Positions 1-64,000 of a stretch of DNA of 64,000 bases are shown here, one piece after another. The DNA lies in NCBI GenBank assembly GCA_002347855.1, contig DDYE01000017.1, positions 188,839 through 252,838 on the forward strand. The letters run 5' to 3'. The stretch is from Fidelibacterota bacterium UBA2242. Its GTDB lineage: Bacteria; Fidelibacterota; UBA2242. How positions within the stretch are numbered: the stretch's first letter is position 1; the number at the start of each line of letters is the position of its first letter. The notes under the pieces are model-generated. The model saw only the letters and a list, made by a program, of their open reading frames with translations. It was not told the DNA's origin and made no database searches. The position numbers and the translations under genes were made by a program.

Positions 1-2695
1 TGAGTTAAAGAATCGCTCTGATTATGAGTTTGCAAAACAGAAATTTGAAGAATTATGGGAAAATGCTGTTGATGTTAGCGAAAGATATATTCAGACAATA
101 AATGAAAGAACCTGGCTTAATCAAAATATTACCCCTTACGAACTTTATCTTAAATTTTTATACGAGTATTTTAAGGATGAACTCTCCAGAACTGATGAAG
201 TTTTTACAAAATATTTGCCTTCCGATTTCAAAAGGTTTGAATATCAAGAACAGGCAGTTCTGAATGCAAAGAAGATATTAGAAGAATATGGTGGAGCTTT
301 TATTTCTGATGTAGTGGGACTTGGTAAAACCTATGTTTCTACTATGCTTGCAGGACAGCTTGATGGTAGAACCCTTGTTATAGCACCGCCTGCGCTTCTT
401 AATAAAAATAATCCTGGCTCCTGGCCAAATGTTTTTTCCGATTTTCATATTCCAGCTGAGTTTGTATCAATTGGTAAACTTGATGAGGCAAAAAGGTTAG
501 TAGAGCTAAGAGAATATAGAAACATTATTATAGATGAAGCACACCGTTTCAGGACAGAAACAACTATCAGTTATGAAGACATTGCTGAAATTTGTCGCGG
601 GAAAAGAGTAATTTTGGTCTCTGCAACTCCTTATAATAACTCACCAAGAGATATCCTTGCACAGATTAAACTTTTCCAGAATGTAAGAAAAAGCACTATC
701 CCCGGCGTTTCTAATCTTGAGGAATTCTTTGGAAGACTTGTGGGAAGATTAAAAGAGGTCGACCGTCATAAAGATTATAATAAGTTCCTTGATATAACAA
801 AAAGTAATGCAAAAGAAATCCGTGATAGAGTATTGAAATATTTGATGGTTAGAAGAACAAGAACTGAAATTGAAAAATATTTTGCCGAGGATTTAAAGAA
901 AAACAAGGTTCAATTTCCGGAAGTAGAAGACCCAAAGCCATTTTATTACCAGTTAAACGATGATGAAGACAGAATCTTTATGGAAACTGTAAGGTTAATA
1001 ACTCAGAATTTCAAATATACCCGTTATATGCCATTACTTTATTTAACGAAACCCATTTCTCAACTGGAAGAGCAATCGCAAAGAAATATGGGCGGTTTTA
1101 TAAAAGTCCTCCTTGTAAAACGCCTTGAAAGTAGTTTTTATGCATTTAGAAAAAGTATAGACAGATTCATCCATTCCTATGAAATGTTTATTAAGGAATA
1201 TGAAAAAGGAAATGTATATATAAGCAAAGGATACATAAACAAAATTTTTGAGCTTTTGGAACAAGGAGATGATGAAGCAGTCCAGAAACTTATTGAAGAA
1301 GGAAAAGCAGAAAAATATGAAAGCAAAGACTTTAGACCTCATTTTGCGACGGACCTAAAAAATGACTTTGAAATTTTAAGACAGATAAAATCTATGTGGC
1401 AATCTATAAAAAGGGACCCCAAACTTGAAACCTTACTGGGAAATTTGAAAAAACACAATATCTTGAGAAATAAGAAAATAATTATCTTTACAGAGTCAAA
1501 AGAGACAGCAGAGTATTTGAATGAAAATATAAATAATGATGTAGGTAAAATTGCCCTTCTATTTCATGGCAATTCGCCAGAAGTAGTTAGAGACAGAGTT
1601 ATAGAAAATTTTGACGCAAGGGCAAAAATTAAAAAAGATGATTATAAAATACTTGTCTCAACCGAAGTTCTTTCTGAAGGTGTTAATCTTCATAGATCAA
1701 ACATAGTAATAAACTACGATATACCCTGGAATCCAACAAGGTTAATGCAAAGAGTGGGGAGAATAAACCGTATAGATACACCATTTGACAGAATTCATAC
1801 ATTTAACTTTTTCCCGACAAGACAGGCAGATTCTGAAATTGAACTTACAAACATTGCTCGTTCAAAAATAGAAGCATTTTTAACATTGCTCGGCGGGGAT
1901 AGTTCAATCCTCACTGAAGGAGAACCTGTTTCCTCTCATGAACTATTTGATAAACTACTTTCAAAGAAAACTATTGCCGAAGATGAGGAAGAAGAAAGCG
2001 AACTCAAGTATTTAAGAATTATTGAGGATGTCCGCAATAAAAATCCCGAACTTTTTGAAAGGATAAAGCATCTTCCTAAGAAGGCTCGTTCTGCAAAGAT
2101 ATTTTCTCAATCTCTAAAAGATATTGCTTCTGCTGATTCTTTAATCACTTTCTTTAGAAAGGGCAAGTTAATGAAATTCTTCCTTTCAAATAAAAGTTCT
2201 ACTGTTGAACTTGATTTCTTGGCGTCTGCAAAGATTCTTAAGAATTCATCAGATGAGAAAAGAACAAAACTACCTCTTGAGGTTTACTATGAACTCCTTG
2301 ATAAAAATAAAACAGCGTTCTTTAATGCAACTATTGAAGAAATTATAAGCACTCATAAGCGTGGTGGTTCAGATAGTCAAACCAGATTGTTAAAAATTCT
2401 AAAAGCAACACAAAAAAACAGCAAGCAACTGACTGAAGAGCAGGAAGAATACCTTAAAAAACTCATAACCCGGCTTGAAGAAGGCGCTTTACCAAAACAA
2501 ACAGTAAAGAAAACCCTCAATGCACTGAACAAACTCGCAAAAGATATACAAAATCCATTAAAAGTAATTGGAGTTTTACAAAGAGAAATCTCATTTACAT
2601 TTCTAAAAAGCCACTATGCAGAAACTTCTGCTATAACAGAAGGAAAAAGAGAGGTTATATTATCACTTTATTTAGCGGAGGAAAGCGATGAATAG
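1..2695 (+). CDS. SF2 helicase (DEAD/DEAH-box, SNF2/Res-like), 5'-partial; reading frame is open to position 2 so the N-terminus lies upstream of the window
   Basis: Walker A GLGKTY, DEAH box IIDEAHRF, motif III SATP, C-terminal helicase lobe with QRVGRINR; the annotated TTG at 215 is internal because the frame continues without stop to the window edge. Confidence 0.8.
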   Translation, partial: ELKNRSDYEFAKQKFEELWENAVDVSERYIQTINERTWLNQNITPYELYLKFLYEYFKDELSRTDEVFTKYLPSDFKRFEYQEQAVLNAKKILEEYGGAFISDVVGLGKTYVSTMLAGQLDGRTLVIAPPALLNKNNPGSWPNVFSDFHIPAEFVSIGKLDEAKRLVELREYRNIIIDEAHRFRTETTISYEDIAEICRGKRVILVSATPYNNSPRDILAQIKLFQNVRKSTIPGVSNLEEFFGRLVGRLKEVDRHKDYNKFLDITKSNAKEIRDRVLKYLMVRRTRTEIEKYFAEDLKKNKVQFPEVEDPKPFYYQLNDDEDRIFMETVRLITQNFKYTRYMPLLYLTKPISQLEEQSQRNMGGFIKVLLVKRLESSFYAFRKSIDRFIHSYEMFIKEYEKGNVYISKGYINKIFELLEQGDDEAVQKLIEEGKAEKYESKDFRPHFATDLKNDFEILRQIKSMWQSIKRDPKLETLLGNLKKHNILRNKKIIIFTESKETAEYLNENINNDVGKIALLFHGNSPEVVRDRVIENFDARAKIKKDDYKILVSTEVLSEGVNLHRSNIVINYDIPWNPTRLMQRVGRINRIDTPFDRIHTFNFFPTRQADSEIELTNIARSKIEAFLTLLGGDSSILTEGEPVSSHELFDKLLSKKTIAEDEEEESELKYLRIIEDVRNKNPELFERIKHLPKKARSAKIFSQSLKDIASADSLITFFRKGKLMKFFLSNKSSTVELDFLASAKILKNSSDEKRTKLPLEVYYELLDKNKTAFFNATIEEIISTHKRGGSDSQTRLLKILKATQKNSKQLTEEQEEYLKKLITRLEEGALPKQTVKKTLNALNKLAKDIQNPLKVIGVLQREISFTFLKSHYAETSAITEGKREVILSLYLAEESDE

Positions 2696-5600
2696 GGAGC
2701 AGGCAAAAAATATAATAACTGAAACCCTTGAAAATTCTTTTGATAAAAGTAAGTTCATCTATTTTCTCAAAAACCTCTTAAAATCTTTTGAAGAGAAATC
2801 TTCTGTCTATCAAGGTAACCATATCCCTGATGCCTTTGAACAATACATAAGTTCGTTAGAAAGGATTGGTAAATATATTTGTGATGAGAAAGAAATTGAT
2901 TTACTGATTGTCCAGCTAAAAAGAGAGACCTCCCTTGAGCGTGCAAGAACAATGCAGAGGAATTTTGTTGCCTGGTACCTTAAGGGAAGTAGAGGCGGAA
3001 AATTAAAAGATGCTGCGCTTGTTGCCTTTGTTTCACCCACGAGCGAAGATTGGCGTTTTTCCCTTGTAAAGATGGATTATCGCTTTGAAGAAACACCTTC
3101 CGGCAAAGTAAAAATTAAAGAAGAATTCACGCCAGCAAGAAGATGGTCTTTTCTTGTAGGTAAAAATGAAAAAAGCCATACCGCCCGGAACAGATTTATT
3201 CCAATACTTGAGGATGATGAAAAGCGACCTACTTTGGAAGATTTAGAACAGGCGTTTAGTGTAGAAAAAGTAACGGACGAGTTCTTTAAATCCTATAGAT
3301 ATGCTATAAATGAAGTAATAATAAAATCATTGAACAAAAAGGTAGACCACCAAATCAAACATTCATTTGCCCAGCAACTCCTTTCCAGAATTTTATTTAT
3401 CTATTTCCTTCAAAGGAAAGGATGGCTTAAATGGAAAAACTACGAACAGGATAAAAGTTATATTAAAAACCTCTGGCTAAAATATAAATCCTACAACTAT
3501 GAAAATACTTTTTATTCCCATTGGCTTAGCAGTCTATTCTTTGGTGCGTTTAATAAAAAATCTCAATTTATAAATCCTGATCTACCCGATGAGATAAGAG
3601 AATCTTTTATACAAATGCCTTTTCTTAATGGTGGGTTATTTCACAAAAACGAACTTGATGAAATAGGTTTTGATGTGCCCGATAATGTCTTTGAATGGCT
3701 GTTTGAGCCAAATGAAACTGACGAAGATTTGCACAAAGGATTCCTTGAAGTATTTAACTTCACAATTGACGAATCAAGCCCCGATGATGTAGAAGTTGCT
3801 GTTGACCCGGAAATGCTGGGAAAAGTGTATGAATCCCTGATTAACGAAGAAGAACAAGGTTTTGCTGGAATATTCTATACTCCTCTTGTGGAAATTGATT
3901 TTATGTGCAGATTATCTCTTGTGGAATATCTTTGCACCAGAACCCAAACAAGTAAACAGGATTTAATTGAACTGGTTTTTACTCTACCCGCCATTGATAG
4001 TTATCAAAACATAGAGAACCTAAGGAAAATCAAAAAAGCTTTAGATGATGTAAAAATAGTTGACCCTGCTGTTGGCTCTGCATCTTTCCTTGTAGGAATG
4101 ATGAATATTTTGGTTGAATTACACTCTGCATTAACAAAAAGAATAGAAGGTAAAGAAGAAAATCTTTTTGCACTGAAACAAAAAATAATACTTGAAAACC
4201 TTTACGGTGTTGATGTTAAAGACTGGGCAGTAATGGTTGGTGAACTTCGTCTCTGGCTTTCCCTTATTATTGAAACCGACGAAAAATTTATGGACATCTA
4301 CACTAAACCTCTTCTGCCTAATCTGACCTTTAAAATTCGTCAGGGCGATTCACTGGTTGAAGCAATAGGCGATGTATTTATTAACCTGAGAGGGAATGCT
4401 CTGAAAACAATTCCCAAATCTATTCAGCAAAAAATCTCTGAACTCATTGACAAAAAGGCTGAATTCTTCTCAGGTAAACGAAGTGCTGATTTGAAGGAAC
4501 AACACGAAATAGAAAATATGGAAGCAGGAATATTCAAAAAAATTTTACAGGTAAAAGTGGATGAGTTAAAAGGAAAGTTAACAGAGAAAAATAGATTATT
4601 AAAACAATTGAAAGGCTCAAAAAATCTTTATGGAGAAGAGGACGCAAAATCAAAACAAGAACAAGAAAAACTTTCTAAGGAAATTGAGCAACTGGAAAAT
4701 GAACTAAATAAATACCAAAAAGCAATCGATAGTATTGGTCAAAAAAGCAAAAAAGATTACTTCCTCTGGGAACTTGACTTTGCTGAAGTGTTTGCTAAAA
4801 ATGGCGGTTTTGACATTGTAATCGGTAATCCACCTTATGTGCGACAGGAACTCATTGCTCCACCACTTGAAAACGAAAAAGATTATTCTCCTGAGGAATG
4901 GCGTGAGTTAAAAAGACAGTATAAAGAAAAACTTATTCAAGCAACCCAAAATGTATGGCAAGATGTAAAAAGAATCGATAAAAAGAGCGACCTCTATGTT
5001 TACTTTTACTATCAAGGATTATCTCTACTCACCGACAACGGTATTTTCTGCTTTATTAACTCCAACAGCTGGCTGGATGTGGGTTATGGTGCAGGGTTGC
5101 AGGAATTTCTACTTAAAAATATGAAGCCAATTTATATCATAGACAACATTGCCAAACGCTCGTTTAAACAGGCAGATGTTAATACCGTAATTGTGCTTAT
5201 ACAAAAACCATCTGCAAGGACTGTAGGGGCTCAAAATTTTGAGCCCGAGCTATATAAACCAGTAAAATTTATCGCCTTCAAAAAGCCATTTGAAGAGGTA
5301 GTAGCAAACGGCTGTTTGCTTATGAAAGAGATAGAAAACACCACTAAGCCAGTGTTTAACAACCCGGTTTACAGAGTCTTTCCCAAAACCAAAAAAGAAC
5401 TCCTTGAAGAGGGAGTGGAATATCCCGACGAATCAGAATTAGAATTAAACCAAAGCCCCGAACAGCTTCCTTATGTTGGTAATAAATGGGGCGGTAAATA
5501 CCTGCGCGCGCCGGAGATTTATTTTAAGATTCTGGAAAAGGGAAAAGTAGGGGCGAAAGGCCGTTCGCCCCTACTGGTGCGATTGGGAGATATTGCTGAA

Positions 5601-6470
5601 GTGCGACGGGGATTTACCACAGGTGCGAATGAATTCTTCTATCTTAAACCAGTTGGAATGACGGTAAAGGAAGTGGTAAAGATAGCAGAAAAAAATCCAC
5701 AAGCACTCATAAGAGTAAAGAATGGTGCTGGCTGGGAGGGTGAGATTGAGGCAGAGTTTTTAAAGCCTGTGATTAAAAGCCCAAGAGAACTAAAAACCAT
5801 CATGGTAAGGATTGAAGACCTGAATTATCTCGTATTTATGTGCCACAAGAGCAAGAAAGAACTCAAAGGGACAAAGGCGCTGGAGTATATTGAGTGGGGA
5901 GAGAAGCAAAAATTCAACCAAAGACCGACTTGTAGAAGTAGGAGCTTGTGGTGGGATTTGGGGGAGTTATATTTTTTGATAATCTCGAAAAGATTTGTTG
6001 ATGAGAGTTTTTCATACTTTTATAATCAAAATAATTTTTTTGTTGGAGATACATTTTTCATTATTAATACTATAAATCCATATGATGTTTTAATAACTTT
6101 AAACTCAATTATCGGAAGTCTATTTACTGAAATTATTGGAAGAAAAAATATGGGTGAAGGTGTTCTTTTAATATATGGTCCTGAAATCTATAATATACTT
6201 ACTATTAAAAAACTTGACACTACTGATGAATTAAAACAAAAAGTCTTCTTTTCAATAATTAATAAAAATGTGTCCTCAATATTTAATGAAATATCTATAG
6301 ACAAGAATCATCCCATTCGTGAGCAGGAGCCCAATCCCTTGCCCGACCGTAAGGAGCTGGACGATATTGTTTTTGATGCTCTTGGCCTCACCGAAGAAGA
6401 ACGCAAAGAAGTTTACTGGGCAGTAGCGGAATTGGTAAAAGCAAGATTAGATAAGGCAAAGAGTGTGTGA
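2688..6470 (+). CDS. N6-adenine DNA methyltransferase, gamma class, Eco57I/PglX-like with C-terminal TaqI_C-like specificity region
   Basis: FYTP motif, SAM motif I VDPAVGSASFLVGM (about nt 4062), coiled-coil insert, motif IV GNPPYV (nt 4827-4838), C-terminal ...LGLTEEERKEVY... helix; ATGA start/stop overlap with helicase. Confidence 0.85.
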   Translation: MNREQAKNIITETLENSFDKSKFIYFLKNLLKSFEEKSSVYQGNHIPDAFEQYISSLERIGKYICDEKEIDLLIVQLKRETSLERARTMQRNFVAWYLKGSRGGKLKDAALVAFVSPTSEDWRFSLVKMDYRFEETPSGKVKIKEEFTPARRWSFLVGKNEKSHTARNRFIPILEDDEKRPTLEDLEQAFSVEKVTDEFFKSYRYAINEVIIKSLNKKVDHQIKHSFAQQLLSRILFIYFLQRKGWLKWKNYEQDKSYIKNLWLKYKSYNYENTFYSHWLSSLFFGAFNKKSQFINPDLPDEIRESFIQMPFLNGGLFHKNELDEIGFDVPDNVFEWLFEPNETDEDLHKGFLEVFNFTIDESSPDDVEVAVDPEMLGKVYESLINEEEQGFAGIFYTPLVEIDFMCRLSLVEYLCTRTQTSKQDLIELVFTLPAIDSYQNIENLRKIKKALDDVKIVDPAVGSASFLVGMMNILVELHSALTKRIEGKEENLFALKQKIILENLYGVDVKDWAVMVGELRLWLSLIIETDEKFMDIYTKPLLPNLTFKIRQGDSLVEAIGDVFINLRGNALKTIPKSIQQKISELIDKKAEFFSGKRSADLKEQHEIENMEAGIFKKILQVKVDELKGKLTEKNRLLKQLKGSKNLYGEEDAKSKQEQEKLSKEIEQLENELNKYQKAIDSIGQKSKKDYFLWELDFAEVFAKNGGFDIVIGNPPYVRQELIAPPLENEKDYSPEEWRELKRQYKEKLIQATQNVWQDVKRIDKKSDLYVYFYYQGLSLLTDNGIFCFINSNSWLDVGYGAGLQEFLLKNMKPIYIIDNIAKRSFKQADVNTVIVLIQKPSARTVGAQNFEPELYKPVKFIAFKKPFEEVVANGCLLMKEIENTTKPVFNNPVYRVFPKTKKELLEEGVEYPDESELELNQSPEQLPYVGNKWGGKYLRAPEIYFKILEKGKVGAKGRSPLLVRLGDIAEVRRGFTTGANEFFYLKPVGMTVKEVVKIAEKNPQALIRVKNGAGWEGEIEAEFLKPVIKSPRELKTIMVRIEDLNYLVFMCHKSKKELKGTKALEYIEWGEKQKFNQRPTCRSRSLWWDLGELYFLIISKRFVDESFSYFYNQNNFFVGDTFFIINTINPYDVLITLNSIIGSLFTEIIGRKNMGEGVLLIYGPEIYNILTIKKLDTTDELKQKVFFSIINKNVSSIFNEISIDKNHPIREQEPNPLPDRKELDDIVFDALGLTEEERKEVYWAVAELVKARLDKAKSV
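5547..5574. repeat. 28-bp REP-like palindrome copy 1 (GTAGGGGCGAAAGGCCGTTCGCCCCTAC, one arm mismatch), in frame inside the methyltransferase gene (encodes VGAKGRSPL)
   Basis: read directly; 14-bp arms. Confidence 0.9.
6403..6470. repeat. direct repeat copy A: last about 20 codons plus stop of the methyltransferase gene
   Basis: about 68 bp, repeated at 8755-8822 with about 4 mismatches. Confidence 0.9.
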
Positions 6471-6492
6471 AAAAAAATAAATAGGAGGTTAT

Positions 6493-8724
6493 ATGATAAC
6501 AAAAATAAAAATTGAGAACGTAGCAACTTATAAAGAAGCCTTAGAAATTGATAATATAAAGAAAGTTAACTTTTTCTACGGTAGTAATGGTAGTGGTAAA
6601 ACTATTTTATCAAAACTAATTGCTAATTCAGATTCATATAGTGATTGTAATATTGAATGGCAAAATAATACAAAACTAAAGAGAATTGTTTATAATGAAG
6701 ATTTTGTTAGGTCAGTTTTTTACCAAAACGAAAATTTTCCGGGTATTTTTACTATGGGAGAGGGAGCAAAAGATATTGAAGTGCAAATCGACCAGAAAAA
6801 TCAAGAAAGGGAAAAAATTCAAAATGAACAAACGAGTTTAAATAATACACTGAAACAAAAAAAGGTAGAATTAAATAATAAATCAGATGAATTTAAAGAA
6901 TTATGCTGGAGAAAAGTATATCAAAAATATCAAGATGATTTTACTGAAGTTTTCACAGGGTACCGTAATAACAAAAAAAATTTTGCTGAGCGTTTATTGA
7001 ATCAGTATGAATCAAATGAATCAGTATTAAGAAAAAATGAATACCTATTGGACCTATACAATCTTTTATTTAAAGAAGAATTAAAATCGATCAATCTATT
7101 AAATTTAATTTCAGATGAAGTGATTAAAGAACTACAAAAATTGGAGACAAATGAAATATTAAAAACCGAAATAATCGGAAAGAAAGATGTTGATATTGCT
7201 CGAATGATTGAAAAATTACACAACCATGATTGGGTAAGACAAGGAAAGAAATACTATGAAGAAAATTATGATGAAGAGAAAGGCTCTTATATATGTCCTT
7301 TTTGTCAGCAAGCAACAACAGAAGATTTTAAACAAAAACTTGAAGAATATTTTGATGAAACTTATGAAAAACAAGTAAAACAATTAGATGAGTTTATAGA
7401 AAAATATAACGAACTAAATAATAAATTGAATAAATACTTTGATGATTTATTAAATACTAAAGATAATAAATATTTTGATGCAAAAAAAGATGAATTAAAA
7501 AGCCAAATTGAAATCATTAAAGAGAAATTGAAAAACAATATTTTTCTGATAAATAAGAAAAGGGACAAGCCCAGCGAGGATATATCAATAGAATTTTTAA
7601 CTGATGTTATAGGTGAATTAAATAATTTGATTAATTCTATAAATGAAGAAATAAAAAAATATAATGAAATTGTAAATAATCAGCAAAATGAAAAAAACAA
7701 ACTTATTTCTGAAATATGGAAATTTTTCTGCAATGAAATTAGTATGGATATTAAAAGTTATTTGAGTGGTAAAAATAATATCGAGAAGGCGATAGACGAT
7801 ATCAAAAAACAAGTTGAAGAAAAAGAGACCAAAATAAAATGTATTACAAATGAAATATCAGAATTAGAAAAACAAATTAAAAGCATAAAACCAACAATTG
7901 ATGCAATAAATAAAGTTTTAGATAAGTTTGGTTTTAGGGGATTTAAATTAGCTCCAACTGAAGATGAAAAACACTATAAAATTATTAGAGAAGACGAGAC
8001 TTCTGCAAAAGAAACATTAAGCGAAGGAGAAAGAAACTTTATTGTATTTCTTTATTTTTATCATTTAATTCAAGGAGCATTGAATCCAGAAGAAAATATA
8101 AACGAACCTAAAGTCGTAGTTTTTGATGATCCAGTTTCAAGTCTTGATTCTGATGTATTGTTTATTGTAGCAACTTTAATTAAGGGTATTATAAAAGACA
8201 TAAGAGAGGGAAAAGGAAATATCAAACAGGTTTTTCTTTTAACACACAATGCCTATTTTCATAAAGAAGTCACATATTCATCAAGTCGGGATTATGGTCA
8301 AAATAAAAGAAATGACACAATGTATTTTATTATTAGAAAAGTAAACGGGATAAGTAAAATCGAAGAATATGAAACAAATCCCATTAAAACCACTTATCAG
8401 TTATTGTGGGATGAAATAAAAAATGGAAGAATAGACTGTGTATCTCTTCAGAATTCAATGCGGCGTGTTATAGAATTTTATTTTAATACATTGGCTGATT
8501 TAAAAGAAGAAGAGTTAATAAACAAATTTAACAATGAAACAGATAAGAAAATTTGTCGTTCATTAATTACCTGGATTAATGTTGGTTCGCATGATGCCTT
8601 TTTTGATATTGATTATTCGCCAAGTCCAGATGAAATTTCTAAATATAAAGATATATTTAAAAAGATATTTGAAGAAACTGGTCATATTTCACATTACAAT
8701 ATGATGATGGGGATTCCTGAATAA
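6493..8724 (+). CDS. AAA_13-type ABC ATPase, RloC/PrrC-like (putative anticodon nuclease)
   Basis: AGGAGG RBS at 6483-6488; Walker A GSNGSGKT (6580-6603); long coiled coil with CPFC zinc-hook-like motif (7294-7305); ABC signature LSEGE, Walker B VVVFDDP, H-loop LLTHN; C-terminal R-x3-E (RRVIE) followed 39 aa later by H (VGSHD). Confidence 0.6.
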   Translation: MITKIKIENVATYKEALEIDNIKKVNFFYGSNGSGKTILSKLIANSDSYSDCNIEWQNNTKLKRIVYNEDFVRSVFYQNENFPGIFTMGEGAKDIEVQIDQKNQEREKIQNEQTSLNNTLKQKKVELNNKSDEFKELCWRKVYQKYQDDFTEVFTGYRNNKKNFAERLLNQYESNESVLRKNEYLLDLYNLLFKEELKSINLLNLISDEVIKELQKLETNEILKTEIIGKKDVDIARMIEKLHNHDWVRQGKKYYEENYDEEKGSYICPFCQQATTEDFKQKLEEYFDETYEKQVKQLDEFIEKYNELNNKLNKYFDDLLNTKDNKYFDAKKDELKSQIEIIKEKLKNNIFLINKKRDKPSEDISIEFLTDVIGELNNLINSINEEIKKYNEIVNNQQNEKNKLISEIWKFFCNEISMDIKSYLSGKNNIEKAIDDIKKQVEEKETKIKCITNEISELEKQIKSIKPTIDAINKVLDKFGFRGFKLAPTEDEKHYKIIREDETSAKETLSEGERNFIVFLYFYHLIQGALNPEENINEPKVVVFDDPVSSLDSDVLFIVATLIKGIIKDIREGKGNIKQVFLLTHNAYFHKEVTYSSSRDYGQNKRNDTMYFIIRKVNGISKIEEYETNPIKTTYQLLWDEIKNGRIDCVSLQNSMRRVIEFYFNTLADLKEEELINKFNNETDKKICRSLITWINVGSHDAFFDIDYSPSPDEISKYKDIFKKIFEETGHISHYNMMMGIPE

Positions 8725-8754
8725 TTAAAATCATGCTTCTAAAAGTACAGGAAG

Positions 8755-8822
8755 GCAAAGAAGTTTACTGGGCAGTAGCGGAATTGGTAAAGGCAAGATT
8801 AGATAAGGCGAGGAGTGTGTAA
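8755..8822. repeat. direct repeat copy B: orphan duplicate of the methyltransferase 3' terminus, downstream of the RloC-like gene
   Basis: aligns to 6403-6470; in the methyltransferase frame encodes ...KEVYWAVAELVKARLDKARSV followed by a stop. Confidence 0.9.
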
Positions 8823-8878
8823 AGAAAAATGTTAATTCAAAAATTAAAATGAAATTTGAAATAAAATCGCAGAACAAA

Positions 8879-9487
8879 ATGAAATTCAATCCTGAAACCC
8901 ACCACCGCCGTTCTATCCGATTAAAAAATTATGATTATATCCAACCCGGTGCATATTTCATAACCATTGTAACCAATAAACGACAATGTTTGTTTGGCAA
9001 AATTGAAAATGGTGTAATGCGGTTGAATGAATTTGGGGAAATTGTTCGTGATGAATGGTTTAAATCAAATGAAATCCGGCGGGAAATTGTATTGAACGAT
9101 TATGAATTTGTTGTAATGCCCAATCATATTCACGGAATCGTATGGATTGTTGAAAACAATGACATGGGGACAAACGGTAATATCATTGTAGGGGCGAACG
9201 GCCGTTCGCCCCTACAAAAACAATCAAACAAAAACCAACCACCAACACATTCGGATTCCCCATTGATACGAATGTCCCCAAAATCAATTTCATCGTTTGT
9301 TGCCGGGTTCAAATCCGCCGTAACAAAACAAATAAACCAATTACGCCAAACGCCGGGCATTCCCGTTTGGCAACGCAATTATTACGAACATATCACCCGC
9401 AACGATGATGAATTACAACGAATTCGTGAATACATAATCAATAATCCAATAAATTGGGAACTGGACGAAAATTATGAACGAAATTGA
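8879..9487 (+). CDS. REP-associated tyrosine transposase (RAYT), IS200-like Y1 HuH family; probable start at second Met (ORF begins 8849)
   Basis: N-terminal HHRRSIRLKNYDY, HuH motif MPNHIHGIVWI, catalytic Tyr motif WQRNYYEHITRND; contains the perfect palindrome at 9188-9215. Confidence 0.8.
   Translation: MKFNPETHHRRSIRLKNYDYIQPGAYFITIVTNKRQCLFGKIENGVMRLNEFGEIVRDEWFKSNEIRREIVLNDYEFVVMPNHIHGIVWIVENNDMGTNGNIIVGANGRSPLQKQSNKNQPPTHSDSPLIRMSPKSISSFVAGFKSAVTKQINQLRQTPGIPVWQRNYYEHITRNDDELQRIREYIINNPINWELDENYERN
9188..9215. repeat. 28-bp REP-like palindrome copy 2 (GTAGGGGCGAACGGCCGTTCGCCCCTAC, perfect), in frame inside the RAYT gene between HuH and Tyr motifs (encodes VGANGRSPL)
   Basis: read directly; perfect 14+14 inverted repeat. 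Confidence 0.9.
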
Positions 9488-10377
9488 ATTGCATAAAACA
9501 TTAAACCAATTAGGCGAGGAATGGCTGAGTTCAAAAATTCAGCGGATGCGTAATCTATTGAAGATTGCCTTACCCGATGAAGCACTTTATCGCGAAATAA
9601 TGCTCTCCCTTGGCTATCCAAAAAACAAAGTTCAGTTTTTAGAATTGGCGCTCCTTTTACCCTACAAAGAAATTCAAAAACTCAAAACCCAACCACTCAT
9701 CGAGAAAGCACTGTTGTACAGGGCAGGATTTACACAAGACGCTTCTAATCTTCCGGGAGATTTTGACACCTCACTAAAACTTAACAATTCATACTGGACA
9801 TACAAATCAATTCGACCAGCGAACTTTCCAGATAAAAGAATAAAAGATTTTTCAGATTTGCTTTTTAAGACAACAGAAAAAGGAATATACAATTATTTCA
9901 AAAAGCAGATAGAGAAAAATTATACAGAGGTATATGATAAAACATCAGCAAAGAAAATAGTTGAAAAAATTATGTCGTTTAAAGGTATTGGGATTAGCAG
10001 AAAGAGAGAAATGTTTTTTAATATAATACTACCATTCTTTTTGTCGGATGAATCATTTAGTAATTATCATAGTTTTTTAATAAAACTTTTTGAAACACAC
10101 GCTTCCCTTGATGAAAACAGTAAAATTAAAAAATTTTATAAATTGGTAGGGGCGAACAGCCGTTCGCCCCTACGTCAACCAAATGAAAAAATTCAAATTT
10201 CAAATGCTAAGGAATATTTTGGTGCAATTAAATTTAGTGGTGGATAAAATCATTTCCGTAAAAAGGCAAAATAAAAACGCTGACACAAGTAACTGGGAGC
10301 GAGAGATAGACCAGGTAGTTTATAAACTTTATGGTTTGACAGAGACTGAGATAATAATAATAGAGGATTTTAAATAA
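9474..10377 (+). pseudogene. ORF of unknown function split across two frames; C-terminus resembles the terminal helix of Eco57I/PglX/TaqI_C-type modules
   Basis: frame 0 ORF 9474-10247 and frame +1 ORF 10183-10377; deleting the 28-bp palindrome at 10146-10173 joins them into one ORF (...KKFYKL/VNQMKKFKF...EREIDQVVYKLYGLTETEIIIIEDFK). Confidence 0.5.
10146..10173. repeat. 28-bp REP-like palindrome copy 3 (GTAGGGGCGAACAGCCGTTCGCCCCTAC, one arm mismatch) at the frameshift point of the 9474-10377 ORF
   Basis: read directly. Confidence 0.9.
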
Positions 10378-10644
10378 AATATATTAAGAGGAGAATCATA
10401 ACCGCCACTGACCAGCCCCAGCCCTTTCATAACCCAAAGATGATCCATTGGAAAATTCTGAAAGTATTATAGCTTTTAATATTTCTTGCTTCTATTAGCA
10501 AAAGAAAGGGCTGGGTTTAGGGAAGGGATAAGACCTTTGCGGGCAAGTTTATAGACGGTGTGTTCATCCATCTGCCCCACCCTTTCTAAAAGAATTACTT
10601 ATCCTTCTTTTCAAATGTCCTAATGATGAACCATATTGTTTAAG

Positions 10645-10872
10645 TTATCTTTCTCGTAACTGTGCACCTTCCTTTGATATGTAAGCCTCATAATAAATAA
10701 GATTCCAGTTTTTATTTTTATCTTTATGTTCCATATATCTTCGTTTTAAATCTTGTGTCCATCCAATGTAAATATTCCCATTTTTAGAATTCTTTAACAA
10801 ATACACATAATACATTTTGAAAGGGCGGGGTTCTGTAACCTGTTTAAGCGTCATTATTTCTTTTTCATTCAT
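10645..10872 (-). CDS. GIY-YIG nuclease family protein (small standalone; ORF extends to 10938, likely start at MNEKEIM)
   Basis: GIY-YIG motifs YYVYLLKN...GNIYIGWTQDLKRRYMEH. Confidence 0.65.
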   Translation of the reverse strand: MNEKEIMTLKQVTEPRPFKMYYVYLLKNSKNGNIYIGWTQDLKRRYMEHKDKNKNWNLIYYEAYISKEGAQLRER

Positions 10873-11544
10873 AAAGGCAATCCTTTTTTTAAAACATAAT
10901 CTTTTATAAAATCTGACTGTAATATACAAAAAATACAATGGTTGTCAAGAACAGTCCTGATAAAAATAAAATCCTTATAGGGTGGTGGGTGGGAATAGAT
11001 AGATAAACTTTGCCGATGCAATTGGCAGAGGGAAACTGAAACGCTTTCAGTATGGCAGGAAGTAAAGGGAGCAGTGCGAGGACGCAAATTGTGTCCAAGC
11101 CTGCGACTGTGATGCTATTTCTTTAAGTTTCTTTCTTTTGATTGGTGAATGGAATTTGGTAAAATTAGCGGAACGGTTCGTAGTGATTTTAAAAGCGGAA
11201 AGTAATAACGATTTTAGCCAGGTCAAGGTAAGGAAAATGCAGGTGCTTATATTTTAGAAAGTCTGAATATTCAAATTAACGCTGAACAGGTCGGTTGATT
11301 TATTAAAACAATTTGGAATATAAACCATCGTTCTCGATTGAGTAGATTTTGTCCGAGAGCAAGTCACTGAACCAGAATTTGGAACTTATATAGATGGCGA
11401 TTCTGGCAATCAGCGAATTCAGAGGTAAAGCGCGTCAGGTTGTTGCGGATCAGGGTCAAAGAGAAATACTTTCGCTTATTCTCAATTTTTGACGAACTTT
11501 AGGATGTACGTAAGCTTTATTAAATAATGTTAAAAGGAGATAGA

Positions 11545-12864
11545 ATGAAAAAGGTCAGAGAAATCGTTATCAGTTTTTTTATTATCAGTTTGATTGTTTT
11601 TTCACAGGCAGCCACCTGGAATGACCGACTGGACAGCCTGATGAACACGCAGGAGCAGAATAATAAGTTCATGGGTTCACTGGCAATTAGTAAAGCGGGT
11701 AAGCCTATTTATGTCAGAGCCTGCGGCTATGCCGATGTCGAACATAAGGTTGCCGCGCAAACTGAAACGAAGTACCGCATTGGTTCTGTTTCCAAGGTCT
11801 TTACGGCAGTAATGATTTTTCAATTAATTGAGGAACAAAAATTATCACTCGATACCAGGTTAGCCCAATTTTTCCCCGAAATCCCCAATGCTGACAAAAT
11901 TACCATAAGCCACCTTTTGAATCATCGCAGTGGCATCCATAATTTCACCGATAGCGTGTACACGACCTATTACACCAAACCCAAAACACAAAAGGAATTA
12001 CTTGATATTTTCAAATCCTATCCGCCCGAGTTTAATCCCGGTGAAAAAATGCAGTACAGCAACACAAACTATGTTTTGCTGGGTTATATTATCGAGAGAA
12101 TTACGAAAAAAGATTACGATAGTAACCTGCAGAAGCGCATTTGTAAAAAATTAGGTTTGAAGAATACCTACTATGGGGGTAAGATTAGAATTGCCAATCG
12201 CGAAGCCTATTCTTACACCTATGATGGAAAATATTGGGTAATTGAACCAGAGACTGATATGTCAATTCCGCATGGTGCTGGAGGCATAGTATCGACGGCG
12301 ACCGATCTGGTGGTTTTTATTAATGGCTTGTTTAATAATAAACTTGTGCAGAAATCTTCTTTAGACGAGATGTTGAAATTAGAGGACCGGTTCGGGAAGG
12401 GGCTTATTCAAATGTCCTTTTATACTCATCCCGGTTTTGGTCACACAGGCGGCATTGATGCCTTTAGTGCGTCTTTAATTTATTTTCCTGAAGATAGTCT
12501 TGCCATCGCAGTTTGCTCTAATGGCTTGAACTATCCTATGAATGACATTCTCGCAGGCGCCTTGAAAATTTATTTCAATATGCCATACCAGATACCGGTT
12601 TTCAAGACGATTGAACTGAGTATAGAGGAACTGCAAAAGTTCACCGGTGTCTATTCTCGTAGCGATTTCCCACTCAAGTTCACGATAGCTTTGAACGGGC
12701 ATCAATTGACTGCTCAAGCAACTGGTCAGCGGGCATTTCCCCTTGAACCGGTCAGCCCTAATGAATTCAAATTTGACCCAGTCGGAGTTAAAATGATTTT
12801 TGGCGCTGATGGTCAGCTGACTATCGAGCAAAGAGGCATGATCATAGTATTACAGAAAGAGTAA
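11545..12864 (+). CDS. serine hydrolase, beta-lactamase/PBP family, secreted
   Basis: AGGAG RBS before ATG at 11545; signal peptide; SxxK motif GSVSKVFT. Confidence 0.85.
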   Translation: MKKVREIVISFFIISLIVFSQAATWNDRLDSLMNTQEQNNKFMGSLAISKAGKPIYVRACGYADVEHKVAAQTETKYRIGSVSKVFTAVMIFQLIEEQKLSLDTRLAQFFPEIPNADKITISHLLNHRSGIHNFTDSVYTTYYTKPKTQKELLDIFKSYPPEFNPGEKMQYSNTNYVLLGYIIERITKKDYDSNLQKRICKKLGLKNTYYGGKIRIANREAYSYTYDGKYWVIEPETDMSIPHGAGGIVSTATDLVVFINGLFNNKLVQKSSLDEMLKLEDRFGKGLIQMSFYTHPGFGHTGGIDAFSASLIYFPEDSLAIAVCSNGLNYPMNDILAGALKIYFNMPYQIPVFKTIELSIEELQKFTGVYSRSDFPLKFTIALNGHQLTAQATGQRAFPLEPVSPNEFKFDPVGVKMIFGADGQLTIEQRGMIIVLQKE

Positions 12865-12916
12865 GACGTTTATTTTTAGCCGCGTCGCTGCCTGGATCAG
12901 CGCTTCCCAGGTTTTA

Positions 12917-13252
12917 TCAGACAGTTTCGGAGCGACACTCTTGCGTTACCCAGTTTAAATAGTCGGCGCTTCCTGTTACGACAGGGAGCGCGATGATTTC
13001 TGGCACCTCGTAGGAATGGAGCTGTTGAATTGCTGCTTCCACTTCCTGGTATTTTCCCTCTATCGTTTTTATTAACAGAAGCCATTCTGTAGGGGATTCA
13101 ATCTGTTCCTGCCAGCGATAGATGCTGGTTATCGGACCGAAAATCTGAATGCAAGCGGCGAGATGATTGTTGATTAAATGTTGGGCAATTTTCTCGGCAA
13201 TTTCCCGTTGGGCACAGGTCGTCTGAATCTGAATATAAGTTTGCATAGCCAT
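12917..13252 (-). CDS. cutA: divalent-cation tolerance protein CutA
   Basis: about 110 aa, CutA1-like conservation (...PEIIALPVVTGSADYLNWV...). Confidence 0.75.
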   Translation of the reverse strand: MAMQTYIQIQTTCAQREIAEKIAQHLINNHLAACIQIFGPITSIYRWQEQIESPTEWLLLIKTIEGKYQEVEAAIQQLHSYEVPEIIALPVVTGSADYLNWVTQECRSETV

Positions 13253-13438
13253 AATATTCTCCTATTTTTTATAAGTTATGGAACTGAACAACAAATAACC
13301 AGACTGCTGAAGCGGAATTTTCAATTTATGGTGATTAGATGCTATTCCATTAGCGACTTATAGATGGTTTACATTACGATGACAGCGATGAATCTGTTTG
13401 GACAAACGAGGGATTTGTTTTAAAATATACTGCTTTTT

Positions 13439-13526
13439 GGAGAGGTGTCCGAGAGGTTTAAGGAGCACGCTTGGAAAGCGTGTGTAGGCTAAAACCCTAC
13501 CCGGGGTTCGAATCCCCGTCTCTCCG
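13439..13526 (+). tRNA. tRNA-Ser (anticodon GGA)
   Basis: acceptor stem GGAGAGG/TCTCTCC, anticodon loop TTGGAAA, long variable arm, T-arm GGTTCGAATCC; no encoded CCA. Confidence 0.85.
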
Positions 13527-13562
13527 CATAATTCACACAATCGTTCATTTTCAAGTTAAATT

Positions 13563-14360
13563 ATGACGCAAAAAGGCAATTATTTCTGTGAAATTTTGGT
13601 TTTTCCTCTGCTTATCTTGCTTTGCAGCTGTGTAGTACCGTCCGCACTCAGGGCTGAGCAGGCGCCTATTCCCGCGCGAACATCCCAGCTGGTTATTGTC
13701 CTTACTCAATCATTTGATGATAATCAAGCGCGATTATATTGTTTTGAACGCCAGGTACCGCTAAATAACTGGCGACTGAGATTGGGACCATTTGCGGCAA
13801 TTATTGGCAAACGCGGCTTGGCTTGGGGACGCGGGTTGCATTCAAACTTACCGGATTATGCGCCAGTTAAAGTCGAAGGTGATAAAAAAAGTCCTGCGGG
13901 AGTATTTCGCTTGGGACCGGTGATAGGACGACCGGAGGAGCTGCCGGATATAAAAATGCCCTATGTTTCAATCATGACCTTAGTTGAATGTGTAGATGAT
14001 CCGCGCTCACGCTATTACAATCAATTAGTGCGACCTGATACTGTCGCCGAGCGGGATTGGAATTCTTCTGAGCGACTCTTCTTACCTGGCATCTGGTACG
14101 ATTTTGGTGTCGTTGTTCAGCATAATTCACCCCTTCCTGTAAGTGGAAGCGGGTCATGTATTTTTCTCCACAACTGGGATAGTCCGTCGGATTCGACCAC
14201 GGGTTGCACGGCGCTGGCGCCTGAGAACCTAACTCAAATTGTTAAATGGTTGGACATATTAAGGCAACCGGTGATTGTACAACTACCGCAATCAATTTAT
14301 GAGAAAGTAAAGCAGAAATGGCATTTACCTGCCATTCATGACTTTCATAGAGAGCCTTGA
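13563..14360 (+). CDS. L,D-transpeptidase (YkuD) family protein
   Basis: catalytic-type motif CIFLHNW...TTGCTAL; hydrophobic N-terminus. Confidence 0.6.
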   Translation: MTQKGNYFCEILVFPLLILLCSCVVPSALRAEQAPIPARTSQLVIVLTQSFDDNQARLYCFERQVPLNNWRLRLGPFAAIIGKRGLAWGRGLHSNLPDYAPVKVEGDKKSPAGVFRLGPVIGRPEELPDIKMPYVSIMTLVECVDDPRSRYYNQLVRPDTVAERDWNSSERLFLPGIWYDFGVVVQHNSPLPVSGSGSCIFLHNWDSPSDSTTGCTALAPENLTQIVKWLDILRQPVIVQLPQSIYEKVKQKWHLPAIHDFHREP

Positions 14361-14439
14361 TTGCTCTCACAGTAAGAACTCATCGCTGCTTATGGAAGTC
14401 CTGGGCTGCCGACATCGTCCTAGGAAATCGAATAAAATA

Positions 14440-15519
14440 TTAGAAATCACACTCTATTAAGTGGTATTTGCGATTCCCAAGACCTATTTCTTCGCCATAG
14501 CGCAGCTGCTCAGTAGCATCGTTGTTAGGATATGCTAGCTGCGCTAAAGTCTTCTGGTGAAAATTTTGGGTCAAATCCAGTACTGCCTGGTCAATAGCAA
14601 CGGGATCAATGCCAGCCAGGACACCGATGTCGGGAATCAGCGGAGTTTGTTTCCCAACCAAGCAGTCACAGTCTTTGGTCATATTTATCATGAAAGTCAT
14701 AAATCCGATTTTGCCTTTTTTCTCTTTGATTATACCGAGGGCATGTTCGGCGATCTGGCGTTGTAAATTGATAGATGTGTTGTCCCAGCGGAAACGAATC
14801 GCGTTCTGGCGGCAAAGGGTTAAGCATTCGCCACAACCGATACAGATAGTTTCATTGATAATCGCAAATTGCTGTCCGACGATAATGGCATCGGAAGGGC
14901 ACCAGTGAGCGCAAATACTACAAGCGGTACATTTATTTTTATCGATGCGTGGTTTGCTTTGGGAGTGCTGAGTCAATTTCCCTTTGCGACTCGCCATGCC
15001 CATACCGATATTCTTGATAGTAGCACCAAGTCCGGCATTAATGTGTCCAGTAGCGTGTGAGAGAACGATTATCGAATTGGCTGAAACGATTTCGGTAGCC
15101 AGAGACACGGTTTTATTTAAAGGGGCATTTATTTCAATTGCGGCCTCATTTTTACCTTTAATTCCATCCGCAATAATAACTGGTGCTCCCACCCGCTCAT
15201 AAGTAAAACCATGACTATAAGCCAATTCCAGATGCGTAACCGCATTATCGCGCACGCTTTTATAGAGCACATTGGTATCGGTTAAAAAAGGGCGCGCACC
15301 TCGCTCTCTTACACAATGGACTATGGGACTAATCAAATCCGGTGAAAGAAATGTATCGCTCTGCTTTTCACCAAAGTGGACCTTGATGGCGGTGTGGTCG
15401 TTAGTTTCGACGAGTTTATCGAGCCCGGCAGTATAAAAAAGTTTAGTCAGGCGTTCCTGACTTTGAGGAAGTGGGGCGGTCGCCTGCAATTTGAGCCAGA
15501 ATACTTTGCTTTGCATCAT
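14440..15519 (-). CDS. DUF362 domain protein with 4Fe-4S ferredoxin domain
   Basis: two CxxCxxCxxxCP motifs (CTACSICAHWCP, CIGCGECLTLC). Confidence 0.75.
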   Translation of the reverse strand: MMQSKVFWLKLQATAPLPQSQERLTKLFYTAGLDKLVETNDHTAIKVHFGEKQSDTFLSPDLISPIVHCVRERGARPFLTDTNVLYKSVRDNAVTHLELAYSHGFTYERVGAPVIIADGIKGKNEAAIEINAPLNKTVSLATEIVSANSIIVLSHATGHINAGLGATIKNIGMGMASRKGKLTQHSQSKPRIDKNKCTACSICAHWCPSDAIIVGQQFAIINETICIGCGECLTLCRQNAIRFRWDNTSINLQRQIAEHALGIIKEKKGKIGFMTFMINMTKDCDCLVGKQTPLIPDIGVLAGIDPVAIDQAVLDLTQNFHQKTLAQLAYPNNDATEQLRYGEEIGLGNRKYHLIECDF

Positions 15520-15660
15520 TTAATCTCTCCAAATAACGCGCAAATTTAAAATTAAATCGGGAGATTGTACAAAGATTGTATTTTGGTTTCCTAATTATCA
15601 GGGGATAGGGTTAAGGTTACTTGAACTTAAAGAAAAATAATTATAGTGATTATGGTATGT

Positions 15661-17529
15661 TCAATTGGAATTTACTATTTGTATTAATCGTTCAGCATCA
15701 GCCTTAATGGTCAGAACTTCGGTATTAACGGTTTTAGGCTGAATTTGCTGTATTTCAGAAAGTCGCCGCAGTGCCTCCATTTTTCTTCCGGTTTTAAGAT
15801 AAATTTCTGCCAGCCAGAGACGTGGCAGCAACAGATTGGGATACATGCACAGAGCCGCCAACAGGTTTTTTTCAGCCTTTTCAAAATCCCTTAACTGGTA
15901 ATAACACAGGCCTTCATTGATATAAATATTTTTGTCATTGAAAGTCGCTTTGGATTTTCGCAATAACGGCAGGGCTTTTTCGGGTCGATTGGTATAAGCA
16001 TAAGCCGAGCCAAGATGAAAAAGCAGTTCGCCATTGTCGGGCAATATTCTTTGAGCCTGGCAATATTTCTCAATACCTTTCTCATAATATCCGGCTTTGA
16101 AATAAGCCTGTCCCTGTCGCCAATTGATACAAGCGCTTCCTTTAAGGACAACATTGAACATGGTATAAACCAGAAATCCTATTGCTACTAATCGTAATAA
16201 GAGCGGATTGCTGAAAGAAATTGTCCCTGGCGTCGTATCCCTGGTTATTTTTATTCCAAGCGAAATCATTCCGATAAAGATAAGGAAAATGATTTGAATG
16301 GCAACGTTGCGCAGAGGATTATCAACGATGGAATGCAGGCAGACGACGGATAACGCAACGCCAAGCGCTTTGACCAGTGGAATTACCAATGAACCGTCTT
16401 CGAGATTAGATTTAAATTGCATCCAATAGCGCCACAGGATTACGAGAAAAACAAGGCAAAAGAGCGCTCCTGTCAAACCGTTTTCTGCTAATACCTGGAG
16501 ATATTCATTATCAGCCTGTTTCATATTGGCCGCATGGCTGAAAAAAGCAATATTTTGAGCGTTGTCGAAAAAATCCGCCTGGTAATTCTGATATTCCACC
16601 GGGAAACGCTGAAAACCGATCCCGCAAACCGGGTGGGATGTGAACATATTCCAAGCAATCCGCCAGACAAACCACCGGCCGGTTACCGAATCCCGATTAA
16701 GATTAATAAGCCCGTAAATAATTGCCAGTCCGATTACAACAACACCTGCGAAAGCAATCGGGGAGATCCAGCGAATCTTGAAAACCTTCTGCCAGGTCAT
16801 TTTTATTGACTTGAAATTGATGATGATGAGACTTCCCAATAATGCCAGCCAGGCGCCGCGGCTTTCAGTCAGTATAAGAACACCGGTTACAATTATTAAT
16901 CCGATGCCGGTAAGGATCTTCCACTTGACTGCTTTGGTAATTTTTAAAATGGCCAGGCCTAATGGAAATATCATGGCCAGATAACCGCCCAAAATATTGG
17001 CATGTCCGAGAGTGCCGACGACCTTCGGACCGAATGTCACAGCTCCGTGCGGATGAATAAAATCCAACCGGCAATATTGCAGGATTCCATAAAGCGCAAT
17101 CAGACCAGCGATTGAAAACAGACCGGCAGCAATGTTTGAAAAATACCGAAAATATTCCTTTTGACTCTTAAAGGAAAGACATTGTATCAGGAAGTAGAAT
17201 ATGACGGTATAAAACGGTAGCCGAAGATTTTCGTAAGGGCTGTGGAAAAATATTCTCGCAAACCATCCCGGAAGCAACAAGCCGGTTACGACGATGACAT
17301 CCAACCAATTAAGATGAATGGTCGTTTCTTTTTGAAATAATTGGATTACAAGAATCGCGGATACTGCTACCTGAAGAAACAGTTCTTTGGGATAGTAAAA
17401 ATCCCACATCATACGGTTGCATATGACCAGCGGAATCAACCAAGCGATAATTCCTAAGCCATAACCGGCCGTCCTGTTACCGGAAGTCCGGAGAAAATTT
17501 TTCACAGTCAGATCATTAGGCCGTATCAA
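15661..17529 (-). CDS. O-antigen ligase (Wzy_C)-like polytopic membrane protein with C-terminal TPR repeats
   Basis: many TM segments, ...TESRGAWLALLGS..., TPR-like C-terminus. Confidence 0.7.
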   Translation of the reverse strand: MIRPNDLTVKNFLRTSGNRTAGYGLGIIAWLIPLVICNRMMWDFYYPKELFLQVAVSAILVIQLFQKETTIHLNWLDVIVVTGLLLPGWFARIFFHSPYENLRLPFYTVIFYFLIQCLSFKSQKEYFRYFSNIAAGLFSIAGLIALYGILQYCRLDFIHPHGAVTFGPKVVGTLGHANILGGYLAMIFPLGLAILKITKAVKWKILTGIGLIIVTGVLILTESRGAWLALLGSLIIINFKSIKMTWQKVFKIRWISPIAFAGVVVIGLAIIYGLINLNRDSVTGRWFVWRIAWNMFTSHPVCGIGFQRFPVEYQNYQADFFDNAQNIAFFSHAANMKQADNEYLQVLAENGLTGALFCLVFLVILWRYWMQFKSNLEDGSLVIPLVKALGVALSVVCLHSIVDNPLRNVAIQIIFLIFIGMISLGIKITRDTTPGTISFSNPLLLRLVAIGFLVYTMFNVVLKGSACINWRQGQAYFKAGYYEKGIEKYCQAQRILPDNGELLFHLGSAYAYTNRPEKALPLLRKSKATFNDKNIYINEGLCYYQLRDFEKAEKNLLAALCMYPNLLLPRLWLAEIYLKTGRKMEALRRLSEIQQIQPKTVNTEVLTIKADAERLIQIVNSN

Positions 17530-17536
17530 ATCAAGT

Positions 17537-20245
17537 TTATTTCATCAGCAGTATTCTCTGGTTCGCTGTGTATTTTGGTGAAATCATCCGCACCAGATAA
17601 ATACCACTGACAACACTTGCCCCGGAATGATTGACGCCATTCCAGGTAATCGTGTAGTTACCCGCGGCATAACTGGTTTTAGTACTCCGCCAGATTTCAC
17701 GACCGGTCAGGTCGTATATACTGATTTGAACGTCAGATGCTTCCGGTAAAGCAAAACTGATGTTCGTTGTAGGATTAAACGGATTGGGATAGTTCGGTTT
17801 CAATTGATATTTATCCGGCAGAATGTCTGCCGTAGCAGGCGGAGCCGGTTGCTTCCCGAATGCGATTGGTTTGGCCAATTGCCAATCGACGGTTTCACCC
17901 ATTTCGAACTGCGCCATTTGGGTCAGACTGTAATCGGCATATTTGGCTTTCAACTGGTTTAAGACTGCCTGCGCCTCTTCTCTATTCCCCAGGTCAATGG
18001 CGTAGATATTGAAAAGGGTGAAGAGGGCTTTGTATTCGGCTTCTGAATCCGGATTCTCGCTGATCACGGTTTTTGACTTTTCGACAGCGGCTTTGAATCG
18101 CTTGCTGGTAATATCTTCACTAATCAATAACTCCAGCGCCATGGTGCGCAGATTCTTCGTACCGACATATTTCTGCAGATGCTCTTTTAGGTCGGTACTC
18201 TTCAATGCTCTTTTAGCAAAAACAGAACGTAGAAATGCCAGCGGGGCGTAGGGTGAATCGGGGTAATTCTGCAAGAGAATATTACAATTCTCTAATGCTT
18301 TGCGATATTGCAGGCTCTGCCAGAGTTCAGTCGTCTCCCGCCAGAGGGTTTCCACCGATTCTGCATCATCAAAAGGTAAGATGTTGATGTTTAAAGCCTC
18401 GGCCAGTAAACCGCCAAGAGTCTTCGCCAGACTGCTACCGCCGCCGGGATCACTGCTAAGGGGATAACGGTTATCAATGCTGGATGTGCCATCGGCATAA
18501 AAATCACTCGGCGGATAATCGCCCCAGAAATTCTTCTGGGCAATGATATTGGAGTAATTTTCTGCCCGGATATGGGCAAACTTATCTGTTGTAATGTCTA
18601 AATATATAGTATTATACCCGGCGTAACCATCCGAACTGAAACACGTTCCCAGGACTGATTCACTATGATCGTGGGTGTATACGGTTGCTGTTTGACCACC
18701 GATTATCCGGTTGTAACCCTGATAATCCTGAGAGCCCGGACCGATTGCCAGTGGACGGCTGTAATGGTCGGCGTCCAGCCCGTAGGTGAAACTGCCCTCG
18801 ATGGTATTGTTGTAGACGCTTGGTTCATCGGTGGCATAAACCTGAATCCCGGCTACTCTGGTCGAGCCACCGGAAGTGATCAGATTGTCGGTCATATCCG
18901 ACAATCCGGCGTAATAACCATAGATGCCACGTGTACAGGCGGTGATGGTATTTGTATTTACAACAGCGCTGTTCGAATTATTCAGATAGGCGCCGTAAGT
19001 GCAATTGCTGATCGTGTTATTGCTCAAAGTTGGAGAACCATAATAAGCATAGACGCCATAAGAACAATTGCTGATGGAGGAGTGACTGATTGACAGACTA
19101 CTGCTACTGGCATAGACGCCATAAGTAGCATTGCTGATATTGGCATACTGAATTGAGCCACTGCTGCCGGATTGATAACGGATTCCGCCCCAGGTGCCGG
19201 AGGAAGCGGTGTAAGTTGAATTATAAGAATTCAGTGTTCCGTAGACGTAGAGATATTTCCCGGATGCGAAAATCATTTGGGTATTGCTTTCGGTTTTGAG
19301 GGTTTTGCCGGAGGGGACGGTGAAATGATCAGCAAAGTTGTGCGTTCCGCGAATATGTACCGATTGCCCGCCGGAAGCGGCAGAGAATGCCGCGCTGATT
19401 GACGGATAGAGTCCATTAATAGTGGAACCGGTCTGGAGACGGATGTCGGGATTGAGGGTGGCGCCGTTTTGAATAGTGATCGTACCGTCTGTGGTTGTTA
19501 TGGTGTGGGAATTGAGATTGACGGTGGCTTTAGACTTTATTTGCAGATTACCACCAGATGGAACAGATACGTTTCCTATTATAGTATGAACCTTGCCACC
19601 TGATCCTATCCATGTTTTGGGATAATTCGAAAGTGTTCCGTAGTGAATAGTTTTGAGTTTTTTAAAATCATGTCCAAGGTTTTGTTTTAAATAATAACAA
19701 TCGTGATTTTTTTCATGTTGATATAATCCACAAGCTCCCCATTTGGAAACGTAGTCTCTACCACCTTCTATAGGACGTGGATAAGAATTTTGAATTTTTC
19801 TAACTGAGTGGTCATCATCTGTATACCATGAATGAGTTGCTTCAAATTCTGAAGCTGTTAAATATGATGGTTGTCCATCATTAGACCATGCCCCATCAGT
19901 CCAATAATAAGTTTCAACATCGTGATCTTCATGGGTTCCAATCCATACTTGTTCGTTCCCTTCAGAAACACTCCAGGCATAACCATGACAGTTATAGGTA
20001 TTGGAAGCGTTTCCAATTAGTACAGCATTTAGTTGATATGGTTCTATATAATAGTACTGTATATACCAGTGGCACCAAGCTATTTCACCATCAGACATCT
20101 CGGTTGGTGTATCAGCAGGAACAGGTCTTCCTTCAGGTGTCCTGACAATTGTATCTCCTGCAAATAAAATATTCTGAAATAGAAAAATAAATAATGTTAA
20201 GAGAAAAGCATATTCGTATATAATTTTATTAATTTTAACATACAT
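17537..20245 (-). CDS. secreted right-handed parallel beta-helix repeat protein with T9SS C-terminal sorting domain
   Basis: signal peptide; repeated NxTIxxCxYGxY beta-helix units; C-terminal KPNYPNPFNPTTNISF...IYLVRM T9SS CTD. Confidence 0.8.
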   Translation of the reverse strand: MYVKINKIIYEYAFLLTLFIFLFQNILFAGDTIVRTPEGRPVPADTPTEMSDGEIAWCHWYIQYYYIEPYQLNAVLIGNASNTYNCHGYAWSVSEGNEQVWIGTHEDHDVETYYWTDGAWSNDGQPSYLTASEFEATHSWYTDDDHSVRKIQNSYPRPIEGGRDYVSKWGACGLYQHEKNHDCYYLKQNLGHDFKKLKTIHYGTLSNYPKTWIGSGGKVHTIIGNVSVPSGGNLQIKSKATVNLNSHTITTTDGTITIQNGATLNPDIRLQTGSTINGLYPSISAAFSAASGGQSVHIRGTHNFADHFTVPSGKTLKTESNTQMIFASGKYLYVYGTLNSYNSTYTASSGTWGGIRYQSGSSGSIQYANISNATYGVYASSSSLSISHSSISNCSYGVYAYYGSPTLSNNTISNCTYGAYLNNSNSAVVNTNTITACTRGIYGYYAGLSDMTDNLITSGGSTRVAGIQVYATDEPSVYNNTIEGSFTYGLDADHYSRPLAIGPGSQDYQGYNRIIGGQTATVYTHDHSESVLGTCFSSDGYAGYNTIYLDITTDKFAHIRAENYSNIIAQKNFWGDYPPSDFYADGTSSIDNRYPLSSDPGGGSSLAKTLGGLLAEALNINILPFDDAESVETLWRETTELWQSLQYRKALENCNILLQNYPDSPYAPLAFLRSVFAKRALKSTDLKEHLQKYVGTKNLRTMALELLISEDITSKRFKAAVEKSKTVISENPDSEAEYKALFTLFNIYAIDLGNREEAQAVLNQLKAKYADYSLTQMAQFEMGETVDWQLAKPIAFGKQPAPPATADILPDKYQLKPNYPNPFNPTTNISFALPEASDVQISIYDLTGREIWRSTKTSYAAGNYTITWNGVNHSGASVVSGIYLVRMISPKYTANQRILLMK

Positions 20246-20261
20246 GACAAAACTCCTTCAA

Positions 20262-20873
20262 TTAATATGTATTTAGAAATTCTTTTGCTTTTTGAATAAC
20301 GAAATTAAGGACCTCGTTATTTTGCAATCGTCCGGTTTTTAACAAGTGCCTTACACCTGGTGATTCAGACAAATCCATTGAAATACCATTATCTTTTCCT
20401 TTGGATTCTAATAACCTTGCAATCGAAAAAGCATTATATTGTATGCCAAAGATGGAGAAAATTTCAGGATGATGAATTTTAAGTTCGTTTTTCTTTAACA
20501 ATTCATTTAAGAGTATTTTTATCTCTGATTTTTTCAGTTTATCAAGAATATTTTCATGTGAGAGTAGGACTTCAATAAAAACAAAGGAAAAAGTAAAAGC
20601 CCCTTTCTTAACAGGTTCCCAATTCACATCATATGTAGATGGATCCATACTTTGGTAAAATTCAATCAATTTCTGTCCGGCATCCTCTCTCTTTACTAGT
20701 TCACGTAATCCATTAAAATCATTATATTCGCGTTCGAAAGCAGCATGAATATCATTATAAATAAGTAGGTAACCAGGATAGCGGCTATTCAAATATTCCT
20801 GAATCAACTCCTCGGTCGGCATAATCGAGAGAGTTGCCTTAGGAATCTGTTCTGCTGCTTTTATTTCATCCAA
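20262..20873 (-). CDS. hypothetical protein; probable true start is the ATG at 20980 (AGGAGG RBS) but that requires a +1 shift in the T8 tract at 20930-20937
   Basis: ORF as given starts at TTG; upstream mini-ORF MKTKKKNSFFFLIVIFFTSL is signal-peptide-like and out of frame by one. Confidence 0.5.
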   Translation of the reverse strand: MDEIKAAEQIPKATLSIMPTEELIQEYLNSRYPGYLLIYNDIHAAFEREYNDFNGLRELVKREDAGQKLIEFYQSMDPSTYDVNWEPVKKGAFTFSFVFIEVLLSHENILDKLKKSEIKILLNELLKKNELKIHHPEIFSIFGIQYNAFSIARLLESKGKDNGISMDLSESPGVRHLLKTGRLQNNEVLNFVIQKAKEFLNTY

Positions 20874-21006
20874 TGGTTTCCCTTCTCTTTGTTCTTGTGC
20901 ATTGATCTTAAAACCACTTATAAAGACGTAAAAAAAATAACTATAAGGAAAAAGAACGAATTCTTCTTTTTTGTTTTCATAGCGACCTCCTAATTAATCT
21001 TATTAA

Positions 21007-22017
21007 TTATTTAATCTTACCATAACGAAGAATAACTCCTTCTGAATTTGCATTTACTGGTTGTACTCCCACTGCCCATCCCAAATATTTATTGATAAAA
21101 CATAAAGAAGCGATATTATTCACATTCATCTCTCCTGGAAGATACTCCCATGTTAGTCCACCATCTGTTGTTTTAATAATTGCATACTTTCCTGCTCCCG
21201 GATTAGTGGCTAACCATCCGTTTAATGGATCGACAAAAAATAATTCATTAACACCTAAAGATGGTGGCCATGATTCTGCTGATCTCTGAATCCATGTATT
21301 TCCCCCATCAGTTGTCCGAAAAAATCCAAGCCAATCGTTATCATTACCTCCAACCCACCCATGGAATTGATCCACAAACTGAATTGATGTTAAATATGAA
21401 ACGTATGGCACGTTTAACTTTCTTATTGTCCATGTTAGTCCAATGTCTGTAGTTGATAGAATTGTTCCGCCAAAACCACACACCCAAATATTTTCTTCAT
21501 CAACTATCGAAATATGTGTAAGAGTATGTACATCTTGAGGTGCTACATCTTGCCAAGTTTCTCCTCCATCCTCAGTTTTAAGCAAAATACCAATACTACC
21601 CAAATCTCCTCTACCCCCTACAACAAAACCGGTGTTTTTATCTAAAAAATTAATATCACGATAACGTCCGCCTTTTAAATCATCATTGTATCCTAGCTCC
21701 CAATTTTTTCCACCATCTATTGTTTTTAAAATGGAATACCTCCCACAAATCCAACCGTTATTCTTATCCACAAAATCGACCGCAAATAAAGTCTCATTAA
21801 CCGGGCTTATCTGATTACCCCATGTTTCGCCCCCATCTTCTGAATTAAGAATTAGACCACTATCTCCAACGACCCAGCCATTATATTCATCTACAAAATC
21901 TACATCATATAACCTTGCCGTTATCCCGCTTTTAATCTTGGTCCAGACATATATCTCATTATAATTACTTATATCTTTACCACATCCAAAGATGATTATT
22001 AAACTAATAAGACACAT
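21007..22017 (-). CDS. BNR/Asp-box repeat protein (Ycf48-like beta-propeller), probable lipoprotein; ORF extends to 22158
   Basis: repeated DGGxTW motifs (DGGETW, DGGKNW, DGGNTW, DGGLTW); lipobox-like IFGC near likely start. Confidence 0.7.
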   Translation of the reverse strand: MCLISLIIIFGCGKDISNYNEIYVWTKIKSGITARLYDVDFVDEYNGWVVGDSGLILNSEDGGETWGNQISPVNETLFAVDFVDKNNGWICGRYSILKTIDGGKNWELGYNDDLKGGRYRDINFLDKNTGFVVGGRGDLGSIGILLKTEDGGETWQDVAPQDVHTLTHISIVDEENIWVCGFGGTILSTTDIGLTWTIRKLNVPYVSYLTSIQFVDQFHGWVGGNDNDWLGFFRTTDGGNTWIQRSAESWPPSLGVNELFFVDPLNGWLATNPGAGKYAIIKTTDGGLTWEYLPGEMNVNNIASLCFINKYLGWAVGVQPVNANSEGVILRYGKIK

Positions 22018-22222
22018 CAATTTATATTTATAAGACCTGAAATGATTAAGAATAATTTGAAAATGGTTACTGATATTAAGAAAAGTATCCATTTGGTATA
22101 GTGGCTGTAGTATTGGTTCAGCGGAAACGCACTTCGCCATTTTCACACTGCCAGCCATCTTAGAAATTCCTTTTCATAACGTTGCCATTATATTCTTATT
22201 ATAAACAATACATAGTAGGAAA

Positions 22223-24916
22223 TTAAAATTCAAGAAAAATTTTCCAATTTTTCTCTGATAACGCTCTAAACGACTTGATTGTCGCTGTTCCGCCGCCAGT
22301 GATCCAGTTATAACCCTGGTAGTTCTGCCCGCCCGGACCGATTGCCAGCGGACGGCTGTAATAGTCGGCATCCATCCCGTAGGTGAAACTGCCCTCGATG
22401 GTATTGTTGTAGACGCTTGGTTCATCGGTGGCATAAACCTGAATCCCGGCTACTCTGGTCGAGTCACCGGAAGTGACCAGGTTGTCGGTCATATCCGACA
22501 ATCCGGCGTAATAACCATAGATGCCACGTGTACAGGCGGTGATGGTATTTTTATCGACAATTGCGTTGTTGGAGTTATATAGATATATGCCATAAGTGCA
22601 GTTGGAAATGGTATTATTCCGGATTGTGGGATTGCTATAATAGGCATATAATCCATAATTCGCATAAGAAATAGTTGAGTTCTCGATGATACAATTTCCA
22701 TCAATTGCCGAATAATAGAAACGGATACCCCACCAGTTACTGCTGCCGGAGCGGGTGAAAGTGGTGTTATTGCATTTAAGACCACCCACAACTCTTAATT
22801 GTATATTCGATCCAAAAGACAAATTGCTGTTATTGAATTCAAATGTAATTCCCGATGGGATAGAGTAATTTTGGCTGAAGGAGATGGTCAGATTATTTGC
22901 GTAAATTCTGTTTCCGCTGGAGGCATCTGTTAGAGCGGAAGCAAGGGATGGATATAAGCCTTTTATCGCCGTTCCATCATACAGGCGGATGTCGGGATTG
23001 AGGGTGGCGCCGGCTTCGACGATGATTGTGCCTCCAGCAGAGGTGATATTATAACCGTTTAGATTTACCGATGCACCGGAACGAATATTAAGTGTCACAC
23101 CGCTACTCACGGTAACATTTCCTATGACAATTATGGTACCGCCCCACGTAGTATTCTGTGAAATAGTACCGGATACACCGTGTGCATAGTTTAATGAAGG
23201 GTCGCCCAAAATATTATACTTTTCAAAATAATCTTTTGCTGTATATTCACTAATTGGATAATAATTGAGAAATTTGATTTTTGCCTCTACCGTCATTTCC
23301 CCAAATGAAGTTTTAATATCATCATATATTGAGGAAAATAAACATTTTTCAAGACGATCATCTGGATACCATTGAGTTGGTCTTGACGAACCCCAAAATC
23401 CAACCGCAGCTTTGTTTGATTCTCTCAACCATGTCTCCCCAAAACATTCACTTCCGTAATCAAATTTACCTGTTAGACATGCAAAACTGAAAATCAGGGG
23501 AAGTTTATAACTGTTGGTTAAATTCCGCACTTGACTCTGAGACAACGGTGGTCCATCTGCCCAAGATGTTTCCGAACCATGTCCGGAATATACCCCAAAT
23601 ATTCTACCGTTATTAAAAGCATTGATCACCTGTGTTGTAGTAGCATTGTAAGTATGACAATATAGTTTATCACTGGTATATCCTTCCGGATCAAGGTAAT
23701 TTGAAATTACATTATTATGAGTTCCTTCGGAAATAGTATAATTATCATTGCTGGCCATAAATACTGCTTTTTTAATCCAGTCAAGTGTACTCCAGTCTTG
23801 GGTCTCATAATCAATCTGTTTATTTACAATGTTGCTTAACTGGGTTGTCGTTTCAACAGAAAATCTGCCAACAAATACATCCGGGAGCCAATCACCATCC
23901 ATCAAAGAATACTTCAAGTCAGATGCTGTATTGCAATAATCTCCTGTAAAGGTGGGAATGTATGCCACATCTCCTACCAGAAGTACATTTTCAACCGGAG
24001 GATCCCAATTGTTATAGGCATTGATGATATAGTTTCTTATTCCATTTGCAGTCTGATCTGCCAAATCGGATTTTTTTACCACCGTTACATCGAATCCCAA
24101 ATTCTCTTTATGAGAGGCAAAAGATGAAATTGTATTGTAAAAATTATCATGACAGATTATTAAAAAAGTGCTCGGCAATTCAGTTGCTGTTTTCATTAAA
24201 ACTGCACTCTTTTGAGATTTATTATTGAAGGAAACGGAATTAACTATTTGATCGAATAACTCTGATTGATACCTTCTGATTTCTAACTGTGTGGAAGATG
24301 ACTTATCGGTATTAAAATACAATTTAAAAGTCACGTTAGTATAGACTTTAAGTTTAGCTTGTACTGGATTGTATTGAATCGGAAATACCGTTATTTGATA
24401 AAGGTTGTGTTTTCGCAATAAACCCAAATCTGTAATTTCGAAAATATTATCAGGATAATATTTGTCAGTTTTATAAATATCATCATCAAATTCAAAGGGT
24501 TTATACTCAGGAGTTTTGCTGACAGGATACTGCAACGGATAAATTTTTGTCATTCCTTTTTCCGCAATATTCAGTTTTTCAACAGTACTGGAAATAATCT
24601 CCACCATTGGATTTGCGTCGTAAGGAAGTTCAACTATTTTTCTGAATACCGGTAGCTGAGGTTTACCTAATTCCGTCGTACTCATACCATCCTCAAATGT
24701 CAATTTAGAGAATATACCATTTTCTGTTTCCAAACGCTCAGAGTAAAAATCATCGACATTGAACTGAATAATGATTTCACCTTCTGATTCAGACAGCACT
24801 TTGATTTCCGTTTTAGGATTGCTCACATCACTAAGCAAGATTTTCTGTTTTGATTCTTGCGCTAATACAAGGGATAATGAAATAAGAATAACAAATGAAA
24901 ATCGTTTGAGTTTCAT
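22223..24916 (-). CDS. peptidase C25 (gingipain-like) family protein with C-terminal parallel beta-helix repeats; lacks a T9SS CTD
   Basis: signal peptide; catalytic-type His (VYSGHGSE) and Cys (FSFACLTGKF); beta-helix region nearly identical to 17537-20245 paralog. Confidence 0.75.
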   Translation of the reverse strand: MKLKRFSFVILISLSLVLAQESKQKILLSDVSNPKTEIKVLSESEGEIIIQFNVDDFYSERLETENGIFSKLTFEDGMSTTELGKPQLPVFRKIVELPYDANPMVEIISSTVEKLNIAEKGMTKIYPLQYPVSKTPEYKPFEFDDDIYKTDKYYPDNIFEITDLGLLRKHNLYQITVFPIQYNPVQAKLKVYTNVTFKLYFNTDKSSSTQLEIRRYQSELFDQIVNSVSFNNKSQKSAVLMKTATELPSTFLIICHDNFYNTISSFASHKENLGFDVTVVKKSDLADQTANGIRNYIINAYNNWDPPVENVLLVGDVAYIPTFTGDYCNTASDLKYSLMDGDWLPDVFVGRFSVETTTQLSNIVNKQIDYETQDWSTLDWIKKAVFMASNDNYTISEGTHNNVISNYLDPEGYTSDKLYCHTYNATTTQVINAFNNGRIFGVYSGHGSETSWADGPPLSQSQVRNLTNSYKLPLIFSFACLTGKFDYGSECFGETWLRESNKAAVGFWGSSRPTQWYPDDRLEKCLFSSIYDDIKTSFGEMTVEAKIKFLNYYPISEYTAKDYFEKYNILGDPSLNYAHGVSGTISQNTTWGGTIIVIGNVTVSSGVTLNIRSGASVNLNGYNITSAGGTIIVEAGATLNPDIRLYDGTAIKGLYPSLASALTDASSGNRIYANNLTISFSQNYSIPSGITFEFNNSNLSFGSNIQLRVVGGLKCNNTTFTRSGSSNWWGIRFYYSAIDGNCIIENSTISYANYGLYAYYSNPTIRNNTISNCTYGIYLYNSNNAIVDKNTITACTRGIYGYYAGLSDMTDNLVTSGDSTRVAGIQVYATDEPSVYNNTIEGSFTYGMDADYYSRPLAIGPGGQNYQGYNWITGGGTATIKSFRALSEKNWKIFLEF

Positions 24917-24934
24917 TTAAACCTCCTTTGTTTG

Positions 24935-26028
24935 TTACCAATTACCATGGGGTCCACCGTATGCGCCCATATCGTTACGGCTGCCGTCATGGTCGTTATA
25001 TTGTTCTAAAGGATTACCGGCATCTATACATGGTGAATTGGGAAGTAAGTGAAAATCTTCCATAGTAAAGTCAACGAATTTCGGATTGGTATTTAAATTG
25101 CCCTCTCCAGGCCAACCATTTTCAATACATGAATAAGTAATATTGAGCTCTGTAACATAAAAGGAGTCAATTTTAACCTGGGAGTTTTCATTGCCCCAGA
25201 GAATATTATTTGTAACATTATCCTTTCCTAATGGTTCCATTCCGACATATAATCCCGCATTGGCGTTGTAGCATATTATATTATTTTCAACCAAAGGTTT
25301 AGGTTTCCCTATTGTTATTCCATTGAATGTATTTTTAATAATAATATTGTTTCTAATCACTGGTTGTAAATAGGCAAGTCCGTCAAATGCCCATGTATCT
25401 ATTCCAGTAATACAATTTCTAATAATATTATTTTGCACCAGGGCTTCAGAATTTTGCAAACAAATACCAAACCCTTCGAAATTTTGAATCAGATTATTCT
25501 GAATTATGATGCTAGAATACCAACAAGTTATACCCATGGCAAGGACCCTACTTTCAATATTATATATCAGCGATGCGTACTCAACTCTGGAAAAAGAAAT
25601 GATAGAGCTACTGTCTGCGGTTTCAGAGAAGTAAATACATCCCCAGTTGTGATCTGACGCTCTTGTAAATATTATTGGATCGGTTTTTGTCCCCTCGGCT
25701 ATGAGTTTGCCATCTACTCGTAAAAATCCAATGTCTATTGTCGAATCGATCCAGTCAAAATCGGCATCATTTATAGTTCCTATCTTGCCCGATTTAAATT
25801 TAATCGTAACACCAGGCTCAATAACAAGCATTTTACCTTGCGGCACGCGGGCAGCACCATCTATATAAAAAGGAGAATCACTCTTCTTAATTGTTCCCCA
25901 TAAATCCTGATATAGATTGTATTCAATATATAAATTGTCTTCATTGTTGATGGGATTCTCTTGACATGCGCCAAGCGTTAGCAAGATTCCCATTAATACT
26001 GTCAGTATCGTTTTCGGGATCATTATCG
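24935..26028 (-). CDS. parallel beta-helix repeat protein, probable lipoprotein (ORF extends to 26149; likely start MIPKTIL...)
   Basis: beta-helix repeats (NNIIRNCITG..., NNIICYNANAGLYV...); signal peptide with LGAC. Confidence 0.7.
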
Positions 26029-26378
26029 TTTCCTCCGATTTGTTGTATTGCCTCAAATTAAAGTTCAAAATATTCCCTTCCACTTTGTTAGACAAAATCA
26101 TCATTCTTAGCGCAATCCCTCCTTCTTCCATTTGCTCAGGAAAAGACAACTACTCGATTTTCCTCGCTTTTTTCATTGAAGACTCTATTTGCTTCTGGCA
26201 TAATATATACACTGGGGGGGTAATGTCAAGAGATTTTTTTAAATTTGGAAAGTTTCAAGACATGGTATCCAGTTGGCAAGCATAAATTGGCTTAAGATCA
26301 TCTTTTTGAGGAGTTAAAGATTTTGATAAAGAGAGTTAGGGAAGTCTATGGGATCGAAATGCGAGCTTTCTCGAGTAG

Positions 26379-26546
26379 TTTAGAATTGACGAGTTAAAAA
26401 AGATGCTACCCATTATGGAGAATGAATTTTATGTTCTTATAGATTATCAAAACCTCCGGGACTTTTTGAACAAAGCCTTTACCTATAGTGTTTATTTCAA
26501 CTACCAGCGTAAATTCCGCTACAAAAGAGGACGCACTCCTATTTAG
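26379..26546 (+). pseudogene. possible C-terminal relic of an IS3/IS481-type DDE transposase
   Basis: 55-codon ORF ending ...LRDFLNKAFTYSVYFNYQRKFRYKRGRTPI, pattern-similar to rve-domain C-terminus (LRDxL...YN..R....G..TP); weak. Confidence 0.3.
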
Positions 26547-26749
26547 ATTATGAAAGAGTATGGCTCAACGAAAATTAATCCAAATTTGCTAGGAATATTT
26601 CCACCCTTGATCTGTGATTACTAAGGGTGGATACCATGTCTTGAAATCAGACATTTTTGCCCATTTTTACTCCCACTTATTTTTTACCTTAAAGCAAGGG
26701 ATAATTGGTTTTCATCGTCGTCAAGCCAAAATTACATATTAATCATTAG

Positions 26750-26885
26750 AGCATCTGCCAGCAGACCGCCAACTATCTTGCCCAGACTACTGCCGCCGCC
26801 GGGATCACTGCTAAGGGGATAACGGTTATCAATGCTGGATGTGCCATCGGCATAAAAATCACTCGGCGGATAGTCGCCCCAGTAG
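26750..26885 (-). pseudogene. orphan fragment of a beta-helix/T9SS protein gene
   Basis: about 100 bp nearly identical to 18427-18530; encodes ...WGDYPPSDFYADGTSSIDNRYPLSSDPGGGSSL... with flanking stops. Confidence 0.7.
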
Positions 26886-27088
26886 TTTTAAAAGTCTTTC
26901 AGATAAAGGGCATTAACCTCTCCTGCCCAGGCGGGATAAGTTTTGGAATGGCACCTATGAATCGAAAATGGGTGATATATCTGATGATTATCATGATGAT
27001 TGTTCCGTAATATATTCGATGACTATTTAATATTTGGACTTCGCCTTTAAGAGTGTAAATTTTGAAGTAATGTTAAGCGGGGTGTTAT

Positions 27089-27772
27089 ATGAAAGTGAAT
27101 CTAATCTTAAAAATCATTCTCCTAAGTTTTTTCATCAACGGCATCTTGGTCCCTGTCTGGGCGCAGAAAAATTATTCGATTGTTGACCCTAAAGCGAAAT
27201 ATGGTGGGTTAATCCTAATACAAACAGACCGTGGTTCAGGATTGGGGCTATTTTTTGAATACTCTCGCCAGAATGCCGATCGTTTGATGCTGCAAGCGAA
27301 TTTTTTGATGATTAAAGGCAGCAACGACTATCCGATCTACGACCCCTACACCGGCTATATCTGGGAACGCAGTGATAAGCGAAGGCTGACCCTCTGCCCG
27401 TTGTACTTAGGTTATAAGAAAGTGCTGTTTGCCGACAAAATCGCCAATAATTTTCGACCGTTTTTTGATATTTCTTTAGGACCGGTGATTGCCTTTGACC
27501 CACCCAATATTCCTGATTTCAGTGACCGTATAAAGCGGATGCGGCTTTTCTACGCGCCGGGCTTTCAGGTCAGCGGCGGTGCCGATTTCTTCTATGGTCC
27601 TGGCACGACCATCTCACTTTATTTTGGGTATGATTTCATCAAGTTTGCGCACAAAATTGACCGACCGGAGGCGTACAACTATCCTGAAGGATATGATACC
27701 AGCAAATTATATCAAGGTCAGCAGAAGTTCAATGGTATCGTCATCAAGATTGGGTTCGGAAAACGCTATTGA
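27089..27772 (+). CDS. hypothetical secreted/outer-membrane protein
   Basis: signal peptide, aromatic-rich, C-terminal ...IGFGKRY. Confidence 0.5.
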   Translation: MKVNLILKIILLSFFINGILVPVWAQKNYSIVDPKAKYGGLILIQTDRGSGLGLFFEYSRQNADRLMLQANFLMIKGSNDYPIYDPYTGYIWERSDKRRLTLCPLYLGYKKVLFADKIANNFRPFFDISLGPVIAFDPPNIPDFSDRIKRMRLFYAPGFQVSGGADFFYGPGTTISLYFGYDFIKFAHKIDRPEAYNYPEGYDTSKLYQGQQKFNGIVIKIGFGKRY

Positions 27773-28494
27773 TGCACGCTTATCAATTTTTTGTGGCGCC
27801 TGAAAATATTACTGGCAATCAGGTTACTCTGACCGGAGAAGAATTCCATCATTGCTGTCGTGTTCTACGCTTTGGAGCAGGAGCACAATTCCAGGTTTTT
27901 GATGGCAGCGGACGCGCCTGGCGGGTACGCCTCGAAAAGGTCGCCAGACAGAGTGCTACGGGAGTAATCGAAGAGGAATTGCCGGTCAATTGTCACAACA
28001 ATCCTATAACTCTGGGCATCGGCTTGACTAAAAGTCGTGCCTTAGAAGAAATTGTGACGACCGCGACGGTATTGGGAGTTCAGACTATTGTTCCGCTGAA
28101 TACCCGGCATGCCGCTTATCAAAATTTCAAGGTAGAACGCTTTCGACGAGTAGCAATAGCGGCTTTAAAGCAGTCAGGTCGTACGGTAATGCCACAAATG
28201 TCATGTCTGCGGACACTGGCAGAATGGCTGGAAATGACCAGGAATTGCCAGCTTAAGGTGCTGGCGGAGCAGAATAGTCCCGAAAATCTTAACAATCTCA
28301 TTCGGAGTGGTAAGCGCTTTACTTCTATTGCTGCAATGGTCGGTCCCGAGGGTGGTTTTAACACCCAGGAACTTTCCCAGTTGAAGGACGCTGGATTCCG
28401 AGTAGTGAATATTTTCCCGGCACGCTTGCGTAGTGAATTAGCTGTGGCAATGTTACTATTTTATCTAAATTTACTTGTTGATATGGAGGATTAA
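27769..28494 (+). CDS. rsmE: 16S rRNA (uracil1498-N3)-methyltransferase RsmE
   Basis: RsmE-like N-terminus and GPEGGF motif. Confidence 0.8.
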   Translation: MMHAYQFFVAPENITGNQVTLTGEEFHHCCRVLRFGAGAQFQVFDGSGRAWRVRLEKVARQSATGVIEEELPVNCHNNPITLGIGLTKSRALEEIVTTATVLGVQTIVPLNTRHAAYQNFKVERFRRVAIAALKQSGRTVMPQMSCLRTLAEWLEMTRNCQLKVLAEQNSPENLNNLIRSGKRFTSIAAMVGPEGGFNTQELSQLKDAGFRVVNIFPARLRSELAVAMLLFYLNLLVDMED

Positions 28495-28495
28495 A

Positions 28496-28840
28496 GTGAG
28501 TGATTGCATTTTTTGCAAAATAGCAGCGGGCGAGTTAGGAACTAATTTCCTTTATCAATCTGACGAAATAGTAGCTTTTCAGGATATTCATCCGCGCGCT
28601 CCGGTTCACATTTTAATTATCCCCCGTCGTCATATTCCCAAAGTCAGTGCGCTTGCCGATCAGGACGCCGAGTTAGTTGGCAAATTGGTAATTGTGGCGC
28701 GTCAAATTGCCCAGGCTGAAGGACTGGATGAGCGAGGTTATCGGTTAGTGTTTAATTGCGGGCCGGATAGCGGTCAGGAAGTGCCGCATATTCATCTCCA
28801 TCTATTAGGGGGACGCCGTCTGGGCTGGCCACCCGGTTAA
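28496..28840 (+). CDS. HIT family (histidine triad) protein; probable GTG start after GGAGGA RBS (ORF begins 28475)
   Basis: CIFCKI N-terminus, HIT motif HIHLHLLGG. Confidence 0.85.
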   Translation: MSDCIFCKIAAGELGTNFLYQSDEIVAFQDIHPRAPVHILIIPRRHIPKVSALADQDAELVGKLVIVARQIAQAEGLDERGYRLVFNCGPDSGQEVPHIHLHLLGGRRLGWPPG

Positions 28841-28855
28841 AATAAAACAATTAAT

Positions 28856-31800
28856 ATGTACATTAGTAAACTTGTCCTGTATGGATTTAAATCATTTCTT
28901 AAACGGACCGAAATTGAGTTCGGGCGGGGAATTACCGCCATTGTTGGACCCAATGGGTGCGGTAAGACCAATATTATTGATGCCATACGCTGGGTAATCG
29001 GTGAACAGAAAGCCAGTATCCTGCGCTCAGATCGTATCACCGATGTGATTTTTAATGGCACAGCGACGCGGCGGCCATTAAATATGTCCGAAGTTTCGCT
29101 GGTCATTCACAATGTCAGTGGGCGCATTCCCATTGCTTACACGGATATTGAAATCACTCGCCGGCTCTATCGTAACGGTGAAAGCGAATATTTTATCAAC
29201 CGCAATCTCTGCCGCTTAAAAGACATAACCGACCTTTTCCTCGATACCGGTATGGGCGCTAATGCCTATTCAATCATCGAATTGAAAATGATTGAAGACC
29301 TCCTCAGCGAAACGCCCGAAGAACGCAAACGCCTGTTCGAAGAGGCCGCTGGCGTCAATAAGTATCGTTTGCAGCGCAAGGCGGCTCTGCGTAAACTCGA
29401 AGCAACCCGCGATGACCTCGTGCGCCTAAATGATATTATTAACGAAGTCGAAAATAGTGTTAAAAATTTGAAGCGCCACCTGCAGCGTTATGAAAAATAC
29501 CAGGAAATAACTCAGAAACTAATCGAAGCCGAAGTTCAGCTCGCCAGTCGGCGCATCTTTGATTTACGCCAAAAATATCTCCCGCTTCAAGAACAAATCA
29601 GCGCTAAACAAACGCGTTTAAATTGGGTGAATGAAAACCTGCAGCAGCTGGAAACCGAATTTCAGCAAAAAAACACTCAGTGGCATAGTCAAGAAGAAAT
29701 ACTCGAGAATAAACGCCGCGAGCTCGAAGCCGCTACAGGCTCCCTCAACCAGAGCAAAACCGAAGGACTCTTACTCAACGAACAACTCCGTCACCATCGT
29801 CAGAACCTCAGCAAACTCGAGAACAACATCGCCAGTTTGCGCTCTAATCGCGAATCATCATTAAAACGACAAGAGCAAATTGGTCAAGAAATCAACGAAC
29901 TGCAGACTCTGCTAGAGAGTAAACGGGCAACTTTTAAGCAACTTGCAGGGGAGAGTGAAAGTGTATTGCAGCAAAATCGCATCATCACCGCCGAAATTCA
30001 GCAGTTGCAGGATGAGCGTTTCAATTTGATGCGAGCGCAAGCTGAACAAACTGCCCGGCAAAATAGCCTAAAGGAAAATATCCAACATCGGCAAAATGAA
30101 CTCAAGGCGCTCAAACAGCAAATTAATAACCTGACTGAGCAACAGTCGGCGCTGAACCAAAAAGCGACTGACCAGCAGAGCAGGTTAACTGCTTTGAAGG
30201 AACAATTATCGGTAAGCAAAAAGCAGCTTGCGGATGCCGAGCAACAGCAAAATGATTTTGAAGCAAAACAAAATAAACTGCGCGAGGAAATTCGTAAGAT
30301 AGATTCAGAACTGGACCGCCTCTCCAATCGAGTTCAATTTTATAGTAGCATTATTCAATCGAAGGAAGGCTTCGGTCCAGGATTACAATATGTATTAGAC
30401 CACTTGCCTGAATTTCCCGGTATCCGCGGGGCGCTATCGGATTTAATCGCCGTTGAGCCGCGCTATTATTTAGCCGTTGAAGCCGTCCTTAAAGACATCT
30501 CCCGCCTATTAATAGCCGATGACCAATCTGCTGCTCTGACTGCCATCGCTAAATTGAGTATCCAGCAAAAAGGACGCGTGTCGATCATTCCACTCGACGC
30601 CAATTTTCAGAATAATAACCCGAAACCGCCTGACAATCAATCTCTGGAACCACTCGTAAAATTCCTGCAATGCACTCGTGAACTTGAGCATTTGAAGGAC
30701 TTCCTTTTTCAGAATGTATATTGTTGTCCGGATGAGGATTTTGATGAATTGGTCAGAAACCGCCAGTTGAAGAATATTTCTATTGTCAGTGATAAGGGAC
30801 GTTTTCGAGACGGTAGCGGCATTTTCAGCGGTGGCGGGGAAACGACTGAAGCCCAGCTGCTCATTGGTCGCAACCAGCGTCTGGCGAGTTATGAAAAGGA
30901 ATATGCCCGCGCTCGTGAGCAGCGCGCTGAACTCCAGCAAAAACTAAATCAGGTTCAGCAGGAAATTAATACTCTCGCGAAGCTACGGCAAACCACCCAA
31001 GCAGAAAATAATCGCCTGACTCAGGCTATCAATCGCCTCACCGAAGAAATCCAGACTCAGCAAACCAGTTTGCTCCAGATTAATAGTCGCTTACAGTCGC
31101 TCAACGAGCAAAAAGTTGCCATTCAGGCAATGATTGAGAGCTTCACCGAAAAACTCCAGAAAGAGTTGCCTGTCGAAGGTCAGACTTCTGAAAAAGTTGC
31201 CCACATTGACGAACTATTAGAGCAGAAAAAAGCCTTTTTACTTCAAATTAAAAACCAATTCGATGAATGGAATAACCGCTCCCAAAATGCCCGCATTGAA
31301 TTGATCAATTTAGAAAACCGCTATCGCAATCTTAGCGATAGCCGTACCGCCCTAATCAGTAACTTGCAATATACCGAAAAGCAGCTGCAGCAGACTGAAA
31401 CCGAAAAGGTTACCCTGCAGACGACCATCACGCAACTCGAACAACAGTTGTCTCAGAATGCTCAGCAGACCGAACAGTTAAGCCAGACCGTTAATCAGCT
31501 CAACACAGAATATTTTTCGTTGCAAACAGAGTTTCAAAGCACACGCCAATCCTTGGATGAACTTAACCAAAAAATAAATGTCCTACGCAATGAAAAAGAG
31601 CAGATTATCCAGGAATTAAAAACTCTGGAACTGGATAAATCCGCCTACTTAGCCACCGAACGCGAAATCAGCACCGTCTTGATGCAGAAGTATAATCGTC
31701 AGGTTACAGCTGAATTGAATGCTGATTTGCCTTCGGAAGCTGAAGCAATTCAAAGTGTAGAACGGCAGAAACACCAGCTGGAGTTGATTGGTACCGTCAA

Positions 31801-32380
31801 TATGGCGGTTAAAGAAGAACACGAGCAGGAAAAGGCGCGTCTGGATTTTTTAACTGAGCAGCGTGATGACCTGTTAGAGTCCGAAAAGGGATTGAATGAA
31901 GTCATTGGGCAGATTGATAAAATCGCGCGCGAGCAATATCTGGAGATATTTGAAAAAATAAGGACCAATTTTAAGGCAACCTTTGACATTTTCTTTGGAG
32001 GAGGTGAAGCCGATTTAAAGATGATTGGTGATCCCGACCCGCTGGAGTCAGAAATCGAAATCTGGGCATGTCCGGGAGGCAAGAAAATGCGTACCCTCAA
32101 GATGCTCTCCGCAGGCGAAAAAGCCTTAACCGCAATTGCCTTGCTTTTTGCTATTTATCAAGTCAAACCCAGTCCTTTCTGCATTTTAGACGAGGTTGAT
32201 GCCCCCTTAGATGATGAAAACACGCGGCGATTTCTCAATGTCATCAAGACATTTGCCGAAAAAACCCAGTTCATTATCGTGACTCATAATAAATCAACGA
32301 TGGCAATTGCCGACACTCTTTATGGCGTTACTATGGCAGAGAAGGGAGTGTCGCAGATTGTCTCGGTCAAACTGGAGTAG
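28856..32380 (+). CDS. smc: chromosome segregation protein SMC
   Basis: N-terminal Walker A GPNGCGKTN, long coiled coils, hinge, C-terminal LSAGEK signature and Walker B ILDEVDAPLD. Confidence 0.9.
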   Translation: MYISKLVLYGFKSFLKRTEIEFGRGITAIVGPNGCGKTNIIDAIRWVIGEQKASILRSDRITDVIFNGTATRRPLNMSEVSLVIHNVSGRIPIAYTDIEITRRLYRNGESEYFINRNLCRLKDITDLFLDTGMGANAYSIIELKMIEDLLSETPEERKRLFEEAAGVNKYRLQRKAALRKLEATRDDLVRLNDIINEVENSVKNLKRHLQRYEKYQEITQKLIEAEVQLASRRIFDLRQKYLPLQEQISAKQTRLNWVNENLQQLETEFQQKNTQWHSQEEILENKRRELEAATGSLNQSKTEGLLLNEQLRHHRQNLSKLENNIASLRSNRESSLKRQEQIGQEINELQTLLESKRATFKQLAGESESVLQQNRIITAEIQQLQDERFNLMRAQAEQTARQNSLKENIQHRQNELKALKQQINNLTEQQSALNQKATDQQSRLTALKEQLSVSKKQLADAEQQQNDFEAKQNKLREEIRKIDSELDRLSNRVQFYSSIIQSKEGFGPGLQYVLDHLPEFPGIRGALSDLIAVEPRYYLAVEAVLKDISRLLIADDQSAALTAIAKLSIQQKGRVSIIPLDANFQNNNPKPPDNQSLEPLVKFLQCTRELEHLKDFLFQNVYCCPDEDFDELVRNRQLKNISIVSDKGRFRDGSGIFSGGGETTEAQLLIGRNQRLASYEKEYARAREQRAELQQKLNQVQQEINTLAKLRQTTQAENNRLTQAINRLTEEIQTQQTSLLQINSRLQSLNEQKVAIQAMIESFTEKLQKELPVEGQTSEKVAHIDELLEQKKAFLLQIKNQFDEWNNRSQNARIELINLENRYRNLSDSRTALISNLQYTEKQLQQTETEKVTLQTTITQLEQQLSQNAQQTEQLSQTVNQLNTEYFSLQTEFQSTRQSLDELNQKINVLRNEKEQIIQELKTLELDKSAYLATEREISTVLMQKYNRQVTAELNADLPSEAEAIQSVERQKHQLELIGTVNMAVKEEHEQEKARLDFLTEQRDDLLESEKGLNEVIGQIDKIAREQYLEIFEKIRTNFKATFDIFFGGGEADLKMIGDPDPLESEIEIWACPGGKKMRTLKMLSAGEKALTAIALLFAIYQVKPSPFCILDEVDAPLDDENTRRFLNVIKTFAEKTQFIIVTHNKSTMAIADTLYGVTMAEKGVSQIVSVKLE

Positions 32381-32383
32381 TCT

Positions 32384-33754
32384 ATGTCAAAGCTCAAATT
32401 TGTACTTTTTTGCGTTGCTCTGGTGGCGCAGCTTTTCGCCGCTGAGTACGAAGTAGATTATGCCGTTTTTCGTGGCTCTGAAGGTATGGACATCGTAGAA
32501 GTGTATTTCTTAATGCCCCGCAATATGTTCAAATTTGTCCCCACTGCCCAGCAATATCAATCGCACGGTTTCATCCGTACCGCCTTGATCCAACAAGATA
32601 GCGTGGTTGATATTGTGGAATGGGATTTCATTGACCAGGTGCGGGATACATTACAGGTTACCAGTGAACAGAAAATACCGGAAATCGCTACTCTTCAGGC
32701 GAAGCCAGGAACCTATCAACTGGTCACTATTGTGGCTGACCTGACGACTCGCCAGCAAAAAAAAGTGAGTAAACAGCTGATATTGCGGGATTTTGGAACG
32801 AAAGATTTATGTCTGAGTGATATTCAAATCAGTGGTCAGGTAGATAAAACCCGTCAGCAAAATCGTTTCAGCAAATATTTTGGGTATGACATTATTCCTA
32901 ACGCCTCGACCATTTTTAACGAAAGCTACCCGGCGATTTATGTCTTTTTTGAGGTCTATAACCTCGGGTTTGATAAGACCCAGCCCGGTGAATATAAGGT
33001 AAAATACGCGGTCACGGATTTGAACGGGGAAGCATTGCAGGCACAGGATTGGCTTACCCGCCCAAAACCAGGTAAATCAGCGGTCGAAATTAATCAAGTA
33101 ATGATAACAACTTTGCCCGCCGGAGTATACGACCTGAAAGTCGAGGTCAAAGATGACGCAACTAATCAGCAAGCCAGCATGAGTAAGCGTTTTCGGCTGA
33201 CACGCGACAGGAGTCGTCAACCTGCCACTCCTCAAGTAGGACAAGACTTACGCCTCGAAGGTCTGACTGAAGCCGAGCTGGATGAAATCTTTGGTCCATT
33301 GAAATACATTGCCAAGAACATAGAAATTCAACGTTATAAGAAGTCTGATTTAGAAGGAAAACGCCAGATTATCGCGCACTTTTGGGATAGCCGCGACCGC
33401 GATCCTTCGACTTTAATAAATGAATCAAAAATAGAATTTGAAAATCGCTTAGCCTATGTCAATCAGCAGTTCACTACCCCGCGGATTAAAGGTTGGCGCA
33501 CTGATTTTGGGAGAGTCTATCTAATGTACGGACCACCGTCCGAAATCGAGCGCTATCCCAGTTCGCTGGAACGCAAGCCTTATCAAATCTGGCATTACCA
33601 TGAAGTCGAGGGCGGTGTCATTTTCGTATTTGTAGATAAGAGTGGTTTTGGACAATACGAATTGGTTCACTCCACTGCGCGGAGTGAATTGCAAGATACG
33701 GATTGGCAACGCTGGGTTGAGCCCAATGCCAGTCAGAGTAATATCCAATGGTAA
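32384..33754 (+). CDS. GWxTD domain-containing protein
   Basis: signal peptide; C-terminal GWRTDFGRVYLMYGPP motif. Confidence 0.75.
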   Translation: MSKLKFVLFCVALVAQLFAAEYEVDYAVFRGSEGMDIVEVYFLMPRNMFKFVPTAQQYQSHGFIRTALIQQDSVVDIVEWDFIDQVRDTLQVTSEQKIPEIATLQAKPGTYQLVTIVADLTTRQQKKVSKQLILRDFGTKDLCLSDIQISGQVDKTRQQNRFSKYFGYDIIPNASTIFNESYPAIYVFFEVYNLGFDKTQPGEYKVKYAVTDLNGEALQAQDWLTRPKPGKSAVEINQVMITTLPAGVYDLKVEVKDDATNQQASMSKRFRLTRDRSRQPATPQVGQDLRLEGLTEAELDEIFGPLKYIAKNIEIQRYKKSDLEGKRQIIAHFWDSRDRDPSTLINESKIEFENRLAYVNQQFTTPRIKGWRTDFGRVYLMYGPPSEIERYPSSLERKPYQIWHYHEVEGGVIFVFVDKSGFGQYELVHSTARSELQDTDWQRWVEPNASQSNIQW

Positions 33755-33768
33755 AAAGAGGAAATCGT

Positions 33769-34638
33769 ATGCGCATTGGTATTGATTTAGGTGGAACCAA
33801 GGTTAATATGGGATTGGTGAAGGACCATCAGGTGCAGGGTGCTACACGTCGCTTTCTTATCAGCGATTGTCGCGATGCTGATGACCTGGTAGCTAAAATG
33901 AAAAGCACCAGCGAGGAACTGTTAAAAGCTGCTGACCTGAGTTGGGATGATTTGGAGTTTATTGGTATTGGCAGTCCTGGTCCACTTAATTATAAGACCG
34001 GCATCGTTTTGAAAACTCCCAACCTGAAAATTGTCGTTGATTATCCCCTTGGACCACGTCTCCAAGCCGTTACTGGGATTCCGGTCTTGATAAACAATGA
34101 CGCCAATTGCTTTACGCTCGGCGAACAGAAAGCCGGCGTCGCCTGTGGACAGGAGTATGTTCTCGGCGTGACGCTCGGCACTGGTTTCGGGCTGGGATTC
34201 GTTTATCATGGACATATATTTAATGGCGCAACTGGTACGGCATTTGAATTTGCCCTAACACCCTATCGCGATGGTGTATACGAAGATTACATCTCCGGTC
34301 GAGGTTTGGCGAAAATCTATACCTCGATAACAGGAGAGAAAATTGCCCCGGAAGAAGTTACCAAACGGGCAAAGGCTGGCGAAAAAGCCGCATTAGATGC
34401 CTGGGAGGATTTTGGTGGGCATTTAGCCCAGGCTTTAATAACTCTCGTTATGGTGCTCGATCCCGATATTATTGTTATCGGTGGCTCAATGGTGGCAGGG
34501 TGGGACTTTTTCTATCCCAATCTGACCAAACAGCTCTTTAGCCATATTCACGAAGGTCCGCGTGGGCATTTACGCGTTGCACGCAGCGAACTCGGTGAAT
34601 TGGCGGCGATTATTGGAGCCGCAAGTCTGAACGAGTAA
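33769..34638 (+). CDS. ROK family sugar kinase (glucokinase-like)
   Basis: N-terminal MRIGIDLGGTK; ROK-type glycine-rich motifs. Confidence 0.8.
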   Translation: MRIGIDLGGTKVNMGLVKDHQVQGATRRFLISDCRDADDLVAKMKSTSEELLKAADLSWDDLEFIGIGSPGPLNYKTGIVLKTPNLKIVVDYPLGPRLQAVTGIPVLINNDANCFTLGEQKAGVACGQEYVLGVTLGTGFGLGFVYHGHIFNGATGTAFEFALTPYRDGVYEDYISGRGLAKIYTSITGEKIAPEEVTKRAKAGEKAALDAWEDFGGHLAQALITLVMVLDPDIIVIGGSMVAGWDFFYPNLTKQLFSHIHEGPRGHLRVARSELGELAAIIGAASLNE

Positions 34639-34660
34639 TACTGCTTCTATATTATAAAAA

Positions 34661-35335
34661 ATGATGTTGCTACACGATTTGTGGGAAGGAGTTGTCAAGC
34701 TACTCTTTCCGCCTCTCTGTCTGGTTTGCGAACGGCGACTTGAAGAGGCGGGGCAGAAAGTATGTCCCGACTGTTGGACAAGCCTGGTGCCGTTTGATGA
34801 CCAGCTTTTTGAGCAAAAACATGTGCCAGAAAATCTGACTGCCATCTATCCTGGCTTTATATTTGAAGAAAAAATTCAGACTATAATCCATGCCCTTAAA
34901 TATCGCGGCTATCGTTCCCTTGGTTTTAGCTTAGGGGAATTAGTGGGCAGCCGCGTCATAGACAAACTGCCTCAAGAAGGAATCGGACTGGTGCCTATTC
35001 CGCTGCATCTCCTGAAATTACGGGAGCGTGGTTACAATCAGGCAGCTGCCATAGCGGAAGGATTCAGTCGCAAAACGGGGATACCGCTCGTGGCGCAAGC
35101 CATTAAGCGAGTGAAAAATACAGTCACGCAAACGCAGCTCTCCGCTGCTGAGCGCCAAATAAATATGGAAGGAGCATTTGCGCCGGGCAGAATAGACCAA
35201 CTCAGAACAATTCATACGATTGTCCTGGTAGATGATGTTTTTACAACCGGGGCGACAATGAACTCAGCGGCAGAAATATTGAAGAAGGCTGGGGTAGGGA
35301 CAATCATCGGGGTGACAGTTGCAGCTCCAATTTGA
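34661..35335 (+). CDS. ComF family protein (zinc-ribbon plus phosphoribosyltransferase domain)
   Basis: CxxC...CxxC N-terminus; PRTase motif IVLVDDVFTTGAT. Confidence 0.8.
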   Translation: MMLLHDLWEGVVKLLFPPLCLVCERRLEEAGQKVCPDCWTSLVPFDDQLFEQKHVPENLTAIYPGFIFEEKIQTIIHALKYRGYRSLGFSLGELVGSRVIDKLPQEGIGLVPIPLHLLKLRERGYNQAAAIAEGFSRKTGIPLVAQAIKRVKNTVTQTQLSAAERQINMEGAFAPGRIDQLRTIHTIVLVDDVFTTGATMNSAAEILKKAGVGTIIGVTVAAPI

Positions 35336-35415
35336 ATATTTTTCCTTGGAATATAGACAGATAAAAATTAATATTTCAAGTTGTTTAACAATTGAAATAA
35401 AAGGTTAGGTGCAAT

Positions 35416-36612
35416 ATGGCAAGATTAACAATTGATGATTTGAAAGTTAAGGGTAAACGCGTTTTGATGCGCGTTGATTTTAATGTGCCCTTAGATGAGA
35501 ACCTGAACGTACGCGATGATTTTCGGATTAAAGCTGCCCTACCGACGATTCAAAAATTGCTTGATGATGGCGCACGCTTGATTTTGATGTCGCATTTGGG
35601 TCGTCCAAAAGGTAAGCCGGTACCAGAAATGAGTCTCAAGCCAGTCTACGAACGCCTCAAGAAATATCTAAGGAATAAAGTCTATTTTGCCACGGATTGC
35701 ATTGGAGTAGAGGTTAAAAACTTGGCGTATTCGTTATCGGATGGTGAGGTTTTGCTCTTGGAGAACCTGCGTTTTCATCCCGAAGAAGAGAAGAACGACC
35801 CGGAATTTGCTGCCAAATTAGCTGAATTAGGTGAGATATATGTCAATGATGCCTTTGGCACCAGTCATCGGGCACATGCTTCCACTGCGGGAGTAACCAA
35901 TTATATTCCGGTGCGAGCTGCGGGGTATCTTTTAGAAAAGGAACTGCATTATTTACAGGATACTCTGGAAAATCCGACCAAGCCGTTTACGGCTATTTTT
36001 GGCGGCGCCAAGGTCAGCGATAAAATTGATGTAATTGAACGTCTCTTAAGTAAGACCGACAACATTCTGATTGGCGGTGGAATGGCATATACCTTTTTGA
36101 AGGCGCAGGGATTGGAAATTGGCAAATCGTTAGTCGAAGAGGACAAGCTGGAGTATGCGCGTGAGACTCTGGAGAAAGCCGCGAAATTAGGCTGCAAAAT
36201 ATATCTGCCGGTTGATGTGGTAGTGACTCCCGAGATTTCCGATAGCGCTAAAGTGAATATTGTGGATGTCAAGGAAATACCGGCTGATCAAATCGGGGTA
36301 GATATTGGTCCTACGACGACTATGATTTTTGCTGATGTCATCGAAAAAAGTAAGACGGTGCTCTGGAATGGACCGGTCGGCGTGTTCGAAATCAAGCAAT
36401 TTTCCACCGGCACGGAGTCGATTGCCCGAAAGTTAGCCGAGATGACCAAACAGGGTGTCATTACTGTGGTTGGCGGAGGCGATTCCGCTTCGGCAATGAA
36501 AAAGTTCGGGCTGATGGATAAGGTTTCACATGTTTCGACTGGTGGAGGCGCCTCGCTGGAACTGTTAAGTGGTCTGGAACTTATTCCGATAACGCTTATT
36601 TCAAAGAAGTAG
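35416..36612 (+). CDS. pgk: phosphoglycerate kinase
   Basis: strong family conservation throughout. Confidence 0.95.
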
Positions 36613-36617
36613 GTCCC

Positions 36618-37394
36618 ATGCGTGAGATTATAGTCGCGGGCAACTGGAAGATGAATAAGGATGTCAGAGAGGCAGAAGCCTTTACGCGGGAACTGTTGCC
36701 AAAGATGTTGAATCTAAAGAGGACAAAGATTATATTATGCCCGCCTTTTACTGCGCTTTTTAACATTGGGAAAATTGTTGAAGGGACTGGTATTGCCCTC
36801 GGTGGGCAAAACATGTATTTTGCCGATAATGGTGCTTTTACGGGTGAAGTATCAGGACGCATGTTGCAATCAACGGGTTGTGAATACGTGATATTGGGGC
36901 ATTCGGAGCGGCGTCATATATTTGGCGAGACCGACGAAATGGTGCAGAAAAAAGTTGCTGCCGCTTTGCGCCTTGGCTTACGACCGATTGTCTGTATTGG
37001 TGAAACACTGGCTGAGAGGCAAGCTGGGAAAACCTTAAAAGTCATCGAACACCAATTGAACGGCGCCTTAGAGATGGTTGATGCGAATCAAATCGTTCAG
37101 TGTGTGCTGGCTTATGAACCAGTCTGGGCGATTGGCACGGGAGTCAATGCCACTCCCGGGCAGGCAGCCGAAGTGCACCGCCAAATCCGACAGTTACTGA
37201 CTGCAAAATACGGTTTTGAAGTGGCAAATGCCATTACCATACAATATGGCGGGAGTGTGAAACCCGACAACGCGGCTGAGCTAATTCGGGAAGCCGAAAT
37301 TGATGGTTTTTTAGTTGGTGGAGCCAGTCTGAAAAGTGATGATTTCTCTCAGATTGCTGCTATTGTCGAAAAAATAAAGAACCCTGAGGAGTAA
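36618..37394 (+). CDS. tpiA: triose-phosphate isomerase
   Basis: AGNWKMN, catalytic YEPVWAIGTG. Confidence 0.95.
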   Translation: MREIIVAGNWKMNKDVREAEAFTRELLPKMLNLKRTKIILCPPFTALFNIGKIVEGTGIALGGQNMYFADNGAFTGEVSGRMLQSTGCEYVILGHSERRHIFGETDEMVQKKVAAALRLGLRPIVCIGETLAERQAGKTLKVIEHQLNGALEMVDANQIVQCVLAYEPVWAIGTGVNATPGQAAEVHRQIRQLLTAKYGFEVANAITIQYGGSVKPDNAAELIREAEIDGFLVGGASLKSDDFSQIAAIVEKIKNPEE

Positions 37395-37395
37395 A

Positions 37396-37737
37396 ATGTA
37401 TACTTTCATGATTGTTTTACATGTTTTAGTTTCCATATTGCTGATGCTGGTAATTCTAATGCAAGCCAGTAAAGGCGGCGGACTTTCGGGAACTTTTGGC
37501 GGAACCAGTAGTACTCTTTTTGGGGGACGCGGCGCGGCGACCTTCCTGTCGAAGATGACCACCGGTTTGGCGATTGCCTTTATGGTCATTTCGATTGTAA
37601 TTGGCTTGATGTCAGCGCCACGCGGAACATCAACCAGTATTGTCAGACAAGAAGCCAATAAGCGTACCGTACCTTCTGCCGAATTGCCGGTTCCCCAGGG
37701 CGCAATGGAAAGTAACCAAGCTCAACCGGGTAATTAG
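37396..37737 (+). CDS. secG: preprotein translocase subunit SecG
   Basis: two TM helices, LMQASKGGGLSGTFGG motif. Confidence 0.85.
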   Translation: MYTFMIVLHVLVSILLMLVILMQASKGGGLSGTFGGTSSTLFGGRGAATFLSKMTTGLAIAFMVISIVIGLMSAPRGTSTSIVRQEANKRTVPSAELPVPQGAMESNQAQPGN

Positions 37738-37780
37738 GCGGAGAGTAGCAAGCGAAGATATTAGGCGATGTTATTTTATA

Positions 37781-37864
37781 GCCGAGGTGGTGGAATTGGT
37801 AGACACGCATGTTTGAGGGGCATGTGGGTGCAAGCCTGTACGGGTTCAAATCCCGTCCTCGGCA
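37781..37864 (+). tRNA. tRNA-Leu (anticodon GAG)
   Basis: acceptor GCCGAGG/CCTCGGC, anticodon loop TTGAGGG, long variable arm, T-arm GGTTCAAATCC. Confidence 0.85.
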
Positions 37865-37897
37865 CTAAAGTATTAAAAAAAATAATCGGGGGTATAA

Positions 37898-39190
37898 ATG
37901 AAATGGTTTAAACTAAGTGGGATCAGCCTTTTAATTATCGGCTTAAGTATGGGCGTTTTAGCGCAAGATCCTTTGAGTCAGGCTTATGATTTCTTCCAGC
38001 AGAAGGACTATCAGAAAGCCTATGAGATTTGCAAAGGAATTGTAGACAAAGACCCCAATTATACCGCCGCTGTTGCTCTTTTGAGCCGCATCTATTTCGC
38101 CATGGGTGATCTTGATAACGCCAAGGTTTATATTGACAAAGCGATTGAATTAGACCGCGCCAATAATGAATACCGCGAAGTACGTACTCAAATGGTCGCC
38201 TTCATTAGCAAGCTGACGGAAGCTTCTCAATTAAGTAACAACGCGGACTATGAAGGCGCAAAGAAAGTTTGGCTGGATGTAATCGCCCAGAACCCCAATT
38301 TCACCGATGCTTATTATCAATTAGCCTTGGTTTATGTCCGTCTCAATGATTTGAGCAATGCCGCTCTTTATCTGCGGAAAGCTATATCAATGAAACCCGA
38401 CGAGGAAAAATACGGGAAAGCCTTGAAGAATTTAGTCCAGCAATATCTCCGCGAGGGAGAGAATCTGCGTCAGCGTCGGAATGCCCAGGGCGCTCTTGAA
38501 AAATATCAGGAAGCACTCAAACTCGACCCTAACGAGTTCCTCGGCTATTATTTAAGCGCCGTGGTTAATTATGATGAAAAAAAGTACGAAGAAGCCTTAC
38601 AATTTATTGCCAAAGCGCTTGAAATTAATCCTCAGCACACTAAATCGTACTTGCTCAAGGGACAAATCCTTGAGAAGTTGAATCGGAACGACGAAGCCCT
38701 GGCGGCTTATGAAAATTCGGTCAAAGTTGAGCCGGACTACGAAGTCGGTTGGGATCGCATTGGGGTGCTCTACTATAATCAGAAGAATTATGCCAAAGCC
38801 CTCGAAGCCTACCAGAAGGTCATCAGTGTTAATCCCAAGAACATGCGAGCTTATGAAAAAATCGGACAGATTTACATAGATATGAATGATTATCCCAATG
38901 CCTTAACTTATTTGAAGAAGGTCACTGAGAATCCCGATGAGGCGAAAAATCCGCGTACCTGGCTGCGCTTAGCTCAGGTATTGAACAATCTGGGTGAATG
39001 CCAGCAAGCCAAAGAAGCCACAGAAACTGCGCTGAAATTAAAACCCAACGATGCTTTGACTTTGATAGAATTGGGCATTGCAGAGCGCTGTCTGGGGAAC
39101 AAGGTTGCAGCTAGACAGGCTTTTCAACTTGCCGGGCGTGATCCTCAGTACAAGCGTTACGCTGAGGAATATCTCAAGACTGTCCAATAA
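37898..39190 (+). CDS. tetratricopeptide repeat protein, secreted
   Basis: signal peptide plus multiple TPR units. Confidence 0.8.
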   Translation: MKWFKLSGISLLIIGLSMGVLAQDPLSQAYDFFQQKDYQKAYEICKGIVDKDPNYTAAVALLSRIYFAMGDLDNAKVYIDKAIELDRANNEYREVRTQMVAFISKLTEASQLSNNADYEGAKKVWLDVIAQNPNFTDAYYQLALVYVRLNDLSNAALYLRKAISMKPDEEKYGKALKNLVQQYLREGENLRQRRNAQGALEKYQEALKLDPNEFLGYYLSAVVNYDEKKYEEALQFIAKALEINPQHTKSYLLKGQILEKLNRNDEALAAYENSVKVEPDYEVGWDRIGVLYYNQKNYAKALEAYQKVISVNPKNMRAYEKIGQIYIDMNDYPNALTYLKKVTENPDEAKNPRTWLRLAQVLNNLGECQQAKEATETALKLKPNDALTLIELGIAERCLGNKVAARQAFQLAGRDPQYKRYAEEYLKTVQ

Positions 39191-39212
39191 GAAGTTTGCC
39201 TGATATAACAAA

Positions 39213-39246
39213 AGGGGCTGGCAGGAAGCATAGCCCCTTTTTTATT
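39213..39246 (+). terminator. Rho-independent terminator
   Basis: GC stem GGGGCT...AGCCCC followed by T-run TTTTTTATT. Confidence 0.6.
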
Positions 39247-39349
39247 GCTGGTTGCATAATATTTGAAATAGTGATAGCTTTAAAGGCGCGTTGAGAAATC
39301 GTGAAGGTGCTATCAAGCGGGCTATTATATAATTGAAGATCAAAATGCG

Positions 39350-40909
39350 ATGAAAGAATTTATTCTCACCAATGCTGAAGCGACTGCGGTTGACCGTTAC
39401 GCTATTGAGACAACCGGTATTCCGGGAATAGAGCTTATGGGCAAAGCAGGTCATTTTATCGCTTTGCGCGCTAAAAAAATGCTCAAAGATGTTCCCAATA
39501 GCCGTGTTGATATTTTCTGTGGAACTGGCAATAATGGTGGTGATGGTTTTGCGGCTGCTCTGGATTTATTTGACTGGGGTGCTAATACCGTTGTCTGGTT
39601 AGTAGGTGAGCAGGAGCGCATAAAAGGCGATGCCCGTCACTATTTTGACCAGTGTGTGGCTAAAAATATTCCTATACGTGCCATTACAGAACAGGCCGGT
39701 ATATCACCAGAACTGCGGCAGGTGAGTGAGACTGATTTGATTATTGATGCGCTCTTGGGTACCGGATTCCGCGGGACTATCCATGGTATATTGAGCGAGG
39801 TAATCAAATTAATCAATAATTCCCGGCAGCCCGTTATCGCTGTCGATATTCCTTCGGGAGTAGACGGTGATACGGGGCAGGTCAAGAGCGTAGCGGTACA
39901 GGCTACCGTGACGGTCACGATGGGTTTTTTAAAGCGTGGGTTGCTCTTTTATCCTGGCAAACATCTGGCGGGTGAAATTGTCGTAGTGGATTTAGATTAT
40001 CCTGCCAAGGCGTTTAATACTCTGACTCAAGAGACTTTTTTAATTAGTAAAGCAGATGTCAAGCGGGTCATACCACCGGTCATGGAGGATACCTATAAAC
40101 ATCGCCAGGGGAAGATCCTGATTTTTGCAGGTTCGGTGGGTATGACAGGCGCAGCCTGTCTCTGTGCACAGGCGGCTATGCGCACGGGCGCTGGTTTGGT
40201 AGTCGCTGCCATTCCTCGCAGTCTTTATCCTATCATTGCTGCGAAATTGACGGAGGTTCTGGCGTTGCCGGTGAGTGAAAGTGCCGAACAGACCTTTTGC
40301 CCAGAAGCCATAAGCGAAGCAACTGGCAGGATTGATTGGAGTGATATAGTAGTTTTTGGTCCAGGTGTCGGTGCGCATCCTGCTGTGATGGCGTTTGGAC
40401 AGGAATTAATCAAAATATGTCCGAAACCTCTCATCATAGATGCCGATGGTTTGCGCATATTCAAAGGTCAGTTGGATTTAATCCGGAGAATACCTGATGC
40501 GATATTAACCCCGCACCACGGCGAGTTTGCTCTCATGACTGGTTGGGCAACAGATGATATTCGGAGCAATCCCATAGATTGGGCACGCCAGTTTGTTCAG
40601 GACTATCCCTGCACCTTAGTATTAAAAGGCGCCCCGACGATAGTAGTTTCTCGTCATGGACAGGTGGCGGTGAATCCCAGTGGTAATCCAGGCTTGAGTA
40701 CTGGTGGTACCGGCGATGTCCTGACCGGTATCATTGCAACTTTCCGTGCGCAAGGTATGGGTTCTTTTGAGGCGGCTTATGCGGGTGTGGCGATTCATGG
40801 TCTGGCCGGCGATTGGGCGCGTAAAAAGTTGGGTGTTCGCTCGCTAATAGCCAGCGATTTATTCGATTATTTGCCCTTAATTTTACGGCGAATTGAGAAG
40901 GTAATATGA
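39350..40909 (+). CDS. nnr: bifunctional NAD(P)H-hydrate repair enzyme (epimerase/dehydratase)
   Basis: YjeF-N domain followed by carbohydrate-kinase-like domain (GTGDVLTG). Confidence 0.85.
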   Translation: MKEFILTNAEATAVDRYAIETTGIPGIELMGKAGHFIALRAKKMLKDVPNSRVDIFCGTGNNGGDGFAAALDLFDWGANTVVWLVGEQERIKGDARHYFDQCVAKNIPIRAITEQAGISPELRQVSETDLIIDALLGTGFRGTIHGILSEVIKLINNSRQPVIAVDIPSGVDGDTGQVKSVAVQATVTVTMGFLKRGLLFYPGKHLAGEIVVVDLDYPAKAFNTLTQETFLISKADVKRVIPPVMEDTYKHRQGKILIFAGSVGMTGAACLCAQAAMRTGAGLVVAAIPRSLYPIIAAKLTEVLALPVSESAEQTFCPEAISEATGRIDWSDIVVFGPGVGAHPAVMAFGQELIKICPKPLIIDADGLRIFKGQLDLIRRIPDAILTPHHGEFALMTGWATDDIRSNPIDWARQFVQDYPCTLVLKGAPTIVVSRHGQVAVNPSGNPGLSTGGTGDVLTGIIATFRAQGMGSFEAAYAGVAIHGLAGDWARKKLGVRSLIASDLFDYLPLILRRIEKVI

Positions 40910-41310
40910 AAAAAACTATTTATTATAAGATACCGGCAATTGTCTATGCTCTTTTGATTTTTGGATTATCTTCTATTCCTAAGAGTCGGATGCCGGAAAT
41001 GGCGTTTTGGAATTTTGACAAACTGATTCATATTGTGGAATATGCAGTTTTTGCGCTCTTCCTGATGCTGGCTTTTCGCAGTAGTAACAATGCTAAAATT
41101 ACCGCAGCTGCTCACTACTGGAGCTTAGTGAGTGGTGTGCTGTATGGCATGTCGGACGAATTTCACCAGATGTTCGTACCAGGTAGAACTGCTTCCGTCT
41201 TTGACTTAGGGGCAGATGCTTTAGGGATTTGCCTGGGCATCTGGTTATTTAATCACTTACATATTTTTGCAAAGTTCAGGGAATATGAGTTTAAGCAGAC
41301 TACGGATTGA
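40906..41310 (+). CDS. VanZ family membrane protein
   Basis: small polytopic membrane protein with VanZ-like conservation. Confidence 0.65.
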   Translation: MKKTIYYKIPAIVYALLIFGLSSIPKSRMPEMAFWNFDKLIHIVEYAVFALFLMLAFRSSNNAKITAAAHYWSLVSGVLYGMSDEFHQMFVPGRTASVFDLGADALGICLGIWLFNHLHIFAKFREYEFKQTTD

Positions 41311-42985
41311 AAATTTTGCCATTATTGAGGCGTTAGAGATTGATTTTCGTCCGGGGCTGACTATCCTTACCGGTGAGACTGGTGCCGGGAAGTCTATCAT
41401 TATCGATGCGTTGAATCTGTCATTGGGTGAGAAAGCCAATCCGAATCTAATTCGGGCGGGCGCTGAAGTTGCCTTAGTGCAGTGTGATTTTTCATTGGGA
41501 AATATTGCACCGGTGATCAATGAAATTCTCGAACGGCGTGGTATCCCATCCAAGGGTAAACAGCTGAGTTTGCGGCGTGAACTCGCCCTTACCGGACGTT
41601 CACGGGCCTGGGTGAATGATACGACCTGTCCGCTATCCACTTTGAAAGAAATTGGTAATCTCTTGGTGGATTTGCATGGTCAACACGACCATCAGTCTCT
41701 ATTGAATGAGGAAACACATATCAACTTTTTAGATGCCTATGGTGATTATGGTAATTTGATTCAGAAAGTGGCGCAAGCCTTTAGTCAGGTGGGCTTGTTG
41801 CAGGAAAAACGCGATTTGCTCCGCCAGAAATTGAATATCTTGCGGGAGAAGCGTGAACTATGGACCTTCCAGTTGCAGGAAATCCAGAAAGTTGCTCCAA
41901 AGCCTGATGAATACGAGGATTTATTAGCTGAAAAAACTATTCTCGAAAATGCCGAAAAAATCCACAACCTGGTTACCAGCATCACCGATGAACTGTTCGA
42001 GAAAGAAGATTCGCTCTATCAAAAGGTCTTGAGTGTGAATAAGAACATAGCGTCGCTCAGCCGTTATGCACCTAATTTTAATGAGGATTTGAATAAACTC
42101 AGTGAACATCAGTACTATTATCAGGAATTAGCCAAGCAGCTGGCGCGTTTTGGGAATGATGTGCAATTCAATCCGCTGCGTCTTGAAGCTGTCAATCAGC
42201 GCTTATATGCTCTGCAACAGCTTTTGAAAAAATACGGTCCGACGCTTGGCGAAGTCTTGAAAATGCAGGCAACCCTTATCGAAAATCTCAATCAAGATGA
42301 TGACCTGCAGCTCCAGATTGCACAGGTCGAACGACAATTGGCGGAAAGCATTCAATCGTATTCGCTTCTGGCGCAGCAGCTTTCAGAACAACGCCATGCC
42401 CAGGCGCGACTTTACGAGCAAGAGCTGGAAAAAGTATTGAGCCGTCTGGGAATTCGCGGGGCTACTTTCAGGGTGAAAATTGAGCGTGTGCCTGACCAGC
42501 AGGGTTGGGCAGTCATTGATGGCGTTGCTTATCGAGCCGAAAGTAGTGGACTTGACCGCGTAACTTTCGAAATCAGTACCAATCCGGGCGAACCGCTGCG
42601 ATCGCTGAGTCAGATTGTATCAGGGGGCGAAGTATCACGCATCATGCTGGCAATAAAATCAATTCTGGCGGGACGTGACCAGATTCCAGTGCTCATTTTC
42701 GATGAAATTGATAGTGGTATCTCGGGACAAATCGCTCGTATCGTCGGTGAAGAATTACGAGAACTGGCTAAAGTCCACCAGATTATTTGTATCACGCACC
42801 TGCCTCAAATTGCTGGTCTTGCCCAGGATCATTTGAGTGTCACCAAAGTTAGTTCGGATGGGCGGAGTCACACGGAATTAAAACGTCTGAATCCCGAAGA
42901 ACGGGTTAAGGCTATCGCTCAGCTTATCGGAGGTAAAACCATTACAGAAGCTGCTATGAGACAAGCAAGGGAGTTGATTGAATGA
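41285..42985 (+). CDS. recN: DNA repair protein RecN (ORF begins 41267; likely start MSLSRLRIENF)
   Basis: N-terminal Walker A GETGAGKS, coiled coil, C-terminal signature. Confidence 0.9.
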   Translation: MSLSRLRIENFAIIEALEIDFRPGLTILTGETGAGKSIIIDALNLSLGEKANPNLIRAGAEVALVQCDFSLGNIAPVINEILERRGIPSKGKQLSLRRELALTGRSRAWVNDTTCPLSTLKEIGNLLVDLHGQHDHQSLLNEETHINFLDAYGDYGNLIQKVAQAFSQVGLLQEKRDLLRQKLNILREKRELWTFQLQEIQKVAPKPDEYEDLLAEKTILENAEKIHNLVTSITDELFEKEDSLYQKVLSVNKNIASLSRYAPNFNEDLNKLSEHQYYYQELAKQLARFGNDVQFNPLRLEAVNQRLYALQQLLKKYGPTLGEVLKMQATLIENLNQDDDLQLQIAQVERQLAESIQSYSLLAQQLSEQRHAQARLYEQELEKVLSRLGIRGATFRVKIERVPDQQGWAVIDGVAYRAESSGLDRVTFEISTNPGEPLRSLSQIVSGGEVSRIMLAIKSILAGRDQIPVLIFDEIDSGISGQIARIVGEELRELAKVHQIICITHLPQIAGLAQDHLSVTKVSSDGRSHTELKRLNPEERVKAIAQLIGGKTITEAAMRQARELIE

Positions 42986-43524
42986 ATTCGCCACTCATGG
43001 AAATCATTAAAAAAAGAAGGAGTGTACGACACTTCTTGACCAAACCCGTACCACGGGAATTAATCGAGGAATGTCTGGAAGCAGCACGGTTAGCTCCTTC
43101 AGCTTGTAATGCCCAGCCGTGGCAGTTTATTGTTATTGACGATGAGGCAAAAAAGAACGCTGTCGCGCAGGTCGCTTTTAAGGGCATTTTCGCTTCCAAT
43201 AAATTTGCAGCAGAAGCACCAGTTCTCATAGCAGTCATTAATGACCAGCGCTCTTATTTAGTCAAAGCCGGTGACTTCGTGCGTAACATTAAATATAGCC
43301 TGATTGATATTGGCATCGCCTGTGAACATTTTGTTTTAAGAGCGACGGAGTTGGGGCTCGGCACCTGCTGGTTAGGCTGGTTTAATGCCAGAGGGGTGCG
43401 CAAAACCTTGCATTTGCCGCGGCGCACTAAAATAGATGTTCTGCTTTGTCTTGGTTATCCTGCTCAGGAATACCAACCCGTCACCAAGCGTCGGGCATTG
43501 GACGAAATTTGCCGCTACTTCTAA
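42982..43524 (+). CDS. nitroreductase family protein
   Basis: RRSVRHF N-terminal motif typical of the family. Confidence 0.8.
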   Translation: MNSPLMEIIKKRRSVRHFLTKPVPRELIEECLEAARLAPSACNAQPWQFIVIDDEAKKNAVAQVAFKGIFASNKFAAEAPVLIAVINDQRSYLVKAGDFVRNIKYSLIDIGIACEHFVLRATELGLGTCWLGWFNARGVRKTLHLPRRTKIDVLLCLGYPAQEYQPVTKRRALDEICRYF

Positions 43525-43935
43525 TTCTTTTTAATTTAATCGTGTCAAAATCAGCTTATCGGTGCGGTAAAAAAGTCGTGTATGATACTTTATGAAACGA
43601 ATTGTAAGCGATAGATGCCGATTTTTTTGAGGTTCCAGGTAAACTGCGAAAGAGTGGAGATTACCAGACAGCCCACGGAGCAACTTTTCCACCAATGTCA
43701 CCGCACTGTTTGCCTGTAGCTTGAAATAGGTTGTGACCTTACCATCAATGGTCATATTAGTAGAATTATAGAGTCGTAAAATCCAGTCACTCCGGGCATC
43801 GGTTCAATCAAATTCCTAAGAAAATTGCGCGCGAGTTGTTGAGCAGGCTGATTAGCTTTACCGATACTGAATTCATTGGAAATATGGTGATGGCGCTAGA
43901 TTAGTCTTTAAATTTTCTACTTAGAAGTGTCACTT

Positions 43936-45603
43936 TTATTTAAGAATTAACATTTTGCGAAATTGACGATTTCCGGTCGTTTCCAGGGCATAGAAATAAA
44001 TTCCACTCGGTAAATGGTCAGCTTTCAGGACATACCGATAATCACCCGGCGGGAATTGTTGCGCGTCAATTAGTCGAGCGACAAATTGACCGCTTATATT
44101 GTATAGACTCAAATTCACGATACTGGATTGACTAAGATGAAAATTGATAAATGTTGTAGCATTAAAGGGATTGGGATAGTTCTGCTCAAGGTAAAAACCG
44201 GCTAGCGGGCGGGTCTGGTCGGTTGGTTTGGTCCGTAATACAATCGCGACGCTATCATCGGTGACCAGTTTAATAGCGTCAGCAACAATGTAAGTGCCTT
44301 GCCGGGCAGCATTTGAGATGATAACGGCATGTGCCGGGTCGTAGGAGAAAGTATATTTCCCGATGAAATTCCATTGCGAACCCTTGACGGTTTGGTCTAC
44401 TCTGACCGTGTCAATACCTTTTGCATGACGAATGATAAAAGGAGTGTCGAGACAGCGATTAGAAGCGGCTACCCACCAGGCGTAGAGCTGGCACTCGGTG
44501 GTCTTATCGAGAGTAACATCAAAAATGGCTTGCTTGTCGCCAGTACCCTGCGTGTTTAGCATAGCTTTGGTCGTTCCCCAATAGCCGGGATTAGCGCTGG
44601 GGAACCAATCGTTTCCAATTAAAGTGCAAGCCGAATCGCCCGTATCGATTATCGTCTCAAATTTATTAGAAAGCGGTGAGCGTACGGAGTCGCGATTCAC
44701 AATTGCCAGAATGGTTGGAATTTTACGATATTCTGAGGGATGATTAATATAAGTACTGCCAATTGTCATCTGAGTCGAACCGCCACCATCGAGATTCATG
44801 GCGTCGCTGCAACCTAAATTGAGCAAAATCTGAGCAAGTTCGGTAAGACTCACGCCCTGACTGTTTGTCTGACGACCATCGGCGGTCAGCAAAATTACAT
44901 GCTTATTGGTAGTAAATCCAACCGCAGTGCGTGGATCATTGTTATCCAAACCAACTCCTGAGCCCCACATAATCTCTTCGTTGTAGGTCAGATTGATTTG
45001 CCCATTCTTTAACAAAGTAGGGGCGCCACCGATACCAACTAACAAGTTAGTCAAAGGCGTACCCTGTTCGGGAGTAGGAGTTGGTTTGGGGTTAGGGTCA
45101 TTATAGCTGTAGGGAAGTGGAGCATTAAAGCGATAAATGCTCTGAGCCGTGCTGCCAAAATGATAAATCCAGTTGAGAGATGGATTAAAATTACGATCTA
45201 AGCTGAAGAAACTGCGAATGACAGGATAGGTCAGGCTATTTCGCGTGACTGTAGCAACATTCTGGGCTTTGAGCAAGTCGGGGTAAAGGACGGCGGAATA
45301 GGAAGTGCTACCACCGAAAAAACCACCATTCACGGCGGCAAAAGCACCAAATTGAACGGTTAATGCAGGTAAAATATCTGGAGTGGTGGTAATATAGGGA
45401 CGCACGGCGATGTTCGACTGATTCAAATCCACATCGAAATAAAAAATATTGAGGGCAGGGCTGACACGAGTCCCTTGAAATAACCGAACTCCCGCCGGGA
45501 GTGAATATTGATTCGTAATTTCTGACCAGGAGATATCGCTCTGCGCTGGTAGAATTACCACTAAACAGAGAGAAAGGAAAGCGATTTTTAAATAAGCCTT
45601 CAT
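43936..45603 (-). CDS. phosphodiester glycosidase family protein with T9SS C-terminal sorting domain (ORF extends to 45702)
   Basis: NLDGGGST motif; C-terminal YLEQNYPNPFNATTFINF...IYFYAL CTD; signal peptide at the second Met. Confidence 0.7.
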   Translation of the reverse strand: MKAYLKIAFLSLCLVVILPAQSDISWSEITNQYSLPAGVRLFQGTRVSPALNIFYFDVDLNQSNIAVRPYITTTPDILPALTVQFGAFAAVNGGFFGGSTSYSAVLYPDLLKAQNVATVTRNSLTYPVIRSFFSLDRNFNPSLNWIYHFGSTAQSIYRFNAPLPYSYNDPNPKPTPTPEQGTPLTNLLVGIGGAPTLLKNGQINLTYNEEIMWGSGVGLDNNDPRTAVGFTTNKHVILLTADGRQTNSQGVSLTELAQILLNLGCSDAMNLDGGGSTQMTIGSTYINHPSEYRKIPTILAIVNRDSVRSPLSNKFETIIDTGDSACTLIGNDWFPSANPGYWGTTKAMLNTQGTGDKQAIFDVTLDKTTECQLYAWWVAASNRCLDTPFIIRHAKGIDTVRVDQTVKGSQWNFIGKYTFSYDPAHAVIISNAARQGTYIVADAIKLVTDDSVAIVLRTKPTDQTRPLAGFYLEQNYPNPFNATTFINFHLSQSSIVNLSLYNISGQFVARLIDAQQFPPGDYRYVLKADHLPSGIYFYALETTGNRQFRKMLILK

Positions 45604-45616
45604 AACCAATCTTAAA

Positions 45617-48025
45617 TTAAAAGCCACACTGATAAATCGAGAAGCTAAGTGCTGGTAGTTGGACACTGAATCCGTTTTCCAGCAGGCGAGGTGGTTCAGC
45701 ATTTAAGAGTGGTGCTATTCTCTTAATTTTAAGCCAGAGCGGAAATGGAATAAATTGAGACACAGGCACGGTACTTTTATTCAAAACGATTATAAAGCGT
45801 TCCCGAACATCGCCGCGGGTAAAAGCCCAGAGGTTTTTATCAACATACAGGGTGCGGTAATCACCGCGCCGCAGGGCGGTATGTTTTTGGCGCAGTTTGA
45901 GTAAGGCGCTGACACGTGCGAGTTGTTGCTTTTCGAGGGGCTGGAGTTGCTCGCCGAATCGCATCATGCGTCGATTATCCGGGTCGTTTGCCCCGGTCAT
46001 GCCGAATTCGTCGCCATAGTCAATAATAGGTACGCCGGGGACGGTCAGTAGATAGCCAAGGTAGAGGTACTCTTTCTGATAAGCGTTAGGATTATCCACC
46101 GATATGGGATTATCACGCCAGGCGGCGGCTGTTCCATCTGAGGAAAGGGTCAGGTCGCCATCGAAGAAAGCCATCATGCGAACCTGGTCGTGGCTATCCA
46201 TGATGTTGCCCATTAGATTGTTATAGCCATAGACCTCAAAAGATTTCCTGAGAGTAGCTTCCAGTTCGCGGAAGTCACCGCGTTCTTCGACGAAAGTGCG
46301 GCGAGCAATGAAAAATTGGATAAAATTGAATTGAGACTCGAGAAGTCCGTTATTGACATAGGATTTTATCAGTTGATGACTACCGTAGCACTCGCCAATT
46401 TGATAAATATTGAGGGGACGATGAGGATTGACCTTATTTTTAATTTTGCGGTTGAGAGTTTTCCAGAATTCATAGGGTACATGTTTGGTTGCGTCGTGGC
46501 GGAAGCCATCGAGATTAGCTTTTTTAAGCCACCAGATAGCGTTATTCGTCATAGTTTCGAGCGCCGCTCGGGAATTTTGATAATCGAAGGAAGGCAAAAA
46601 AGTATCAAACCAGGTGGTAAGACGATACTCATCCCAGCGACGAATATTGAGAGTGCCATCGGGCAATTCGACTTTTCCGTACCAATCGCGATGCTTTTGA
46701 TAGTAGGTATGCTCGATGTGGGTATGATTAGATACGAAATCGAGCAGGACCTTGATATTATGGCGATGAGCCAGTGCTACCAATTTTTTAAATTCATCGA
46801 AGCTACCGAAACGCGGCTCGGTTTCTCTAGCTGAGACTGGCCAGTAGCCGTGGTAGCCAGTAAAAAAGCGATGTGGTTCAGGCCATTCCTGATAGGCTTT
46901 ATTAGTCGTTTTGTTGACGGGTGAAATCCAGAGAGTGTTAATTCCCAGGCTGTCGAAATAGCCTGCATTGATTACCTGTTTTAATCCGGCAAAGTCGCCG
47001 CCCTGAAAATTAGCCCGCATATCGAGTTGAGAATGCTGAACCGGCTGATCGTTGTCGGGATTACCATTTTTAAAGCGATCAATCATAAGAGCATAGATAA
47101 CAGCGTCGTTCCAGATAAAGGTGCTATTGGGCAGAGGCGTACCGTTTTTCAGCCAGAGAGTAACGATATTACCGGGTTGTTTGTGGTACAATGCCACGAT
47201 GCGTAAGACCTGGATGGCACGTTTCTGACGCAGTGGTTTTAAATCAATATCGAGGGTCTGATTATGGTAATGATAGTAAGCGGGATTATATAGCTGATTA
47301 TCGCACAAGACGATAATCTCCATCTGGGTCGAGTCGCCTAACAACTCGACTGCCAGAGAGACTGTATCCGATCTTGTCATGGGATTAAAATAAACACCCG
47401 TGATTTGATTGGCATAGGGTGATTCTACTCTTTTGACGGAATTGAAGTAACCGAAGCCATTATCAACTTTTTCAGGATTCTGCGGGTCGTAAATTTCGGC
47501 TTTGTCTACTACGAATTGGTACTCGTAAATACCATCATCCAGCAGCACTTCACGGGTGAAAGTGCCATCGCCGTCTTCGTCCGCCATTGGCAAAGAGGAA
47601 CGATTCCAGTCGTTAAAATTGCCCATAAGGAAAATCGCTTGTGGCTTCTTTGGTGGTTTGTAGGAGAAAGTAACCGGAATTTTGGCTTTTACAATGACAG
47701 GCAAGATCAACTCTTGCGATTGATTGCTGAATTGAAGCAGACTCAAACCAGAAAAATTAGCATTAGGGGTCAGGATTATTTTAGCGGAGTCCGGCTGATA
47801 AACTACCTGGATGTCGGGATTGGGACGAAAAGTCGGTCTGTATTTGCGAGCAGAGAAAATTTCGTTGATAGAAAAGGAAGTACTTTTACCGGCTTCGATC
47901 TGCAGGAATTCAATTAATTCCGGTGGTTTTGTACTTTGATAGGAGCGCCAGCAAGTTTGGAATAGGAATAAAGGCAGTAAAAATGTTAGAATAAGACCTA
48001 CGAGAGAGATGTGTTTCACTGACAT
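45617..48025 (-). CDS. GH13 alpha-amylase family glycoside hydrolase, secreted
   Basis: GH13 region II DGFRHDATKH; signal peptide. Confidence 0.85.
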   Translation of the reverse strand: MSVKHISLVGLILTFLLPLFLFQTCWRSYQSTKPPELIEFLQIEAGKSTSFSINEIFSARKYRPTFRPNPDIQVVYQPDSAKIILTPNANFSGLSLLQFSNQSQELILPVIVKAKIPVTFSYKPPKKPQAIFLMGNFNDWNRSSLPMADEDGDGTFTREVLLDDGIYEYQFVVDKAEIYDPQNPEKVDNGFGYFNSVKRVESPYANQITGVYFNPMTRSDTVSLAVELLGDSTQMEIIVLCDNQLYNPAYYHYHNQTLDIDLKPLRQKRAIQVLRIVALYHKQPGNIVTLWLKNGTPLPNSTFIWNDAVIYALMIDRFKNGNPDNDQPVQHSQLDMRANFQGGDFAGLKQVINAGYFDSLGINTLWISPVNKTTNKAYQEWPEPHRFFTGYHGYWPVSARETEPRFGSFDEFKKLVALAHRHNIKVLLDFVSNHTHIEHTYYQKHRDWYGKVELPDGTLNIRRWDEYRLTTWFDTFLPSFDYQNSRAALETMTNNAIWWLKKANLDGFRHDATKHVPYEFWKTLNRKIKNKVNPHRPLNIYQIGECYGSHQLIKSYVNNGLLESQFNFIQFFIARRTFVEERGDFRELEATLRKSFEVYGYNNLMGNIMDSHDQVRMMAFFDGDLTLSSDGTAAAWRDNPISVDNPNAYQKEYLYLGYLLTVPGVPIIDYGDEFGMTGANDPDNRRMMRFGEQLQPLEKQQLARVSALLKLRQKHTALRRGDYRTLYVDKNLWAFTRGDVRERFIIVLNKSTVPVSQFIPFPLWLKIKRIAPLLNAEPPRLLENGFSVQLPALSFSIYQCGF

Positions 48026-48042
48026 TTTTTCTCCTATAAAAG

Positions 48043-50568
48043 TTAGAGACGATACATTAGCAGTGCGGAAAATGGCTTGACTTCGACACTGGTGCTGTTA
48101 ATAGGTGCAATTATATCGGTGCCGGCCCGGCTATGGTCCACAACCAGAATCCACTTCGCTTTAGGAATAGAGAATTTTTCGGGGTAGGCGTGAGGATTAA
48201 CCAGAATCAGGACTTCTCGCCAGGAGTCATTCGTTCTGCCGCGTTGGAGACGGTAAGCGATGCAATCGAGCGGGACGCGGAAGCCGAGGTCATCCAGGAA
48301 GGTTAGATTTGCGCGGATTTCGTCGGCGGTCGTCAGACGGAACATGGGATGTTCTTTGCGAATTTGAATCAAGCCTCGATAATATTGAAAAATGTCATAG
48401 TTTTCAAGTTTGAAATCCCAGCGAATTTTATTGATTTTGTCCGGTTGATTATAGCTATTGTGTGAGCCGAATTTGGTTCGTAAAAATTCCTCGCCGCCTT
48501 GCATAAAAGGAATGCCCTGCGAAGTAAAAATGAGAAAAGCCGCCAGCTTATCCATGGCTTTGAGTTCGGTATCGGTGTGCGTTTTCAATCCTTCAGTCGA
48601 AGCCACCAGTTGATCCCAGAGAGTTCTGCCATCGTGGCAGGAGACATAATTAATGACTTCGGTAGGAGCTGCGGCAAAATCGGTAATGCTTCCCATGATA
48701 CCCTTTTTGACCGCGGCGGCATTCTTGCCAGTCTGAACATAGCCGGGTTCGGTATTATACCATGGACCTTTCAAGGCATCACGAAAATTATCGTTAAACA
48801 CCGCAAAGCCTCGTTTGCGCTGGACACCTTTTACAATCGGCGTGATGGGAGTTTCGCCGGCCGTCCATGGCTCGCCGTAAAGGAAAATGTCGGGACGAAT
48901 AGCGCGCAAGGATTTCACAATAGTTTGCATTGTTTCAAGGTCAATCAGCCCCATTAAATCGAAACGAAAGCCATCAATTTTATAGGTTTCGACCCAGTAG
49001 CGGAGTGATTCCACGATGAAACGCCGCACCATCGGATTTTCGCTACGAACTTCGTTTCCGCAGCCGGAACCGTTCCAGTAGCTACCATCAATTTTCTGGC
49101 GGTAATAGAAACTGGGAATAAAGCCGTTGAAGTTATAGCATACCTCGGGATTGGTCTCAGCAGTGTGATTATAGACTACGTCCATGATTACCTTGATGCC
49201 CCGCCGATGTAATCTATCAACCAATTGTTTGACTTCCCGCACGCGCGAAGCATCGTTTTCGTTGCTGGTATACCAACCATCAGGCGAATTGAAATTGACG
49301 GTCATATAACCCCAAAAATAGCTGTTAGTGCGGTTATCGTGTTCAAAATCCTGAATAGGTAAGAGCTGTACAGTGTTTATTCCCAGCTCAACCAGATGGT
49401 CGAGGCCGGTAGCGAGGTTGGTTCCCGGTAATTTCGTACCCTCTTCTACAAAGCCGAGATATTTGCCTTTTTGTTGTACGCCAGAATTTTCACTAATGGT
49501 GAAATCACGGATATGCATTTCATAAATAATGGCATCCTGAATGGGAAAATCAGGCGGGTCAGCAACCGGCGTATTGTCTGAAAAAATCAGGGCGCGTCCG
49601 TCATGAGTTGTGACGCAACGGGCATACGGGTCAATGATTTCCTTATATGGTTTGTAGCGTGGGTCGCGGCCTACCACACTGTAAAGGTAATACTTGCCCA
49701 ATAAGTCACCATTGACCGTCAATTCCCATAAGCCGCCTTTTTGAGGCAGCATTTCGTAATTCTGCGATTGCCCGCCTTGTGGTGAATCATAGAGTTTTAG
49801 GGTAACAGCCTTAGCGGCAGGAGCATAAACCGTGAAGCGCGTTGCCTGCGGTGAATATTGTGCACCCAAAACCGCGTCGGTATAAAATTCGGGTTGGTCT
49901 AAAATTCCCCGCAGGTAAAGCGCACAACTGCCAAAATTTCTGGTTTCGATATTAGCAGGTAATTGTTCCACGGTGATAGGAGATGTTAGTTTGATTTTCG
50001 CAAGCGCAGAAATGGTGGTGGAGTCGGGATAAAGTGACGCGGTAGAAAGTTTTATGCTTTTGCCGTTGTTCAGGACTAATCGAAGGGACTCGGTTTTCAC
50101 TTCGATTGGAGTAAGTTTGCTTGAGAAGACTAAGGTAATTTCCTGAGGACTGTCCAAGAATGCACGGCGTAAGACAGGTCGAGTATCAGGTGGCGACGAA
50201 TAGAGCGTAGCGTCGCCTTCTAGGAGCCAGATTTCGTCCGGCAAATTGGGGCTCCAATAACGATTGGGGTCATCTTTTTTTCCCCAATTTTTATACTTTG
50301 GTAATAATCCCAGATTATCCAGGTGGGAGTACCGCTCCAGGTTGACTTTAAAGACCAGGCCAAAAGAGTCAAGTGAAGCGGGAAAAATTTCTGCAGTATT
50401 TGTTCCCGCCCAGGTCCATAGCGTCCAATTATCGTAACGCGAGTCATAGCGATGATAATGAATTGTCAATATTGGCATATTAACGGACACATCTCCCATC
50501 AGGCAGGTAATTGGGAAAAATAAAAGCCAGCAGGTAAATCTCTTGGCAAGCCATTGCGATATTTGCAT
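48043..50568 (-). CDS. GH13 pullulanase/debranching-type glycoside hydrolase
   Basis: VVYNHT (region I), DGFRFDLMG (region II), N-terminal CBM-like extension. Confidence 0.75.
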   Translation of the reverse strand: MQISQWLAKRFTCWLLFFPITCLMGDVSVNMPILTIHYHRYDSRYDNWTLWTWAGTNTAEIFPASLDSFGLVFKVNLERYSHLDNLGLLPKYKNWGKKDDPNRYWSPNLPDEIWLLEGDATLYSSPPDTRPVLRRAFLDSPQEITLVFSSKLTPIEVKTESLRLVLNNGKSIKLSTASLYPDSTTISALAKIKLTSPITVEQLPANIETRNFGSCALYLRGILDQPEFYTDAVLGAQYSPQATRFTVYAPAAKAVTLKLYDSPQGGQSQNYEMLPQKGGLWELTVNGDLLGKYYLYSVVGRDPRYKPYKEIIDPYARCVTTHDGRALIFSDNTPVADPPDFPIQDAIIYEMHIRDFTISENSGVQQKGKYLGFVEEGTKLPGTNLATGLDHLVELGINTVQLLPIQDFEHDNRTNSYFWGYMTVNFNSPDGWYTSNENDASRVREVKQLVDRLHRRGIKVIMDVVYNHTAETNPEVCYNFNGFIPSFYYRQKIDGSYWNGSGCGNEVRSENPMVRRFIVESLRYWVETYKIDGFRFDLMGLIDLETMQTIVKSLRAIRPDIFLYGEPWTAGETPITPIVKGVQRKRGFAVFNDNFRDALKGPWYNTEPGYVQTGKNAAAVKKGIMGSITDFAAAPTEVINYVSCHDGRTLWDQLVASTEGLKTHTDTELKAMDKLAAFLIFTSQGIPFMQGGEEFLRTKFGSHNSYNQPDKINKIRWDFKLENYDIFQYYRGLIQIRKEHPMFRLTTADEIRANLTFLDDLGFRVPLDCIAYRLQRGRTNDSWREVLILVNPHAYPEKFSIPKAKWILVVDHSRAGTDIIAPINSTSVEVKPFSALLMYRL

Positions 50569-50739
50569 CTCTTTTTAATCCTCTCAAACACACCCTAACC
50601 ACTCCCTTATATTAATATTCTTTGGGCTTAAATGTTATAAAAAAGTGCAGAATGGTCGGTCTTTTTTCAAGTGGTTGTATAAAATAGCTTGATAATGTGT
50701 TATTGATTTTATATTTTAGATCAGTATTACGGGACAAAA

Positions 50740-51579
50740 GTGGGAAAAACAAGAAAATCTCAGTTCACCAGGTGTATATACCTGAGTGCTATCTTTCTTT
50801 TGGGGACAAAGTTGTTTGCGATTGACCCTGAAACACCTCCGCGCGGCGTAAATCAGAACAATTTCGTAAAAATAGGTCCGCTCAACATGCCGGCGGTTTT
50901 CATCGAAGGTGGCGAATTTGAAATGGGTGACCATTTTGGAGGTGGCAGTAGCGACGAATTGCCGGTACACCATGTCAAATTAAGCGATTTTTATTTGAGT
51001 GCTACAGAAGTGACGATTGGGCAGTACAAGCAGTATTGTCTGAAGGTCGGGAAAGCCATGCCGGAACAGGAACCTTATGCTCGGGATGACTACCCTGTTG
51101 CCTTTGTGACCTGGTTCGAAGCCCAGGAATTCTGTAATTGGGTTGGTGGTTCTCTCCCGACGGAAGCGCAGTGGGAATATGCTGCTCGTTCGCGTGGGCT
51201 TGCTTACAAATATCCCCTCGGTAATAATATCAGCCATGATGACGCTAATTACTCCGGTGTTGCGCGGAAAGATAAGTGGAAAAAAAGCGCCCCCGTTGGG
51301 AAATTTCCACCTAATCTCATTGGACTTTTTGATTTAGCCGGTAATCTCTATGAATGGTGCTATGACTACTATAAAAGTGATTACTATGTTTACTCCCCAC
51401 AATTCAACCCAACTGGACCATCTTCGGGAATGTTCAAAGTCGTTCGTGGGGGTAGCTGGTATCACGGAGAAGAAACTCTGCGCACTACTCATCGTTACCG
51501 TTATTTAGCTGTAGCGCGTTTGAGCTTTTTAGGTTTTCGAGTCGCCTGGAATGCTGAAAAAGTCGTGCTCCCTGAATAG
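50740..51579 (+). CDS. formylglycine-generating enzyme (SUMF1/FGE) family protein
   Basis: signal peptide; FGE-sulfatase domain motifs (RGGSWYH...). Confidence 0.75.
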   Translation: MGKTRKSQFTRCIYLSAIFLLGTKLFAIDPETPPRGVNQNNFVKIGPLNMPAVFIEGGEFEMGDHFGGGSSDELPVHHVKLSDFYLSATEVTIGQYKQYCLKVGKAMPEQEPYARDDYPVAFVTWFEAQEFCNWVGGSLPTEAQWEYAARSRGLAYKYPLGNNISHDDANYSGVARKDKWKKSAPVGKFPPNLIGLFDLAGNLYEWCYDYYKSDYYVYSPQFNPTGPSSGMFKVVRGGSWYHGEETLRTTHRYRYLAVARLSFLGFRVAWNAEKVVLPE

Positions 51580-53803
51580 AATTGTCTTTCATTCTGCATC
51601 TCCCGCGATAATTGATCGTGACAATCCCAATGTAAGCCTTTTGGCATTAGCCCTTGGATTACTGGCAATGGTAACTCAATTGGGATTAGTGCGGATTACG
51701 GCTTTTACTTTTTACGGCAATGAGCTTACGATTTGTATTGCCATCGGTAATTGGTTACTATGGACGGGTATCGGAAGTCTTTGGGGGAGGCGACTGGCGC
51801 AGCATTTTCAAAAGACGATACATCTGATAATTATTGGCACAGGGTACGCCATTATTGTATTAGCGACTGTCTATGCTTTGACCCTGAGTCGCCCGATCTG
51901 GGGACTGACTCCCAGTGAGGTAGTTGGTGTTGTTCCTATTTGGCTCTGGACTCTGTTCATCTTTAGTTTTCCAGGCATTATCAATGGTCTATTTTTCCCG
52001 ACCTTAGTGCAATGGCTACAATCACGGATGACAGGATATCCGGTAAAAAATATATACATTGCAGAAGTTATGGGGTCGGCGATTGGTGGGATTTTCTTTG
52101 CCAGTCTGGTAGTACTACAAATCTCTACCTTCTTAATTATTCATCTATCAGTTACGCTGCTTGCTTTAGCAATTGGATTTTTATTGATAACAAGAAAGCG
52201 ACAGCTAATTTATATTTTTTCCCTGCTAACAGTCTGTTTTATCAGTGCCTACTGGGGAATCCCAGCCCTTGTGCAATACAAATGGAAACCAATGCCGGTT
52301 CTTAAATTTGTCGAGTCGCCCTATCAAACTTATACCATGATTGCTTATGGTGATGTCAAGAGTTTATATGGAGATAGCGAACCCATCTGGACTTATGGAG
52401 ATCGTGAACGCTCTGAAGAGTTAGTGCATTTTGGCTTACTCAATCATCCCAATCCTCGCAGTATTTTGATAATAGGTTACTTTAATTCGGACATAGCTTT
52501 CGAACTCTGCCAATATCCTTCTATTCAGCAAGTTACCTATGTTCAGATGGACAAAATTTTGCTTGAGTTAACTAAAAAAATGTTCAGGCATGACTCGCTT
52601 TGTTTGCCGGTAAAAACAATCACAGGCGATCCGATAGAATATTTGTCCGAGATAAGCACAAAATACGATATAGTTTTATTGAATGTACCACTGCCGACGA
52701 CGGCGAGCTGGAATCGTTTTTACACGCGTGAATTTTACCGTATGGTCGAGGCTCATCTTAATCCAGAAGGTCTAATGACACTTTCTCTGCCAGGGGGAGA
52801 AGAATATTTTACTGCGGAAGAAAGTGATTTTTTAAAAAGCATTGACACAACCCTCGCTACGGTTTTTAGGTGGCGAAATTGGATACCGGGGTTGACAGTG
52901 CATCTACTGGCTGGCAATCGTCCGCTCTATGGTGATCTGGATTTTATCAGTGAGCAACTTATTCAGAGAGGAATAAAGACTCATTATGTCAATGTCTATT
53001 ATTTGAAAGATCGTTTAGCGCCGAGTCGCAGGGTTTTTCTATATGAGCAATTGGCAAAAAGTCAAAAGCCTTTAATCAATAGTCGTGCTCGACCGATTGG
53101 TTACTATTTTGATACCATTCTCTGGGATCAGCGCACGGGTGGCTGGATAAAGAATATCTACCGTGGGCTGCATGGCATTGGGAGCTTATATTCACTTGGT
53201 GTGCTGGTTATCGCGCTTGGAGTGCTATCAATGTTTGCCCGAAAGAGCCGAGCCAATCTTTCGGTTTTCACAATCTTTGGTATCGGTTTTATGACAATGA
53301 GTTTAGAATCAGTGTTCCTGATTTTGTATCAGAGTTATGTAGGGAGTTTATACTTCCATCTCGTCTTTTTGACATTTGCTTACATGTCAGGCTCTATGCT
53401 GGGAGCATACCTTTTCCAGATTCAACGCCAGCGAAAAAGATTGTACTTAATTCTGGTTCTTATGTTGGGTTTGCCATTTTTAGGGCTGGTGATTCTCGGT
53501 TTTAAAATTTCACCTATTTTAGTAGCAAGTATTATCGGCTTAGCACTTTTTTCAAGTGGAATGCTGGTGGGATATAGTTTCTTATTGTTGACGGCTCAGG
53601 CAGGTGATAGGGAGGGAGAGGCGTTGGGACGAATTGCGGGTAGATGCTACGCTGCTGATATTGGCGGTGCAACGCTGGGAGTCTTTTTAGTAGCAATAAT
53701 TATAATACCCATCTATGGATTACCTGCCGCTTTGATATTGAATTTAGTTATAGGCTTAGTGCTCCTAATCGCTAACTTGTTTGCCGGTAAAATGTCTATT
53801 TAA
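51551..53803 (+). CDS. polytopic membrane protein with spermidine-synthase-like domain (fused MFS/spermidine synthase type); start uncertain
   Basis: many TM helices flanking a soluble aminopropyltransferase-like fold; 29-bp overlap with FGE gene. Confidence 0.55.
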   Translation: MLKKSCSLNRIVFHSASPAIIDRDNPNVSLLALALGLLAMVTQLGLVRITAFTFYGNELTICIAIGNWLLWTGIGSLWGRRLAQHFQKTIHLIIIGTGYAIIVLATVYALTLSRPIWGLTPSEVVGVVPIWLWTLFIFSFPGIINGLFFPTLVQWLQSRMTGYPVKNIYIAEVMGSAIGGIFFASLVVLQISTFLIIHLSVTLLALAIGFLLITRKRQLIYIFSLLTVCFISAYWGIPALVQYKWKPMPVLKFVESPYQTYTMIAYGDVKSLYGDSEPIWTYGDRERSEELVHFGLLNHPNPRSILIIGYFNSDIAFELCQYPSIQQVTYVQMDKILLELTKKMFRHDSLCLPVKTITGDPIEYLSEISTKYDIVLLNVPLPTTASWNRFYTREFYRMVEAHLNPEGLMTLSLPGGEEYFTAEESDFLKSIDTTLATVFRWRNWIPGLTVHLLAGNRPLYGDLDFISEQLIQRGIKTHYVNVYYLKDRLAPSRRVFLYEQLAKSQKPLINSRARPIGYYFDTILWDQRTGGWIKNIYRGLHGIGSLYSLGVLVIALGVLSMFARKSRANLSVFTIFGIGFMTMSLESVFLILYQSYVGSLYFHLVFLTFAYMSGSMLGAYLFQIQRQRKRLYLILVLMLGLPFLGLVILGFKISPILVASIIGLALFSSGMLVGYSFLLLTAQAGDREGEALGRIAGRCYAADIGGATLGVFLVAIIIIPIYGLPAALILNLVIGLVLLIANLFAGKMSI

Positions 53804-55292
53804 TTGTTTCGCGATTAAATACCTGGGCGCTAAAAATTTGAATTTCGGTATTTTTATCTTTCCAGGCATCGCGGGGCAAGCCTGCTTTTAAACAGGTATG
53901 CTCTAAAAAGGTGAGGCGATCCCAGCCGTTTTCGGTCGCGACCTGAGGCAAGAGCAATCCCTGGTAATAGCCCCGTTTAATTATCAAACCGTGTTTGCCC
54001 ACTTCGATTAAGTTAATATCAGTTATCCGTTCCGGGACAGTCAGGACGGAAATCTCGATGGTGATGTCCTTCAGTTCCTTGGGACTGACCGGTTCGAAAC
54101 GCGGGTCGCGGAGAGCCGCAGACTGAGCTACTTCCATGACGGTTTCATAGAGCGGATATAGAGGTAAAATATAGCCGATGCAGCCCCGCAGTTCGTGTTG
54201 TTTTTCAAGGGTGACAAAGGCGCCGCGCTTTTCTTTTAGTCTGGGTGGGATGTCCTGTAAAGTTGGTAGCGGCTGGTTAGTTACTGCGGCTTTAACGGTC
54301 TTTTCGGCTAAATCCAATAGAAACAGCTGCTCATCACGGTTCAATTCGCCTTTTGTCAGAGAGTCAGCTTCTTTTGCCGAACTTTTTTTAGCTGAAGAAC
54401 CTGGTGCAGTATAGATAGCCGCTGCTAAATAACCAACGACACCGGATTTATCGCCGTAAGGACTGTCACCGCTGTTTGCCAGTTTCAGGATTTTCAGCTG
54501 GTTAGCGCCTACGGTTTTTGTTGCAATGATAGTAGCGCAGATTGGTCCGCCACCACAGGCTTCGTAATCCTGAGCGACCAGTCCGCTATAGAAACTGCGT
54601 GCATCTAATTTGCTCAGGGCAGTCACGAGACGCTGGTCAATTTTTTGGCATTCGGTATAGGAGTGGTAATGTGAAAGATCGCTGGAAGCGACAATCAATA
54701 AGTCATACCGCTGCAGCAACTTTCCCAATTGTTTACCTAAGGCTTCGATGACAGTCCAATTCATACTGCCGATAACAATCGGCACTACTGACGTATTCGG
54801 CAAGACGGTCTGGATGAAGGGTAGTTGCACTTCCAAAGCATGTTCACCTCTTTCAAAACGGCGAAAAGTATGTCCGCTTTCTGAAAGCTTGACTAATCCG
54901 TCGGCAGTAGGCAGGGCTTGTGCCAGGTTTTGAGCGACACTGATTTTACCCAGTGGCGTCTCGTAGGTTTCGCCCGAATAGACTGCGGCATATTCGAAGT
55001 ACTCAACATGACTGGGAGCAATCACGACCACAGCCTGATATTGTTGTCCGACCAGTTCTTTATAACCATAAGCTGCCACGCCGCCACTGTAAACATAACC
55101 AGCATGAGGAGAAATTAAAGCCCGCGGCTTGACAGGCAGGGATTTTTGTCCTGCTTCGGCAAGATACTGATTAATCTGAGCAGTCAGAATTTTGCTATCT
55201 GCCGGATAAAAAGTGCCAGCTGCCGCCGGAGCCCGATTCTGGCCAGTTGCCGAGCCCCAGACTAATAAGCTTAATAACATAATTCTCACCAT
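53796..55292 (-). CDS. fusion of AmmeMemoRadiSam system protein B (Memo-like) and protein A (AMMECR1 domain), with N-terminal signal peptide (ORF extends to 55352)
   Basis: Memo motifs ISPHAGYVYSGGVAA...VVVIAPSH; AMMECR1 motif RGAFVTL...LRGCIGY; signal peptide MVRIMLLSLLVWGSATG. Confidence 0.75.
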   Translation of the reverse strand: MVRIMLLSLLVWGSATGQNRAPAAAGTFYPADSKILTAQINQYLAEAGQKSLPVKPRALISPHAGYVYSGGVAAYGYKELVGQQYQAVVVIAPSHVEYFEYAAVYSGETYETPLGKISVAQNLAQALPTADGLVKLSESGHTFRRFERGEHALEVQLPFIQTVLPNTSVVPIVIGSMNWTVIEALGKQLGKLLQRYDLLIVASSDLSHYHSYTECQKIDQRLVTALSKLDARSFYSGLVAQDYEACGGGPICATIIATKTVGANQLKILKLANSGDSPYGDKSGVVGYLAAAIYTAPGSSAKKSSAKEADSLTKGELNRDEQLFLLDLAEKTVKAAVTNQPLPTLQDIPPRLKEKRGAFVTLEKQHELRGCIGYILPLYPLYETVMEVAQSAALRDPRFEPVSPKELKDITIEISVLTVPERITDINLIEVGKHGLIIKRGYYQGLLLPQVATENGWDRLTFLEHTCLKAGLPRDAWKDKNTEIQIFSAQVFNRETIK

Positions 55293-55309
55293 CCTCTCCT
55301 GGAACATAA

Positions 55310-56437
55310 TTAGCTCCATACGCCGGGAATGGGTGTCTGGCAGAAACGACACTTGCCCCGACTTAAATTATTGGTTGTTATCATATAGCCCGAGCGTTCT
55401 ATCAATAGACGATGACAATTCGGACAATAAGTGTTTTCAGCAGGATGCCCGGGGACATTACCGATGTAAACATATTTCAATCCTGTGTCCAAGCCAATTT
55501 TATGAGCAGTTTCAAGCGTCTTGACCGGAGTTGGTGGTAGATTTTGCATGCGGTATTGCGGATGAAAACGCGTGAAATGAAGGGGGACATCAGGACCGAG
55601 ATTTTTTAAAATCCATTGACACATCTGGCGAATCATTTGCGGGTCGTCATTGTGTGTGGGAATGACGAGATTGACAATTTCCAGCCAGACCCCATTCTGT
55701 TTTACCCGGACAAGCGAATCCAGTACCGGCTGCAGCTGCCCGTCCGTTATCTCAGAGTAAAATTTCTCGGAAAAAGCTTTAAAGTCAATTTTAATTGCAT
55801 CCACCACCTGACATAAATCATTCATAGGTTGTTCGTTGATGCAACCGTTCGAAATAATCACATTGCGTAAACCCAGTTGGCGCGCCTGAACCGCCGTGTC
55901 ATAAATGTACTCAGTAAAAACAGTTGGTTCGGTGTAAGTATAGGCGATGGTTGGTGAACCTACCTGACGAGTGAGCTGGGCTAATTTTTCGGGTGAGTAG
56001 TATTCAAAAGATACATCTTCCGGTTTCGCCTGTGAGATATTCCAGTTTTGGCAAAACTTGCAGTGGATATTGCATCCGACGGTAGCCACTGAAATAGCCG
56101 TCGTGCCAGGTAAGAAGTGAAAGAGCGGCTTTTTCTCGATTGGATCGTTGTTTATGCTGCACAGGCGTCCGTAAACCAGCGTCTTGTAGGTGCCTTTCTG
56201 GTTTTCTCGAACACGGCAGTAGCCACGTTTACCCTCTGCCACTAAACAGGTTCTAGGACATAACAGACAGCGTACTTTGTTATCAGGGAGTTTGACATAG
56301 TAGCGCGCCTCGGTGATATAAGGAGTGGTCTTCGAAAGGCTTTGGGCTTTGCTGTGGGTCAATAGCGTGGGGAAAAAGAGCAGCCCGCCCAAACAGACTC
56401 CCGATTGCAGGCAAAACTCGCGGCGCGTCAAAAGCAT
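55310..56437 (-). CDS. AmmeMemoRadiSam system radical SAM enzyme with Tat-type signal peptide (ORF extends to 56467)
   Basis: radical SAM CNIHCKFC; N-terminal Cys cluster; twin-arginine motif TRREFCL plus hydrophobic region. Confidence 0.8.
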   Translation of the reverse strand: MLLTRREFCLQSGVCLGGLLFFPTLLTHSKAQSLSKTTPYITEARYYVKLPDNKVRCLLCPRTCLVAEGKRGYCRVRENQKGTYKTLVYGRLCSINNDPIEKKPLFHFLPGTTAISVATVGCNIHCKFCQNWNISQAKPEDVSFEYYSPEKLAQLTRQVGSPTIAYTYTEPTVFTEYIYDTAVQARQLGLRNVIISNGCINEQPMNDLCQVVDAIKIDFKAFSEKFYSEITDGQLQPVLDSLVRVKQNGVWLEIVNLVIPTHNDDPQMIRQMCQWILKNLGPDVPLHFTRFHPQYRMQNLPPTPVKTLETAHKIGLDTGLKYVYIGNVPGHPAENTYCPNCHRLLIERSGYMITTNNLSRGKCRFCQTPIPGVWS

Positions 56438-56438
56438 T

Positions 56439-56906
56439 TTATTTCCCATCCAATTTAGTATCAACAATTTTGGCGACTTCCCGCAGACATTCTTCTTTTC
56501 CCAGGAGATTGCGCTTGGCAGTAAGCCGCACGAAGTAATTTTTCCGATAAAAAACTACACAACCCGGTCCTTGACTCGATTCCGTGCCTACCATAGCCGG
56601 TGTAAAAGTCTGATAGCGGCGATAGAGTCCGCGCGCATTCACTTCATCACTCAAAACAAAAACCTCGAGTAGCATCTGTTTAAAATCACTACTACTAATC
56701 TCTTGAGTAATCAATTTCTTGATTTGATAACCACTATAGAGTTGAAAGCTCTCACCTAAAATTTGTTTCAACTTATCAACTTTGGTGTAGTTATGTCTGG
56801 GCAAAACAATCCACTGCGGCAATTCCTGAGGCTTCAGAAAATATTTGCCTGTCGAACAACCTGTCAGGGCAATTATTACCACGATTAACCATTGCATCTT
56901 TTTCAT
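56439..56906 (-). CDS. lipoprotein of unknown function
   Basis: signal peptide with lipobox LTGC. Confidence 0.6.
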   Translation of the reverse strand: MKKMQWLIVVIIALTGCSTGKYFLKPQELPQWIVLPRHNYTKVDKLKQILGESFQLYSGYQIKKLITQEISSSDFKQMLLEVFVLSDEVNARGLYRRYQTFTPAMVGTESSQGPGCVVFYRKNYFVRLTAKRNLLGKEECLREVAKIVDTKLDGK

Positions 56907-58447
56907 AATAGTTGTCGCTCCTCGCCTTCTCTGATTACTATGATGCCGGCTTCACCATTAAGCGGGCATTTATTTTCGCAAATACCGCAACCAATACACA
57001 AATTTTCATCAACTTGCGGATATAAGACTATGCGCTTATTGCCATTGAGAGGGTCAATATATTCCTGGGGAATGACCTTAATAGCCTTATCGGGTAACGG
57101 GCAGTGTTCTTCACATACCAGACAATTTTCGTTGACTCGATAGGGAATACAGCGCTCTTTCAGGAAAATGGCTTTGCCCATTTTGACCTTCTGCTTTTCG
57201 GGCAATGCCAGCGGCTGGATTGCCTTTGTTGGACAAATCTGTCCACAGAGATTGCAATTGTACTCGCAATATCCATAGCGAAATTTTGCCAGCGGAGTAA
57301 GCAAACCTTCCCAGCCTGTTTCTAAGAAAGCTATTTGCAAACATTTTCCGGAAGTAGCGCAAATGCGAACACATTCACCGCAACGAATACATTGCGCCAT
57401 GAATTCATTTTCAGTGATAGCACCCGGTGGCCGAATCAGGCGGTCGGAATGGTGTGAATCCGGCTGATTGATTTTGAAGAAACCTGCTCCAATCAGACCA
57501 CCGAGCGTCGCGCCTAAGAAACCACGTCTTGAGAGGTCAATCTTACTGGTCATACGCCCTGGCGATTGCCAGTCATAAGTAATCGCAGCGGGCGGACATT
57601 GCGGTGCACAACTCAGGCAAAGGATACATTCGGATTTCTCGGTGATGTAGAAATCTTCCTCAATCGCAGCCATTTTACATTTGCGCCGACAAATGCCACA
57701 TTTAGTGCACAGGTTCTGGTCAACGCGCCGTTGCAAAGGACTCAATTTGGCAATTAAGCCGAGTAGTGCTCCTAAGAGACAAAGATGACGACACCAGAAC
57801 CGTCGTGTCAGATTGCTGAGTGCGAGGATTATCACCAAAATCAATACCGGGAGAAGCAAGTTGGTAAAAACCGGACTGGCAACCGGGAAAAGATAAGCGT
57901 TGAGCCGATCCTGAAAATTCATTAAAGTTTCCGAGAATATTCCCAGCTTAATCAAAATCGCCAGACTCGTATCAACCAGGAGAAAGAGGAAAGAGAGAAC
58001 AATAACACCCGAAGAACGCCACAAGAGCGGTAGCGGATCCATTAACCAGCTGTACTGAATTCCCAACAGAGCCAGCACGACAAATAACATCAATAAGCCC
58101 GTCTTGACGCTTCGCCAGAGTGGATTTATTTTTTTTAAATGCTGAGTAAAGATTTTGTCGTTTAAATCTATCACTGTTCCAAGAGGACAAACCCAGCCGC
58201 AAAAAGCCCGTCCCACGACGAAGGGCGAAAGCAAAACAATGAGAGCCACCAGAAAGATTAAATCGAAGTGACGATTGGCGATGAGCGGCATAGTTGCACT
58301 CAAGGGATCTAACCACAAGAACAATTCGGGCGGCAACCAGGGCTTAAAAGGATATGTGGCTTGCAAAATTGTAATTATGAAGACAAGAAGGAAAACAACC
58401 TGGACAAATTGCCGAAGGACTCTAACAGTTGTTAAGTTAAAAATCAT
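56903..58447 (-). CDS. membrane-bound polyferredoxin, NapH-like N-terminal domain fused to NapG-like C-terminal domain
   Basis: FCGWVCPLG motif, TM helices, two ferredoxin Cys clusters, internal SRRGFLGATLGGL twin-arginine-like segment, then four further CxxCxxCxxxCP clusters. Confidence 0.7.
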   Translation of the reverse strand: MIFNLTTVRVLRQFVQVVFLLVFIITILQATYPFKPWLPPELFLWLDPLSATMPLIANRHFDLIFLVALIVLLSPFVVGRAFCGWVCPLGTVIDLNDKIFTQHLKKINPLWRSVKTGLLMLFVVLALLGIQYSWLMDPLPLLWRSSGVIVLSFLFLLVDTSLAILIKLGIFSETLMNFQDRLNAYLFPVASPVFTNLLLPVLILVIILALSNLTRRFWCRHLCLLGALLGLIAKLSPLQRRVDQNLCTKCGICRRKCKMAAIEEDFYITEKSECILCLSCAPQCPPAAITYDWQSPGRMTSKIDLSRRGFLGATLGGLIGAGFFKINQPDSHHSDRLIRPPGAITENEFMAQCIRCGECVRICATSGKCLQIAFLETGWEGLLTPLAKFRYGYCEYNCNLCGQICPTKAIQPLALPEKQKVKMGKAIFLKERCIPYRVNENCLVCEEHCPLPDKAIKVIPQEYIDPLNGNKRIVLYPQVDENLCIGCGICENKCPLNGEAGIIVIREGEERQLL

Positions 58448-59330
58448 AGACTACTGGCCGAAATTTGTCGGTGTTGATTTCTCCCATACCTTCGGCGTTG
58501 GCTAATTGAAGGTACGGTAAAGTCTGTGGGGCAATGCCGAAGATTTTGGCGCCCCAAGCATCCACTAAAACACGGTCTGTGCCGGCAATTAACGTATTGA
58601 GTTGGTCAACATCTTCCAGATTTCCACCGGAAGGACCATTGCGACGTAAGACACGGTAGGCGTCGAGAATAGTCAAATTGGCTACGATGACGCGATTCAA
58701 GTCCACAATATTTTCGGCAAAGGGGCGATGAATACGCCCCCGGTTACCACCGATTAAACCCATTACATTCTTAAATCCCATCGTGATTTGGGTGGTGCCG
58801 TGCTGCTTTAGGATGGGCAGATTGATGATTTTATCGACTTTGAAGACTTCCTGGTGAATGAGCCAGCTTTTAAGCTGTCGAGAATTGGGAATAGGAGTTT
58901 CGATGAATTGATTATCGCGCACAAAACGTACTTCAGCGCCGTATTTTTCCGCATATTCGGGAATTCGGCAGCTTGTATAACTGCGTCGCGCATCATTGCA
59001 AGTATTATCCAGGATTAAAACATTAGCCGCGCCAGCTTGATAACACTGGCGGACCACTTCGGCAACTAATTCCGGATTAGTGGTAGCAGCATATTCCGGC
59101 GTACGGTCCCAACTCAAATTGGGCTTGAGTAGTACCCGTTCGCCCTTGCTGACAAACCGTTTTATTCCGCCGAGGAGCTCCAGAGCTTTACCGACCATAG
59201 CCGCAGGCAAACCATTTTTGACTAATACCAGGTCAGCGGGTGGGTTTGATGGAAAAGCGCTGTGAGGCAAGCCTGTTAAGACACCGCCGGTGATGATGGC
59301 AGTAGTCTTAAGAAATTGGCGACGATTCAT
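58437..59330 (-). CDS. DUF362 domain protein with Tat signal peptide
   Basis: MNRRQFLKTTAIITGG twin-arginine signal; DUF362-like body (paralog of 14440-15519 without the ferredoxin domain). Confidence 0.7.
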   Translation of the reverse strand: MNRRQFLKTTAIITGGVLTGLPHSAFPSNPPADLVLVKNGLPAAMVGKALELLGGIKRFVSKGERVLLKPNLSWDRTPEYAATTNPELVAEVVRQCYQAGAANVLILDNTCNDARRSYTSCRIPEYAEKYGAEVRFVRDNQFIETPIPNSRQLKSWLIHQEVFKVDKIINLPILKQHGTTQITMGFKNVMGLIGGNRGRIHRPFAENIVDLNRVIVANLTILDAYRVLRRNGPSGGNLEDVDQLNTLIAGTDRVLVDAWGAKIFGIAPQTLPYLQLANAEGMGEINTDKFRPVVYDF

Positions 59331-59548
59331 AAAATCCCCTTTTTTGTAATAAAATAATAGCTGCCTGCTTAGGATTCAAGAAATTTATCTATTTTTATTT
59401 AAAAATTCGGTTAAGGGTTAGTGGCTAAAAAGATTTTTCCTTTCGAAGTTGAAACATTTATATAAAATGAACTCAAGGCGTAGCAATAAACCTTGTCAAC
59501 CTGCCGGTTATTATTTAATATTCAAATGTAAAAAAAAGGGGTTATACC

Positions 59549-59743
59549 ATGAAACGTATTTATCGGTCGAAAACTGATGCCAAACTCGCGGGAATCTGCG
59601 GTGGATTGGGTGAAATATTTGCAGTTGACTCGACTCTCATCAGACTGGCATTTGTCTTTGTAGCTATGGCGACTGGTCTTTTGCCCATGATTATCACTTA
59701 TTTTATTGGGTGGATTATCATTCCCGAAGGACCGTTAGAGTAA
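59549..59743 (+). CDS. PspC domain-containing protein
   Basis: KLAGICGGLGEIF motif and TM helix. Confidence 0.75.
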   Translation: MKRIYRSKTDAKLAGICGGLGEIFAVDSTLIRLAFVFVAMATGLLPMIITYFIGWIIIPEGPLE

Positions 59744-59779
59744 CTACCTACCAGATAGAATCATTGATAGGAACATGAA

Positions 59780-60457
59780 ATGCTGGGGATCTTGATTAAT
59801 GCGGGGACGGTTATAGTCGGTTCGTCTTTGGGTTTGCTATTACGGACGCGGTTGCCTGAGAAAATTAGCACTATTGTCTTTCAAGCCATTGGACTTTTTA
59901 CGGTTTATCTGGGAATTACGATGGCTTTTAAAACCCATCATCTGTTAATCGTGATTTTCAGCCTGGTACTGGGTGCAATTACCGGCGAATTAATCCAAAT
60001 CGAAGTAGGACTGGAAAAATGGGGGCTGCGTCTGAAAAAATATTTTGGTGCCAATCAGGAAAAATTTGCGGAAGGTCTGGTGACCGCATTTTTGCTATTT
60101 TGTATGGGATCAATGACCATATTAGGTGCTTTTGAAGAGGGATTAGGCGGCAAACCCAATTTGTTAATTGCCAAAGCCTGGTTAGATGGTTTTTCGTCAC
60201 TCGCCCTGGCAGCAGCCCTGGGCAGTGGTGTCCTGGTGGCAGTCGTGCCATTGGTTATTTATCAGGGCTTATTGACCCTGCTTGCCCGACTTTTAGGTTC
60301 GGTACTTTCTTTAACTGTAATCGACGAAATGACTGCTGTCGGTGGCATTCTTTTAATAGGATTGGGTATTAATATTCTTGAGATAAAGTCAATCAGGGTG
60401 CTGAATATGCTGCCGGCGTTGGTTTATGCATTAATTCTCGTGCTAATCATAAAGTAA
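59780..60457 (+). CDS. DUF554 family membrane protein
   Basis: N-terminal MLGILINAGTVIVGSSLG typical of the family. Confidence 0.7.
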   Translation: MLGILINAGTVIVGSSLGLLLRTRLPEKISTIVFQAIGLFTVYLGITMAFKTHHLLIVIFSLVLGAITGELIQIEVGLEKWGLRLKKYFGANQEKFAEGLVTAFLLFCMGSMTILGAFEEGLGGKPNLLIAKAWLDGFSSLALAAALGSGVLVAVVPLVIYQGLLTLLARLLGSVLSLTVIDEMTAVGGILLIGLGINILEIKSIRVLNMLPALVYALILVLIIK

Positions 60458-60532
60458 ATAACCGGTCTCAGCATTTATTATTCGCTTTGAATTTATAATC
60501 GCAAGTACGACTTAATTATTTAAATTTGTTGT

Positions 60533-62704
60533 ATGAAAATACGGCAGACGCGGTTGAGAAATTATCTAATAGTCCTTGGATTAGTAATATTTTGCGGTTT
60601 TTCCAGCGGAAATGCCGAGGGTCTTAAGCCTAAGACGGCTTTAGTACTAAGCGGTGGTGGTGCCCGCGGTTTTGCCCATATCGGTGTGCTTAAAGCATTG
60701 GAAGAGGTCGGTTTTTATCCCGATTTGATTGTCGGTACCAGCATAGGAGCAGTGGTGGGTGCCCTGTACGCTGGAGGCAATACACCTGACGAAATCGAGC
60801 GGTATGTCAGGAATACGAAATGGTCGAATGTTCTGGTTGCCAAACCCTATCGGGATATTGAGTTTGTTTCTCAAAAGATGCTGGATTTGCCGGAGTTATT
60901 TGCGTTACGCTTTGATGAAGATTTCAATATTATCTTCCCGAAAAATTTGATTACCACCCAGGCTCTGCAGGATCGCATCTTTCAGATGACTATCTATTCT
61001 GAATTCGGTGCGCGCAGTAACTATGATAGTCTGGCAATACCGCTCCGAATTGTTGCCACTGACTTAAAGACCGGTAAATCGGTCATTCTGAAGCAGGGAA
61101 ATCTTGCCCGAGCAGTAACAGCGAGTTCTGCCTTTCCTATCGTCCTCGCCCCCGTAGTTCTCGACTCAATGCTTTTAGTTGATGGTGGCTTGACCAATAA
61201 TGTGCCTTGCGATGTGGCGCGTGAATTAGGCGCTGAGTTCGTCATTGCCGTTGATGTGAGCAGTAAAATTATGTCCTTAACTACCAATTATGATGTGCTG
61301 GATGTTTTTGGGCAGGCAATGAATACTCTTGCTTATTTTTCTGATACGCGCAATCTAAATTTAGCCGATGTCTTAATACGACCAGCAATTGATCCACTCA
61401 CAGCTGCCGATTTTGATTCGGTCAGCGCTTTTGTAACGGCAGGCTATAATGCCACGCTGCCGTTTATACCAGTTATCCAGCAATATGCCTACGCCAACAT
61501 GCCGGATACTACCTTTTTAAGACGCGCGGTGAACGATTTGAATCACACGCGTATTCGCTATATCCGTTTTGCGAATAATCGCGTAACGCGTGACTATGTG
61601 CTGAGACGGGAGCTGCTTTTTAAGGAAGGAGATCTCTGGAATTTAGCTTTGGCAAAACGCAGCATGAAGAATCTGTTCAGTACCGGCTTGTTTAAAAATG
61701 TCTATATTTCACCGCAACGAGTTGGTGAGAACTTGATGGATCTAACAGTAGAAGTTGAAGAAGAAGAGCGCACCCTCTTTTCATTTGGAGCGCGTTATGA
61801 TAGTGAGCGCAAAGCGAGTGCGTTTATTTCCGGCAAATATCGTAACTTCTTGGGTGCCGGCATTGATAATCAGGTATATATAATCACCAGTGATTGGCTT
61901 AATAAGATTGAATGGGATGCCCGTACGACGCGGATTTTCACCACGACTTTGACGGGTTATACTTCTGCCTATTATCGCTATGAGATAGTTCCCCTTTACG
62001 ACAGCTTTAGCGGTAAGCGTCTCGAATATGGTGAACATAGTCGGGCTGGATTGGAGCTAAATGCTGGTGTGCAAATCAAACGGGTCGGCTTGACCGCCTT
62101 TGGAGCTCGTCTGGAGCGGGTTTCTATTCTGGAAGCCCCAGCCGCTAATATCCCAAGGCAAAAATATGATCTTGCCAGTATAAACATGCGGATTTTCGTA
62201 GATAATACCGATGATGTAGATATGCCCCGTTCGGGACGCATAAACAACCTGAAATTAGAGCATTTTTTTGTCAAAAAAAGCAAGACACAATTCGACCGTC
62301 TGACCATTGAATCCTCTAATTATGAATCTATTGACAACAAGACTACCATTTCCACTCATCTACGGTTTGGCTTTTTGAATAAAGTCTATTCTCATTATGA
62401 GCGTTTCCGACTCGGTGGTGTCAATTCTCTTCCCGGTTTCCATCAGGATGAACTCTGGGGGACACTGCTTATGAGTTTTGGCTTTGGATTTCGCTCAGCG
62501 ATTTCATCAGGTATTTATTTTCAGGCGCGGGGAATTTTCGGGAATGTCTGGCAAGGATGGGATAATTTTAATTGGAAAGAATCAAGAATTGGCGTTTCGG
62601 TTGGACTCTTAGTTCCAACGCCACTTGGTCCAGTGGCTTTAGATTATGGCTATGATCTCAAGGATCGCGACCAATTTTATTTGAGTATTGGCCACAACTT
62701 TTAA
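60533..62704 (+). CDS. patatin-like phospholipase with C-terminal POTRA and Omp85-type beta-barrel (PlpD-like, type Vd architecture)
   Basis: patatin motifs GGGARG and GTSIGA; POTRA-like segment; C-terminal barrel ending in aromatic residue. Confidence 0.75.
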   Translation: MKIRQTRLRNYLIVLGLVIFCGFSSGNAEGLKPKTALVLSGGGARGFAHIGVLKALEEVGFYPDLIVGTSIGAVVGALYAGGNTPDEIERYVRNTKWSNVLVAKPYRDIEFVSQKMLDLPELFALRFDEDFNIIFPKNLITTQALQDRIFQMTIYSEFGARSNYDSLAIPLRIVATDLKTGKSVILKQGNLARAVTASSAFPIVLAPVVLDSMLLVDGGLTNNVPCDVARELGAEFVIAVDVSSKIMSLTTNYDVLDVFGQAMNTLAYFSDTRNLNLADVLIRPAIDPLTAADFDSVSAFVTAGYNATLPFIPVIQQYAYANMPDTTFLRRAVNDLNHTRIRYIRFANNRVTRDYVLRRELLFKEGDLWNLALAKRSMKNLFSTGLFKNVYISPQRVGENLMDLTVEVEEEERTLFSFGARYDSERKASAFISGKYRNFLGAGIDNQVYIITSDWLNKIEWDARTTRIFTTTLTGYTSAYYRYEIVPLYDSFSGKRLEYGEHSRAGLELNAGVQIKRVGLTAFGARLERVSILEAPAANIPRQKYDLASINMRIFVDNTDDVDMPRSGRINNLKLEHFFVKKSKTQFDRLTIESSNYESIDNKTTISTHLRFGFLNKVYSHYERFRLGGVNSLPGFHQDELWGTLLMSFGFGFRSAISSGIYFQARGIFGNVWQGWDNFNWKESRIGVSVGLLVPTPLGPVALDYGYDLKDRDQFYLSIGHNF

Positions 62705-62716
62705 GGAACCCAGCGA

Positions 62717-63886
62717 TTATTTAAACAGGGATAAAAATACTCCGGCAGCTAGTGCTGAGCCAATTACCCCGGCGACATTTGGTCCCATGGCATGAAATAG
62801 GAGATGATTATCAGGGTCGAATTTATGAGCATAGACATGCACCACGCGGGCAGAATCCGGAACGGCTGAAACACCAGCGGCTCCGATGAGGGGATTTAAT
62901 TTATCCTTTAAAAATAGGTTCATGAGTTTGGCAAATAGCAGTCCTCCTGCTGTTGCTACGATGAAAGAAAAAAAGCCCAGGAAAAAGATGCTCAGCGCCC
63001 GCGGCGTCAAAAAGCCCACATTGACCCCATCGACGATACGCGTGGCTTGGGTGCTCGCACCAACCGTGAACGAAAGCAAAATCGTACAAGTGTCCAGAAT
63101 CGCTGTTCCAGCCGTACGTGCCAATCTATCCGTTACTCCACTCTCCTTTAATAAATTGCCCAACATTAACATCCCGACAAGTGGAACCGAACCAGGTACA
63201 ATCAATCCTGCTAAAATAGTGACTATAATGGGGAAAAGAATTTTCTCGCGGCGCGTAACCTTACGAGCTGGTTTCATCCTGATGCGCGCTTCTTCTGGTG
63301 TGATTAATAATTTCATTACTGGCGGCTGAATTAATGGCACCAGGGCAATATATGAATATCCTGCAATGGCAATCGGACCAATAAGGTGCGGTGCAAGCTG
63401 GGAACTCAGGAAAATAGAAGTCGGTCCATCAGCACCGCCGATGATACCGATTGAAGCTGCTTCAGCAGGGAGAAAGCCAAGCAGCAGTGCTCCCAAAAAA
63501 GTAACGAAAATACCCAATTGGGCTGCGGCCCCTAAAAGAAGCGATTTGGGATTAGAAATAAGCGCCGAAAAATCAGTCAGTGCCCCTATTCCAAGGAAGA
63601 TTAAGGGCGGAAATAAACCGCTGGTCACATTGTTGTAAATAATGCTGAAGACACTATTTTGAGAAGCTCCGTTAGCGACCGTATCAAAAACGCCTATTGG
63701 TAGATTGGGAATGGAAGGAATATTTCCAATAATAATGCCGAAGCCAATCGGCAACAGCAATAGTGGTTCATAATTTTTAGCGATGGCAACATAAATTGCC
63801 AGGGCGCCGACGCAAATCATCAACAAATTGCCTAATTGCAGATTAGAAAAACCGGTCATTGCGAAAATTTTGGTAAAAATGTCCAT
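62717..63886 (-). CDS. sodium ion-translocating decarboxylase subunit beta
   Basis: polytopic membrane protein with OadB/GcdB/MmdB-like conservation. Confidence 0.8.
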   Translation of the reverse strand: MDIFTKIFAMTGFSNLQLGNLLMICVGALAIYVAIAKNYEPLLLLPIGFGIIIGNIPSIPNLPIGVFDTVANGASQNSVFSIIYNNVTSGLFPPLIFLGIGALTDFSALISNPKSLLLGAAAQLGIFVTFLGALLLGFLPAEAASIGIIGGADGPTSIFLSSQLAPHLIGPIAIAGYSYIALVPLIQPPVMKLLITPEEARIRMKPARKVTRREKILFPIIVTILAGLIVPGSVPLVGMLMLGNLLKESGVTDRLARTAGTAILDTCTILLSFTVGASTQATRIVDGVNVGFLTPRALSIFFLGFFSFIVATAGGLLFAKLMNLFLKDKLNPLIGAAGVSAVPDSARVVHVYAHKFDPDNHLLFHAMGPNVAGVIGSALAAGVFLSLFK

Positions 63887-63901
63887 GTTAGTTCCCTTTA
63901 C

Positions 63902-64000
63902 CCTAAGGTAATCAGCACATCGCCTTCGTTAACCGAGTCCCCGATTTTAACTTTAATGTCCTGAACAACTCCATCGCGATTAGATTGAATTTCATTTTCC
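63902..64000 (-). CDS. biotinyl-domain protein (decarboxylase biotin carrier), 3' end only; gene continues beyond window
   Basis: reverse-strand translation ...ENEIQSNRDGVVQDIKVKIGDSVNEGDVLITLG followed by stop. Confidence 0.55.

What the first reader, a model, noticed from the sequence alone, without database searches (positions are those of the whole stretch)
6493..8724. RloC/PrrC-like anticodon-nuclease candidate: ABC ATPase with zinc-hook coiled coil and an R-x3-E...H C-terminal triad
The protein has an ABC-type Walker A, a long coiled-coil insert carrying a CPFC motif (as in the Rad50-like zinc hook described for RloC), ABC signature/Walker B/H-loop, and a roughly 150-aa C-terminal domain containing RRVIE (R-x3-E) followed 39 residues later by His. 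This mirrors the Arg-Glu-His catalytic arrangement reported for the PrrC anticodon nuclease (spacing recalled from memory). PrrC/RloC are classically kept latent by an associated RM/DNA-modification complex, which fits the position directly downstream of the methyltransferase.
Basis: partly seen in the sequence, partly recalled or inferred. Interest (0 to 1): 0.65.

Follow-up and report, generated by a model that had tools for sequence, protein, structure and literature searches.

The report
RloC-type anticodon nuclease behind restriction genes
This gene encodes an ordinary member of the known RloC family of bacterial "suicide" tRNA-cutting enzymes, attached as an optional third gene to a two-gene DNA restriction-modification system; the same arrangement was already catalogued in another bacterium in 2008.

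Summary
ORF 6493-8724 (+) encodes a 743-aa protein with Walker A, a ~370-aa helical insert carrying CPFC, the ABC signature, Walker B, the H-loop His, and a C-terminal R657-x3-E661-x38-H700 motif. CPFC, RR..E and GSH are invariant in 43 homologues.

The protein matches Pfam AAA_13 end to end (E=1e-173) and PADLOC candidate PDC-S06 (E=7e-254). Homologues are named "wobble nucleotide-excising tRNase" by JGI.

It is 54% identical over its full length to the 757-aa Petrotoga mobilis SJ95 protein. That protein matches, by organism and length, RloC orthologue #3 of Davidov & Kaufmann 2008, listed there as flanked by a "Type IIS restriction system". It sits in the same trio of genes: PLD-SNF2 helicase, Eco57I-type methyltransferase, RloC-like protein.

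In this ≥50%-identity clade, 10 of 11 informative loci are linked to restriction-modification genes. Conversely, none of 80 loci carrying the helicase gave a full AAA_13 hit (31 extend past the methylase). So the gene is an accessory, not a core subunit.

tRNase activity, the fold of the C-terminal domain and control by the neighbouring genes remain untested. Verdict: new member of a known kind, low to moderate interest.

The parts
1..2695 (+). 3' part (about residues 195-1091) of a 1091-aa PLDc_2 + SNF2 helicase gene, the presumed restriction/translocase subunit. The window start cuts the gene, so its HKD motif lies outside the window.
   Evidence: The full gene is seen in the identical contigs L001-L003 with PLDc_2, SNF2-rel_dom and Helicase_C domains. 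Pfam, PADLOC and NCBIfam hits on the in-window part agree. The alignment of four orthologues has an invariant H156-x-K158.
2688..6470 (+). 1260-aa Eco57I/MmeI-type N6-adenine DNA methyltransferase of the Type IIG-like family. It overlaps the helicase gene by 8 bases.
   Evidence: Pfam Eco57I 1.2e-28 and MmeI_Mtase 1.6e-11. PADLOC REase_MTase_IIG 2.8e-131. A homologue lies directly after the helicase in nearly all of the 80 related loci that extend far enough.
6483..6488 (+). AGGAGG ribosome-binding site for the RloC-like gene. There is no predicted promoter above background or terminator between the methyltransferase gene and this gene.
   Evidence: Sequence read. The promoter/terminator scan gave counts equal to the shuffled expectation.
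6493..8724 (+). RloC-family gene (743 aa): a Rad50-like ABC ATPase with a zinc-hook coiled coil and a C-terminal putative anticodon-nuclease domain.
   Evidence: Pfam AAA_13 1e-173 over the full profile. PADLOC PDC-S06 7e-254. 54% identity to the Petrotoga mobilis SJ95 protein that matches a listed RloC orthologue.
6580..6603 (+). Walker A / P-loop GSNGSGKT (residues 30-37).
   Evidence: G30, N32, G35, K36 and T37 invariant.
6769..7878 (+). Helical insert (residues 93-462) between the two halves of the ABC head. Long helices at 93-146 and 417-462 flank it.
   Evidence: AlphaFold2 secondary structure. Rad50, SMC and LmuB are the top fold matches.
7294..7305 (+). CPFC (residues 268-271), the putative zinc hook.
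   Evidence: C268-P269-F270-C271-Q272 are invariant in 43 homologues. The same C-x-F-C ... L..[HY]F pattern is visible in the RloC alignment of Davidov & Kaufmann, Fig. S1.
8017..8133 (+). ABC signature LSEGE (509-513) through Walker B/D-loop VVVFDDPVSSLD (541-552).
   Evidence: The PDB sequence match to the Rad50 C-lobe covers residues 541-614.
8245..8247 (+). H-loop (switch) histidine H585.
   Evidence: T584-H585-N586 invariant.
8374..8721 (+). C-terminal putative anticodon-nuclease domain (residues 628-743), with R657/R658-x-x-E661 (nt 8461-8475) and G698-S699-H700 (H700 at nt 8590-8592).
   Evidence: On its own it matches AAA_13 profile positions 612-713 of 713 at 74.5 bits. The triad is invariant. 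A profile of this domain finds 1397 cluster representatives, and it is C-terminal in ~730-750-aa proteins.

Best explanation
The gene encodes an RloC-family protein. It has a Rad50-like ABC ATPase whose two head halves are separated by a coiled coil tipped with a CPFC zinc hook, followed by a small helical C-terminal domain that carries the Arg-Glu-His anticodon-nuclease triad.

The mechanism below is inferred from the characterised Geobacillus and Acinetobacter RloC proteins.
- The protein stays latent in healthy cells.
- When phage attack perturbs DNA or the companion restriction enzyme, DNA-dependent ATP hydrolysis in the head, gated by the zinc hook, switches on the C-terminal RNase.
- The RNase cuts tRNA anticodon loops. 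In RloC it excises the wobble nucleotide, which is hard for phage repair enzymes to reverse.
- Translation stops and the infection aborts.

In this window the gene is the third, probably co-transcribed, gene behind a self-sufficient two-gene restriction-modification module (PLD-SNF2 helicase plus Eco57I-type methyltransferase). It acts as an optional second line of defence.

Shown here: family membership, motif conservation, operon position, the clade's linkage to restriction-modification genes, and that the gene is dispensable to the helicase-methylase pair. Inferred only: tRNase activity, the trigger, and any physical coupling to the neighbouring enzymes.
For: Family membership:
- Full-length AAA_13 match, E=1e-173, and PDC-S06, E=7e-254.
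- Homologues at about 50% identity are named 'wobble nucleotide-excising tRNase' by JGI.
- All three RloC criteria from PMC2610378 are met, and the key residues are invariant.
- 54% identity over 740 residues to the 757-aa Petrotoga mobilis SJ95 protein. It matches, by organism and length, RloC orthologue #3 in that paper's Table S1.

Structure:
- AlphaFold2 model with mean pLDDT 85.9.
- Rad50, LmuB and SMC proteins are the best PDB folds.
- After in-silico removal of the coiled coil, the protein is collinear with the PrrC profile (positions 25-340 of 372, E=3.4e-15).

Context:
- The gene starts 23 bases after the methylase gene, behind a strong ribosome-binding site, with no terminator in between.
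- The same three-gene order occurs in Petrotoga, in P0007, and in Stygiobacter, where a DUF559 gene is inserted.
- Other clade members sit in type I hsd loci, one of them in the order HsdS - AAA_13 - HsdR.

Accessory status:
- None of 80 loci with a 52-83% identical helicase gave a full AAA_13 hit, and the methylase homologue directly follows the helicase wherever the contig extends far enough.
- In the 31 loci that extend at least 1.5 kb past the methylase, the slot after it holds varied defence-type genes such as KAP NTPase, SMODS and HEPN proteins.
Against: - No nuclease activity has been tested.
- The C-terminal domain alone gives no hit to the PADLOC PrrC profile.
- The loop holding H700 is poorly modelled, with pLDDT below 50.
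- I could not obtain the sequences of G. kaustophilus RloC or E. coli PrrC for a direct comparison.
- Walker B has Asp546 where most ABC ATPases have the catalytic Glu. This is invariant in the family, so it is probably a family trait.
- Published work says RloC has its own internal switch and needs no restriction-modification partner (PMC3458546; PMC3874168), so coupling to the upstream genes may be only co-transfer or co-regulation.
Confidence: 0.8

Rival explanations
1. The protein is an RloC-family member, but its C-terminal RNase has a target other than tRNA anticodon loops (for example mRNA or rRNA), or it cleaves without excising the wobble nucleotide.
For: Only two RloC proteins have been characterised, and they differ in tRNA preference. 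The window protein belongs to a distinct CPFCQ clade whose identity to GkaRloC I could not measure. HEPN-type RNases as a superfamily have many kinds of target (PMC3710099).
Against: The R-x3-E...SH triad and its spacing fall inside the RloC definition and are invariant. The whole C-terminal domain matches the AAA_13 profile end.
Confidence: 0.12
2. The protein is an integral third subunit of the helicase-methylase restriction system. In this reading it is an SMC/Rad50-like DNA-binding ATPase needed for restriction itself, and its C-terminal domain is not an RNase toxin.
For: It is tightly packed behind the methylase in an apparent operon. The same trio recurs in at least four distant lineages. 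Other defence systems do use ABC/SMC-like ATPases as core parts (fold matches to LmuB, PtuA and AriA).
Against: None of 80 loci with close relatives of the helicase gave a full AAA_13 hit, although the methylase is there wherever the contig extends far enough; 31 of them extend at least 1.5 kb past the methylase. Members of the same ≥50% clade sit in type I hsd loci instead, and one sits beside no recognisable restriction-modification gene. The Arg-Glu-His residues are invariant, which argues for catalysis.
Confidence: 0.05
3. It is a generic AAA_13 'conjugative-transfer / plasmid' ATPase with no defence role.
For: tblastn finds AAA_13 relatives on 123 plasmid records, 58 of them conjugative, all annotated only as 'AAA family ATPase'.
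Against: The best plasmid hits are 38% identical or less. The gene is chromosomal and sits between restriction genes and a transposase-like ORF. Defence genes are commonly carried on plasmids anyway. No transfer genes lie near it in the window.
Confidence: 0.03

Closest known systems
RloC of Geobacillus kaustophilus HTA426 (804 aa) and Acinetobacter baylyi ADP1: wobble-nucleotide-excising anticodon nucleases (PMC2610378, PMC3458546, PMC3874168)
   Same: ABC ATPase head split by a coiled-coil/CXXC zinc-hook insert. C-terminal R-X3-E-X36-52-(S)H triad, here X38 (GkaRloC: R692, E696, H737). Same Pfam family. C-x-F-C ... L..[HY]F pattern around the hook.
   Different: Shorter (743 vs 804 aa) and from a distinct CPFCQ subclade. 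Pairwise identity to GkaRloC was not measured. Canonical rloC is 'rarely' linked to restriction-modification genes, whereas this clade nearly always is. Activity is untested.
Petrotoga mobilis SJ95 RloC orthologue (757 aa; entry #3, Table S1 of Davidov & Kaufmann 2008)
   Same: 54% identity over the full length, with all motifs kept. Identical gene order: PLDc_2-SNF2 (1086 aa), Eco57I methyltransferase (1120 aa), AAA_13. The paper already noted a flanking 'Type IIS restriction system'.
   Different: Different phylum and host. In Petrotoga the gene overlaps the methylase gene, whereas here there is a 23-base gap. Neither protein has been tested. The link between P0040 and the table entry rests on organism and length, not on an accession match.
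PrrC anticodon nuclease of E. coli (396 aa), embedded in the type Ic EcoprrI hsd locus
   Same: ABC NTPase plus a C-terminal Arg-Glu-His ACNase. Linked to restriction-modification genes. With the insert removed, the window protein aligns collinearly with the PADLOC PrrC profile (E=3.4e-15).
   Different: PrrC has no coiled-coil/zinc-hook insert. It nicks tRNA-Lys rather than excising the wobble base. It is silenced by a type I enzyme and triggered by the T4 Stp peptide. Here the partner is a PLD-SNF2/Type IIG-like pair, and the C-terminal domain alone does not hit the PrrC profile.
Rad50/SbcC and the defence ABC ATPases LmuB (Lamassu), PtuA (Septu/retron) and AriA (PARIS)
   Same: ABC head plus coiled-coil architecture. 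These are the best structural matches in the PDB.
   Different: They lack the C-terminal Arg-Glu-His domain and work with separate nuclease partners.
PADLOC candidate PDC-S06
   Same: Best profile match, E=7e-254 over positions 1-724 of 732.
   Different: PDC-S06 is only a bioinformatic candidate label. I found no paper that describes it functionally. In practice it re-labels RloC-like AAA_13 proteins.

Membership tests
RloC (Davidov & Kaufmann 2008) | ABC ATPase motifs: Walker A, signature, Walker B/D-loop, switch His | tested here: met
   GSNGSGKT 30-37, LSEGE 509-513, VVVFDDPVSSLD 541-552 and H585, all invariant. The fold matches Rad50 heads.
RloC (Davidov & Kaufmann 2008) | Coiled-coil insert with a central CXXC zinc-hook motif between the ATPase half-sites | tested here: met
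   CPFC at 268-271 lies inside the helical insert 93-462. CPFCQ is invariant. Zinc binding itself was not tested.
RloC (Davidov & Kaufmann 2008) | C-terminal Arg-X3-Glu-X36-52-His motif, with Ser often before His | tested here: met
   R657-x3-E661-x38-S699-H700, invariant in 43 homologues.
RloC (Davidov & Kaufmann 2008) | Sequence homology to accepted RloC orthologues | tested here: met
   54% identity over 740 residues to the Petrotoga mobilis SJ95 757-aa protein, which matches the paper's Table S1 entry by organism and length. Direct comparison with GkaRloC was not possible because the sequence was not obtainable.
RloC (Davidov & Kaufmann 2008) | Wobble-nucleotide-excising tRNase activity switched by the zinc hook and a DNA-dependent ATPase | not testable with these tools
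   Needs expression, tRNA cleavage assays and mutants.
PrrC | Protein of about 400 aa: ABC NTPase directly followed by the ACNase domain, with no coiled-coil insert | tested here: not met
   743 aa with a 370-residue insert.
PrrC | Gene embedded in a type I hsdMSR locus | tested here: not met
   The neighbours are a PLD-SNF2 helicase and an Eco57I-type methyltransferase. Some clade relatives are in hsd loci.
PrrC | Significant match to a PrrC profile, including the ACNase domain | tested here: inconclusive
   The whole protein scores E=3.1e-12, and the insert-deleted version E=3.4e-15 across profile positions 25-340 of 372. The C-terminal 143 or 173 residues alone give no PrrC hit.
HEPN superfamily (Anantharaman et al. 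2013 place the PrrC/RloC RNase domains here) | Helical-bundle fold like that of solved HEPN domains | tested here: inconclusive
HEPN superfamily | R-x4-6-H catalytic motif | tested here: not met
   H700 is preceded by W-I-N-V-G-S, and the nearest upstream Arg (R689) is 11 residues away. The family uses R-x3-E ... S-H instead. The 2013 paper itself calls the PrrC/RloC domains atypical.
Pfam AAA_13 (PF13166) | Score above the gathering threshold over the full model | tested here: met
   580.3 bits against a cutoff of 36, covering profile positions 2-713 of 713.
Hma system (PADLOC: helicase, m5C methylase, ATPase) | HmaA + HmaB (m5C methyltransferase) + HmaC ATPase | tested here: not met
   Only a partial HmaA hit (8.4e-25) on the helicase. 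The methylase is an N6-adenine Eco57I type. The AAA_13 protein gives no HmaC hit.
DISARM class 1 | DrmA and DrmB (DUF1998) core, with DrmD, DrmMI and DrmC | tested here: not met
   Only sub-threshold DrmD-like hits (137.6 bits against a cutoff of 610) and DrmMI-like hits. No DrmA or DrmB gene is called in the 10 kb on either side.

The most novel reading that the evidence does not exclude
This CPFCQ clade may be a functional hybrid between PrrC and RloC. It is a zinc-hook RloC that, unlike canonical RloC, is almost always wired to a restriction-modification module. The module can be of interchangeable type: PLD-SNF2/Type IIG-like, type I, or a fused HsdR-like/M-S pair. The protein would use that enzyme, or the DNA ends it makes, as its trigger. 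If so, one guard nuclease can read out the state of structurally unrelated restriction enzymes, which points to a common signal such as DNA ends or translocation stalling rather than a specific protein-protein lock.
Probability: 0.25. Interest if true: 0.45.

Novelty: new member of a known kind. Interest (0 to 1): 0.27.

Why it matters
As it stands, the result is mainly an annotation gain. A gene that NCBI calls "AAA family ATPase" and PADLOC calls candidate "PDC-S06" can be named an RloC-type anticodon-nuclease candidate, and its two upstream genes form a self-standing PLD-SNF2/Eco57I-type restriction-modification pair.

The modest wider point is that this RloC clade is found almost only next to restriction-modification modules of several unrelated types. 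Meanwhile the slot after the methylase in the helicase-methylase pair holds many different defence-type genes. That makes the locus a convenient natural system for asking what signal links a restriction enzyme to a translation-killing backup. It does not open a new class of biology.

Tried and rejected
1. Direct comparison with E. coli PrrC or G. kaustophilus RloC failed because neither sequence could be obtained.
   - They are not in the PDB.
   - They are not among the listed homologues or the plasmid hits.
   - The 2008 supplement holds only an OCR-damaged alignment of the coiled-coil region.
   - A search of all held loci with N- and C-terminal profiles found no PrrC-sized relative.
   - Short hits in the 1.84-billion-protein search were N-terminally truncated fragments, not PrrC-like proteins.
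3. The Hma system (helicase, methylase, ATPase) was considered because of the gene order. It was rejected because HmaB is an m5C methylase and there is no HmaC hit.
4. DISARM and BREX were considered because of DrmD, DrmMI and PglX partial hits. They were rejected because all hits are far below the NCBIfam cutoffs and no core genes are present.
5. The idea that the protein is a core third subunit of the restriction system was rejected by the reverse synteny test.
6. A literature search for 'AAA_13' returned only unrelated papers. A search for 'PF13166' returned nothing useful.
7. The promoter and terminator scan gave only background-level matches.
Full report
**Observation**

The window has an ORF at 6493-8724 on the + strand that encodes 743 residues. 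Its ATG follows an AGGAGG at 6483-6488 and lies 23 bases after the stop codon of the upstream methyltransferase gene.

- Walker A GSNGSGKT, residues 30-37
- CPFC, 268-271
- LSEGE, 509-513
- Walker B VVVFDDP, 541-547
- H585 in LTHN
- RRVIE, 657-661 (R657-x3-E661)
- GSH, with H700 39 positions after E661

They are not chance matches. In an alignment of 43 homologues at 38-64% identity, CPFCQ, SEGE, DDP, H585, R657, R658, E661 and G698-S699-H700 are invariant.

An AlphaFold2 model built on that alignment has mean pLDDT 85.9. It shows an ABC head interrupted by a helical insert (residues 93-462) that carries the CPFC. Its best PDB matches are Rad50, followed by SMC heads, Lamassu LmuB, retron PtuA and PARIS AriA. 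A sequence search of the PDB finds only the Rad50 C-lobe, weakly. No PrrC or RloC structure turned up in the PDB sequence and fold searches.

**What it is**

The protein matches Pfam AAA_13 over the entire profile (E=1e-173, positions 2-713 of 713). It also matches the PADLOC candidate family PDC-S06 (E=7e-254). NCBIfam has no specific model for it. Public homologues at about 50% identity are named "wobble nucleotide-excising tRNase" by JGI and "AAA family ATPase" by NCBI.

Davidov & Kaufmann (2008, PMC2610378) defined RloC by three features. These are PrrC-like ABC motifs, a coiled-coil insert with a CXXC zinc hook, and a C-terminal Arg-X3-Glu-X36-52-His motif in which Ser often precedes His. 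They showed that the triad (R692, E696, H737) is needed for tRNase activity in G. kaustophilus RloC. The window protein meets all three, with X38 and Ser699 before His700.

Their Table S1 lists a 757-aa Petrotoga mobilis SJ95 protein as RloC orthologue #3, flanked by a "Type IIS restriction system". The 757-aa Petrotoga mobilis SJ95 protein P0040 is 54% identical to the window protein over 740 residues and keeps every motif. The link between P0040 and the table entry rests on matching organism and length. The zinc-hook alignment in their Fig. S1 also contains a CPFCQ-type sequence.

The relation to PrrC is detectable but weaker. The whole protein hits the PADLOC PrrC profile at E=3.1e-12. When residues 93-462 are removed in silico, the remaining 373 residues align in one stretch to PrrC profile positions 25-340 of 372 at E=3.4e-15. 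This fits the published view of RloC as PrrC plus a Rad50-like insert.

The C-terminal domain is less well supported on its own:
- The last 143 or 173 residues alone do not hit the PrrC profile.
- The last 116 residues alone do match the end of the AAA_13 profile, at 74.5 bits.

So the HEPN assignment made in the literature (PMC3710099) could be neither confirmed nor refuted here. A profile of this C-terminal domain finds 1397 cluster representatives among 1.84 billion. Nearly all are at the C-terminus of 720-760-aa proteins, and the shorter hits I inspected are truncated fragments.

**Context**

The window begins inside the upstream helicase gene. In the identical public contigs, that gene encodes a 1091-aa PLDc_2 + SNF2 protein. 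It overlaps a 1260-aa Eco57I/MmeI-type N6-adenine methyltransferase gene (2688-6470) that matches a REBASE-style Type IIG profile. The RloC-like gene follows, with no predicted terminator or above-background promoter between them. The gene is 25.9% G+C, against 34-36% for its two neighbours and 42% for the window.

I collected 11 informative loci in the clade that is at least 50% identical:
- Seven have an Eco57I-type methylase directly upstream: the window itself, L005, L004/L097, L008, L010, Petrotoga L090 and Stygiobacter L094. Five of these also contain the helicase or a helicase match: the window, L005, L090 and L094 have the PLD-SNF2 gene, and L010 has a partial helicase match. In L004/L097 and L008 the contig ends before that position.
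- Three lie in or next to type I-like hsd genes. One has the order HsdS - AAA_13 - HsdR, which is the classical PrrC position.
- One has no recognisable restriction-modification neighbour.

In the wider family (36-43% identity, 79 loci from a species-level genome set) the immediate upstream gene is HsdS in 11, DUF2130 in 8 and an Eco57I-type methylase in 5. This fits the published statement that rloC is only sometimes linked to restriction-modification genes.

**Reverse test**

I collected 80 metagenome loci that encode 52-83% identical relatives of the PLD-SNF2 helicase. A methylase homologue lies directly downstream wherever the contig extends far enough. No locus gives an AAA_13 hit by tblastn. 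One cut ORF (L140:7721-8680) has an AAA_13-like N-terminus and remains undecided.

In the 31 loci that extend at least 1.5 kb beyond the methylase, the next gene is nearly always on the same strand, and its identity varies widely. Examples are KAP NTPases, a SMODS cyclase, HEPN proteins, a radical-SAM protein, a trypsin-like protease and a UvrD helicase.

The helicase-methylase pair is therefore a self-standing module with a variable accessory slot, and the RloC-like gene is one possible occupant. A Type II R-M gene with an adjacent PLD + SNF helicase gene has been noted before (PMC9881135). The general idea of defence genes embedded in or attached to restriction-modification systems is described in a 2024 preprint (10.1101/2024.01.29.577857).

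**Mechanism**

This part is inferred from the family, not shown here. In G. kaustophilus RloC the DNA-dependent ATPase activates the nuclease, and zinc-hook mutations short-circuit that switch. The enzyme removes the wobble nucleotide by two successive cuts (PMC3458546). In A. baylyi, inducers of double-strand breaks activate the native enzyme (PMC3874168).

The most likely reading for this locus has three parts:
- The protein is latent.
- It is switched on by DNA ends, or by disturbance of the companion restriction enzyme, during infection.
- It then disables tRNAs and aborts the infection.

Whether the trigger is the neighbouring enzyme (PrrC-like) or DNA damage alone (RloC-like) cannot be decided from sequence.

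**Rivals**

- A core structural role in the restriction system is contradicted by the reverse synteny test and by the clade's presence beside several restriction-modification types.
- A plasmid-transfer role has no support beyond distant plasmid-borne homologues.
- A different RNA target remains possible.
- Hma and DISARM were considered and rejected.

**Verdict**

This is a new member of a known family, in a gene arrangement already listed in 2008. Interest is low to moderate. The one mildly unusual point is the near-obligate linkage of this clade to restriction-modification genes of different types.

Noticed in passing
window 1-2695: The window starts inside the helicase gene. The ORF tool's '215..2695, TTG start' is an artefact of that cut. 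The full gene (L003:1255-4530) encodes 1091 aa with an N-terminal PLDc_2 (HKD) nuclease domain that lies outside the window.
   Followed up: yes
L099-L178 (80 metagenome loci with the same PLD-SNF2 helicase): The helicase-methylase pair is a widespread stand-alone module. The gene right after the methylase differs from locus to locus (KAP NTPase x2, SMODS, HEPN x2, radical SAM + GMT-wHTH, trypsin-like protease, UvrD, Peptidase_M78/HTH). This looks like a variable accessory-defence slot.
   Followed up: partly
L140:7721-8680: A contig-cut ORF after the methylase has an AAA_13-like N-terminus (profile E=1e-9). It is the only possible exception to the absence of AAA_13 hits in the 80 helicase loci.
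   Followed up: no
L013-L087 (AAA_13 relatives at 36-43% identity), e.g. L017:12228-13517: A DUF2130 protein is the direct neighbour of the AAA_13 gene in 8-9 of 79 loci, mostly just upstream on the same strand. This may be a conserved two-gene module of unknown meaning.
   Followed up: no
window 8849-9487 and 9474-10247; L005:4137-7958; L008:2-2407: A Y1_Tnp/REP-associated tyrosine-transposase-like ORF (212 aa, below the NCBIfam cutoff) follows the RloC-like gene and overlaps a DUF2851 ORF. Pfam Y1_Tnp hits also occur inside the N-terminal part of the Eco57I-type methylases of two related loci.
   Followed up: no
window 6493-8724 versus the rest of the window: The RloC-like gene is 25.9% G+C, against 34-36% for the two upstream genes and 42% for the whole window. 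This suggests separate acquisition, or codon usage that keeps expression low, as was remarked for rloC genes in 2008.
   Followed up: partly
L003, L005, L090, L094 (alignment A4) versus the AAA_13 proteins of the same loci: The helicase is better conserved between these loci (81, 77 and 56% identity) than the RloC-like protein (63, 54 and 52%). The methylase keeps its first ~560 residues but varies in its C-terminal (specificity) part.
   Followed up: no
window 8113-8133 (residues 541-547): Walker B reads VVVFDDP. Asp546 stands where ABC ATPases usually have the catalytic Glu. This is invariant across the 43 homologues, so it is a family trait.
   Followed up: no
L094:10916-11998; L095:11489-14908; L096:5791-7683: Other defence-type genes sit just downstream of clade members: a Fic protein, a SIR2 + DUF87 (HerA-like) pair, and an OLD-like TOPRIM ABC ATPase. 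These are typical defence-island surroundings.
   Followed up: no

Follow-up and report, generated by a model that had tools for sequence, protein, structure and literature searches.

Gene conversion is a familiar process in the evolution of bacterial surface-protein families. In Helicobacter pylori, RecA-dependent non-reciprocal transfer between the diverged paralogs babA and babB, and between sabA and sabB, generates chimeric surface proteins, and antigenic variation from silent cassettes is known for Neisseria pilE/pilS, Borrelia vlsE and Anaplasma msp2. The closest precedent for the locus described here is provided by the rgpA, kgp and hagA genes of Porphyromonas gingivalis, which exemplify domain rearrangement and allelic exchange among gingipain and adhesin genes. 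These paralogs share C-terminal non-catalytic modules as identical or near-identical DNA, their variants are mosaics that are incongruent with the strain phylogeny, and their repeats break automated assemblies (PMC5266723). In the same organism, PG0410 and PG0411 form a pair in which a sorting-domain-bearing gene adjoins a differently built paralog (PMC5266723). The present locus reveals no new mechanism, and is a clean, well-polarised case of conversion between paralogs in an uncultivated, Marinimicrobia-related lineage of the FCB group.

The window, i.e., the whole stretch of 64,000 nucleotides that was analysed, contains two homologous genes, A and B, which lie 3.6 kb apart, point in the same direction and share a reading frame (the repeat offset of 3597 nt equals 3 × 1199). 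The features of the locus are listed in Table 1. Protein A consists of a signal-peptide-like N-terminus, a head (aa ~26–202), a right-handed beta-helix (aa ~203–560), a TPR/YfiO-like region (aa ~646–773) and a T9SS type-A sorting domain (aa 819–899). Its Pfam matches include NosD (3.4e-13) and FlgD_ig (1.9e-9), and it scores as type-A cargo of the T9SS with both TIGR04183 (39.9 bits, cutoff 23) and Por_Secre_tail PF18962 (32 bits, cutoff 27); the head (aa 26–202) has no sequence match in Pfam, NCBIfam or the PDB, although conserved Cys and His residues hint that it may be a small cysteine peptidase. Protein B comprises, in this order, a signal peptide, a C25 propeptide, a C25 cysteine-peptidase domain, a beta-helix (aa ~583–880) and 17 unrelated residues. 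It belongs to peptidase family C25 (PF01364, 256.9 bits, cutoff 23; PF08126, 83.7 bits, cutoff 22), with Pfam E-values of 4.7e-76, 1.2e-23 and 1.1e-16 for Peptidase_C25, Propeptide_C25 and Beta_helix, respectively. The Pfam and NCBIfam profiles give no Por_Secre_tail or TIGR04183 match and no TPR region in B. These assignments agree with those of the original prediction, which had labelled A as a T9SS beta-helix protein and B as a C25 peptidase-beta-helix protein. An identification of B as the T9SS sortase PorU was rejected, the scores with NF033707 and NF052324 being 115.7 bits (cutoff 420) and 62.5 bits (cutoff 450).

Table 1. Positions of the features discussed, numbered from the first nucleotide of the window.
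Feature	Position	Strand	Description
Gene A (902 aa)	17537..20245	-	Probable source lineage of the tract
Gene A counterpart of the relic patch	18441..18532	-	Codons ~572-602, FWGDYPPSDFYADGTSSIDNRYPLSSDPGGG
Wider gapless A/B homology	18684..19061 (partner 22281-22658)	-	blastn 84.9%, 378 nt, no gaps
Tract copy in A	18736..18955	-	Codons 431-503, beta-helix turns NTITACTRGIYGYYAGLSDMTDNLITSGGSTRVAGIQVYATDEPSVYNNTIEGSFTYGLDADHYSRPL
Three discriminating sites	18867, 18880, 18884 (A); 22464, 22477, 22481 (B)	-	Sole differences in two assemblies over 22.7 kb
Genes between the repeats	20262..22158	-	203-aa protein of unassigned family (20262-20873); BNR/Ycf48-like beta-propeller, 383 aa (21007-22158)
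Gene B (897 aa)	22223..24916	-	Putative recipient of the tract
Tract copy in B	22333..22552	-	Codons 789-861; putative A-lineage patch within B-type beta-helix
Older chimeric junction in B	23058..23170	-	About aa 583-619
Beta-helix lipoprotein-like gene upstream of B	24935..26149	-	404 aa from TTG; 362 aa in several assemblies
Orphan gene relic	26727..26887	-	Within 'intergenic' 26150-27088; ~51 in-frame codons homologous to A aa 572-634

The homologous parts of the two proteins (A aa 203–522 and B aa 583–880) are 56% identical, and the homology stops at A aa 522, where the CTD-less genes B and P0033 terminate as well. P0033 is one of the family members with which A and B were compared; the presumed outgroups are four genes located on three further metagenomic contigs. 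Comparison with further relatives shows that gene B is itself a chimera that predates the tract, in which a C25 head is joined to a foreign beta-helix and a T9SS sorting domain is lacking. Upstream of the junction, B has its ortholog in the C25 gene P0075, and the 79% nucleotide homology between the contig that carries P0075 (L017) and the window ends at position 23058, whereas the protein homology to A begins at B aa 583. Downstream, the beta-helix is of the P0033/P0006 type, with aa 582–880 of B being 72–73% identical to P0006 and P0033 and giving a gapped, poor match to P0075. The tail that P0075, the closest relative of B, carries is absent from B. The 404-aa gene upstream of B and the gene that precedes P0075 are in synteny.

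The tract pair of 220 nt aligns without gaps and contains eight mismatches (212/220, 96.4%), in line with the near-identity that had been predicted. In gene sense, from A to B, the mismatches are C>A, T>C, A>G, G>A, C>A, C>T, C>T and A>G; the longest mismatch-free runs measure 88 and 69 nt, and the nearly perfect core corresponds to 18779–18953 in the gene A copy. A codon-aware sliding-window scan of A against B reveals a step, not a uniform identity. Inside the tract the nucleotide identity is 0.93–1.00 and the third-position identity 0.90–1.00, whereas immediately beyond it the nucleotide identity is 0.57–0.83, and in the more distant homologous flank the values are 0.38–0.72 and 0.05–0.55, respectively. 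By segment, the A–B nucleotide identity amounts to 0.96 in the tract, 0.69 in the near 5' flank, 0.67–0.69 in the near 3' flank and 0.51 in the far 5' flank, such that the value of about 70% originally proposed for the flanks is appropriate for the near flanks and too high for the far flank. For third codon positions the corresponding values are ~0.96 (tract) and 0.30–0.44 (flanks; about 0.1–0.45 outside overall). Because the elevation holds at third-codon and synonymous positions, it is not explained by selection at the protein level, and because the alignment is gapless, the replacement was homologous and not an insertion.

The 378-nt segment that surrounds the tract is a beta-helix stretch conserved throughout the family, with 75–77% nucleotide identity between any A-type and any B-type member; the correct baseline for the tract is therefore ~75% and not ~50%. 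In column-shuffling tests the fewest differences per 220-nt window in the real alignment is 7, as compared to a minimum of 46 and a mean of 65 in the shuffles (n = 20,000). Shuffling confined to the better-conserved region of aa 396–522 again gave 0/20,000.

The relationships of B to the other family members change at the tract. In the 5' part of the beta-helix, a six-gene identity matrix pairs B with P0033 and P0006 (0.70–0.73) and A with its ortholog P0002 (0.77), whereas in the tract the B–A identity is 0.96, against 0.75 for B–P0033 and 0.76 for B–P0006. The tract of B is also nearly as close to the P0004-like gene (0.84) as that of A (0.85). In the near-5' and near-3' segments B is closer to P0033 (0.78 and 0.80) than to A (0.69 in both), and in the latter segment A and the P0004-like gene are 0.96 identical. 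With the four outgroup genes included, the phylogenies of the tract and its flanks are incongruent, B joining A in the tract and P0033/P0006 on both sides. The identity between A and P0002 is unchanged (0.753 in the tract, 0.751 in the 5' flank), whereas that between B and P0002 is 0.740 in the tract versus 0.512 in the flank. Together, the adoption of A's relationships by B and the constant distance of A to its ortholog point to the A lineage as donor and B as recipient; the transfer is non-reciprocal, with the donor unaltered and the recipient altered. The tract is thus very probably, as judged from these patterns, a patch of non-reciprocal homologous recombination, i.e., ectopic (interparalog) gene conversion from the A lineage to B. 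The originally predicted conversion between genes for paralogous surface proteins is upheld by the step at synonymous sites, the incongruent phylogenies, the unchanged distance between donor and ortholog and the agreement of independent assemblies.

Given the eight residual differences, the donor could also be an unsampled A-like allele or a paralog elsewhere in the genome. The 3' boundary of the tract is soft, since aa 478–520 are highly conserved family-wide and the near-3' test segment covers only 17 codons. As for its age, which had been described as recent, the tract postdates the separation from the species in which P0002 occurs. The term is nevertheless a relative one, as the two copies differ at eight positions while the compared assemblies either show 100% identity throughout 13 kb or, over 22.7 kb, vary at three tract sites alone.

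In the proposed conversion, a beta-helix-coding segment of ~175–220 nt, derived from gene A or a very close A-lineage allele, would have replaced the homologous stretch of B. Strand exchange of the RecA type presumably nucleated in a part of the segment where near-identity already existed; P0033 and P0006, taken as proxies of the B type, have exact runs of 36 and 26 nt, respectively, in common with A at 18779–18814. The resulting heteroduplex would then have been resolved or repaired toward the A sequence. Later, B appears to have gained mostly B-specific and mostly non-synonymous changes: the majority of the eight residual differences are unique to B and 5/8 are non-synonymous, although a few of these sites could reflect assembler consensus, the sequence being known from assemblies only. 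The conversion probably represents one episode in a longer recombination history of a tandemly arrayed secreted-protein family, in which a shared beta-helix/TPR/T9SS-sorting tail has probably been joined to varied heads, leaving truncated, sorting-domain-less copies and relics. In relatives, this tail is attached to no fewer than five types of protease head (C25, S8, C1, M10 and M36).

One such relic lies upstream of the 404-aa gene. It has a stop codon directly upstream and no start codon, and it ends at a stop after ...ALMINM. The identity of its core (26795–26886, 92 nt) to the corresponding patch of gene A is 0.97, compared to 0.82–0.86 between A and other family members, and drops to 0.72 over the next 61 nt. 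This core, absent from the original prediction, is a second, independent mosaic patch that connects the relic with gene A, and it adds to the evidence for conversion. As a source of the relic, the upstream gene in L017 was rejected, since it is an unrelated T9SS cargo. A better clue to the origin of the relic is offered by contig L019, where a homolog of the 404-aa gene directly follows the truncated P0033.

Conversion may still be active at this locus, with the tract acting as a hot spot at which, in the present population, patches of 18–175 nt move both ways between A and B; this reading is possible but tentative. It derives from two assemblies that vary at the three discriminating sites. 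Relative to the window, the only changes in L007 (JGI 3300028923, 1.67 Mb contig) over 22,694 nt are at the sites in the A copy; all three have the B state there, and two of these states occur in no family member other than B. In L011 (GCA_029216075.1) the changes are restricted to the sites in the B copy, where all three have the A state, one of them unique to A. Independent point mutation cannot yield such a mirror-image pattern, and the exchange would alter two beta-helix residues, I456V and G460D (A numbering). However, the three sites form a small bubble between the 88 and 69 identical nucleotides, which a de Bruijn assembler with k < ~88 can randomly collapse, yielding one allele for both copies, and such a collapse predicts exactly one assembly with all sites in the B state and one with all sites in the A state. 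Moreover, either variant is found on a single contig only, and the 22.7 kb are otherwise free of polymorphism. Searches with a 130-nt IUPAC haplotype pattern and a 30-nt exact core gave no match in a metagenome contig collection, which evidently lacks the organism. The L007 and L011 variants, homogenised in opposite directions, result from conversion in progress or from an artefact of assembly.

It is rather unlikely that A, B and the relic together constitute a working local exchange system, with two-way transfer of short patches far outweighing point mutation, a deletion switch and a selected architecture. If they do, the mirror variants would imply the rate of exchange, and exposed beta-helix residues would be expected to vary. 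The in-frame direct repeats would then allow a deletion switch to an exportable fusion of the C25 head with the TPR/sorting tail; the predicted B-head::A-tail fusion has 1260 aa and no internal stop, and the crossover between the repeats would delete the BNR/Ycf48-like and 203-aa genes. On the unrelated contig L019, which has a different protease head, a full-length gene is likewise accompanied by a CTD-less gene that ends at the same module point, and under the exchange-system reading this recurrence would mark a selected architecture and not decay.

Quite improbable is a single crossover or tail replacement, by which the whole 3' end of B from the tract onward would be derived from an A-like gene and subsequently truncated. 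Such an event is compatible with the termination of B 17 codons past the homology, with the missing tail of its relative P0075, and with the identity of B to P0002 downstream of the tract (0.77–0.80), which is as high as that of A. On the other hand, over aa 504–520 A has an identity of 0.96 to the P0004-like gene, 0.90 to P0006 and 0.69 to B, whereas B has an identity of 0.80 to P0033, a gene with the same module end point. Since it is closer to P0033 than to A there, the 3' end of B appears to be B-type and not recently A-derived, although the segment is short and conserved and the test consequently weak.

A further explanation is constraint at the nucleotide level, according to which an embedded RNA element, a regulatory site or an antisense gene keeps the copies alike. 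A 142-aa ORF indeed runs antisense to the tract in A (18665–19093, + strand), the tract RNA folds somewhat better than shuffled sequences (z = -2.5), and the GC content of the tract is 0.54, versus 0.42 for the window. However, the third-position identity of A to P0002 is 0.56 in the tract and 0.54 in the flank; this ordinary synonymous divergence from the ortholog implies that no DNA or RNA element under constraint is involved, and makes this explanation highly improbable. The antisense ORF is not conserved over copy B, where no + strand ORF of at least 40 aa is present, and an RNA element was rejected because the tract matches no Rfam family and the z-score is only -2.5. Also rejected was a family-wide synonymous 'homology box' before the truncation point, as synonymous conservation is only modestly raised there (~0.70 versus 0.5–0.6) and reaches higher peaks elsewhere in the tail.

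The probability that assembly produced the near-identity by collapsing or mis-joining a pair of diverged paralogs is very small. The source is metagenomic, contig L018 stops inside the relic repeat, and L012 fuses the relic to the tail of gene A via that repeat. Nevertheless, seven retrieved loci from five independent samples/assemblies, including one on a contig of 1.35 Mb, match the window at 100% identity throughout 13 kb and contain the same eight copy-specific differences, which makes a mis-assembly of the locus, a concern that the original prediction had raised, very improbable. Proteins A and B are each unchanged on 12 contigs, with exactly two copies of the tract core per assembly. In addition, both genes are in frame, the identity declines gradually at the edges, and an assembler cannot create an identity of 212/220 from ~75%-identical sequence. 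Specialised systems were rejected as well: for a diversity-generating retroelement the differing sites are adenine (gene sense) in only 2/8 with A, or 3/8 with B, as template, and no reverse-transcriptase domain occurs among the locus genes examined with Pfam; for an invertase-driven shufflon the region 12000–30000 contains no inverted repeat pairs of at least 30 nt, all repeats being direct. A scan of viral contigs for the tract core gave no match and hence no sign of a phage origin, and a scan of genome contigs with the 151-aa tract region gave only remote archaeal, planctomycete and actinobacterial beta-helix matches, with no close relatives.

The observations have consequences for annotation, assembly and evolution. 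Gene B should not be presumed to encode a surface protein. Repeats such as these lead to broken or chimeric contigs and can give rise to spurious strain variants. The case also illustrates how repertoires of secreted proteases diversify, leaving truncated copies and relics in tandem arrays.

The locus resembles the rgpA/kgp/hagA system of P. gingivalis in that near-identical DNA is shared in both, and that C25 peptidases and partner proteins are involved, which in P. gingivalis are exported by type IX secretion. The shared module, however, comprises a right-handed beta-helix and TPR-like region instead of cleaved adhesin domains (CAD/DUF2436), the near-identical stretch measures 220 nt instead of kilobases, and the C25 gene lacks a sorting domain. 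Furthermore, the host is an uncultivated, Marinimicrobia-related organism from engineered or environmental samples and not a host-associated pathogen, so that immune evasion is no obvious driver here. Diversity-generating retroelements similarly display two near-identical repeats of ~100–200 nt, of which one lies close to the 3' end of the gene for a surface protein; unlike in those elements, the mismatches are not confined to the adenines of one copy and both copies are homologous in-frame coding sequence. With silent-cassette systems the locus shares the presence of truncated, non-exportable paralogs or relics beside a full-length gene and the exchange of short patches, represented here by one truncated paralog, one relic and two single-contig variants that are possibly artefacts. 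In contrast to cassette donation, the main event proceeds in the opposite direction, from the full-length gene to the truncated copy, and there are only two partners, with neither a cassette array nor a specialised cis element. The babA/babB and sabA/sabB events of H. pylori are experimentally documented, change adhesin specificity and occur at a measurable frequency, whereas the present conversion is known from sequence alone; both, however, show exchange of segments between diverged paralogs and the mosaic identity profiles that go with it.

The two copies of the tract, which lie in gene A (902 aa) and gene B (897 aa), form a gapless alignment with 8 mismatches in 220 positions, and both are in frame in their genes. 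Protein homology between A and B is confined to residues 203-522 of A and 583-880 of B (56% identity), and the nucleotide alignment around the tract (18684-19061 versus 22281-22658) covers 378 nt without gaps at 84.9% identity. In a codon-aware sliding window the identity is not uniform: it reaches a plateau of 0.93-1.00 across the tract (third positions 0.90-1.00), against 0.38-0.72 in the distant flanks (third positions 0.05-0.55). The original prediction of a near-identical tract of about 220 bp is thus borne out, and its figure of about 70% for the flanks is a fair description, given a baseline of ∼75% between the helix types in the tract-bearing segment. In 20,000 shuffles of alignment columns the fewest differences obtained were 46 per 220 nt, compared with 7 observed, and shuffling limited to residues 396-522 again yielded no such case (0/20,000).

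Coordinates of the features discussed (window positions)
Feature	Position	Strand	Remark
Two ORFs	8849-10247
tRNA-Ser (GGA)	13439-13527		ARAGORN
Gene A	17537-20245	-
Gene A, part of second mosaic tract	18441-18532	-	92 nt
Tract, copy A	18736-18955	-
Gene A head	19640-20170	-	aa 26-202
203-aa gene	20262-20873
BNR/Ycf48-like gene	21007-22158
Direct repeats in BNR gene	21148-21854		five, 35 nt
Gene B	22223-24916	-
Tract, copy B	22333-22552	-
404-aa gene	24935-26149
Seemingly intergenic region	26150-27088
Relic	26727-26887		∼51 codons
Relic core	26795-26886		92 nt
tRNA-Leu	37781-37864		Rfam
Phosphodiester glycosidase/Golvesin-C protein	43936-45702	-	T9SS-sorted
Alpha-amylase family protein	45617-48025	-	listed ORF overlaps next by 86 nt
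Type I pullulanase	48043-50568	-

Gene A combines a right-handed beta-helix of the NosD type with a TPR/YfiO-like region and a T9SS sorting domain of type A that scores above curated cutoffs. In gene B a beta-helix follows a C25 propeptide and a C25 peptidase domain, and a domain profile search found no sorting domain. The head of gene A sits where relatives carry protease domains and includes conserved Cys and His residues (NCHGYAW ... DHSV), so that it may be a small uncharacterised peptidase; it has no sequence match in Pfam, NCBIfam or PDB. The direct repeats in the BNR gene are diverged, with spacings of 120-270 nt, and are probably the DNA trace of Asp-box beta-propeller blades.

An assembly artefact as the source of the near-identity, one of the conditions under which the original prediction would have fallen, is rejected at the assembly level, as independent assemblies carry the same structure. 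The A and B proteins are each unchanged on 12 contigs, and the window is matched at 100% identity over 13 kb by seven loci, which were drawn from five independent samples or assemblies (including NCBI GCA_002327805.1 and JGI 3300028916, 3300002821 and 3300002703; one contig of 1.35 Mb) and retain the copy-specific differences. An eighth locus (JGI 3300028923, on a 1.67 Mb contig) departs from the window at three tract sites only, and the tract core is present exactly twice in every assembly. A constrained DNA or RNA element is likewise rejected. The full-length ortholog of gene A in another species, P0002 (73% amino acid identity; locus L009, which shares the BNR and small upstream genes), is as diverged from A in the tract (identity 0.753, or 0.56 at third positions) as in the 5′ flank (0.751 and 0.54), and therefore the tract sequence is free to drift between species. 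In addition, copy B has no equivalent of the ORF that runs antisense to copy A, an Rfam scan of the tract gave no family match, and the RNA fold z-score of the tract is just -2.5.

The direction of transfer can be assigned by comparison with P0002 and with three further members of the family whose DNA was retrievable, namely P0033 and a P0004-like gene (both in L019, a contig of another organism) and P0006 (L020). In the 5′ beta-helix, B resembles P0033 and P0006 (0.70-0.73) and A resembles P0002 (0.77), while A and B share 0.51. Directly 5′ of the tract B-P0033 identity is 0.78 and A-B identity 0.69; within the tract A-B rises to 0.96, with 0.84 and 0.85 for B and A against the P0004-like gene and 0.75 for B against P0033; directly 3′ the values are 0.80 for B-P0033, 0.96 for A-P0004-like and 0.69 for A-B. 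B-P0002 identity is similarly far higher in the tract (0.740) than in the flank (0.512). The relationships of B switch to those of A in the tract only, and the tract is therefore an A-lineage patch within a B-type helix. Judged from these identities, it arose by gene conversion in which DNA of the A lineage was copied into B. The identity step, the shifted relationships of B and the constant A-P0002 distance support the proposed conversion between paralogs, and the tract is real and well delimited, although its 3′ edge is soft because residues 478-520 are strongly conserved throughout the family.

The main event is younger than the split from the P0002 species. Six of the eight residual differences are states unique to B and five are non-synonymous; this 3.6% divergence, set against assemblies that show no difference over 13 kb, or none but the three tract sites over 22.7 kb, places the event before the present clonal population. 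The term 'recent' in the original prediction thus holds relative to the species split, but not relative to that population. Two variants, each confined to one contig, mirror each other: over 22,694 nt, L007 departs from the window at 18867, 18880 and 18884 only, all three towards the B state, and L011 at 22464, 22477 and 22481 only, all three towards the A state. This mirror pattern is predicted if an assembler collapsed a bubble and gave both copies one allele at random, as a short-k de Bruijn assembler can do with three variable sites that have 88 and 69 identical nt on either side. Real, ongoing conversion, short and bidirectional, is a somewhat doubtful reading, against which the restriction to single contigs counts.

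By its pattern of homology, gene B is itself a chimera older than the tract. Its closest relative, P0075 (1153 aa), has the upstream beta-helix gene in common with it and a complete tail that includes a sorting domain, but nucleotide homology between them (79%) ends at 23058, near residue 619 of B. Beyond that point the helix of B matches those of the subtilase-headed P0006 and P0033 (72-73% identity) rather than that of P0075. Both B and P0033 lack a sorting domain and end within a few residues of one module point (A residue ∼520). The chimeric parts of B are markedly unlike in composition; the GC content is 0.35 in the C25 head (compared region 23110-24916), 0.54 in the tract (copy A) and 0.42 in the window.

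The tail of gene A recurs at 55-80% protein identity behind M10 (P0003), S8 (P0004, P0006, P0011) and C1 (P0005, P0007) heads, and more distantly behind M36 (P0019) and C25 (P0054, P0058) heads; P0006 holds the place of gene A upstream of a Wzy_C/TPR gene. Within 10 kb, L019 (JGI 3300013123 Ga0172368_10008970, 1-10084) contains three family members: a partial A-type tail, the full-length P0004-like gene (S8, beta-helix, TPR and sorting domain; one residue off P0004) and P0033 (S8 and beta-helix), the latter two forming a full-length/CTD-less pair followed by a homolog of the window's 404-aa gene. In L009 a beta-helix relic lies upstream of the BNR gene. The family is thus characterised by tandem arrays and swapped heads, and by relics and truncated copies.

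The window has such a relic, with in-frame codons homologous to residues 572-634 of gene A, a stop immediately upstream and no start codon. Its core is 0.97 identical to gene A, compared with 0.82-0.86 between A and other family members, and identity drops to 0.72 over the next 61 nt; the two segments are a second mosaic tract, absent from the original prediction. In L012 (Logan SRR13427971_13386, 1-1598) window positions 27444-26795 continue through the shared core into gene A 18521-17492, which represents either a chimera of k-mer assembly or a variant that has lost 8.35 kb between direct repeats. L018 (Logan SRR30978041_8186), from a 97%-identical strain, shows that the relic is present in a diverged strain as well; the contig ends inside the relic repeat (position 1 at about 26855), consistent with a repeat-induced assembly break.

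The replacement in B was homologous, gapless and non-reciprocal. It would have proceeded by RecA-type exchange seeded at pre-existing identity, because A at 18779-18814 matches B-type proxies exactly over runs of 36 and 26 nt. The two tract copies form direct repeats that share a reading frame (offset 3597 = 3 x 1199), and a crossover between them would remove the BNR and 203-aa genes. The predicted product, a 1260-aa fusion of the C25 head to the TPR/sorting tail, has no internal stop; two protein searches for relatives of genes A and B did not find this allele.

As an indication of the host, the phosphoglycerate kinase is nearest to named Marinimicrobia/Neomarinimicrobiota MAGs (70-76% identity). 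Elsewhere in the window, a second secreted-enzyme cluster comprises the glycosidase, amylase and pullulanase genes. Positional counterparts of the two ORFs in other assemblies have a faint Y1 (IS200/RAYT-like) transposase Pfam match and a DUF2851 match, with a small GIY-YIG gene called nearby. The tRNA-Ser is not listed in the Rfam gathering-threshold scan, in which tRNA-Leu is the sole tRNA.

Identification as a DGR, a shufflon or PorU was rejected in each case on failure of the defining features. A silent-cassette variation system is unsupported; the main transfer goes into the truncated copy, and only two partners are involved. The tract is rather an instance of an already known process in an under-studied lineage. 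The nearest documented case is that of rgpA, kgp and hagA of P. gingivalis, C25 gingipains and adhesins that are T9SS cargo, in which identical repeats within and between genes underlie domain rearrangements and mosaics, and also break assemblies (PMC5266723).

Follow-up and report, generated by a model that had tools for sequence, protein, structure and literature searches.

Organization of the locus

The analysed window, a stretch of 64,000 nucleotides, carries on its minus strand a gene for a putative secreted protein in which the beginning and the body of the coding sequence lie in different reading frames. The gene, its signals and its two neighbours are arranged as follows.

21007–22158, minus strand: upstream neighbour, encoding a BNR/Ycf48-like beta-propeller protein (Pfam PF14870, E = 8e-31)
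20985–20990, minus strand: Shine-Dalgarno (SD) sequence AGGAGG, 4 nt 5' of the ATG, read directly from the letters
20980-20978, minus strand: start codon ATG of the leader ORF
20918–20980, minus strand: short leader ORF of 20 codons and a TAA stop (20920-20918), encoding MKTKKKNSFFFLIVIFFTSL
20930–20937, minus strand: run of eight T on the coding strand (T8; A8 on the plus strand), within which the frame breaks and which is the sole coding-strand T8 in the window
20930–20936, minus strand: U_UUU_UUU heptamer in the zero-frame register AT[U] UUU UUU ACG, the codon register being that of the ATG at 20980
20262–20929, minus strand: gene body in the -1 frame, comprising the end of the putative signal peptide (..YVFISGFKINA, followed by QEQ) and a predicted all-alpha mature domain
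20262-20873, minus strand: 203-aa ORF from TTG 20873, the first canonical start in the body frame
17537–20245, minus strand: downstream neighbour, encoding a beta-helix/TPR protein of 902 aa that carries a C-terminal T9SS sorting domain (Pfam NosD, Por_Secre_tail, TIGR04183)

Read on the minus strand from 21000 to 20860, the sequence runs through TAATTAGGAGGTCGCT into ATG AAA ACA AAA AAG AAG AAT TCG TTC TTT and continues with TTC CTT ATA GTT ATT TTT TTT ACG TCT TTA TAA. The AGGAGG, the ATG at 20980 and an ORF that ends past the T8 run had all been reported in a preliminary description of this DNA, and the reading and its translation bear them out. The same description placed the body in the +1 frame; however, the distance from the ATG to the first start of the body (20980-20873 = 107 = 3x35+2) puts it in the -1 (= +2) frame. 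The two frames can be joined by one inserted base or by a -1 ribosomal slip, and insertion of one T into the run gives an uninterrupted ORF of 239 aa that extends to the stop at 20264-20262. In the restored protein, peptides N-terminal to Leu36, the residue encoded by TTG 20873, include QEQREGKPLDEIK and EGKPLDEIK, the latter from the region between the putative cleavage site and Leu36. Between the body-frame stop at 20996-20994 and TTG 20873 there is no ATG, GTG or TTG in the body frame. Because no canonical start lies 5' of TTG 20873, a product started independently in the body would be devoid of a signal peptide.

Comparison with orthologs

A protein search with the T9 translation yielded 27 matches. 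The best of these was the 203-aa signal-less gene call, which is 100% identical, whereas most of the others are 236–245 aa long and share 44–74% identity with the query over a full-length alignment, most of them covering 100% of it; apart from the truncated form, the search retrieved no match above 74% identity. Twenty-five orthologs of 236–245 aa are colinear from end to end with the 239-aa restored protein, so that the single-T repair put forward in the preliminary description holds. The family is represented in MAGs labelled Caldithrix, KSB1 (Zhuqueibacter), Ignavibacteria and Neomarinimicrobiota.

An alignment of 26 rows was constructed from the query, the truncated 203-aa call and 24 homologs. 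Nearly all full-length members start with an n-region rich in Lys, followed by a hydrophobic stretch and a conserved ..A-Q motif; in the window the signal-peptidase site probably lies between INA and QEQ. The leader ORF can be aligned with the N-terminal ends of 23 full-length orthologs, and corresponds to the n-region and the greater part of the h-region in the ancestral signal peptide. In the ortholog loci a GGAGG or GGAG is spaced from the start codon as in the window gene.

At the run itself, the protein alignment pairs I-F-F-Y-V-F-I-S of the window with I-L-F-C-V-I-N-S of the closest ortholog (L005), and the underlying codons of the T9 reading, ATT TTT TTT TAC GTC TTT ATA AGT, pair with ATA CTC TTT TGT GTT ATC AAC AGT. 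The zero frame 5' of the run matches the ortholog signal peptides, and from TAC onwards it is the -1 frame that matches, codon by codon. Since homology to the orthologs switches frame exactly there, the frame change can be pinned to the T run. The ortholog alignment in this way corroborates the proposal that this is a frameshifted gene for a secreted protein, broken inside a homopolymer.

A comparison with orthologs had been suggested as a check in the preliminary description. In all nine ortholog loci inspected the homologous codons contain only T4–T6, in frame, and the genes are single-frame; the long run is not conserved. Because the orthologs have T4–T6 in frame, both the long run and the break are specific to the lineage sampled here. 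A T6 ancestor, which would imply a gain of two bases, was considered and set aside: T9 is preferred since a single step leads from it to T8 and no gap is needed in the alignment with the orthologs.

The body of the gene has been well preserved. Its identity to the aligned orthologs is 48–78%, and all 18 family-invariant residues are kept. Counts of unique changes in relative-rate comparisons (14.9 vs 11.6, 12.5 vs 17.2 and 16.3 vs 16.6) reveal no excess specific to the lineage, and no signs of decay, be it extra stops, lost invariant residues or faster change, were found in the 203-codon body. This leaves two possibilities, a recent deletion or continuing selection on the gene. In the absence of secondary decay a pseudogene, if it is one, must be very young.

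The AF2 model of the body (pLDDT 93) suggests that the uncharacterised protein is an all-alpha solenoid. Neither Pfam nor NCBIfam has a family for it, and a PDB profile search returned only noise (E >= 0.095). From its context, the function may be described no further than as that of a secreted helical-repeat partner of a T9SS cargo cassette.

A conserved three-gene cassette

The BNR/Ycf48-like propeller gene is located immediately 5' of the ortholog in every locus examined, and in all but one of the seven distinct ortholog loci a large gene for a beta-helix or T9SS-tailed protein follows 17–19 nt downstream; in the window the 902-aa gene begins 16 nt past the stop of the frameshifted gene. 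The exception is the locus found in L011 and L012, where 310 nt separate the ortholog from a downstream gene without a recorded family. The cassette (17537-22158 on the minus strand of the window, and loci L005, L007, L008, L009, L011 and L013) consists of a propeller, a putatively secreted 237-aa alpha-solenoid and, usually, a beta-helix protein with a T9SS tail. It is conserved over MAGs of several FCB-group phyla. In the Ignavibacteriales MAG (L013, 5739-8083) the beta-helix gene is present as two overlapping ORFs of 680 aa and 115 aa, the latter with Por_Secre_tail (overlap 7736-7781), and this may be another frameshift.

Several further observations concern the neighbouring genes. The N-terminal ~200 aa of the 902-aa protein (19800-20150, minus strand), located upstream of the beta-helix, have no family match and contain an N-C-H-G-Y-A-W motif and later His/Cys residues, which may resemble the active site of a papain-like enzyme or an amidase. 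A 303-nt direct repeat, 90% identical between its two minus-strand copies, is shared by this gene (18705-19007) and a C25-peptidase gene of the same operon (22302-22604). Reciprocal swaps of three bases between the copies were seen at 18867/18880/18884 in L002 and L016 and at 22464/22477/22481 in L017, and reflect either ongoing gene conversion or assembly chimeras. The C25 (gingipain/PorU-like) peptidase ORF (22223-24916, minus strand) ends ~20 codons past the shared repeat and is devoid of a T9SS sorting domain, while the paralogous protein with which it shares the repeat goes on for ~400 aa with TPR repeats and the sorting domain; the 3' end of the peptidase gene may be truncated or recombined.

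A promoter-like site close to the consensus (TTGACA, 16 nt spacer, TATATT) is present at 26200-26229 on the minus strand, 5' of a 404-aa gene (24935-26149). No terminator-like site was found on this strand from there down to 17000, and for this reason the frameshifted gene is probably inside a long operon. An untranslated stretch within such an operon could have polar effects.

The T8 run in public copies of the locus

The 203-aa product is recorded as P0001 and, with M for L at the TTG, as P0028, in 18 contig records altogether. We retrieved 11 public loci, from four JGI metagenomes, three NCBI assemblies (GCA_002327805.1, GCA_029216095.1 and GCA_029216075.1) and four Logan single-run assemblies, one of which represents a contig seen in 11 samples. 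All 11 have T8. The T8-bearing cultures and samples come from at least two sources: a methanogenic benzene-degrading consortium (PMC10190668) accounts for two samples, one assembled from Illumina data only and one as a PacBio+Illumina hybrid, and another is from a petrochemical wastewater pond in Alberta (PMC10159854).

The 11 copies are effectively one clone, their sole differences being the three-base swaps between the two copies of the 303-nt repeat, and the word fixed is accordingly used here for one lineage at the consensus level. The three SNPs of L002, L016 and L017 were considered as the mark of a second sub-lineage, which was rejected when they were recognized as reciprocal swaps between the repeat copies; the argument that two diverged lineages share T8 was dropped with it.

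ORFs cover 92.5% of the window, and 28 other A/T runs of 7–8 bases lie inside them, none of which has been shown to break a gene. Given this and the high ORF coverage, the assembly is not prone to homopolymer errors. A crude scan with one-base insertions and deletions flagged one of the 28 runs (A7 at 7653-7659) as a candidate for ORF extension. This window-wide scan was insensitive, missing the T8 target and producing trivial end extensions, and was superseded by a table of tracts by ORF.

Frequency and length variation of A/T runs

The window contains seven A8/T8 runs, whereas 25.7 +/- 7.6 are expected from dinucleotide-preserving shuffles, a depletion of ~3.7-fold. The longest run is of 8 bases; none reaches 9. 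In-frame A8 runs are present at 6973-6980, 32757-32764 and 58129-58136. Among coding-strand runs of at least 7 bases inside ORFs, 24 are of A and 4 of T, and no intact gene has a coding-strand T8. The excess of A over T and the depletion of A8/T8 are consistent with selection against slippage-prone T runs. The presence of a T8 is by itself no more than expected by chance; what is non-random is that the frame break falls exactly within it.

Variants of tract length were sought through a protein-indexed collection, and its ~15 billion proteins include neither the exact T9 product nor the exact T6 product. Searches of metagenome_contigs with a variable-length tract pattern and with a fixed 36-mer 3' of the run returned no matches, nor did a search of genome_contigs with the 36-mer; the organism is apparently absent from both.

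Slippage potential of the run

A -1 slip on the U_UUU_UUU heptamer would yield ...I F F Y V F I S..., identical to the product of a T9 allele; without the slip, ribosomes meet the zero-frame stop at the fourth codon after the heptamer, three codons lying in between. The heptamer, which is in register, is the one element of a programmed -1 frameshift site that was found here. No stimulatory structure was detected downstream (fold of 20945-20840, -14.7 kcal/mol, z = -0.51), no GGAGG-like upstream stimulator was seen between the start codon and the run, and the two-frame arrangement and its site are absent from the relatives (nine of nine inspected ortholog loci). Programmed recoding at T8 is not supported.

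Slippage of the polymerase or the ribosome on this heptamer was not among the possibilities raised in the preliminary description. U_UU.U_UU.U is shift-prone in E. coli, whose genes are depleted of UUUUUUU whatever the frame (PMC4066793). The RNA polymerase of E. coli slips at runs of at least 7 T, and a -1 gfp reporter was rescued at T8 to ~10% of the in-frame control (PMC6260861); the T8 of the window, on the coding strand, exceeds this E. coli threshold of 7 T. In many bacteria, counter-selection against A/T runs sets in at a length of ~9, and some IS elements seem to make productive use of 8-A runs (PMC1088944). Since the heptamer is in register and the run is over the threshold of the E. 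coli polymerase, it is plausible, by analogy, that a minor fraction of full-length protein is made from the T8 allele.

Origin of the frame break

That the true sequence is T9 and the gene intact, T8 being a sequencing or assembly error as the preliminary description had offered as an alternative, is extremely improbable. Homopolymers are the commonest sites of indel errors and one added base mends the gene, but T8 recurs in all 11 loci across assemblers, platforms (Illumina and the PacBio+Illumina hybrid), samples and cultures, and essentially none of the 28 other runs of 7–8 bases within ORFs disrupts a gene. An 8-base run is well below assembler k-mer sizes and within the accuracy of Illumina sequencing, and it is very unlikely that the same error arose repeatedly here. 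We also regard as highly improbable an independent translation of the body from TTG 20873, which would yield a 203-aa cytoplasmic protein whose function is either retained or new. Public gene callers annotate exactly this ORF, and a weak SD-like GAAGGG is suitably spaced 6 nt upstream of the TTG. However, this string encodes the conserved Q-x-G-K motif and is sufficiently explained by coding, the TTG corresponds to an internal Leu (Leu36) of the mature region of orthologs that are made with a signal peptide, and a protein that evolved for the envelope would be unlikely to work in the cytoplasm.

Two further explanations give the run a role. If the locus were a phase-variable contingency locus, slipped-strand mispairing would toggle T8 (off) and T9 (on) and switch the secreted protein within the population, with polarity that might extend to the downstream T9SS cargo gene. 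The run is a homopolymer placed within the part of the gene that encodes the signal peptide; T8 breaks the frame, which T9 or T6 would keep open; the body shows neither interruption nor decay; and the product is predicted to be secreted or surface-exposed from the signal-peptide-like N-terminus of the orthologs and the T9SS-cargo neighbours. Against this stand the lack of any length polymorphism among the 11 loci (at the consensus level, all T8) and in the ~15 billion proteins, T4–T6 in the orthologs, and the depletion of A8/T8 in the window, where no run is hypermutable in length or over-represented. Contingency tracts of poly-A/T are moreover usually longer than T8, and at a length of 8 such runs mutate far slower than the poly-G/C runs of typical contingency loci. 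Switching of this kind is possible but not probable, and the earlier characterization of the arrangement as classic phase variation is unsupported. Recoding as the normal mode of expression, in which T8 would be functional and deliver a set full-length fraction through transcriptional slippage (+1 U) or -1 frameshifting, and would tune stoichiometry within the operon, is in our judgement unlikely. The exact register of the heptamer, the ortholog-like -1 product, a run above the E. coli polymerase slippage threshold (PMC6260861), the apparently productive 8-A runs of some IS elements (PMC1088944) and the intact body are in its favour; but the site is unconserved, the examined orthologs being in frame with T4–T6, it is accompanied neither by a downstream structure (z = -0.51) nor by an internal SD-like element 5' of the run, and known programmed cases are conserved among relatives.

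The explanation that we favour, with moderate confidence, is a recent, fixed T9-to-T8 slippage deletion that detached the signal peptide from its protein, possibly with low-level rescue by slippage. Most likely, replication slippage removed one T from a T9 run in the Phe-rich h-region of the signal peptide, and the T8 allele would then have become fixed in the single clone sampled by all public datasets. Ribosomes initiating at the strong SD and ATG terminate after 20 codons, and the secreted protein would be largely lost, making this an 'off' or hypomorphic allele. To judge from the E. coli data, a minor full-length fraction may be rescued by one U inserted by RNA polymerase or by a -1 ribosomal slip. 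Reversion to T9 by replication slippage is mechanistically possible, and nothing indicates that switching is a regulated strategy. As in a frameshift pseudogene, the frame is reproducibly disrupted relative to full-length orthologs; signs of relaxed selection were not found, and an intact body without relaxed constraint is equally compatible with a gene that is still functional, recoded or switching.

Relation to known systems

Homopolymer contingency loci are known with poly-G in Campylobacter, Haemophilus and Neisseria and with poly-A/T in surface-protein genes of Helicobacter and Mycoplasma. As in these, the run in the window lies in the 5' part of the coding region, within the signal peptide, and a one-base change decides production; unlike them, it is an A/T run of only 8 bases, invariant in 11 copies, not conserved in orthologs and not enriched. 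Genes with poly(A) tracts in insect endosymbionts carry frameshifts that are rescued by transcriptional slippage; a paper on Blochmannia vafer appears to belong to the same context. The frameshifted tssM of Citrobacter rodentium is reportedly rescued in the same manner (PMC4256274), and disrupted ORFs with 9A/9T runs were described by Baranov et al. 2005 (PMC1088944). The window gene resembles these genes in being a conserved gene disrupted by an indel within an A/T run, where one base added by RNA polymerase would restore the ancestral protein, but its run is of 8 bases, compared with 9–11 or more in most documented cases.

With -1 frameshifting of the dnaX and IS3-family type (X_XXY_YYZ; PMC4066793) the locus shares a heptamer in register, an early zero-frame stop and a -1 frame that continues the protein; it differs in lacking both a downstream hairpin or pseudoknot and an SD-like stimulator 5' of the site, and in being unconserved among orthologs. 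Finally, a single indel at a mutational hot spot, recognized against full-length orthologs, is what is seen in an ordinary frameshift pseudogene, from which the window gene differs in having no extra stops, its invariant residues kept and a normal substitution load.

Implications

A homopolymer indel in a single lineage is a common and well-known event, and current understanding is unchanged by it. For annotation, the 203-aa 'hypothetical protein' (P0001/P0028) is what remains, without its signal peptide, of a secreted protein of 239 aa, and its records should carry a frameshift flag. The T8 site is a clean and reproducible place at which slippage in replication, in transcription and on the ribosome might be measured in an uncultured community member. 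It is doubtful, yet conceivable, that T8 is the working form of the gene, with a fixed minority of slipping events supplying the protein at a low set ratio to its two operon partners, or that it acts as a slow on/off switch; to our knowledge, neither slippage-set expression nor such a switch has been described in uncultured FCB-group anaerobes. The frame break also draws attention to an uncharacterised three-gene surface cassette that is conserved over Calditrichota, KSB1 and Ignavibacteriota.

Follow-up and report, generated by a model that had tools for sequence, protein, structure and literature searches.

A NapH-NapG-type polytopic polyferredoxin in a Fidelibacterota bacterium, encoded beside a Tat-signalled DUF362 protein

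Membrane proteins that combine a NapH-like and a NapG-like part in one chain have been described before. The 'polytopic polyferredoxin' Q1NSB0 from delta proteobacterium MLMS-1 represents a NapH-NapG fusion inserted by Sec and Tat together (Tooke et al. 2017, eLife 6:e26577, PMC5449189), and the fusion is the literature's model substrate for cooperative membrane insertion by the two systems. When parts of Q1NSB0 were fused to reporters in E. coli, export of MBP and AmiA depended on the twin arginines and on Tat, the C-terminal domain was found in the periplasm, and a weakly hydrophobic last transmembrane domain (TMD) followed by positive charges was required for the handover from Sec to Tat (PMC5449189). 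That study deals with biogenesis only and its main text does not use the term DUF362 (PMC5449189). A common biogenesis principle, with an even number of Sec-inserted TMDs, an RR motif, a weakly hydrophobic TMD and an exported domain bearing a cofactor, links the polyferredoxin (PFD) to the actinobacterial Rieske proteins (Sco2149, QcrA) and to the heme-MoCo protein Sco3746, which resembles a fused MsrQ/MsrP, while the folds and cofactors of these proteins are unrelated to those of PFD. Both PFD and Sco3746 appear to be derived from, or to have been split into, two-gene systems.

As separate proteins, NapH and NapG form the quinol dehydrogenase of periplasmic nitrate reductase in E. coli as well as Wolinella succinogenes (Brondijk et al. 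2004; Kern & Simon 2008; both as cited in PMC5449189). A NapH-type membrane core with CX3CP and C-terminal ferredoxin motifs is also common to NosR/NirI, RdhC/PceC and MauN, which are unlike PFD in having an N-terminal periplasmic FMN_bind domain or no NapG-like domain. The NapH-NapG fusion has been on record from 2017, and the copy analysed here only adds another phylum, different from that of Q1NSB0. The pairing of PFD with DUF362 and its linkage to AmmeMemoRadiSam genes are new here.

The fused gene and its relatives

The gene lies in the window, that is the whole 64-kb stretch of DNA that was analysed (Table 1). It starts with ATG and encodes 514 aa including 29 Cys, with 0 internal stops. 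Judged by its sequence, the product is a member of the dual Sec/Tat-targeted PFD family of Tooke et al. 2017. The 120 best matches, taken as cluster representatives, are mostly about 510 aa long, cover the query almost completely and come from many phyla; 112 of them carry all motifs. In an alignment of 29 homologs with 42–67% identity, 28 of the 29 Cys as well as R308 are invariant, and motif conservation is far beyond chance.

An earlier note on this DNA had proposed a single polypeptide uniting NapH-like and NapG-like modules and had suggested alignment with both proteins, a topology prediction and a check for a frameshift. The single polypeptide was borne out: the ORF is intact, hhalign placed the PFD family collinearly on E. 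coli NapH (probability 99.3, E 2.4e-20, query 7–294 on NapH 25–281) and NapG (probability 99.5, E 2.5e-22, query 301–502 on NapG 7–206), and NCBIfam splits the protein in the same way. A frameshift is neither present nor needed. An assembly or sequencing artefact merging adjacent napH-like and napG-like genes, for which nothing speaks except the general possibility raised in that note, was rejected as practically negligible given the intact ORF, the many homologs of mostly about 510 aa and the independent assemblies, in that the upstream DUF362 protein is 100% identical across 19 contigs (NCBI, JGI and Logan assemblies), the identical 514-aa gene is called in all four loci shown, the closest PFD cluster found (95% identical) likewise has 514 aa, and 80 further loci show equal architecture.

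Table 1. Features of the locus, in the direction of transcription (positions are those of the window)
Feature	Position	Strand	Basis
DUF362 protein, 297 aa, N-terminal Tat signal MNRRQFLK...	58437..59330	minus	Pfam DUF362 (PF04015) 1.9e-50, TAT signal; upstream of PFD
Polytopic polyferredoxin (PFD) gene, NapH-like + NapG-like fusion	56903..58447	minus	ORF, Pfam and NCBIfam, approximately full-length homologs
TM1, residues 14–32; N-terminus ahead net positive, predicted cytoplasmic	58352..58408	minus	Hydropathy, positive-inside count, AF2 helix 5–29
TM2, residues 61–80	58208..58267	minus	Hydropathy, AF2 model, charge pattern
FCGWVCPLG, first NapH-type motif, residues 82–90; strongly positive loop, hence predicted cytoplasmic	58178..58204	minus	Invariance, charge, Pfam Fer4_5
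TM3, residues 114–135	58043..58108	minus	Hydropathy, AF2 model, charge pattern
Insertion of ~40–50 residues absent from E. coli NapH, at 148–197	57857..58006	minus	hhalign gap; charge/hydrophobicity; AF2 helices 138–167, 172–185
TM4, residues 198–214	57806..57856	minus	Hydropathy, AF2 model, charge pattern
RFWCRHLCLLGA, second NapH-type motif, residues 216–227; predicted cytoplasmic loop	57767..57802	minus	Motif, conservation, charge
2x[4Fe-4S] ferredoxin motifs, predicted cytoplasmic, C247–C257 and C274–C284 (then P)	57593..57709	minus	Pfam, conservation, aligned to NapH C-terminus
Internal twin-arginine DLSRR (R307–R308), Gly-rich TM5 (310–324) and K325; predicted Tat-dependent signal anchor	57473..57538	minus	NapG Tat alignment, conservation, low hydrophobicity, charges
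NapG-like domain, predicted periplasmic, four Cys clusters	56933..57433	minus	NCBIfam NapG 1e-28, hhalign E 2.5e-22, Cys invariance
Small lipoprotein, 155 aa, lipobox LTGC, weak DUF6599 match	56439..56906	minus	Downstream of PFD; conserved within phylum only
AmmeMemoRadiSam radical SAM (rSAM) enzyme, Tat-like signal MLLTRREFCLQSG...	55310..56437	minus	TIGR04337 5.5e-120; operon synteny in this phylum
Memo-AMMECR1 fusion (AmmeMemoRadiSam proteins B + A), N-terminal hydrophobic signal	53796..55352	minus	Start codon uncertain, 497–518 aa

PFD has domains homologous to those of NapH and NapG, arranged in the same electron-transfer order as there: a NapH of four TMs, with CX3CP motifs and 2x[4Fe-4S] on the cytoplasmic side, and a Tat-exported four-cluster NapG. 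It shows the NapH architecture of four TMDs with both ends predicted inside, two CX3CP and two [4Fe-4S] motifs, except for an insertion between TM3 and TM4 that is missing from NapH and for a second motif reading CX3C-L. From NapG it has the four-cluster Cys pattern and the RPPGA sequence behind a Tat-type signal. NapG exists by itself as a soluble protein, its Tat signal stands at the N-terminus and its gene belongs to a nap or mau operon, whereas PFD is a single 514-aa membrane protein with an internal and presumably uncleaved signal; its partner would be DUF362, and a NapA/B/C context is lacking. We considered whether PFD might nevertheless be a fused but genuine NapGH, serving a periplasmic nitrate reductase as quinol dehydrogenase, as its best named matches are indeed NapG and NapH. 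All scores fall far below the curated NCBIfam cut-offs, with 100.2 vs 269 for NapG (NF007012), 87.7 vs 178.85 for mauM_napG (TIGR00397), 60.7 vs 213.05 for napH (TIGR02163) and 51.9 vs 234 for NapH (NF007013). Moreover, none of the E. coli proteins NapA, B, C and D had a tblastn match in the 64-kb window, and ORF clustering revealed no recurring nap-like gene around 80 related loci. Because all cut-offs are missed and nap genes are absent nearby, PFD is orthologous to neither NapG nor NapH, and a true NapGH, which is hardly credible, was rejected. The match to NosR is partial (residues 201–281, E 7.6e-10, NCBIfam), and no FMN_bind domain was detected in PFD with Pfam or NCBIfam.

Topology and the internal twin-arginine segment

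The NapH-type FCGWVCPLG motif, TM helices and two Cys clusters that had been noted in the N-terminal half were all recovered, with four TM helices and two CX2CX2CX3C motifs at residues 247–257 and 274–284. In the alignment of PFD homologs F82, C83, G84, W85, C87, P88 and G90 are invariant. The second motif, RFWCRHLCLLGA, lacks the Pro of CX3CP, which 90% or more of the aligned relatives have. Hydropathy, together with the positive-inside pattern of the N-terminus and of the loops holding the Cys motifs (net charges of +3 to +5), predicts four TM helices ahead of the RR segment. The AF2 model is moderate (pLDDT 66, below 50 in the RR-TM5 region), and the topology therefore rests on sequence rules. 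With this model a PDB fold search gave no match at E < 1, and no NapH-type structure was found; a profile search against PDB sequences returned generic ferredoxin domains only (FwdF, HdrA, RnfB).

The insertion at residues 148–197 consists of a weakly hydrophobic helix and a polar loop with a net charge of zero or below; judged from these properties, its most likely place is the periplasmic face or the membrane interface. The count of TM helices is made less certain by its additional hydrophobic helix at 148–172, which in the window PFD might be taken for a fifth TM of the Sec type. This reading is disfavoured because the strongly positive loop and the second CX3C motif would then end up on the wrong side, and because the helix is only weakly hydrophobic throughout the family.

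SRRGFLGATLGGLIGAGFF occupies residues 306–324 of PFD, the internal segment reading SRR-GFLGATLGGLIGAGFF. The SRR at 306–308 precedes the h-region (310–324), and four TMDs lie ahead of it according to hydropathy and the positive-inside rule. RR or KR is found about 32 residues ahead of the RPPG motif in 116 of the 120 best representatives. As the earlier note had suspected, the segment resembles the Tat signal of NapG: hhalign puts SRR on the RRR of the NapG signal peptide, with RPPGA and all four Cys motifs aligned behind it. TM5 is the least hydrophobic of the TM helices, with a crude Hessa-scale sum of 5.3 (family mean) compared with at most 2.2 for TM1–4, and of 6.1 in the window PFD vs -1.2 to 0.9 for its own TM1–4; these sums are approximate. 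TM5 is followed by K325, R336 and R339, and the family has on average 4.0 K/R within 21 residues. Four clusters were correctly expected in the C-terminal half, but not all have the spacing CxxCxxCxxxCP: two are canonical (353–363, followed by A, and 484–494, followed by P) and two are variants, CX3CX2CX3CP at 394–405 and CX8CX2CX3CP at 433–449. The two middle motifs of NapG have comparable non-canonical spacings.

We compared the window PFD with Q1NSB0, using the sequence given in eLife supplementary file 6. In the TM region BLASTP aligns residues 39–329 with 42–362 (32% identity, E 1e-34), and the match is collinear through DLxRR, with DLSRR opposite DLGRRR of the MLMS-1 protein. Both proteins have a NapH-like TM domain, cytoplasmic clusters, RR directly ahead of a weakly hydrophobic last TMD with positive charges after it, and a NapG-like domain with four clusters. 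The layout of about seven clusters (three cytoplasmic, four extracytoplasmic) is represented by the two CX3C(P), two ferredoxin and four C-terminal motifs. Unlike in Q1NSB0, Pro is missing from the second CX3C motif, and the ferredoxin motifs are joined to RR by a linker about 30 residues shorter.

The proposal that the RR-hydrophobic segment acts as a signal anchor agrees with the published experiments on the homolog and with the pattern of charge and hydrophobicity calculated in this study, so that RR-TM5 is supported as a predicted Tat-dependent signal anchor. The segment might instead be no such anchor, which would leave the NapG-like domain in the cytoplasm and make PFD a membrane-tethered polyferredoxin with all clusters inside; the h-region is indeed short (15 residues) and weakly hydrophobic, and AF2 confidence is low across it. 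We consider this very improbable. RR or KR is kept family-wide at a fixed position and aligns with a genuine NapG Tat signal, the homologous MLMS-1 segment exported both reporters, and the partner DUF362 is itself Tat-signalled and would thus need a redox contact in the periplasm.

The DUF362 neighbour

The end of the DUF362 gene overlaps the start of the PFD gene by 11 nt. Assignment to DUF362 (PF04015) is clear, with a Pfam score of 172.2 bits vs a gathering threshold of 24. An orthologue of this protein (E 1e-55 to 1e-89) adjoins PFD in 75 of the 80 GTDB loci compared, which come from a broad spread of phyla; it nearly always stands immediately upstream and on the same strand, and at least 64 of these 75 orthologues have a clear RR signal. 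In the other five loci no DUF362 neighbour was detectable, one of them being without upstream sequence; one further locus has DUF362 on the downstream side. When the ORFs around the 80 loci were clustered all against all, no third conserved gene emerged, the other large clusters being shadow ORFs on the opposite strand.

These data suggest that PFD acts in a module of two genes as the subunit that transfers electrons at the membrane, with the translationally coupled and Tat-exported DUF362 protein as its periplasmic redox partner. Sec would insert the NapH-like half co-translationally as four TM helices with both ends inside, so that the two CX3C(P) and the two [4Fe-4S] ferredoxin motifs would face the cytoplasm. 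The Gly-rich, poorly hydrophobic fifth helix, with SRR ahead and positive charges after it, would then be released by Sec and inserted by Tat, carrying the already folded NapG-like domain with its four [4Fe-4S] clusters into the periplasm. By analogy with NapGH, a quinol dehydrogenase, the chain of periplasmic clusters would exchange electrons with the quinone pool on one side and with DUF362 on the other. We regard this model as a whole as probable; within it, coupling to quinol, a physical complex of PFD and DUF362, the substrate and the direction in which electrons flow are parts that we infer. The nearly universal pairing would assign a redox partner and a place in the cell to DUF362, a large family, and would turn a polyferredoxin with no assigned role into a testable two-subunit periplasmic enzyme.

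Sequence and profile searches with DUF362 against the PDB found nothing, and a relation to LarA became visible in the fold search only. The AF2 model (pLDDT 90.6) is a clear match to the LarA fold, the top 18 Foldseek PDB matches all belonging to the LarA superfamily (probability 1.0, TMq ~0.5). DUF362 and DUF2088 are also placed in the same Pfam clan, CL0471 (PMC11770544). Identity to the nickel-pincer-nucleotide (NPN) racemases of the LarA/DUF2088 group is about 11–16%, and part of the larger LarA is matched (target TM-score ~0.3–0.4, ~270 aligned columns). In LarA, Lys184 and His200 bind NPN and His108 and His174 are catalytic. The invariant H177, K187 and H201 of DUF362 have LarA-like spacing, and H177 and K187 stand opposite LarA H174 and K184 in a weak hhalign alignment whose E of 0.12 is not significant; the LarA sequence used was checked against 5HUQ. 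At the position taken, by inspection only, as the equivalent of H108, DUF362 has Asp. LarA has no counterpart to the Tat export and Fe-S partner of DUF362, and the window proteins that were scanned included no lar gene product. A literature search on DUF362/PF04015 found no functional study. The window also encodes a cytoplasmic DUF362 paralog with an inserted 2x[4Fe-4S] domain, and DUF362 domains therefore seem to take Fe-S partners recurrently.

Linkage to the AmmeMemoRadiSam genes

In Marinimicrobia the PFD-DUF362 pair is joined in one operon with a Tat-signalled AmmeMemoRadiSam system. Three other MAGs of Marinimicrobia/Fidelibacterota preserve the order DUF362-PFD-(lipoprotein)-rSAM-Memo/AMMECR1, with PFD identities as low as 46%, and every rSAM enzyme in them has RR. 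A scan of the operon for sigma-70 promoters and terminators gave weak consensus matches only, none of them prominent at gene boundaries. The RR motif is present in 112 of 120 AmmeMemoRadiSam rSAM homologs. When 80 metagenome loci were surveyed from the rSAM side, 69 had an RR signal, 32 a DUF362 gene within 10 kb and 5–7 a PFD within the same distance. At about 28 of those 32 loci a divergent DUF362 paralog lies directly upstream of the rSAM gene, Tat-bearing in most cases checked. Surveyed from the PFD side, the 80 loci of other phyla contained no rSAM gene within 10 kb and one Memo/AMMECR1 homolog.

In this lineage PFD could then mainly be the electron donor of the Tat-exported rSAM enzyme encoded two genes downstream, with DUF362 as a further component or target. 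The conserved five-gene order and the rSAM-side survey are in line with this, and an rSAM cluster outside the cytoplasm would still need a reductant. We nevertheless consider it unlikely. The PFD loci of other phyla have DUF362 almost throughout and no rSAM gene, and joining in one operon may reflect mere co-regulation. Quinol-level donors are thermodynamically poor at reducing the [4Fe-4S]2+ cluster of rSAM enzymes, and we know of no SAM supply outside the cytoplasm. The two-gene module of PFD and DUF362 is preferred.

A still wider reading is doubtful in our view: DUF362-PFD might be a widespread periplasm-facing oxidoreductase whose Tat-exported DUF362 subunit is catalytic, with a LarA fold and a His/Lys/His site resembling that of the LarA nickel-pincer cofactor, is tied to the membrane through PFD, and which also cooperates with AmmeMemoRadiSam. 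If true, DUF362-PFD would join a Tat-exported AmmeMemoRadiSam system in Marinimicrobia and some other lineages, with the rSAM enzyme working outside the cytoplasm, and would either act as the electron source of that system or undergo maturation by it. Our literature search on AmmeMemoRadiSam, or on Tat signals of rSAM, AMMECR1 or Memo proteins, found no functional study. A Tat-signalled rSAM enzyme, if confirmed, would bear on the function of the AMMECR1/Memo/rSAM triad and raise the question of the source of SAM and low-potential electrons outside the cytoplasm. Possibly more consequential than the pairing of PFD with DUF362 is that many AmmeMemoRadiSam rSAM enzymes have twin-arginine signals and stand beside DUF362, ferredoxin or FMN-type partners: other rSAM loci have instead a NIL-ferredoxin, or FMN_bind together with nitroreductase and ApbE.

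Architecture of the fused polyferredoxin

From the sequence, the earlier note had described a single polypeptide combining NapH-like and NapG-like modules with an internal twin-arginine segment likely acting as signal-anchor. We found its coordinates to be exact and the gene of this polytopic polyferredoxin (PFD) to be one intact ORF. Across 19 contigs from NCBI, JGI and Logan assemblies its DUF362 neighbor shows 100% identity, and gene calling yields the same 514-aa PFD gene in each of the four loci displayed; a fusion artefact is therefore excluded.

PFD contains 29 cysteines. The four further C-terminal clusters noted earlier are present, but not all are CxxCxxCxxxCP: the middle two read CX3CX2CX3CP and CX8CX2CX3CP. 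The two middle motifs of NapG are also non-canonically spaced, in a comparable manner. At residue 224 (codon 57776..57778) PFD shows a Pro-to-Leu exchange, with CRHLCL in place of the CxxxCP seen in at least 90% of aligned relatives.

Features of the PFD locus and of other regions of the window
Feature	Position	Strand	Remarks
PFD ORF	56903..58447	minus	single ORF, 514 aa, ATG start
TM1	PFD residues 14-32		hydropathy
TM2	PFD residues 61-80		hydropathy
First NapH-type motif	PFD residues 82-90		FCGWVCPLG
TM3	PFD residues 114-135		hydropathy
Additional hydrophobic helix	PFD residues 148-172
TM4	PFD residues 198-214		hydropathy
Second NapH-type motif	PFD residues 216-227		RFWCRHLCLLGA
Two ferredoxin motifs	PFD residues 247-257, 274-284		both CX2CX2CX3C
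Internal twin-arginine segment	PFD residues 304-325		DLSRR-GFLGATLGGLIGAGFF-K
Four C-terminal Cys clusters	PFD residues 353-363, 394-405, 433-449, 484-494
PFD profile vs NapH	query 7-294, NapH 25-281		probability 99.3, E 2.4e-20
PFD profile vs NapG	query 301-502, NapG 7-206		probability 99.5, E 2.5e-22
DUF362 partner	58437..59330	minus	297 aa, Tat signal MNRRQFLK
Small lipoprotein	56439..56906	minus	155 aa, LTGC lipobox, sub-threshold DUF6599 match
AmmeMemoRadiSam system	53796..56437	minus	also loci L086, L087, L088, L089-L091, L092-L171 of other genomes or metagenomes
Divergent DUF362 upstream of radical SAM gene	L089 5990-6997; L090 4884-5843; L096-L153 ORFs
Second DUF362 protein	14440..15519	minus	359 aa, no signal peptide, 2x[4Fe-4S] domain inserted
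Low-GC stretch	215..10247	plus	GC 26-38% vs ~45% elsewhere
Secreted proteins	17537..26149 and 43936..45702	minus	Por_Secre_tail domains

Over 6,600 relatives of PFD were recovered from 5.8 billion proteins. The best 120 of these are mostly about 510 aa long and cover nearly the whole query. Marinimicrobia/Fidelibacterota, KSB1, Calditrichota and Actinomycetota are among their sources, and their annotation reads only '4Fe-4S binding protein' or 'polyferredoxin'. The complete set of Cys motifs was detected in 112 of these 120, and RR or KR about 32 residues ahead of an RPPG motif in 116. When 29 of them (42–67% identity to PFD) were aligned, 28 Cys and R308 were invariant. Pfam recognizes two Fer4_5 (NapH-type) stretches and ferredoxin families, NCBIfam NapG (residues 303-505, 1e-28) and NapH/MauN (1.5e-16). 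Comparison of the family profile with E. coli K-12 NapH and NapG matched NapH to the N-terminal and NapG to the C-terminal half, as the earlier note had proposed, with the internal SRR aligning onto the signal-peptide RRR of NapG. In comparison to NapH, PFD has about 40–50 extra residues between TM3 and TM4. A role as a Nap component was rejected: PFD scores far below all curated NapG/NapH/MauMN cut-offs of NCBIfam, and E. coli NapA, NapB, NapC and NapD gave no tblastn match within the 64-kb window.

NapH has four TM helices in an N-in/C-in arrangement. In the PFD family the N-terminus carries a net charge of +3.2 and the loops bearing the two CX3C(P) motifs +4.7 and +4.9; the TM1–TM2 loop and the entire TM3–TM4 insertion are neutral to negative. 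This charge pattern reproduces the NapH-like topology and would put the insertion at the interface or on the periplasmic face, the hydrophobicity of the additional helix in the window PFD leaving some doubt on this placement. An RR-preceded fifth helix follows, across the family by far the least hydrophobic of the helices (mean Hessa-scale sum 5.3 vs at most 2.2 for TM1–4, a crude estimate), with about 4 K/R within the next 21 residues. The TM helices contain no conserved His, so there is no heme route for electrons across the membrane. The AF2 model of PFD is only moderate (pLDDT 66), and a fold search with it against the PDB gave no match.

Tooke, Babot, Chandra, Buchanan and Palmer (eLife 2017) screened genomes for proteins in which an even number of TMDs precedes an internal Tat motif. 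They found the PFD Q1NSB0 of delta proteobacterium MLMS-1, which in their words 'is a fusion of NapH ... with NapG', and homologs across many phyla (PMC5449189). MBP and AmiA fusions showed that export of the domain following TMD5 needs Tat and the RR; Sec release is caused by low TMD5 hydrophobicity and downstream positive charges (PMC5449189). The window PFD aligns collinearly with the TM region of Q1NSB0, taken from the supplementary file of PMC5449189, from the post-TM1 loop to the DLxRR-TM5 segment (32% identity, E 1e-34). Given these experiments and this alignment, PFD belongs to a family already in the literature, and the interpretation as a NapH-NapG fusion with internal signal-anchor is supported, its observation being confirmed. 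What has been published on the family is biogenesis, not function; we add its DUF362 partnership and an apparently extracytoplasmic AmmeMemoRadiSam system.

The exported DUF362 neighbor

The DUF362 gene lies directly upstream of PFD and overlaps its start by 11 nt. We surveyed the neighborhoods of PFD in one genome per GTDB species, which yielded 80 loci spread widely over the phyla, with cultured Geotalea and Geomonas among them. A DUF362 orthologue adjoins PFD in 75 of them (phmmer E 1e-55 to 1e-89), in 74 cases directly upstream on the same strand and usually overlapping or a few bases apart; locus L010, with DUF362 downstream, is the sole exception. At least 64 of the 75 carry a clear RR signal, most others being cut by contig ends. 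Clustering of all neighboring ORFs in the 80 loci revealed no conserved gene besides DUF362.

This near-obligate translational coupling suggests that electrons may be exchanged between the periplasmic cluster chain of PFD and the Tat-exported DUF362 protein. TM1–4 would be inserted by Sec, and TM5 with the folded four-cluster domain by Tat, as shown for a homolog; by analogy only with NapGH, the membrane part might couple to the quinone pool.

The structure of the DUF362 protein was modeled with high confidence (pLDDT 90.6). All 18 significant matches among PDB folds belong to the LarA superfamily (lactate and malate racemases and LarA-like NPN enzymes), in agreement with the placement of DUF362 and DUF2088 in one Pfam clan, CL0471 (PMC11770544). 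H177, K187 and H201 are invariant in DUF362, at nearly the spacing of H174, K184 and H200 in the nickel-pincer nucleotide site of LarA (sequence confirmed as 5HUQ_A). Desguin et al. 2015 reportedly assigned LarA K184 as the NPN tether and H200 as the Ni ligand. By hhalign, H177 and K187 fall on H174 and K184 in a weak, not significant match (E 0.12), and we regard the putative LarA-like His/Lys/His site as a lead, not a result.

The second DUF362 protein of the window, with the ferredoxin domain inside its DUF362 domain, is a cytoplasmic equivalent of the exported pair of DUF362 and polyferredoxin. This insertion shows that Fe-S clusters are habitual partners of DUF362 domains.

The AmmeMemoRadiSam genes

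The three genes downstream of PFD encode a small lipoprotein, the AmmeMemoRadiSam radical SAM enzyme (rSAM; TIGR04337, 5.5e-120), which starts with MLLTRREFCLQSG, a twin-arginine signal, and a Memo-AMMECR1 fusion with a signal or lipoprotein-like N-terminus. Among related loci, the small lipoprotein gene between PFD and rSAM is kept in L086, L087, L092 and L093 and absent in L088. A functional link between PFD and AmmeMemoRadiSam could be read from the five-gene order, which three more MAGs of the phylum share together with the RR on rSAM, at PFD identities as low as 46%. However, outside the phylum not one of the 80 PFD loci has rSAM within 10 kb, and a single one has a Memo/AMMECR1 homolog. 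PFD occurs in 5–7 of 80 metagenome loci collected with the rSAM enzyme. From these two-sided counts such a link is therefore not the general function of PFD but an unlikely rival or additional role.

Pairing of PFD with DUF362 remains the preferred reading, and DUF362 also recurs on the rSAM side: a DUF362 gene lies within 10 kb of rSAM in 32 of the 80 metagenome loci. In about 28 of these it is a divergent paralog directly upstream (E about 1e-6 to 1e-10 to the window DUF362), with a Tat signal in most of those checked. Single other loci have, in the position that DUF362 occupies there, a NIL-2x[4Fe-4S] ferredoxin, or FMN_bind and nitroreductase with ApbE nearby; this variety suggests that the redox partners are interchangeable. 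An RR signal is present on rSAM in 69 of the 80 loci, and an RR motif within the first 45 residues in 112 of the 120 best rSAM homolog clusters. Judged by these signals, the AmmeMemoRadiSam system looks extracytoplasmic, of which we found no discussion in the searchable literature. A Tat-exported rSAM raises the question of the source of SAM and of a low-potential electron outside the cytoplasm.

Other regions of the window

The low-GC stretch resembles a restriction or defence island gained by horizontal transfer. It encodes a SNF2/ResIII helicase of 826 aa, an Eco57I/MmeI-type methyltransferase of 1260 aa, an AAA_13 ATPase of 743 aa, a 212-aa ORF that matches no Pfam family and a protein that matches DUF2851 in part. 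In two further regions lie genes for several large secreted proteins, whose features are Por_Secre_tail (T9SS sorting) domains, NosD/beta-helix repeats and a C25 (gingipain-type) peptidase, which indicates a type IX secretion system in the organism.
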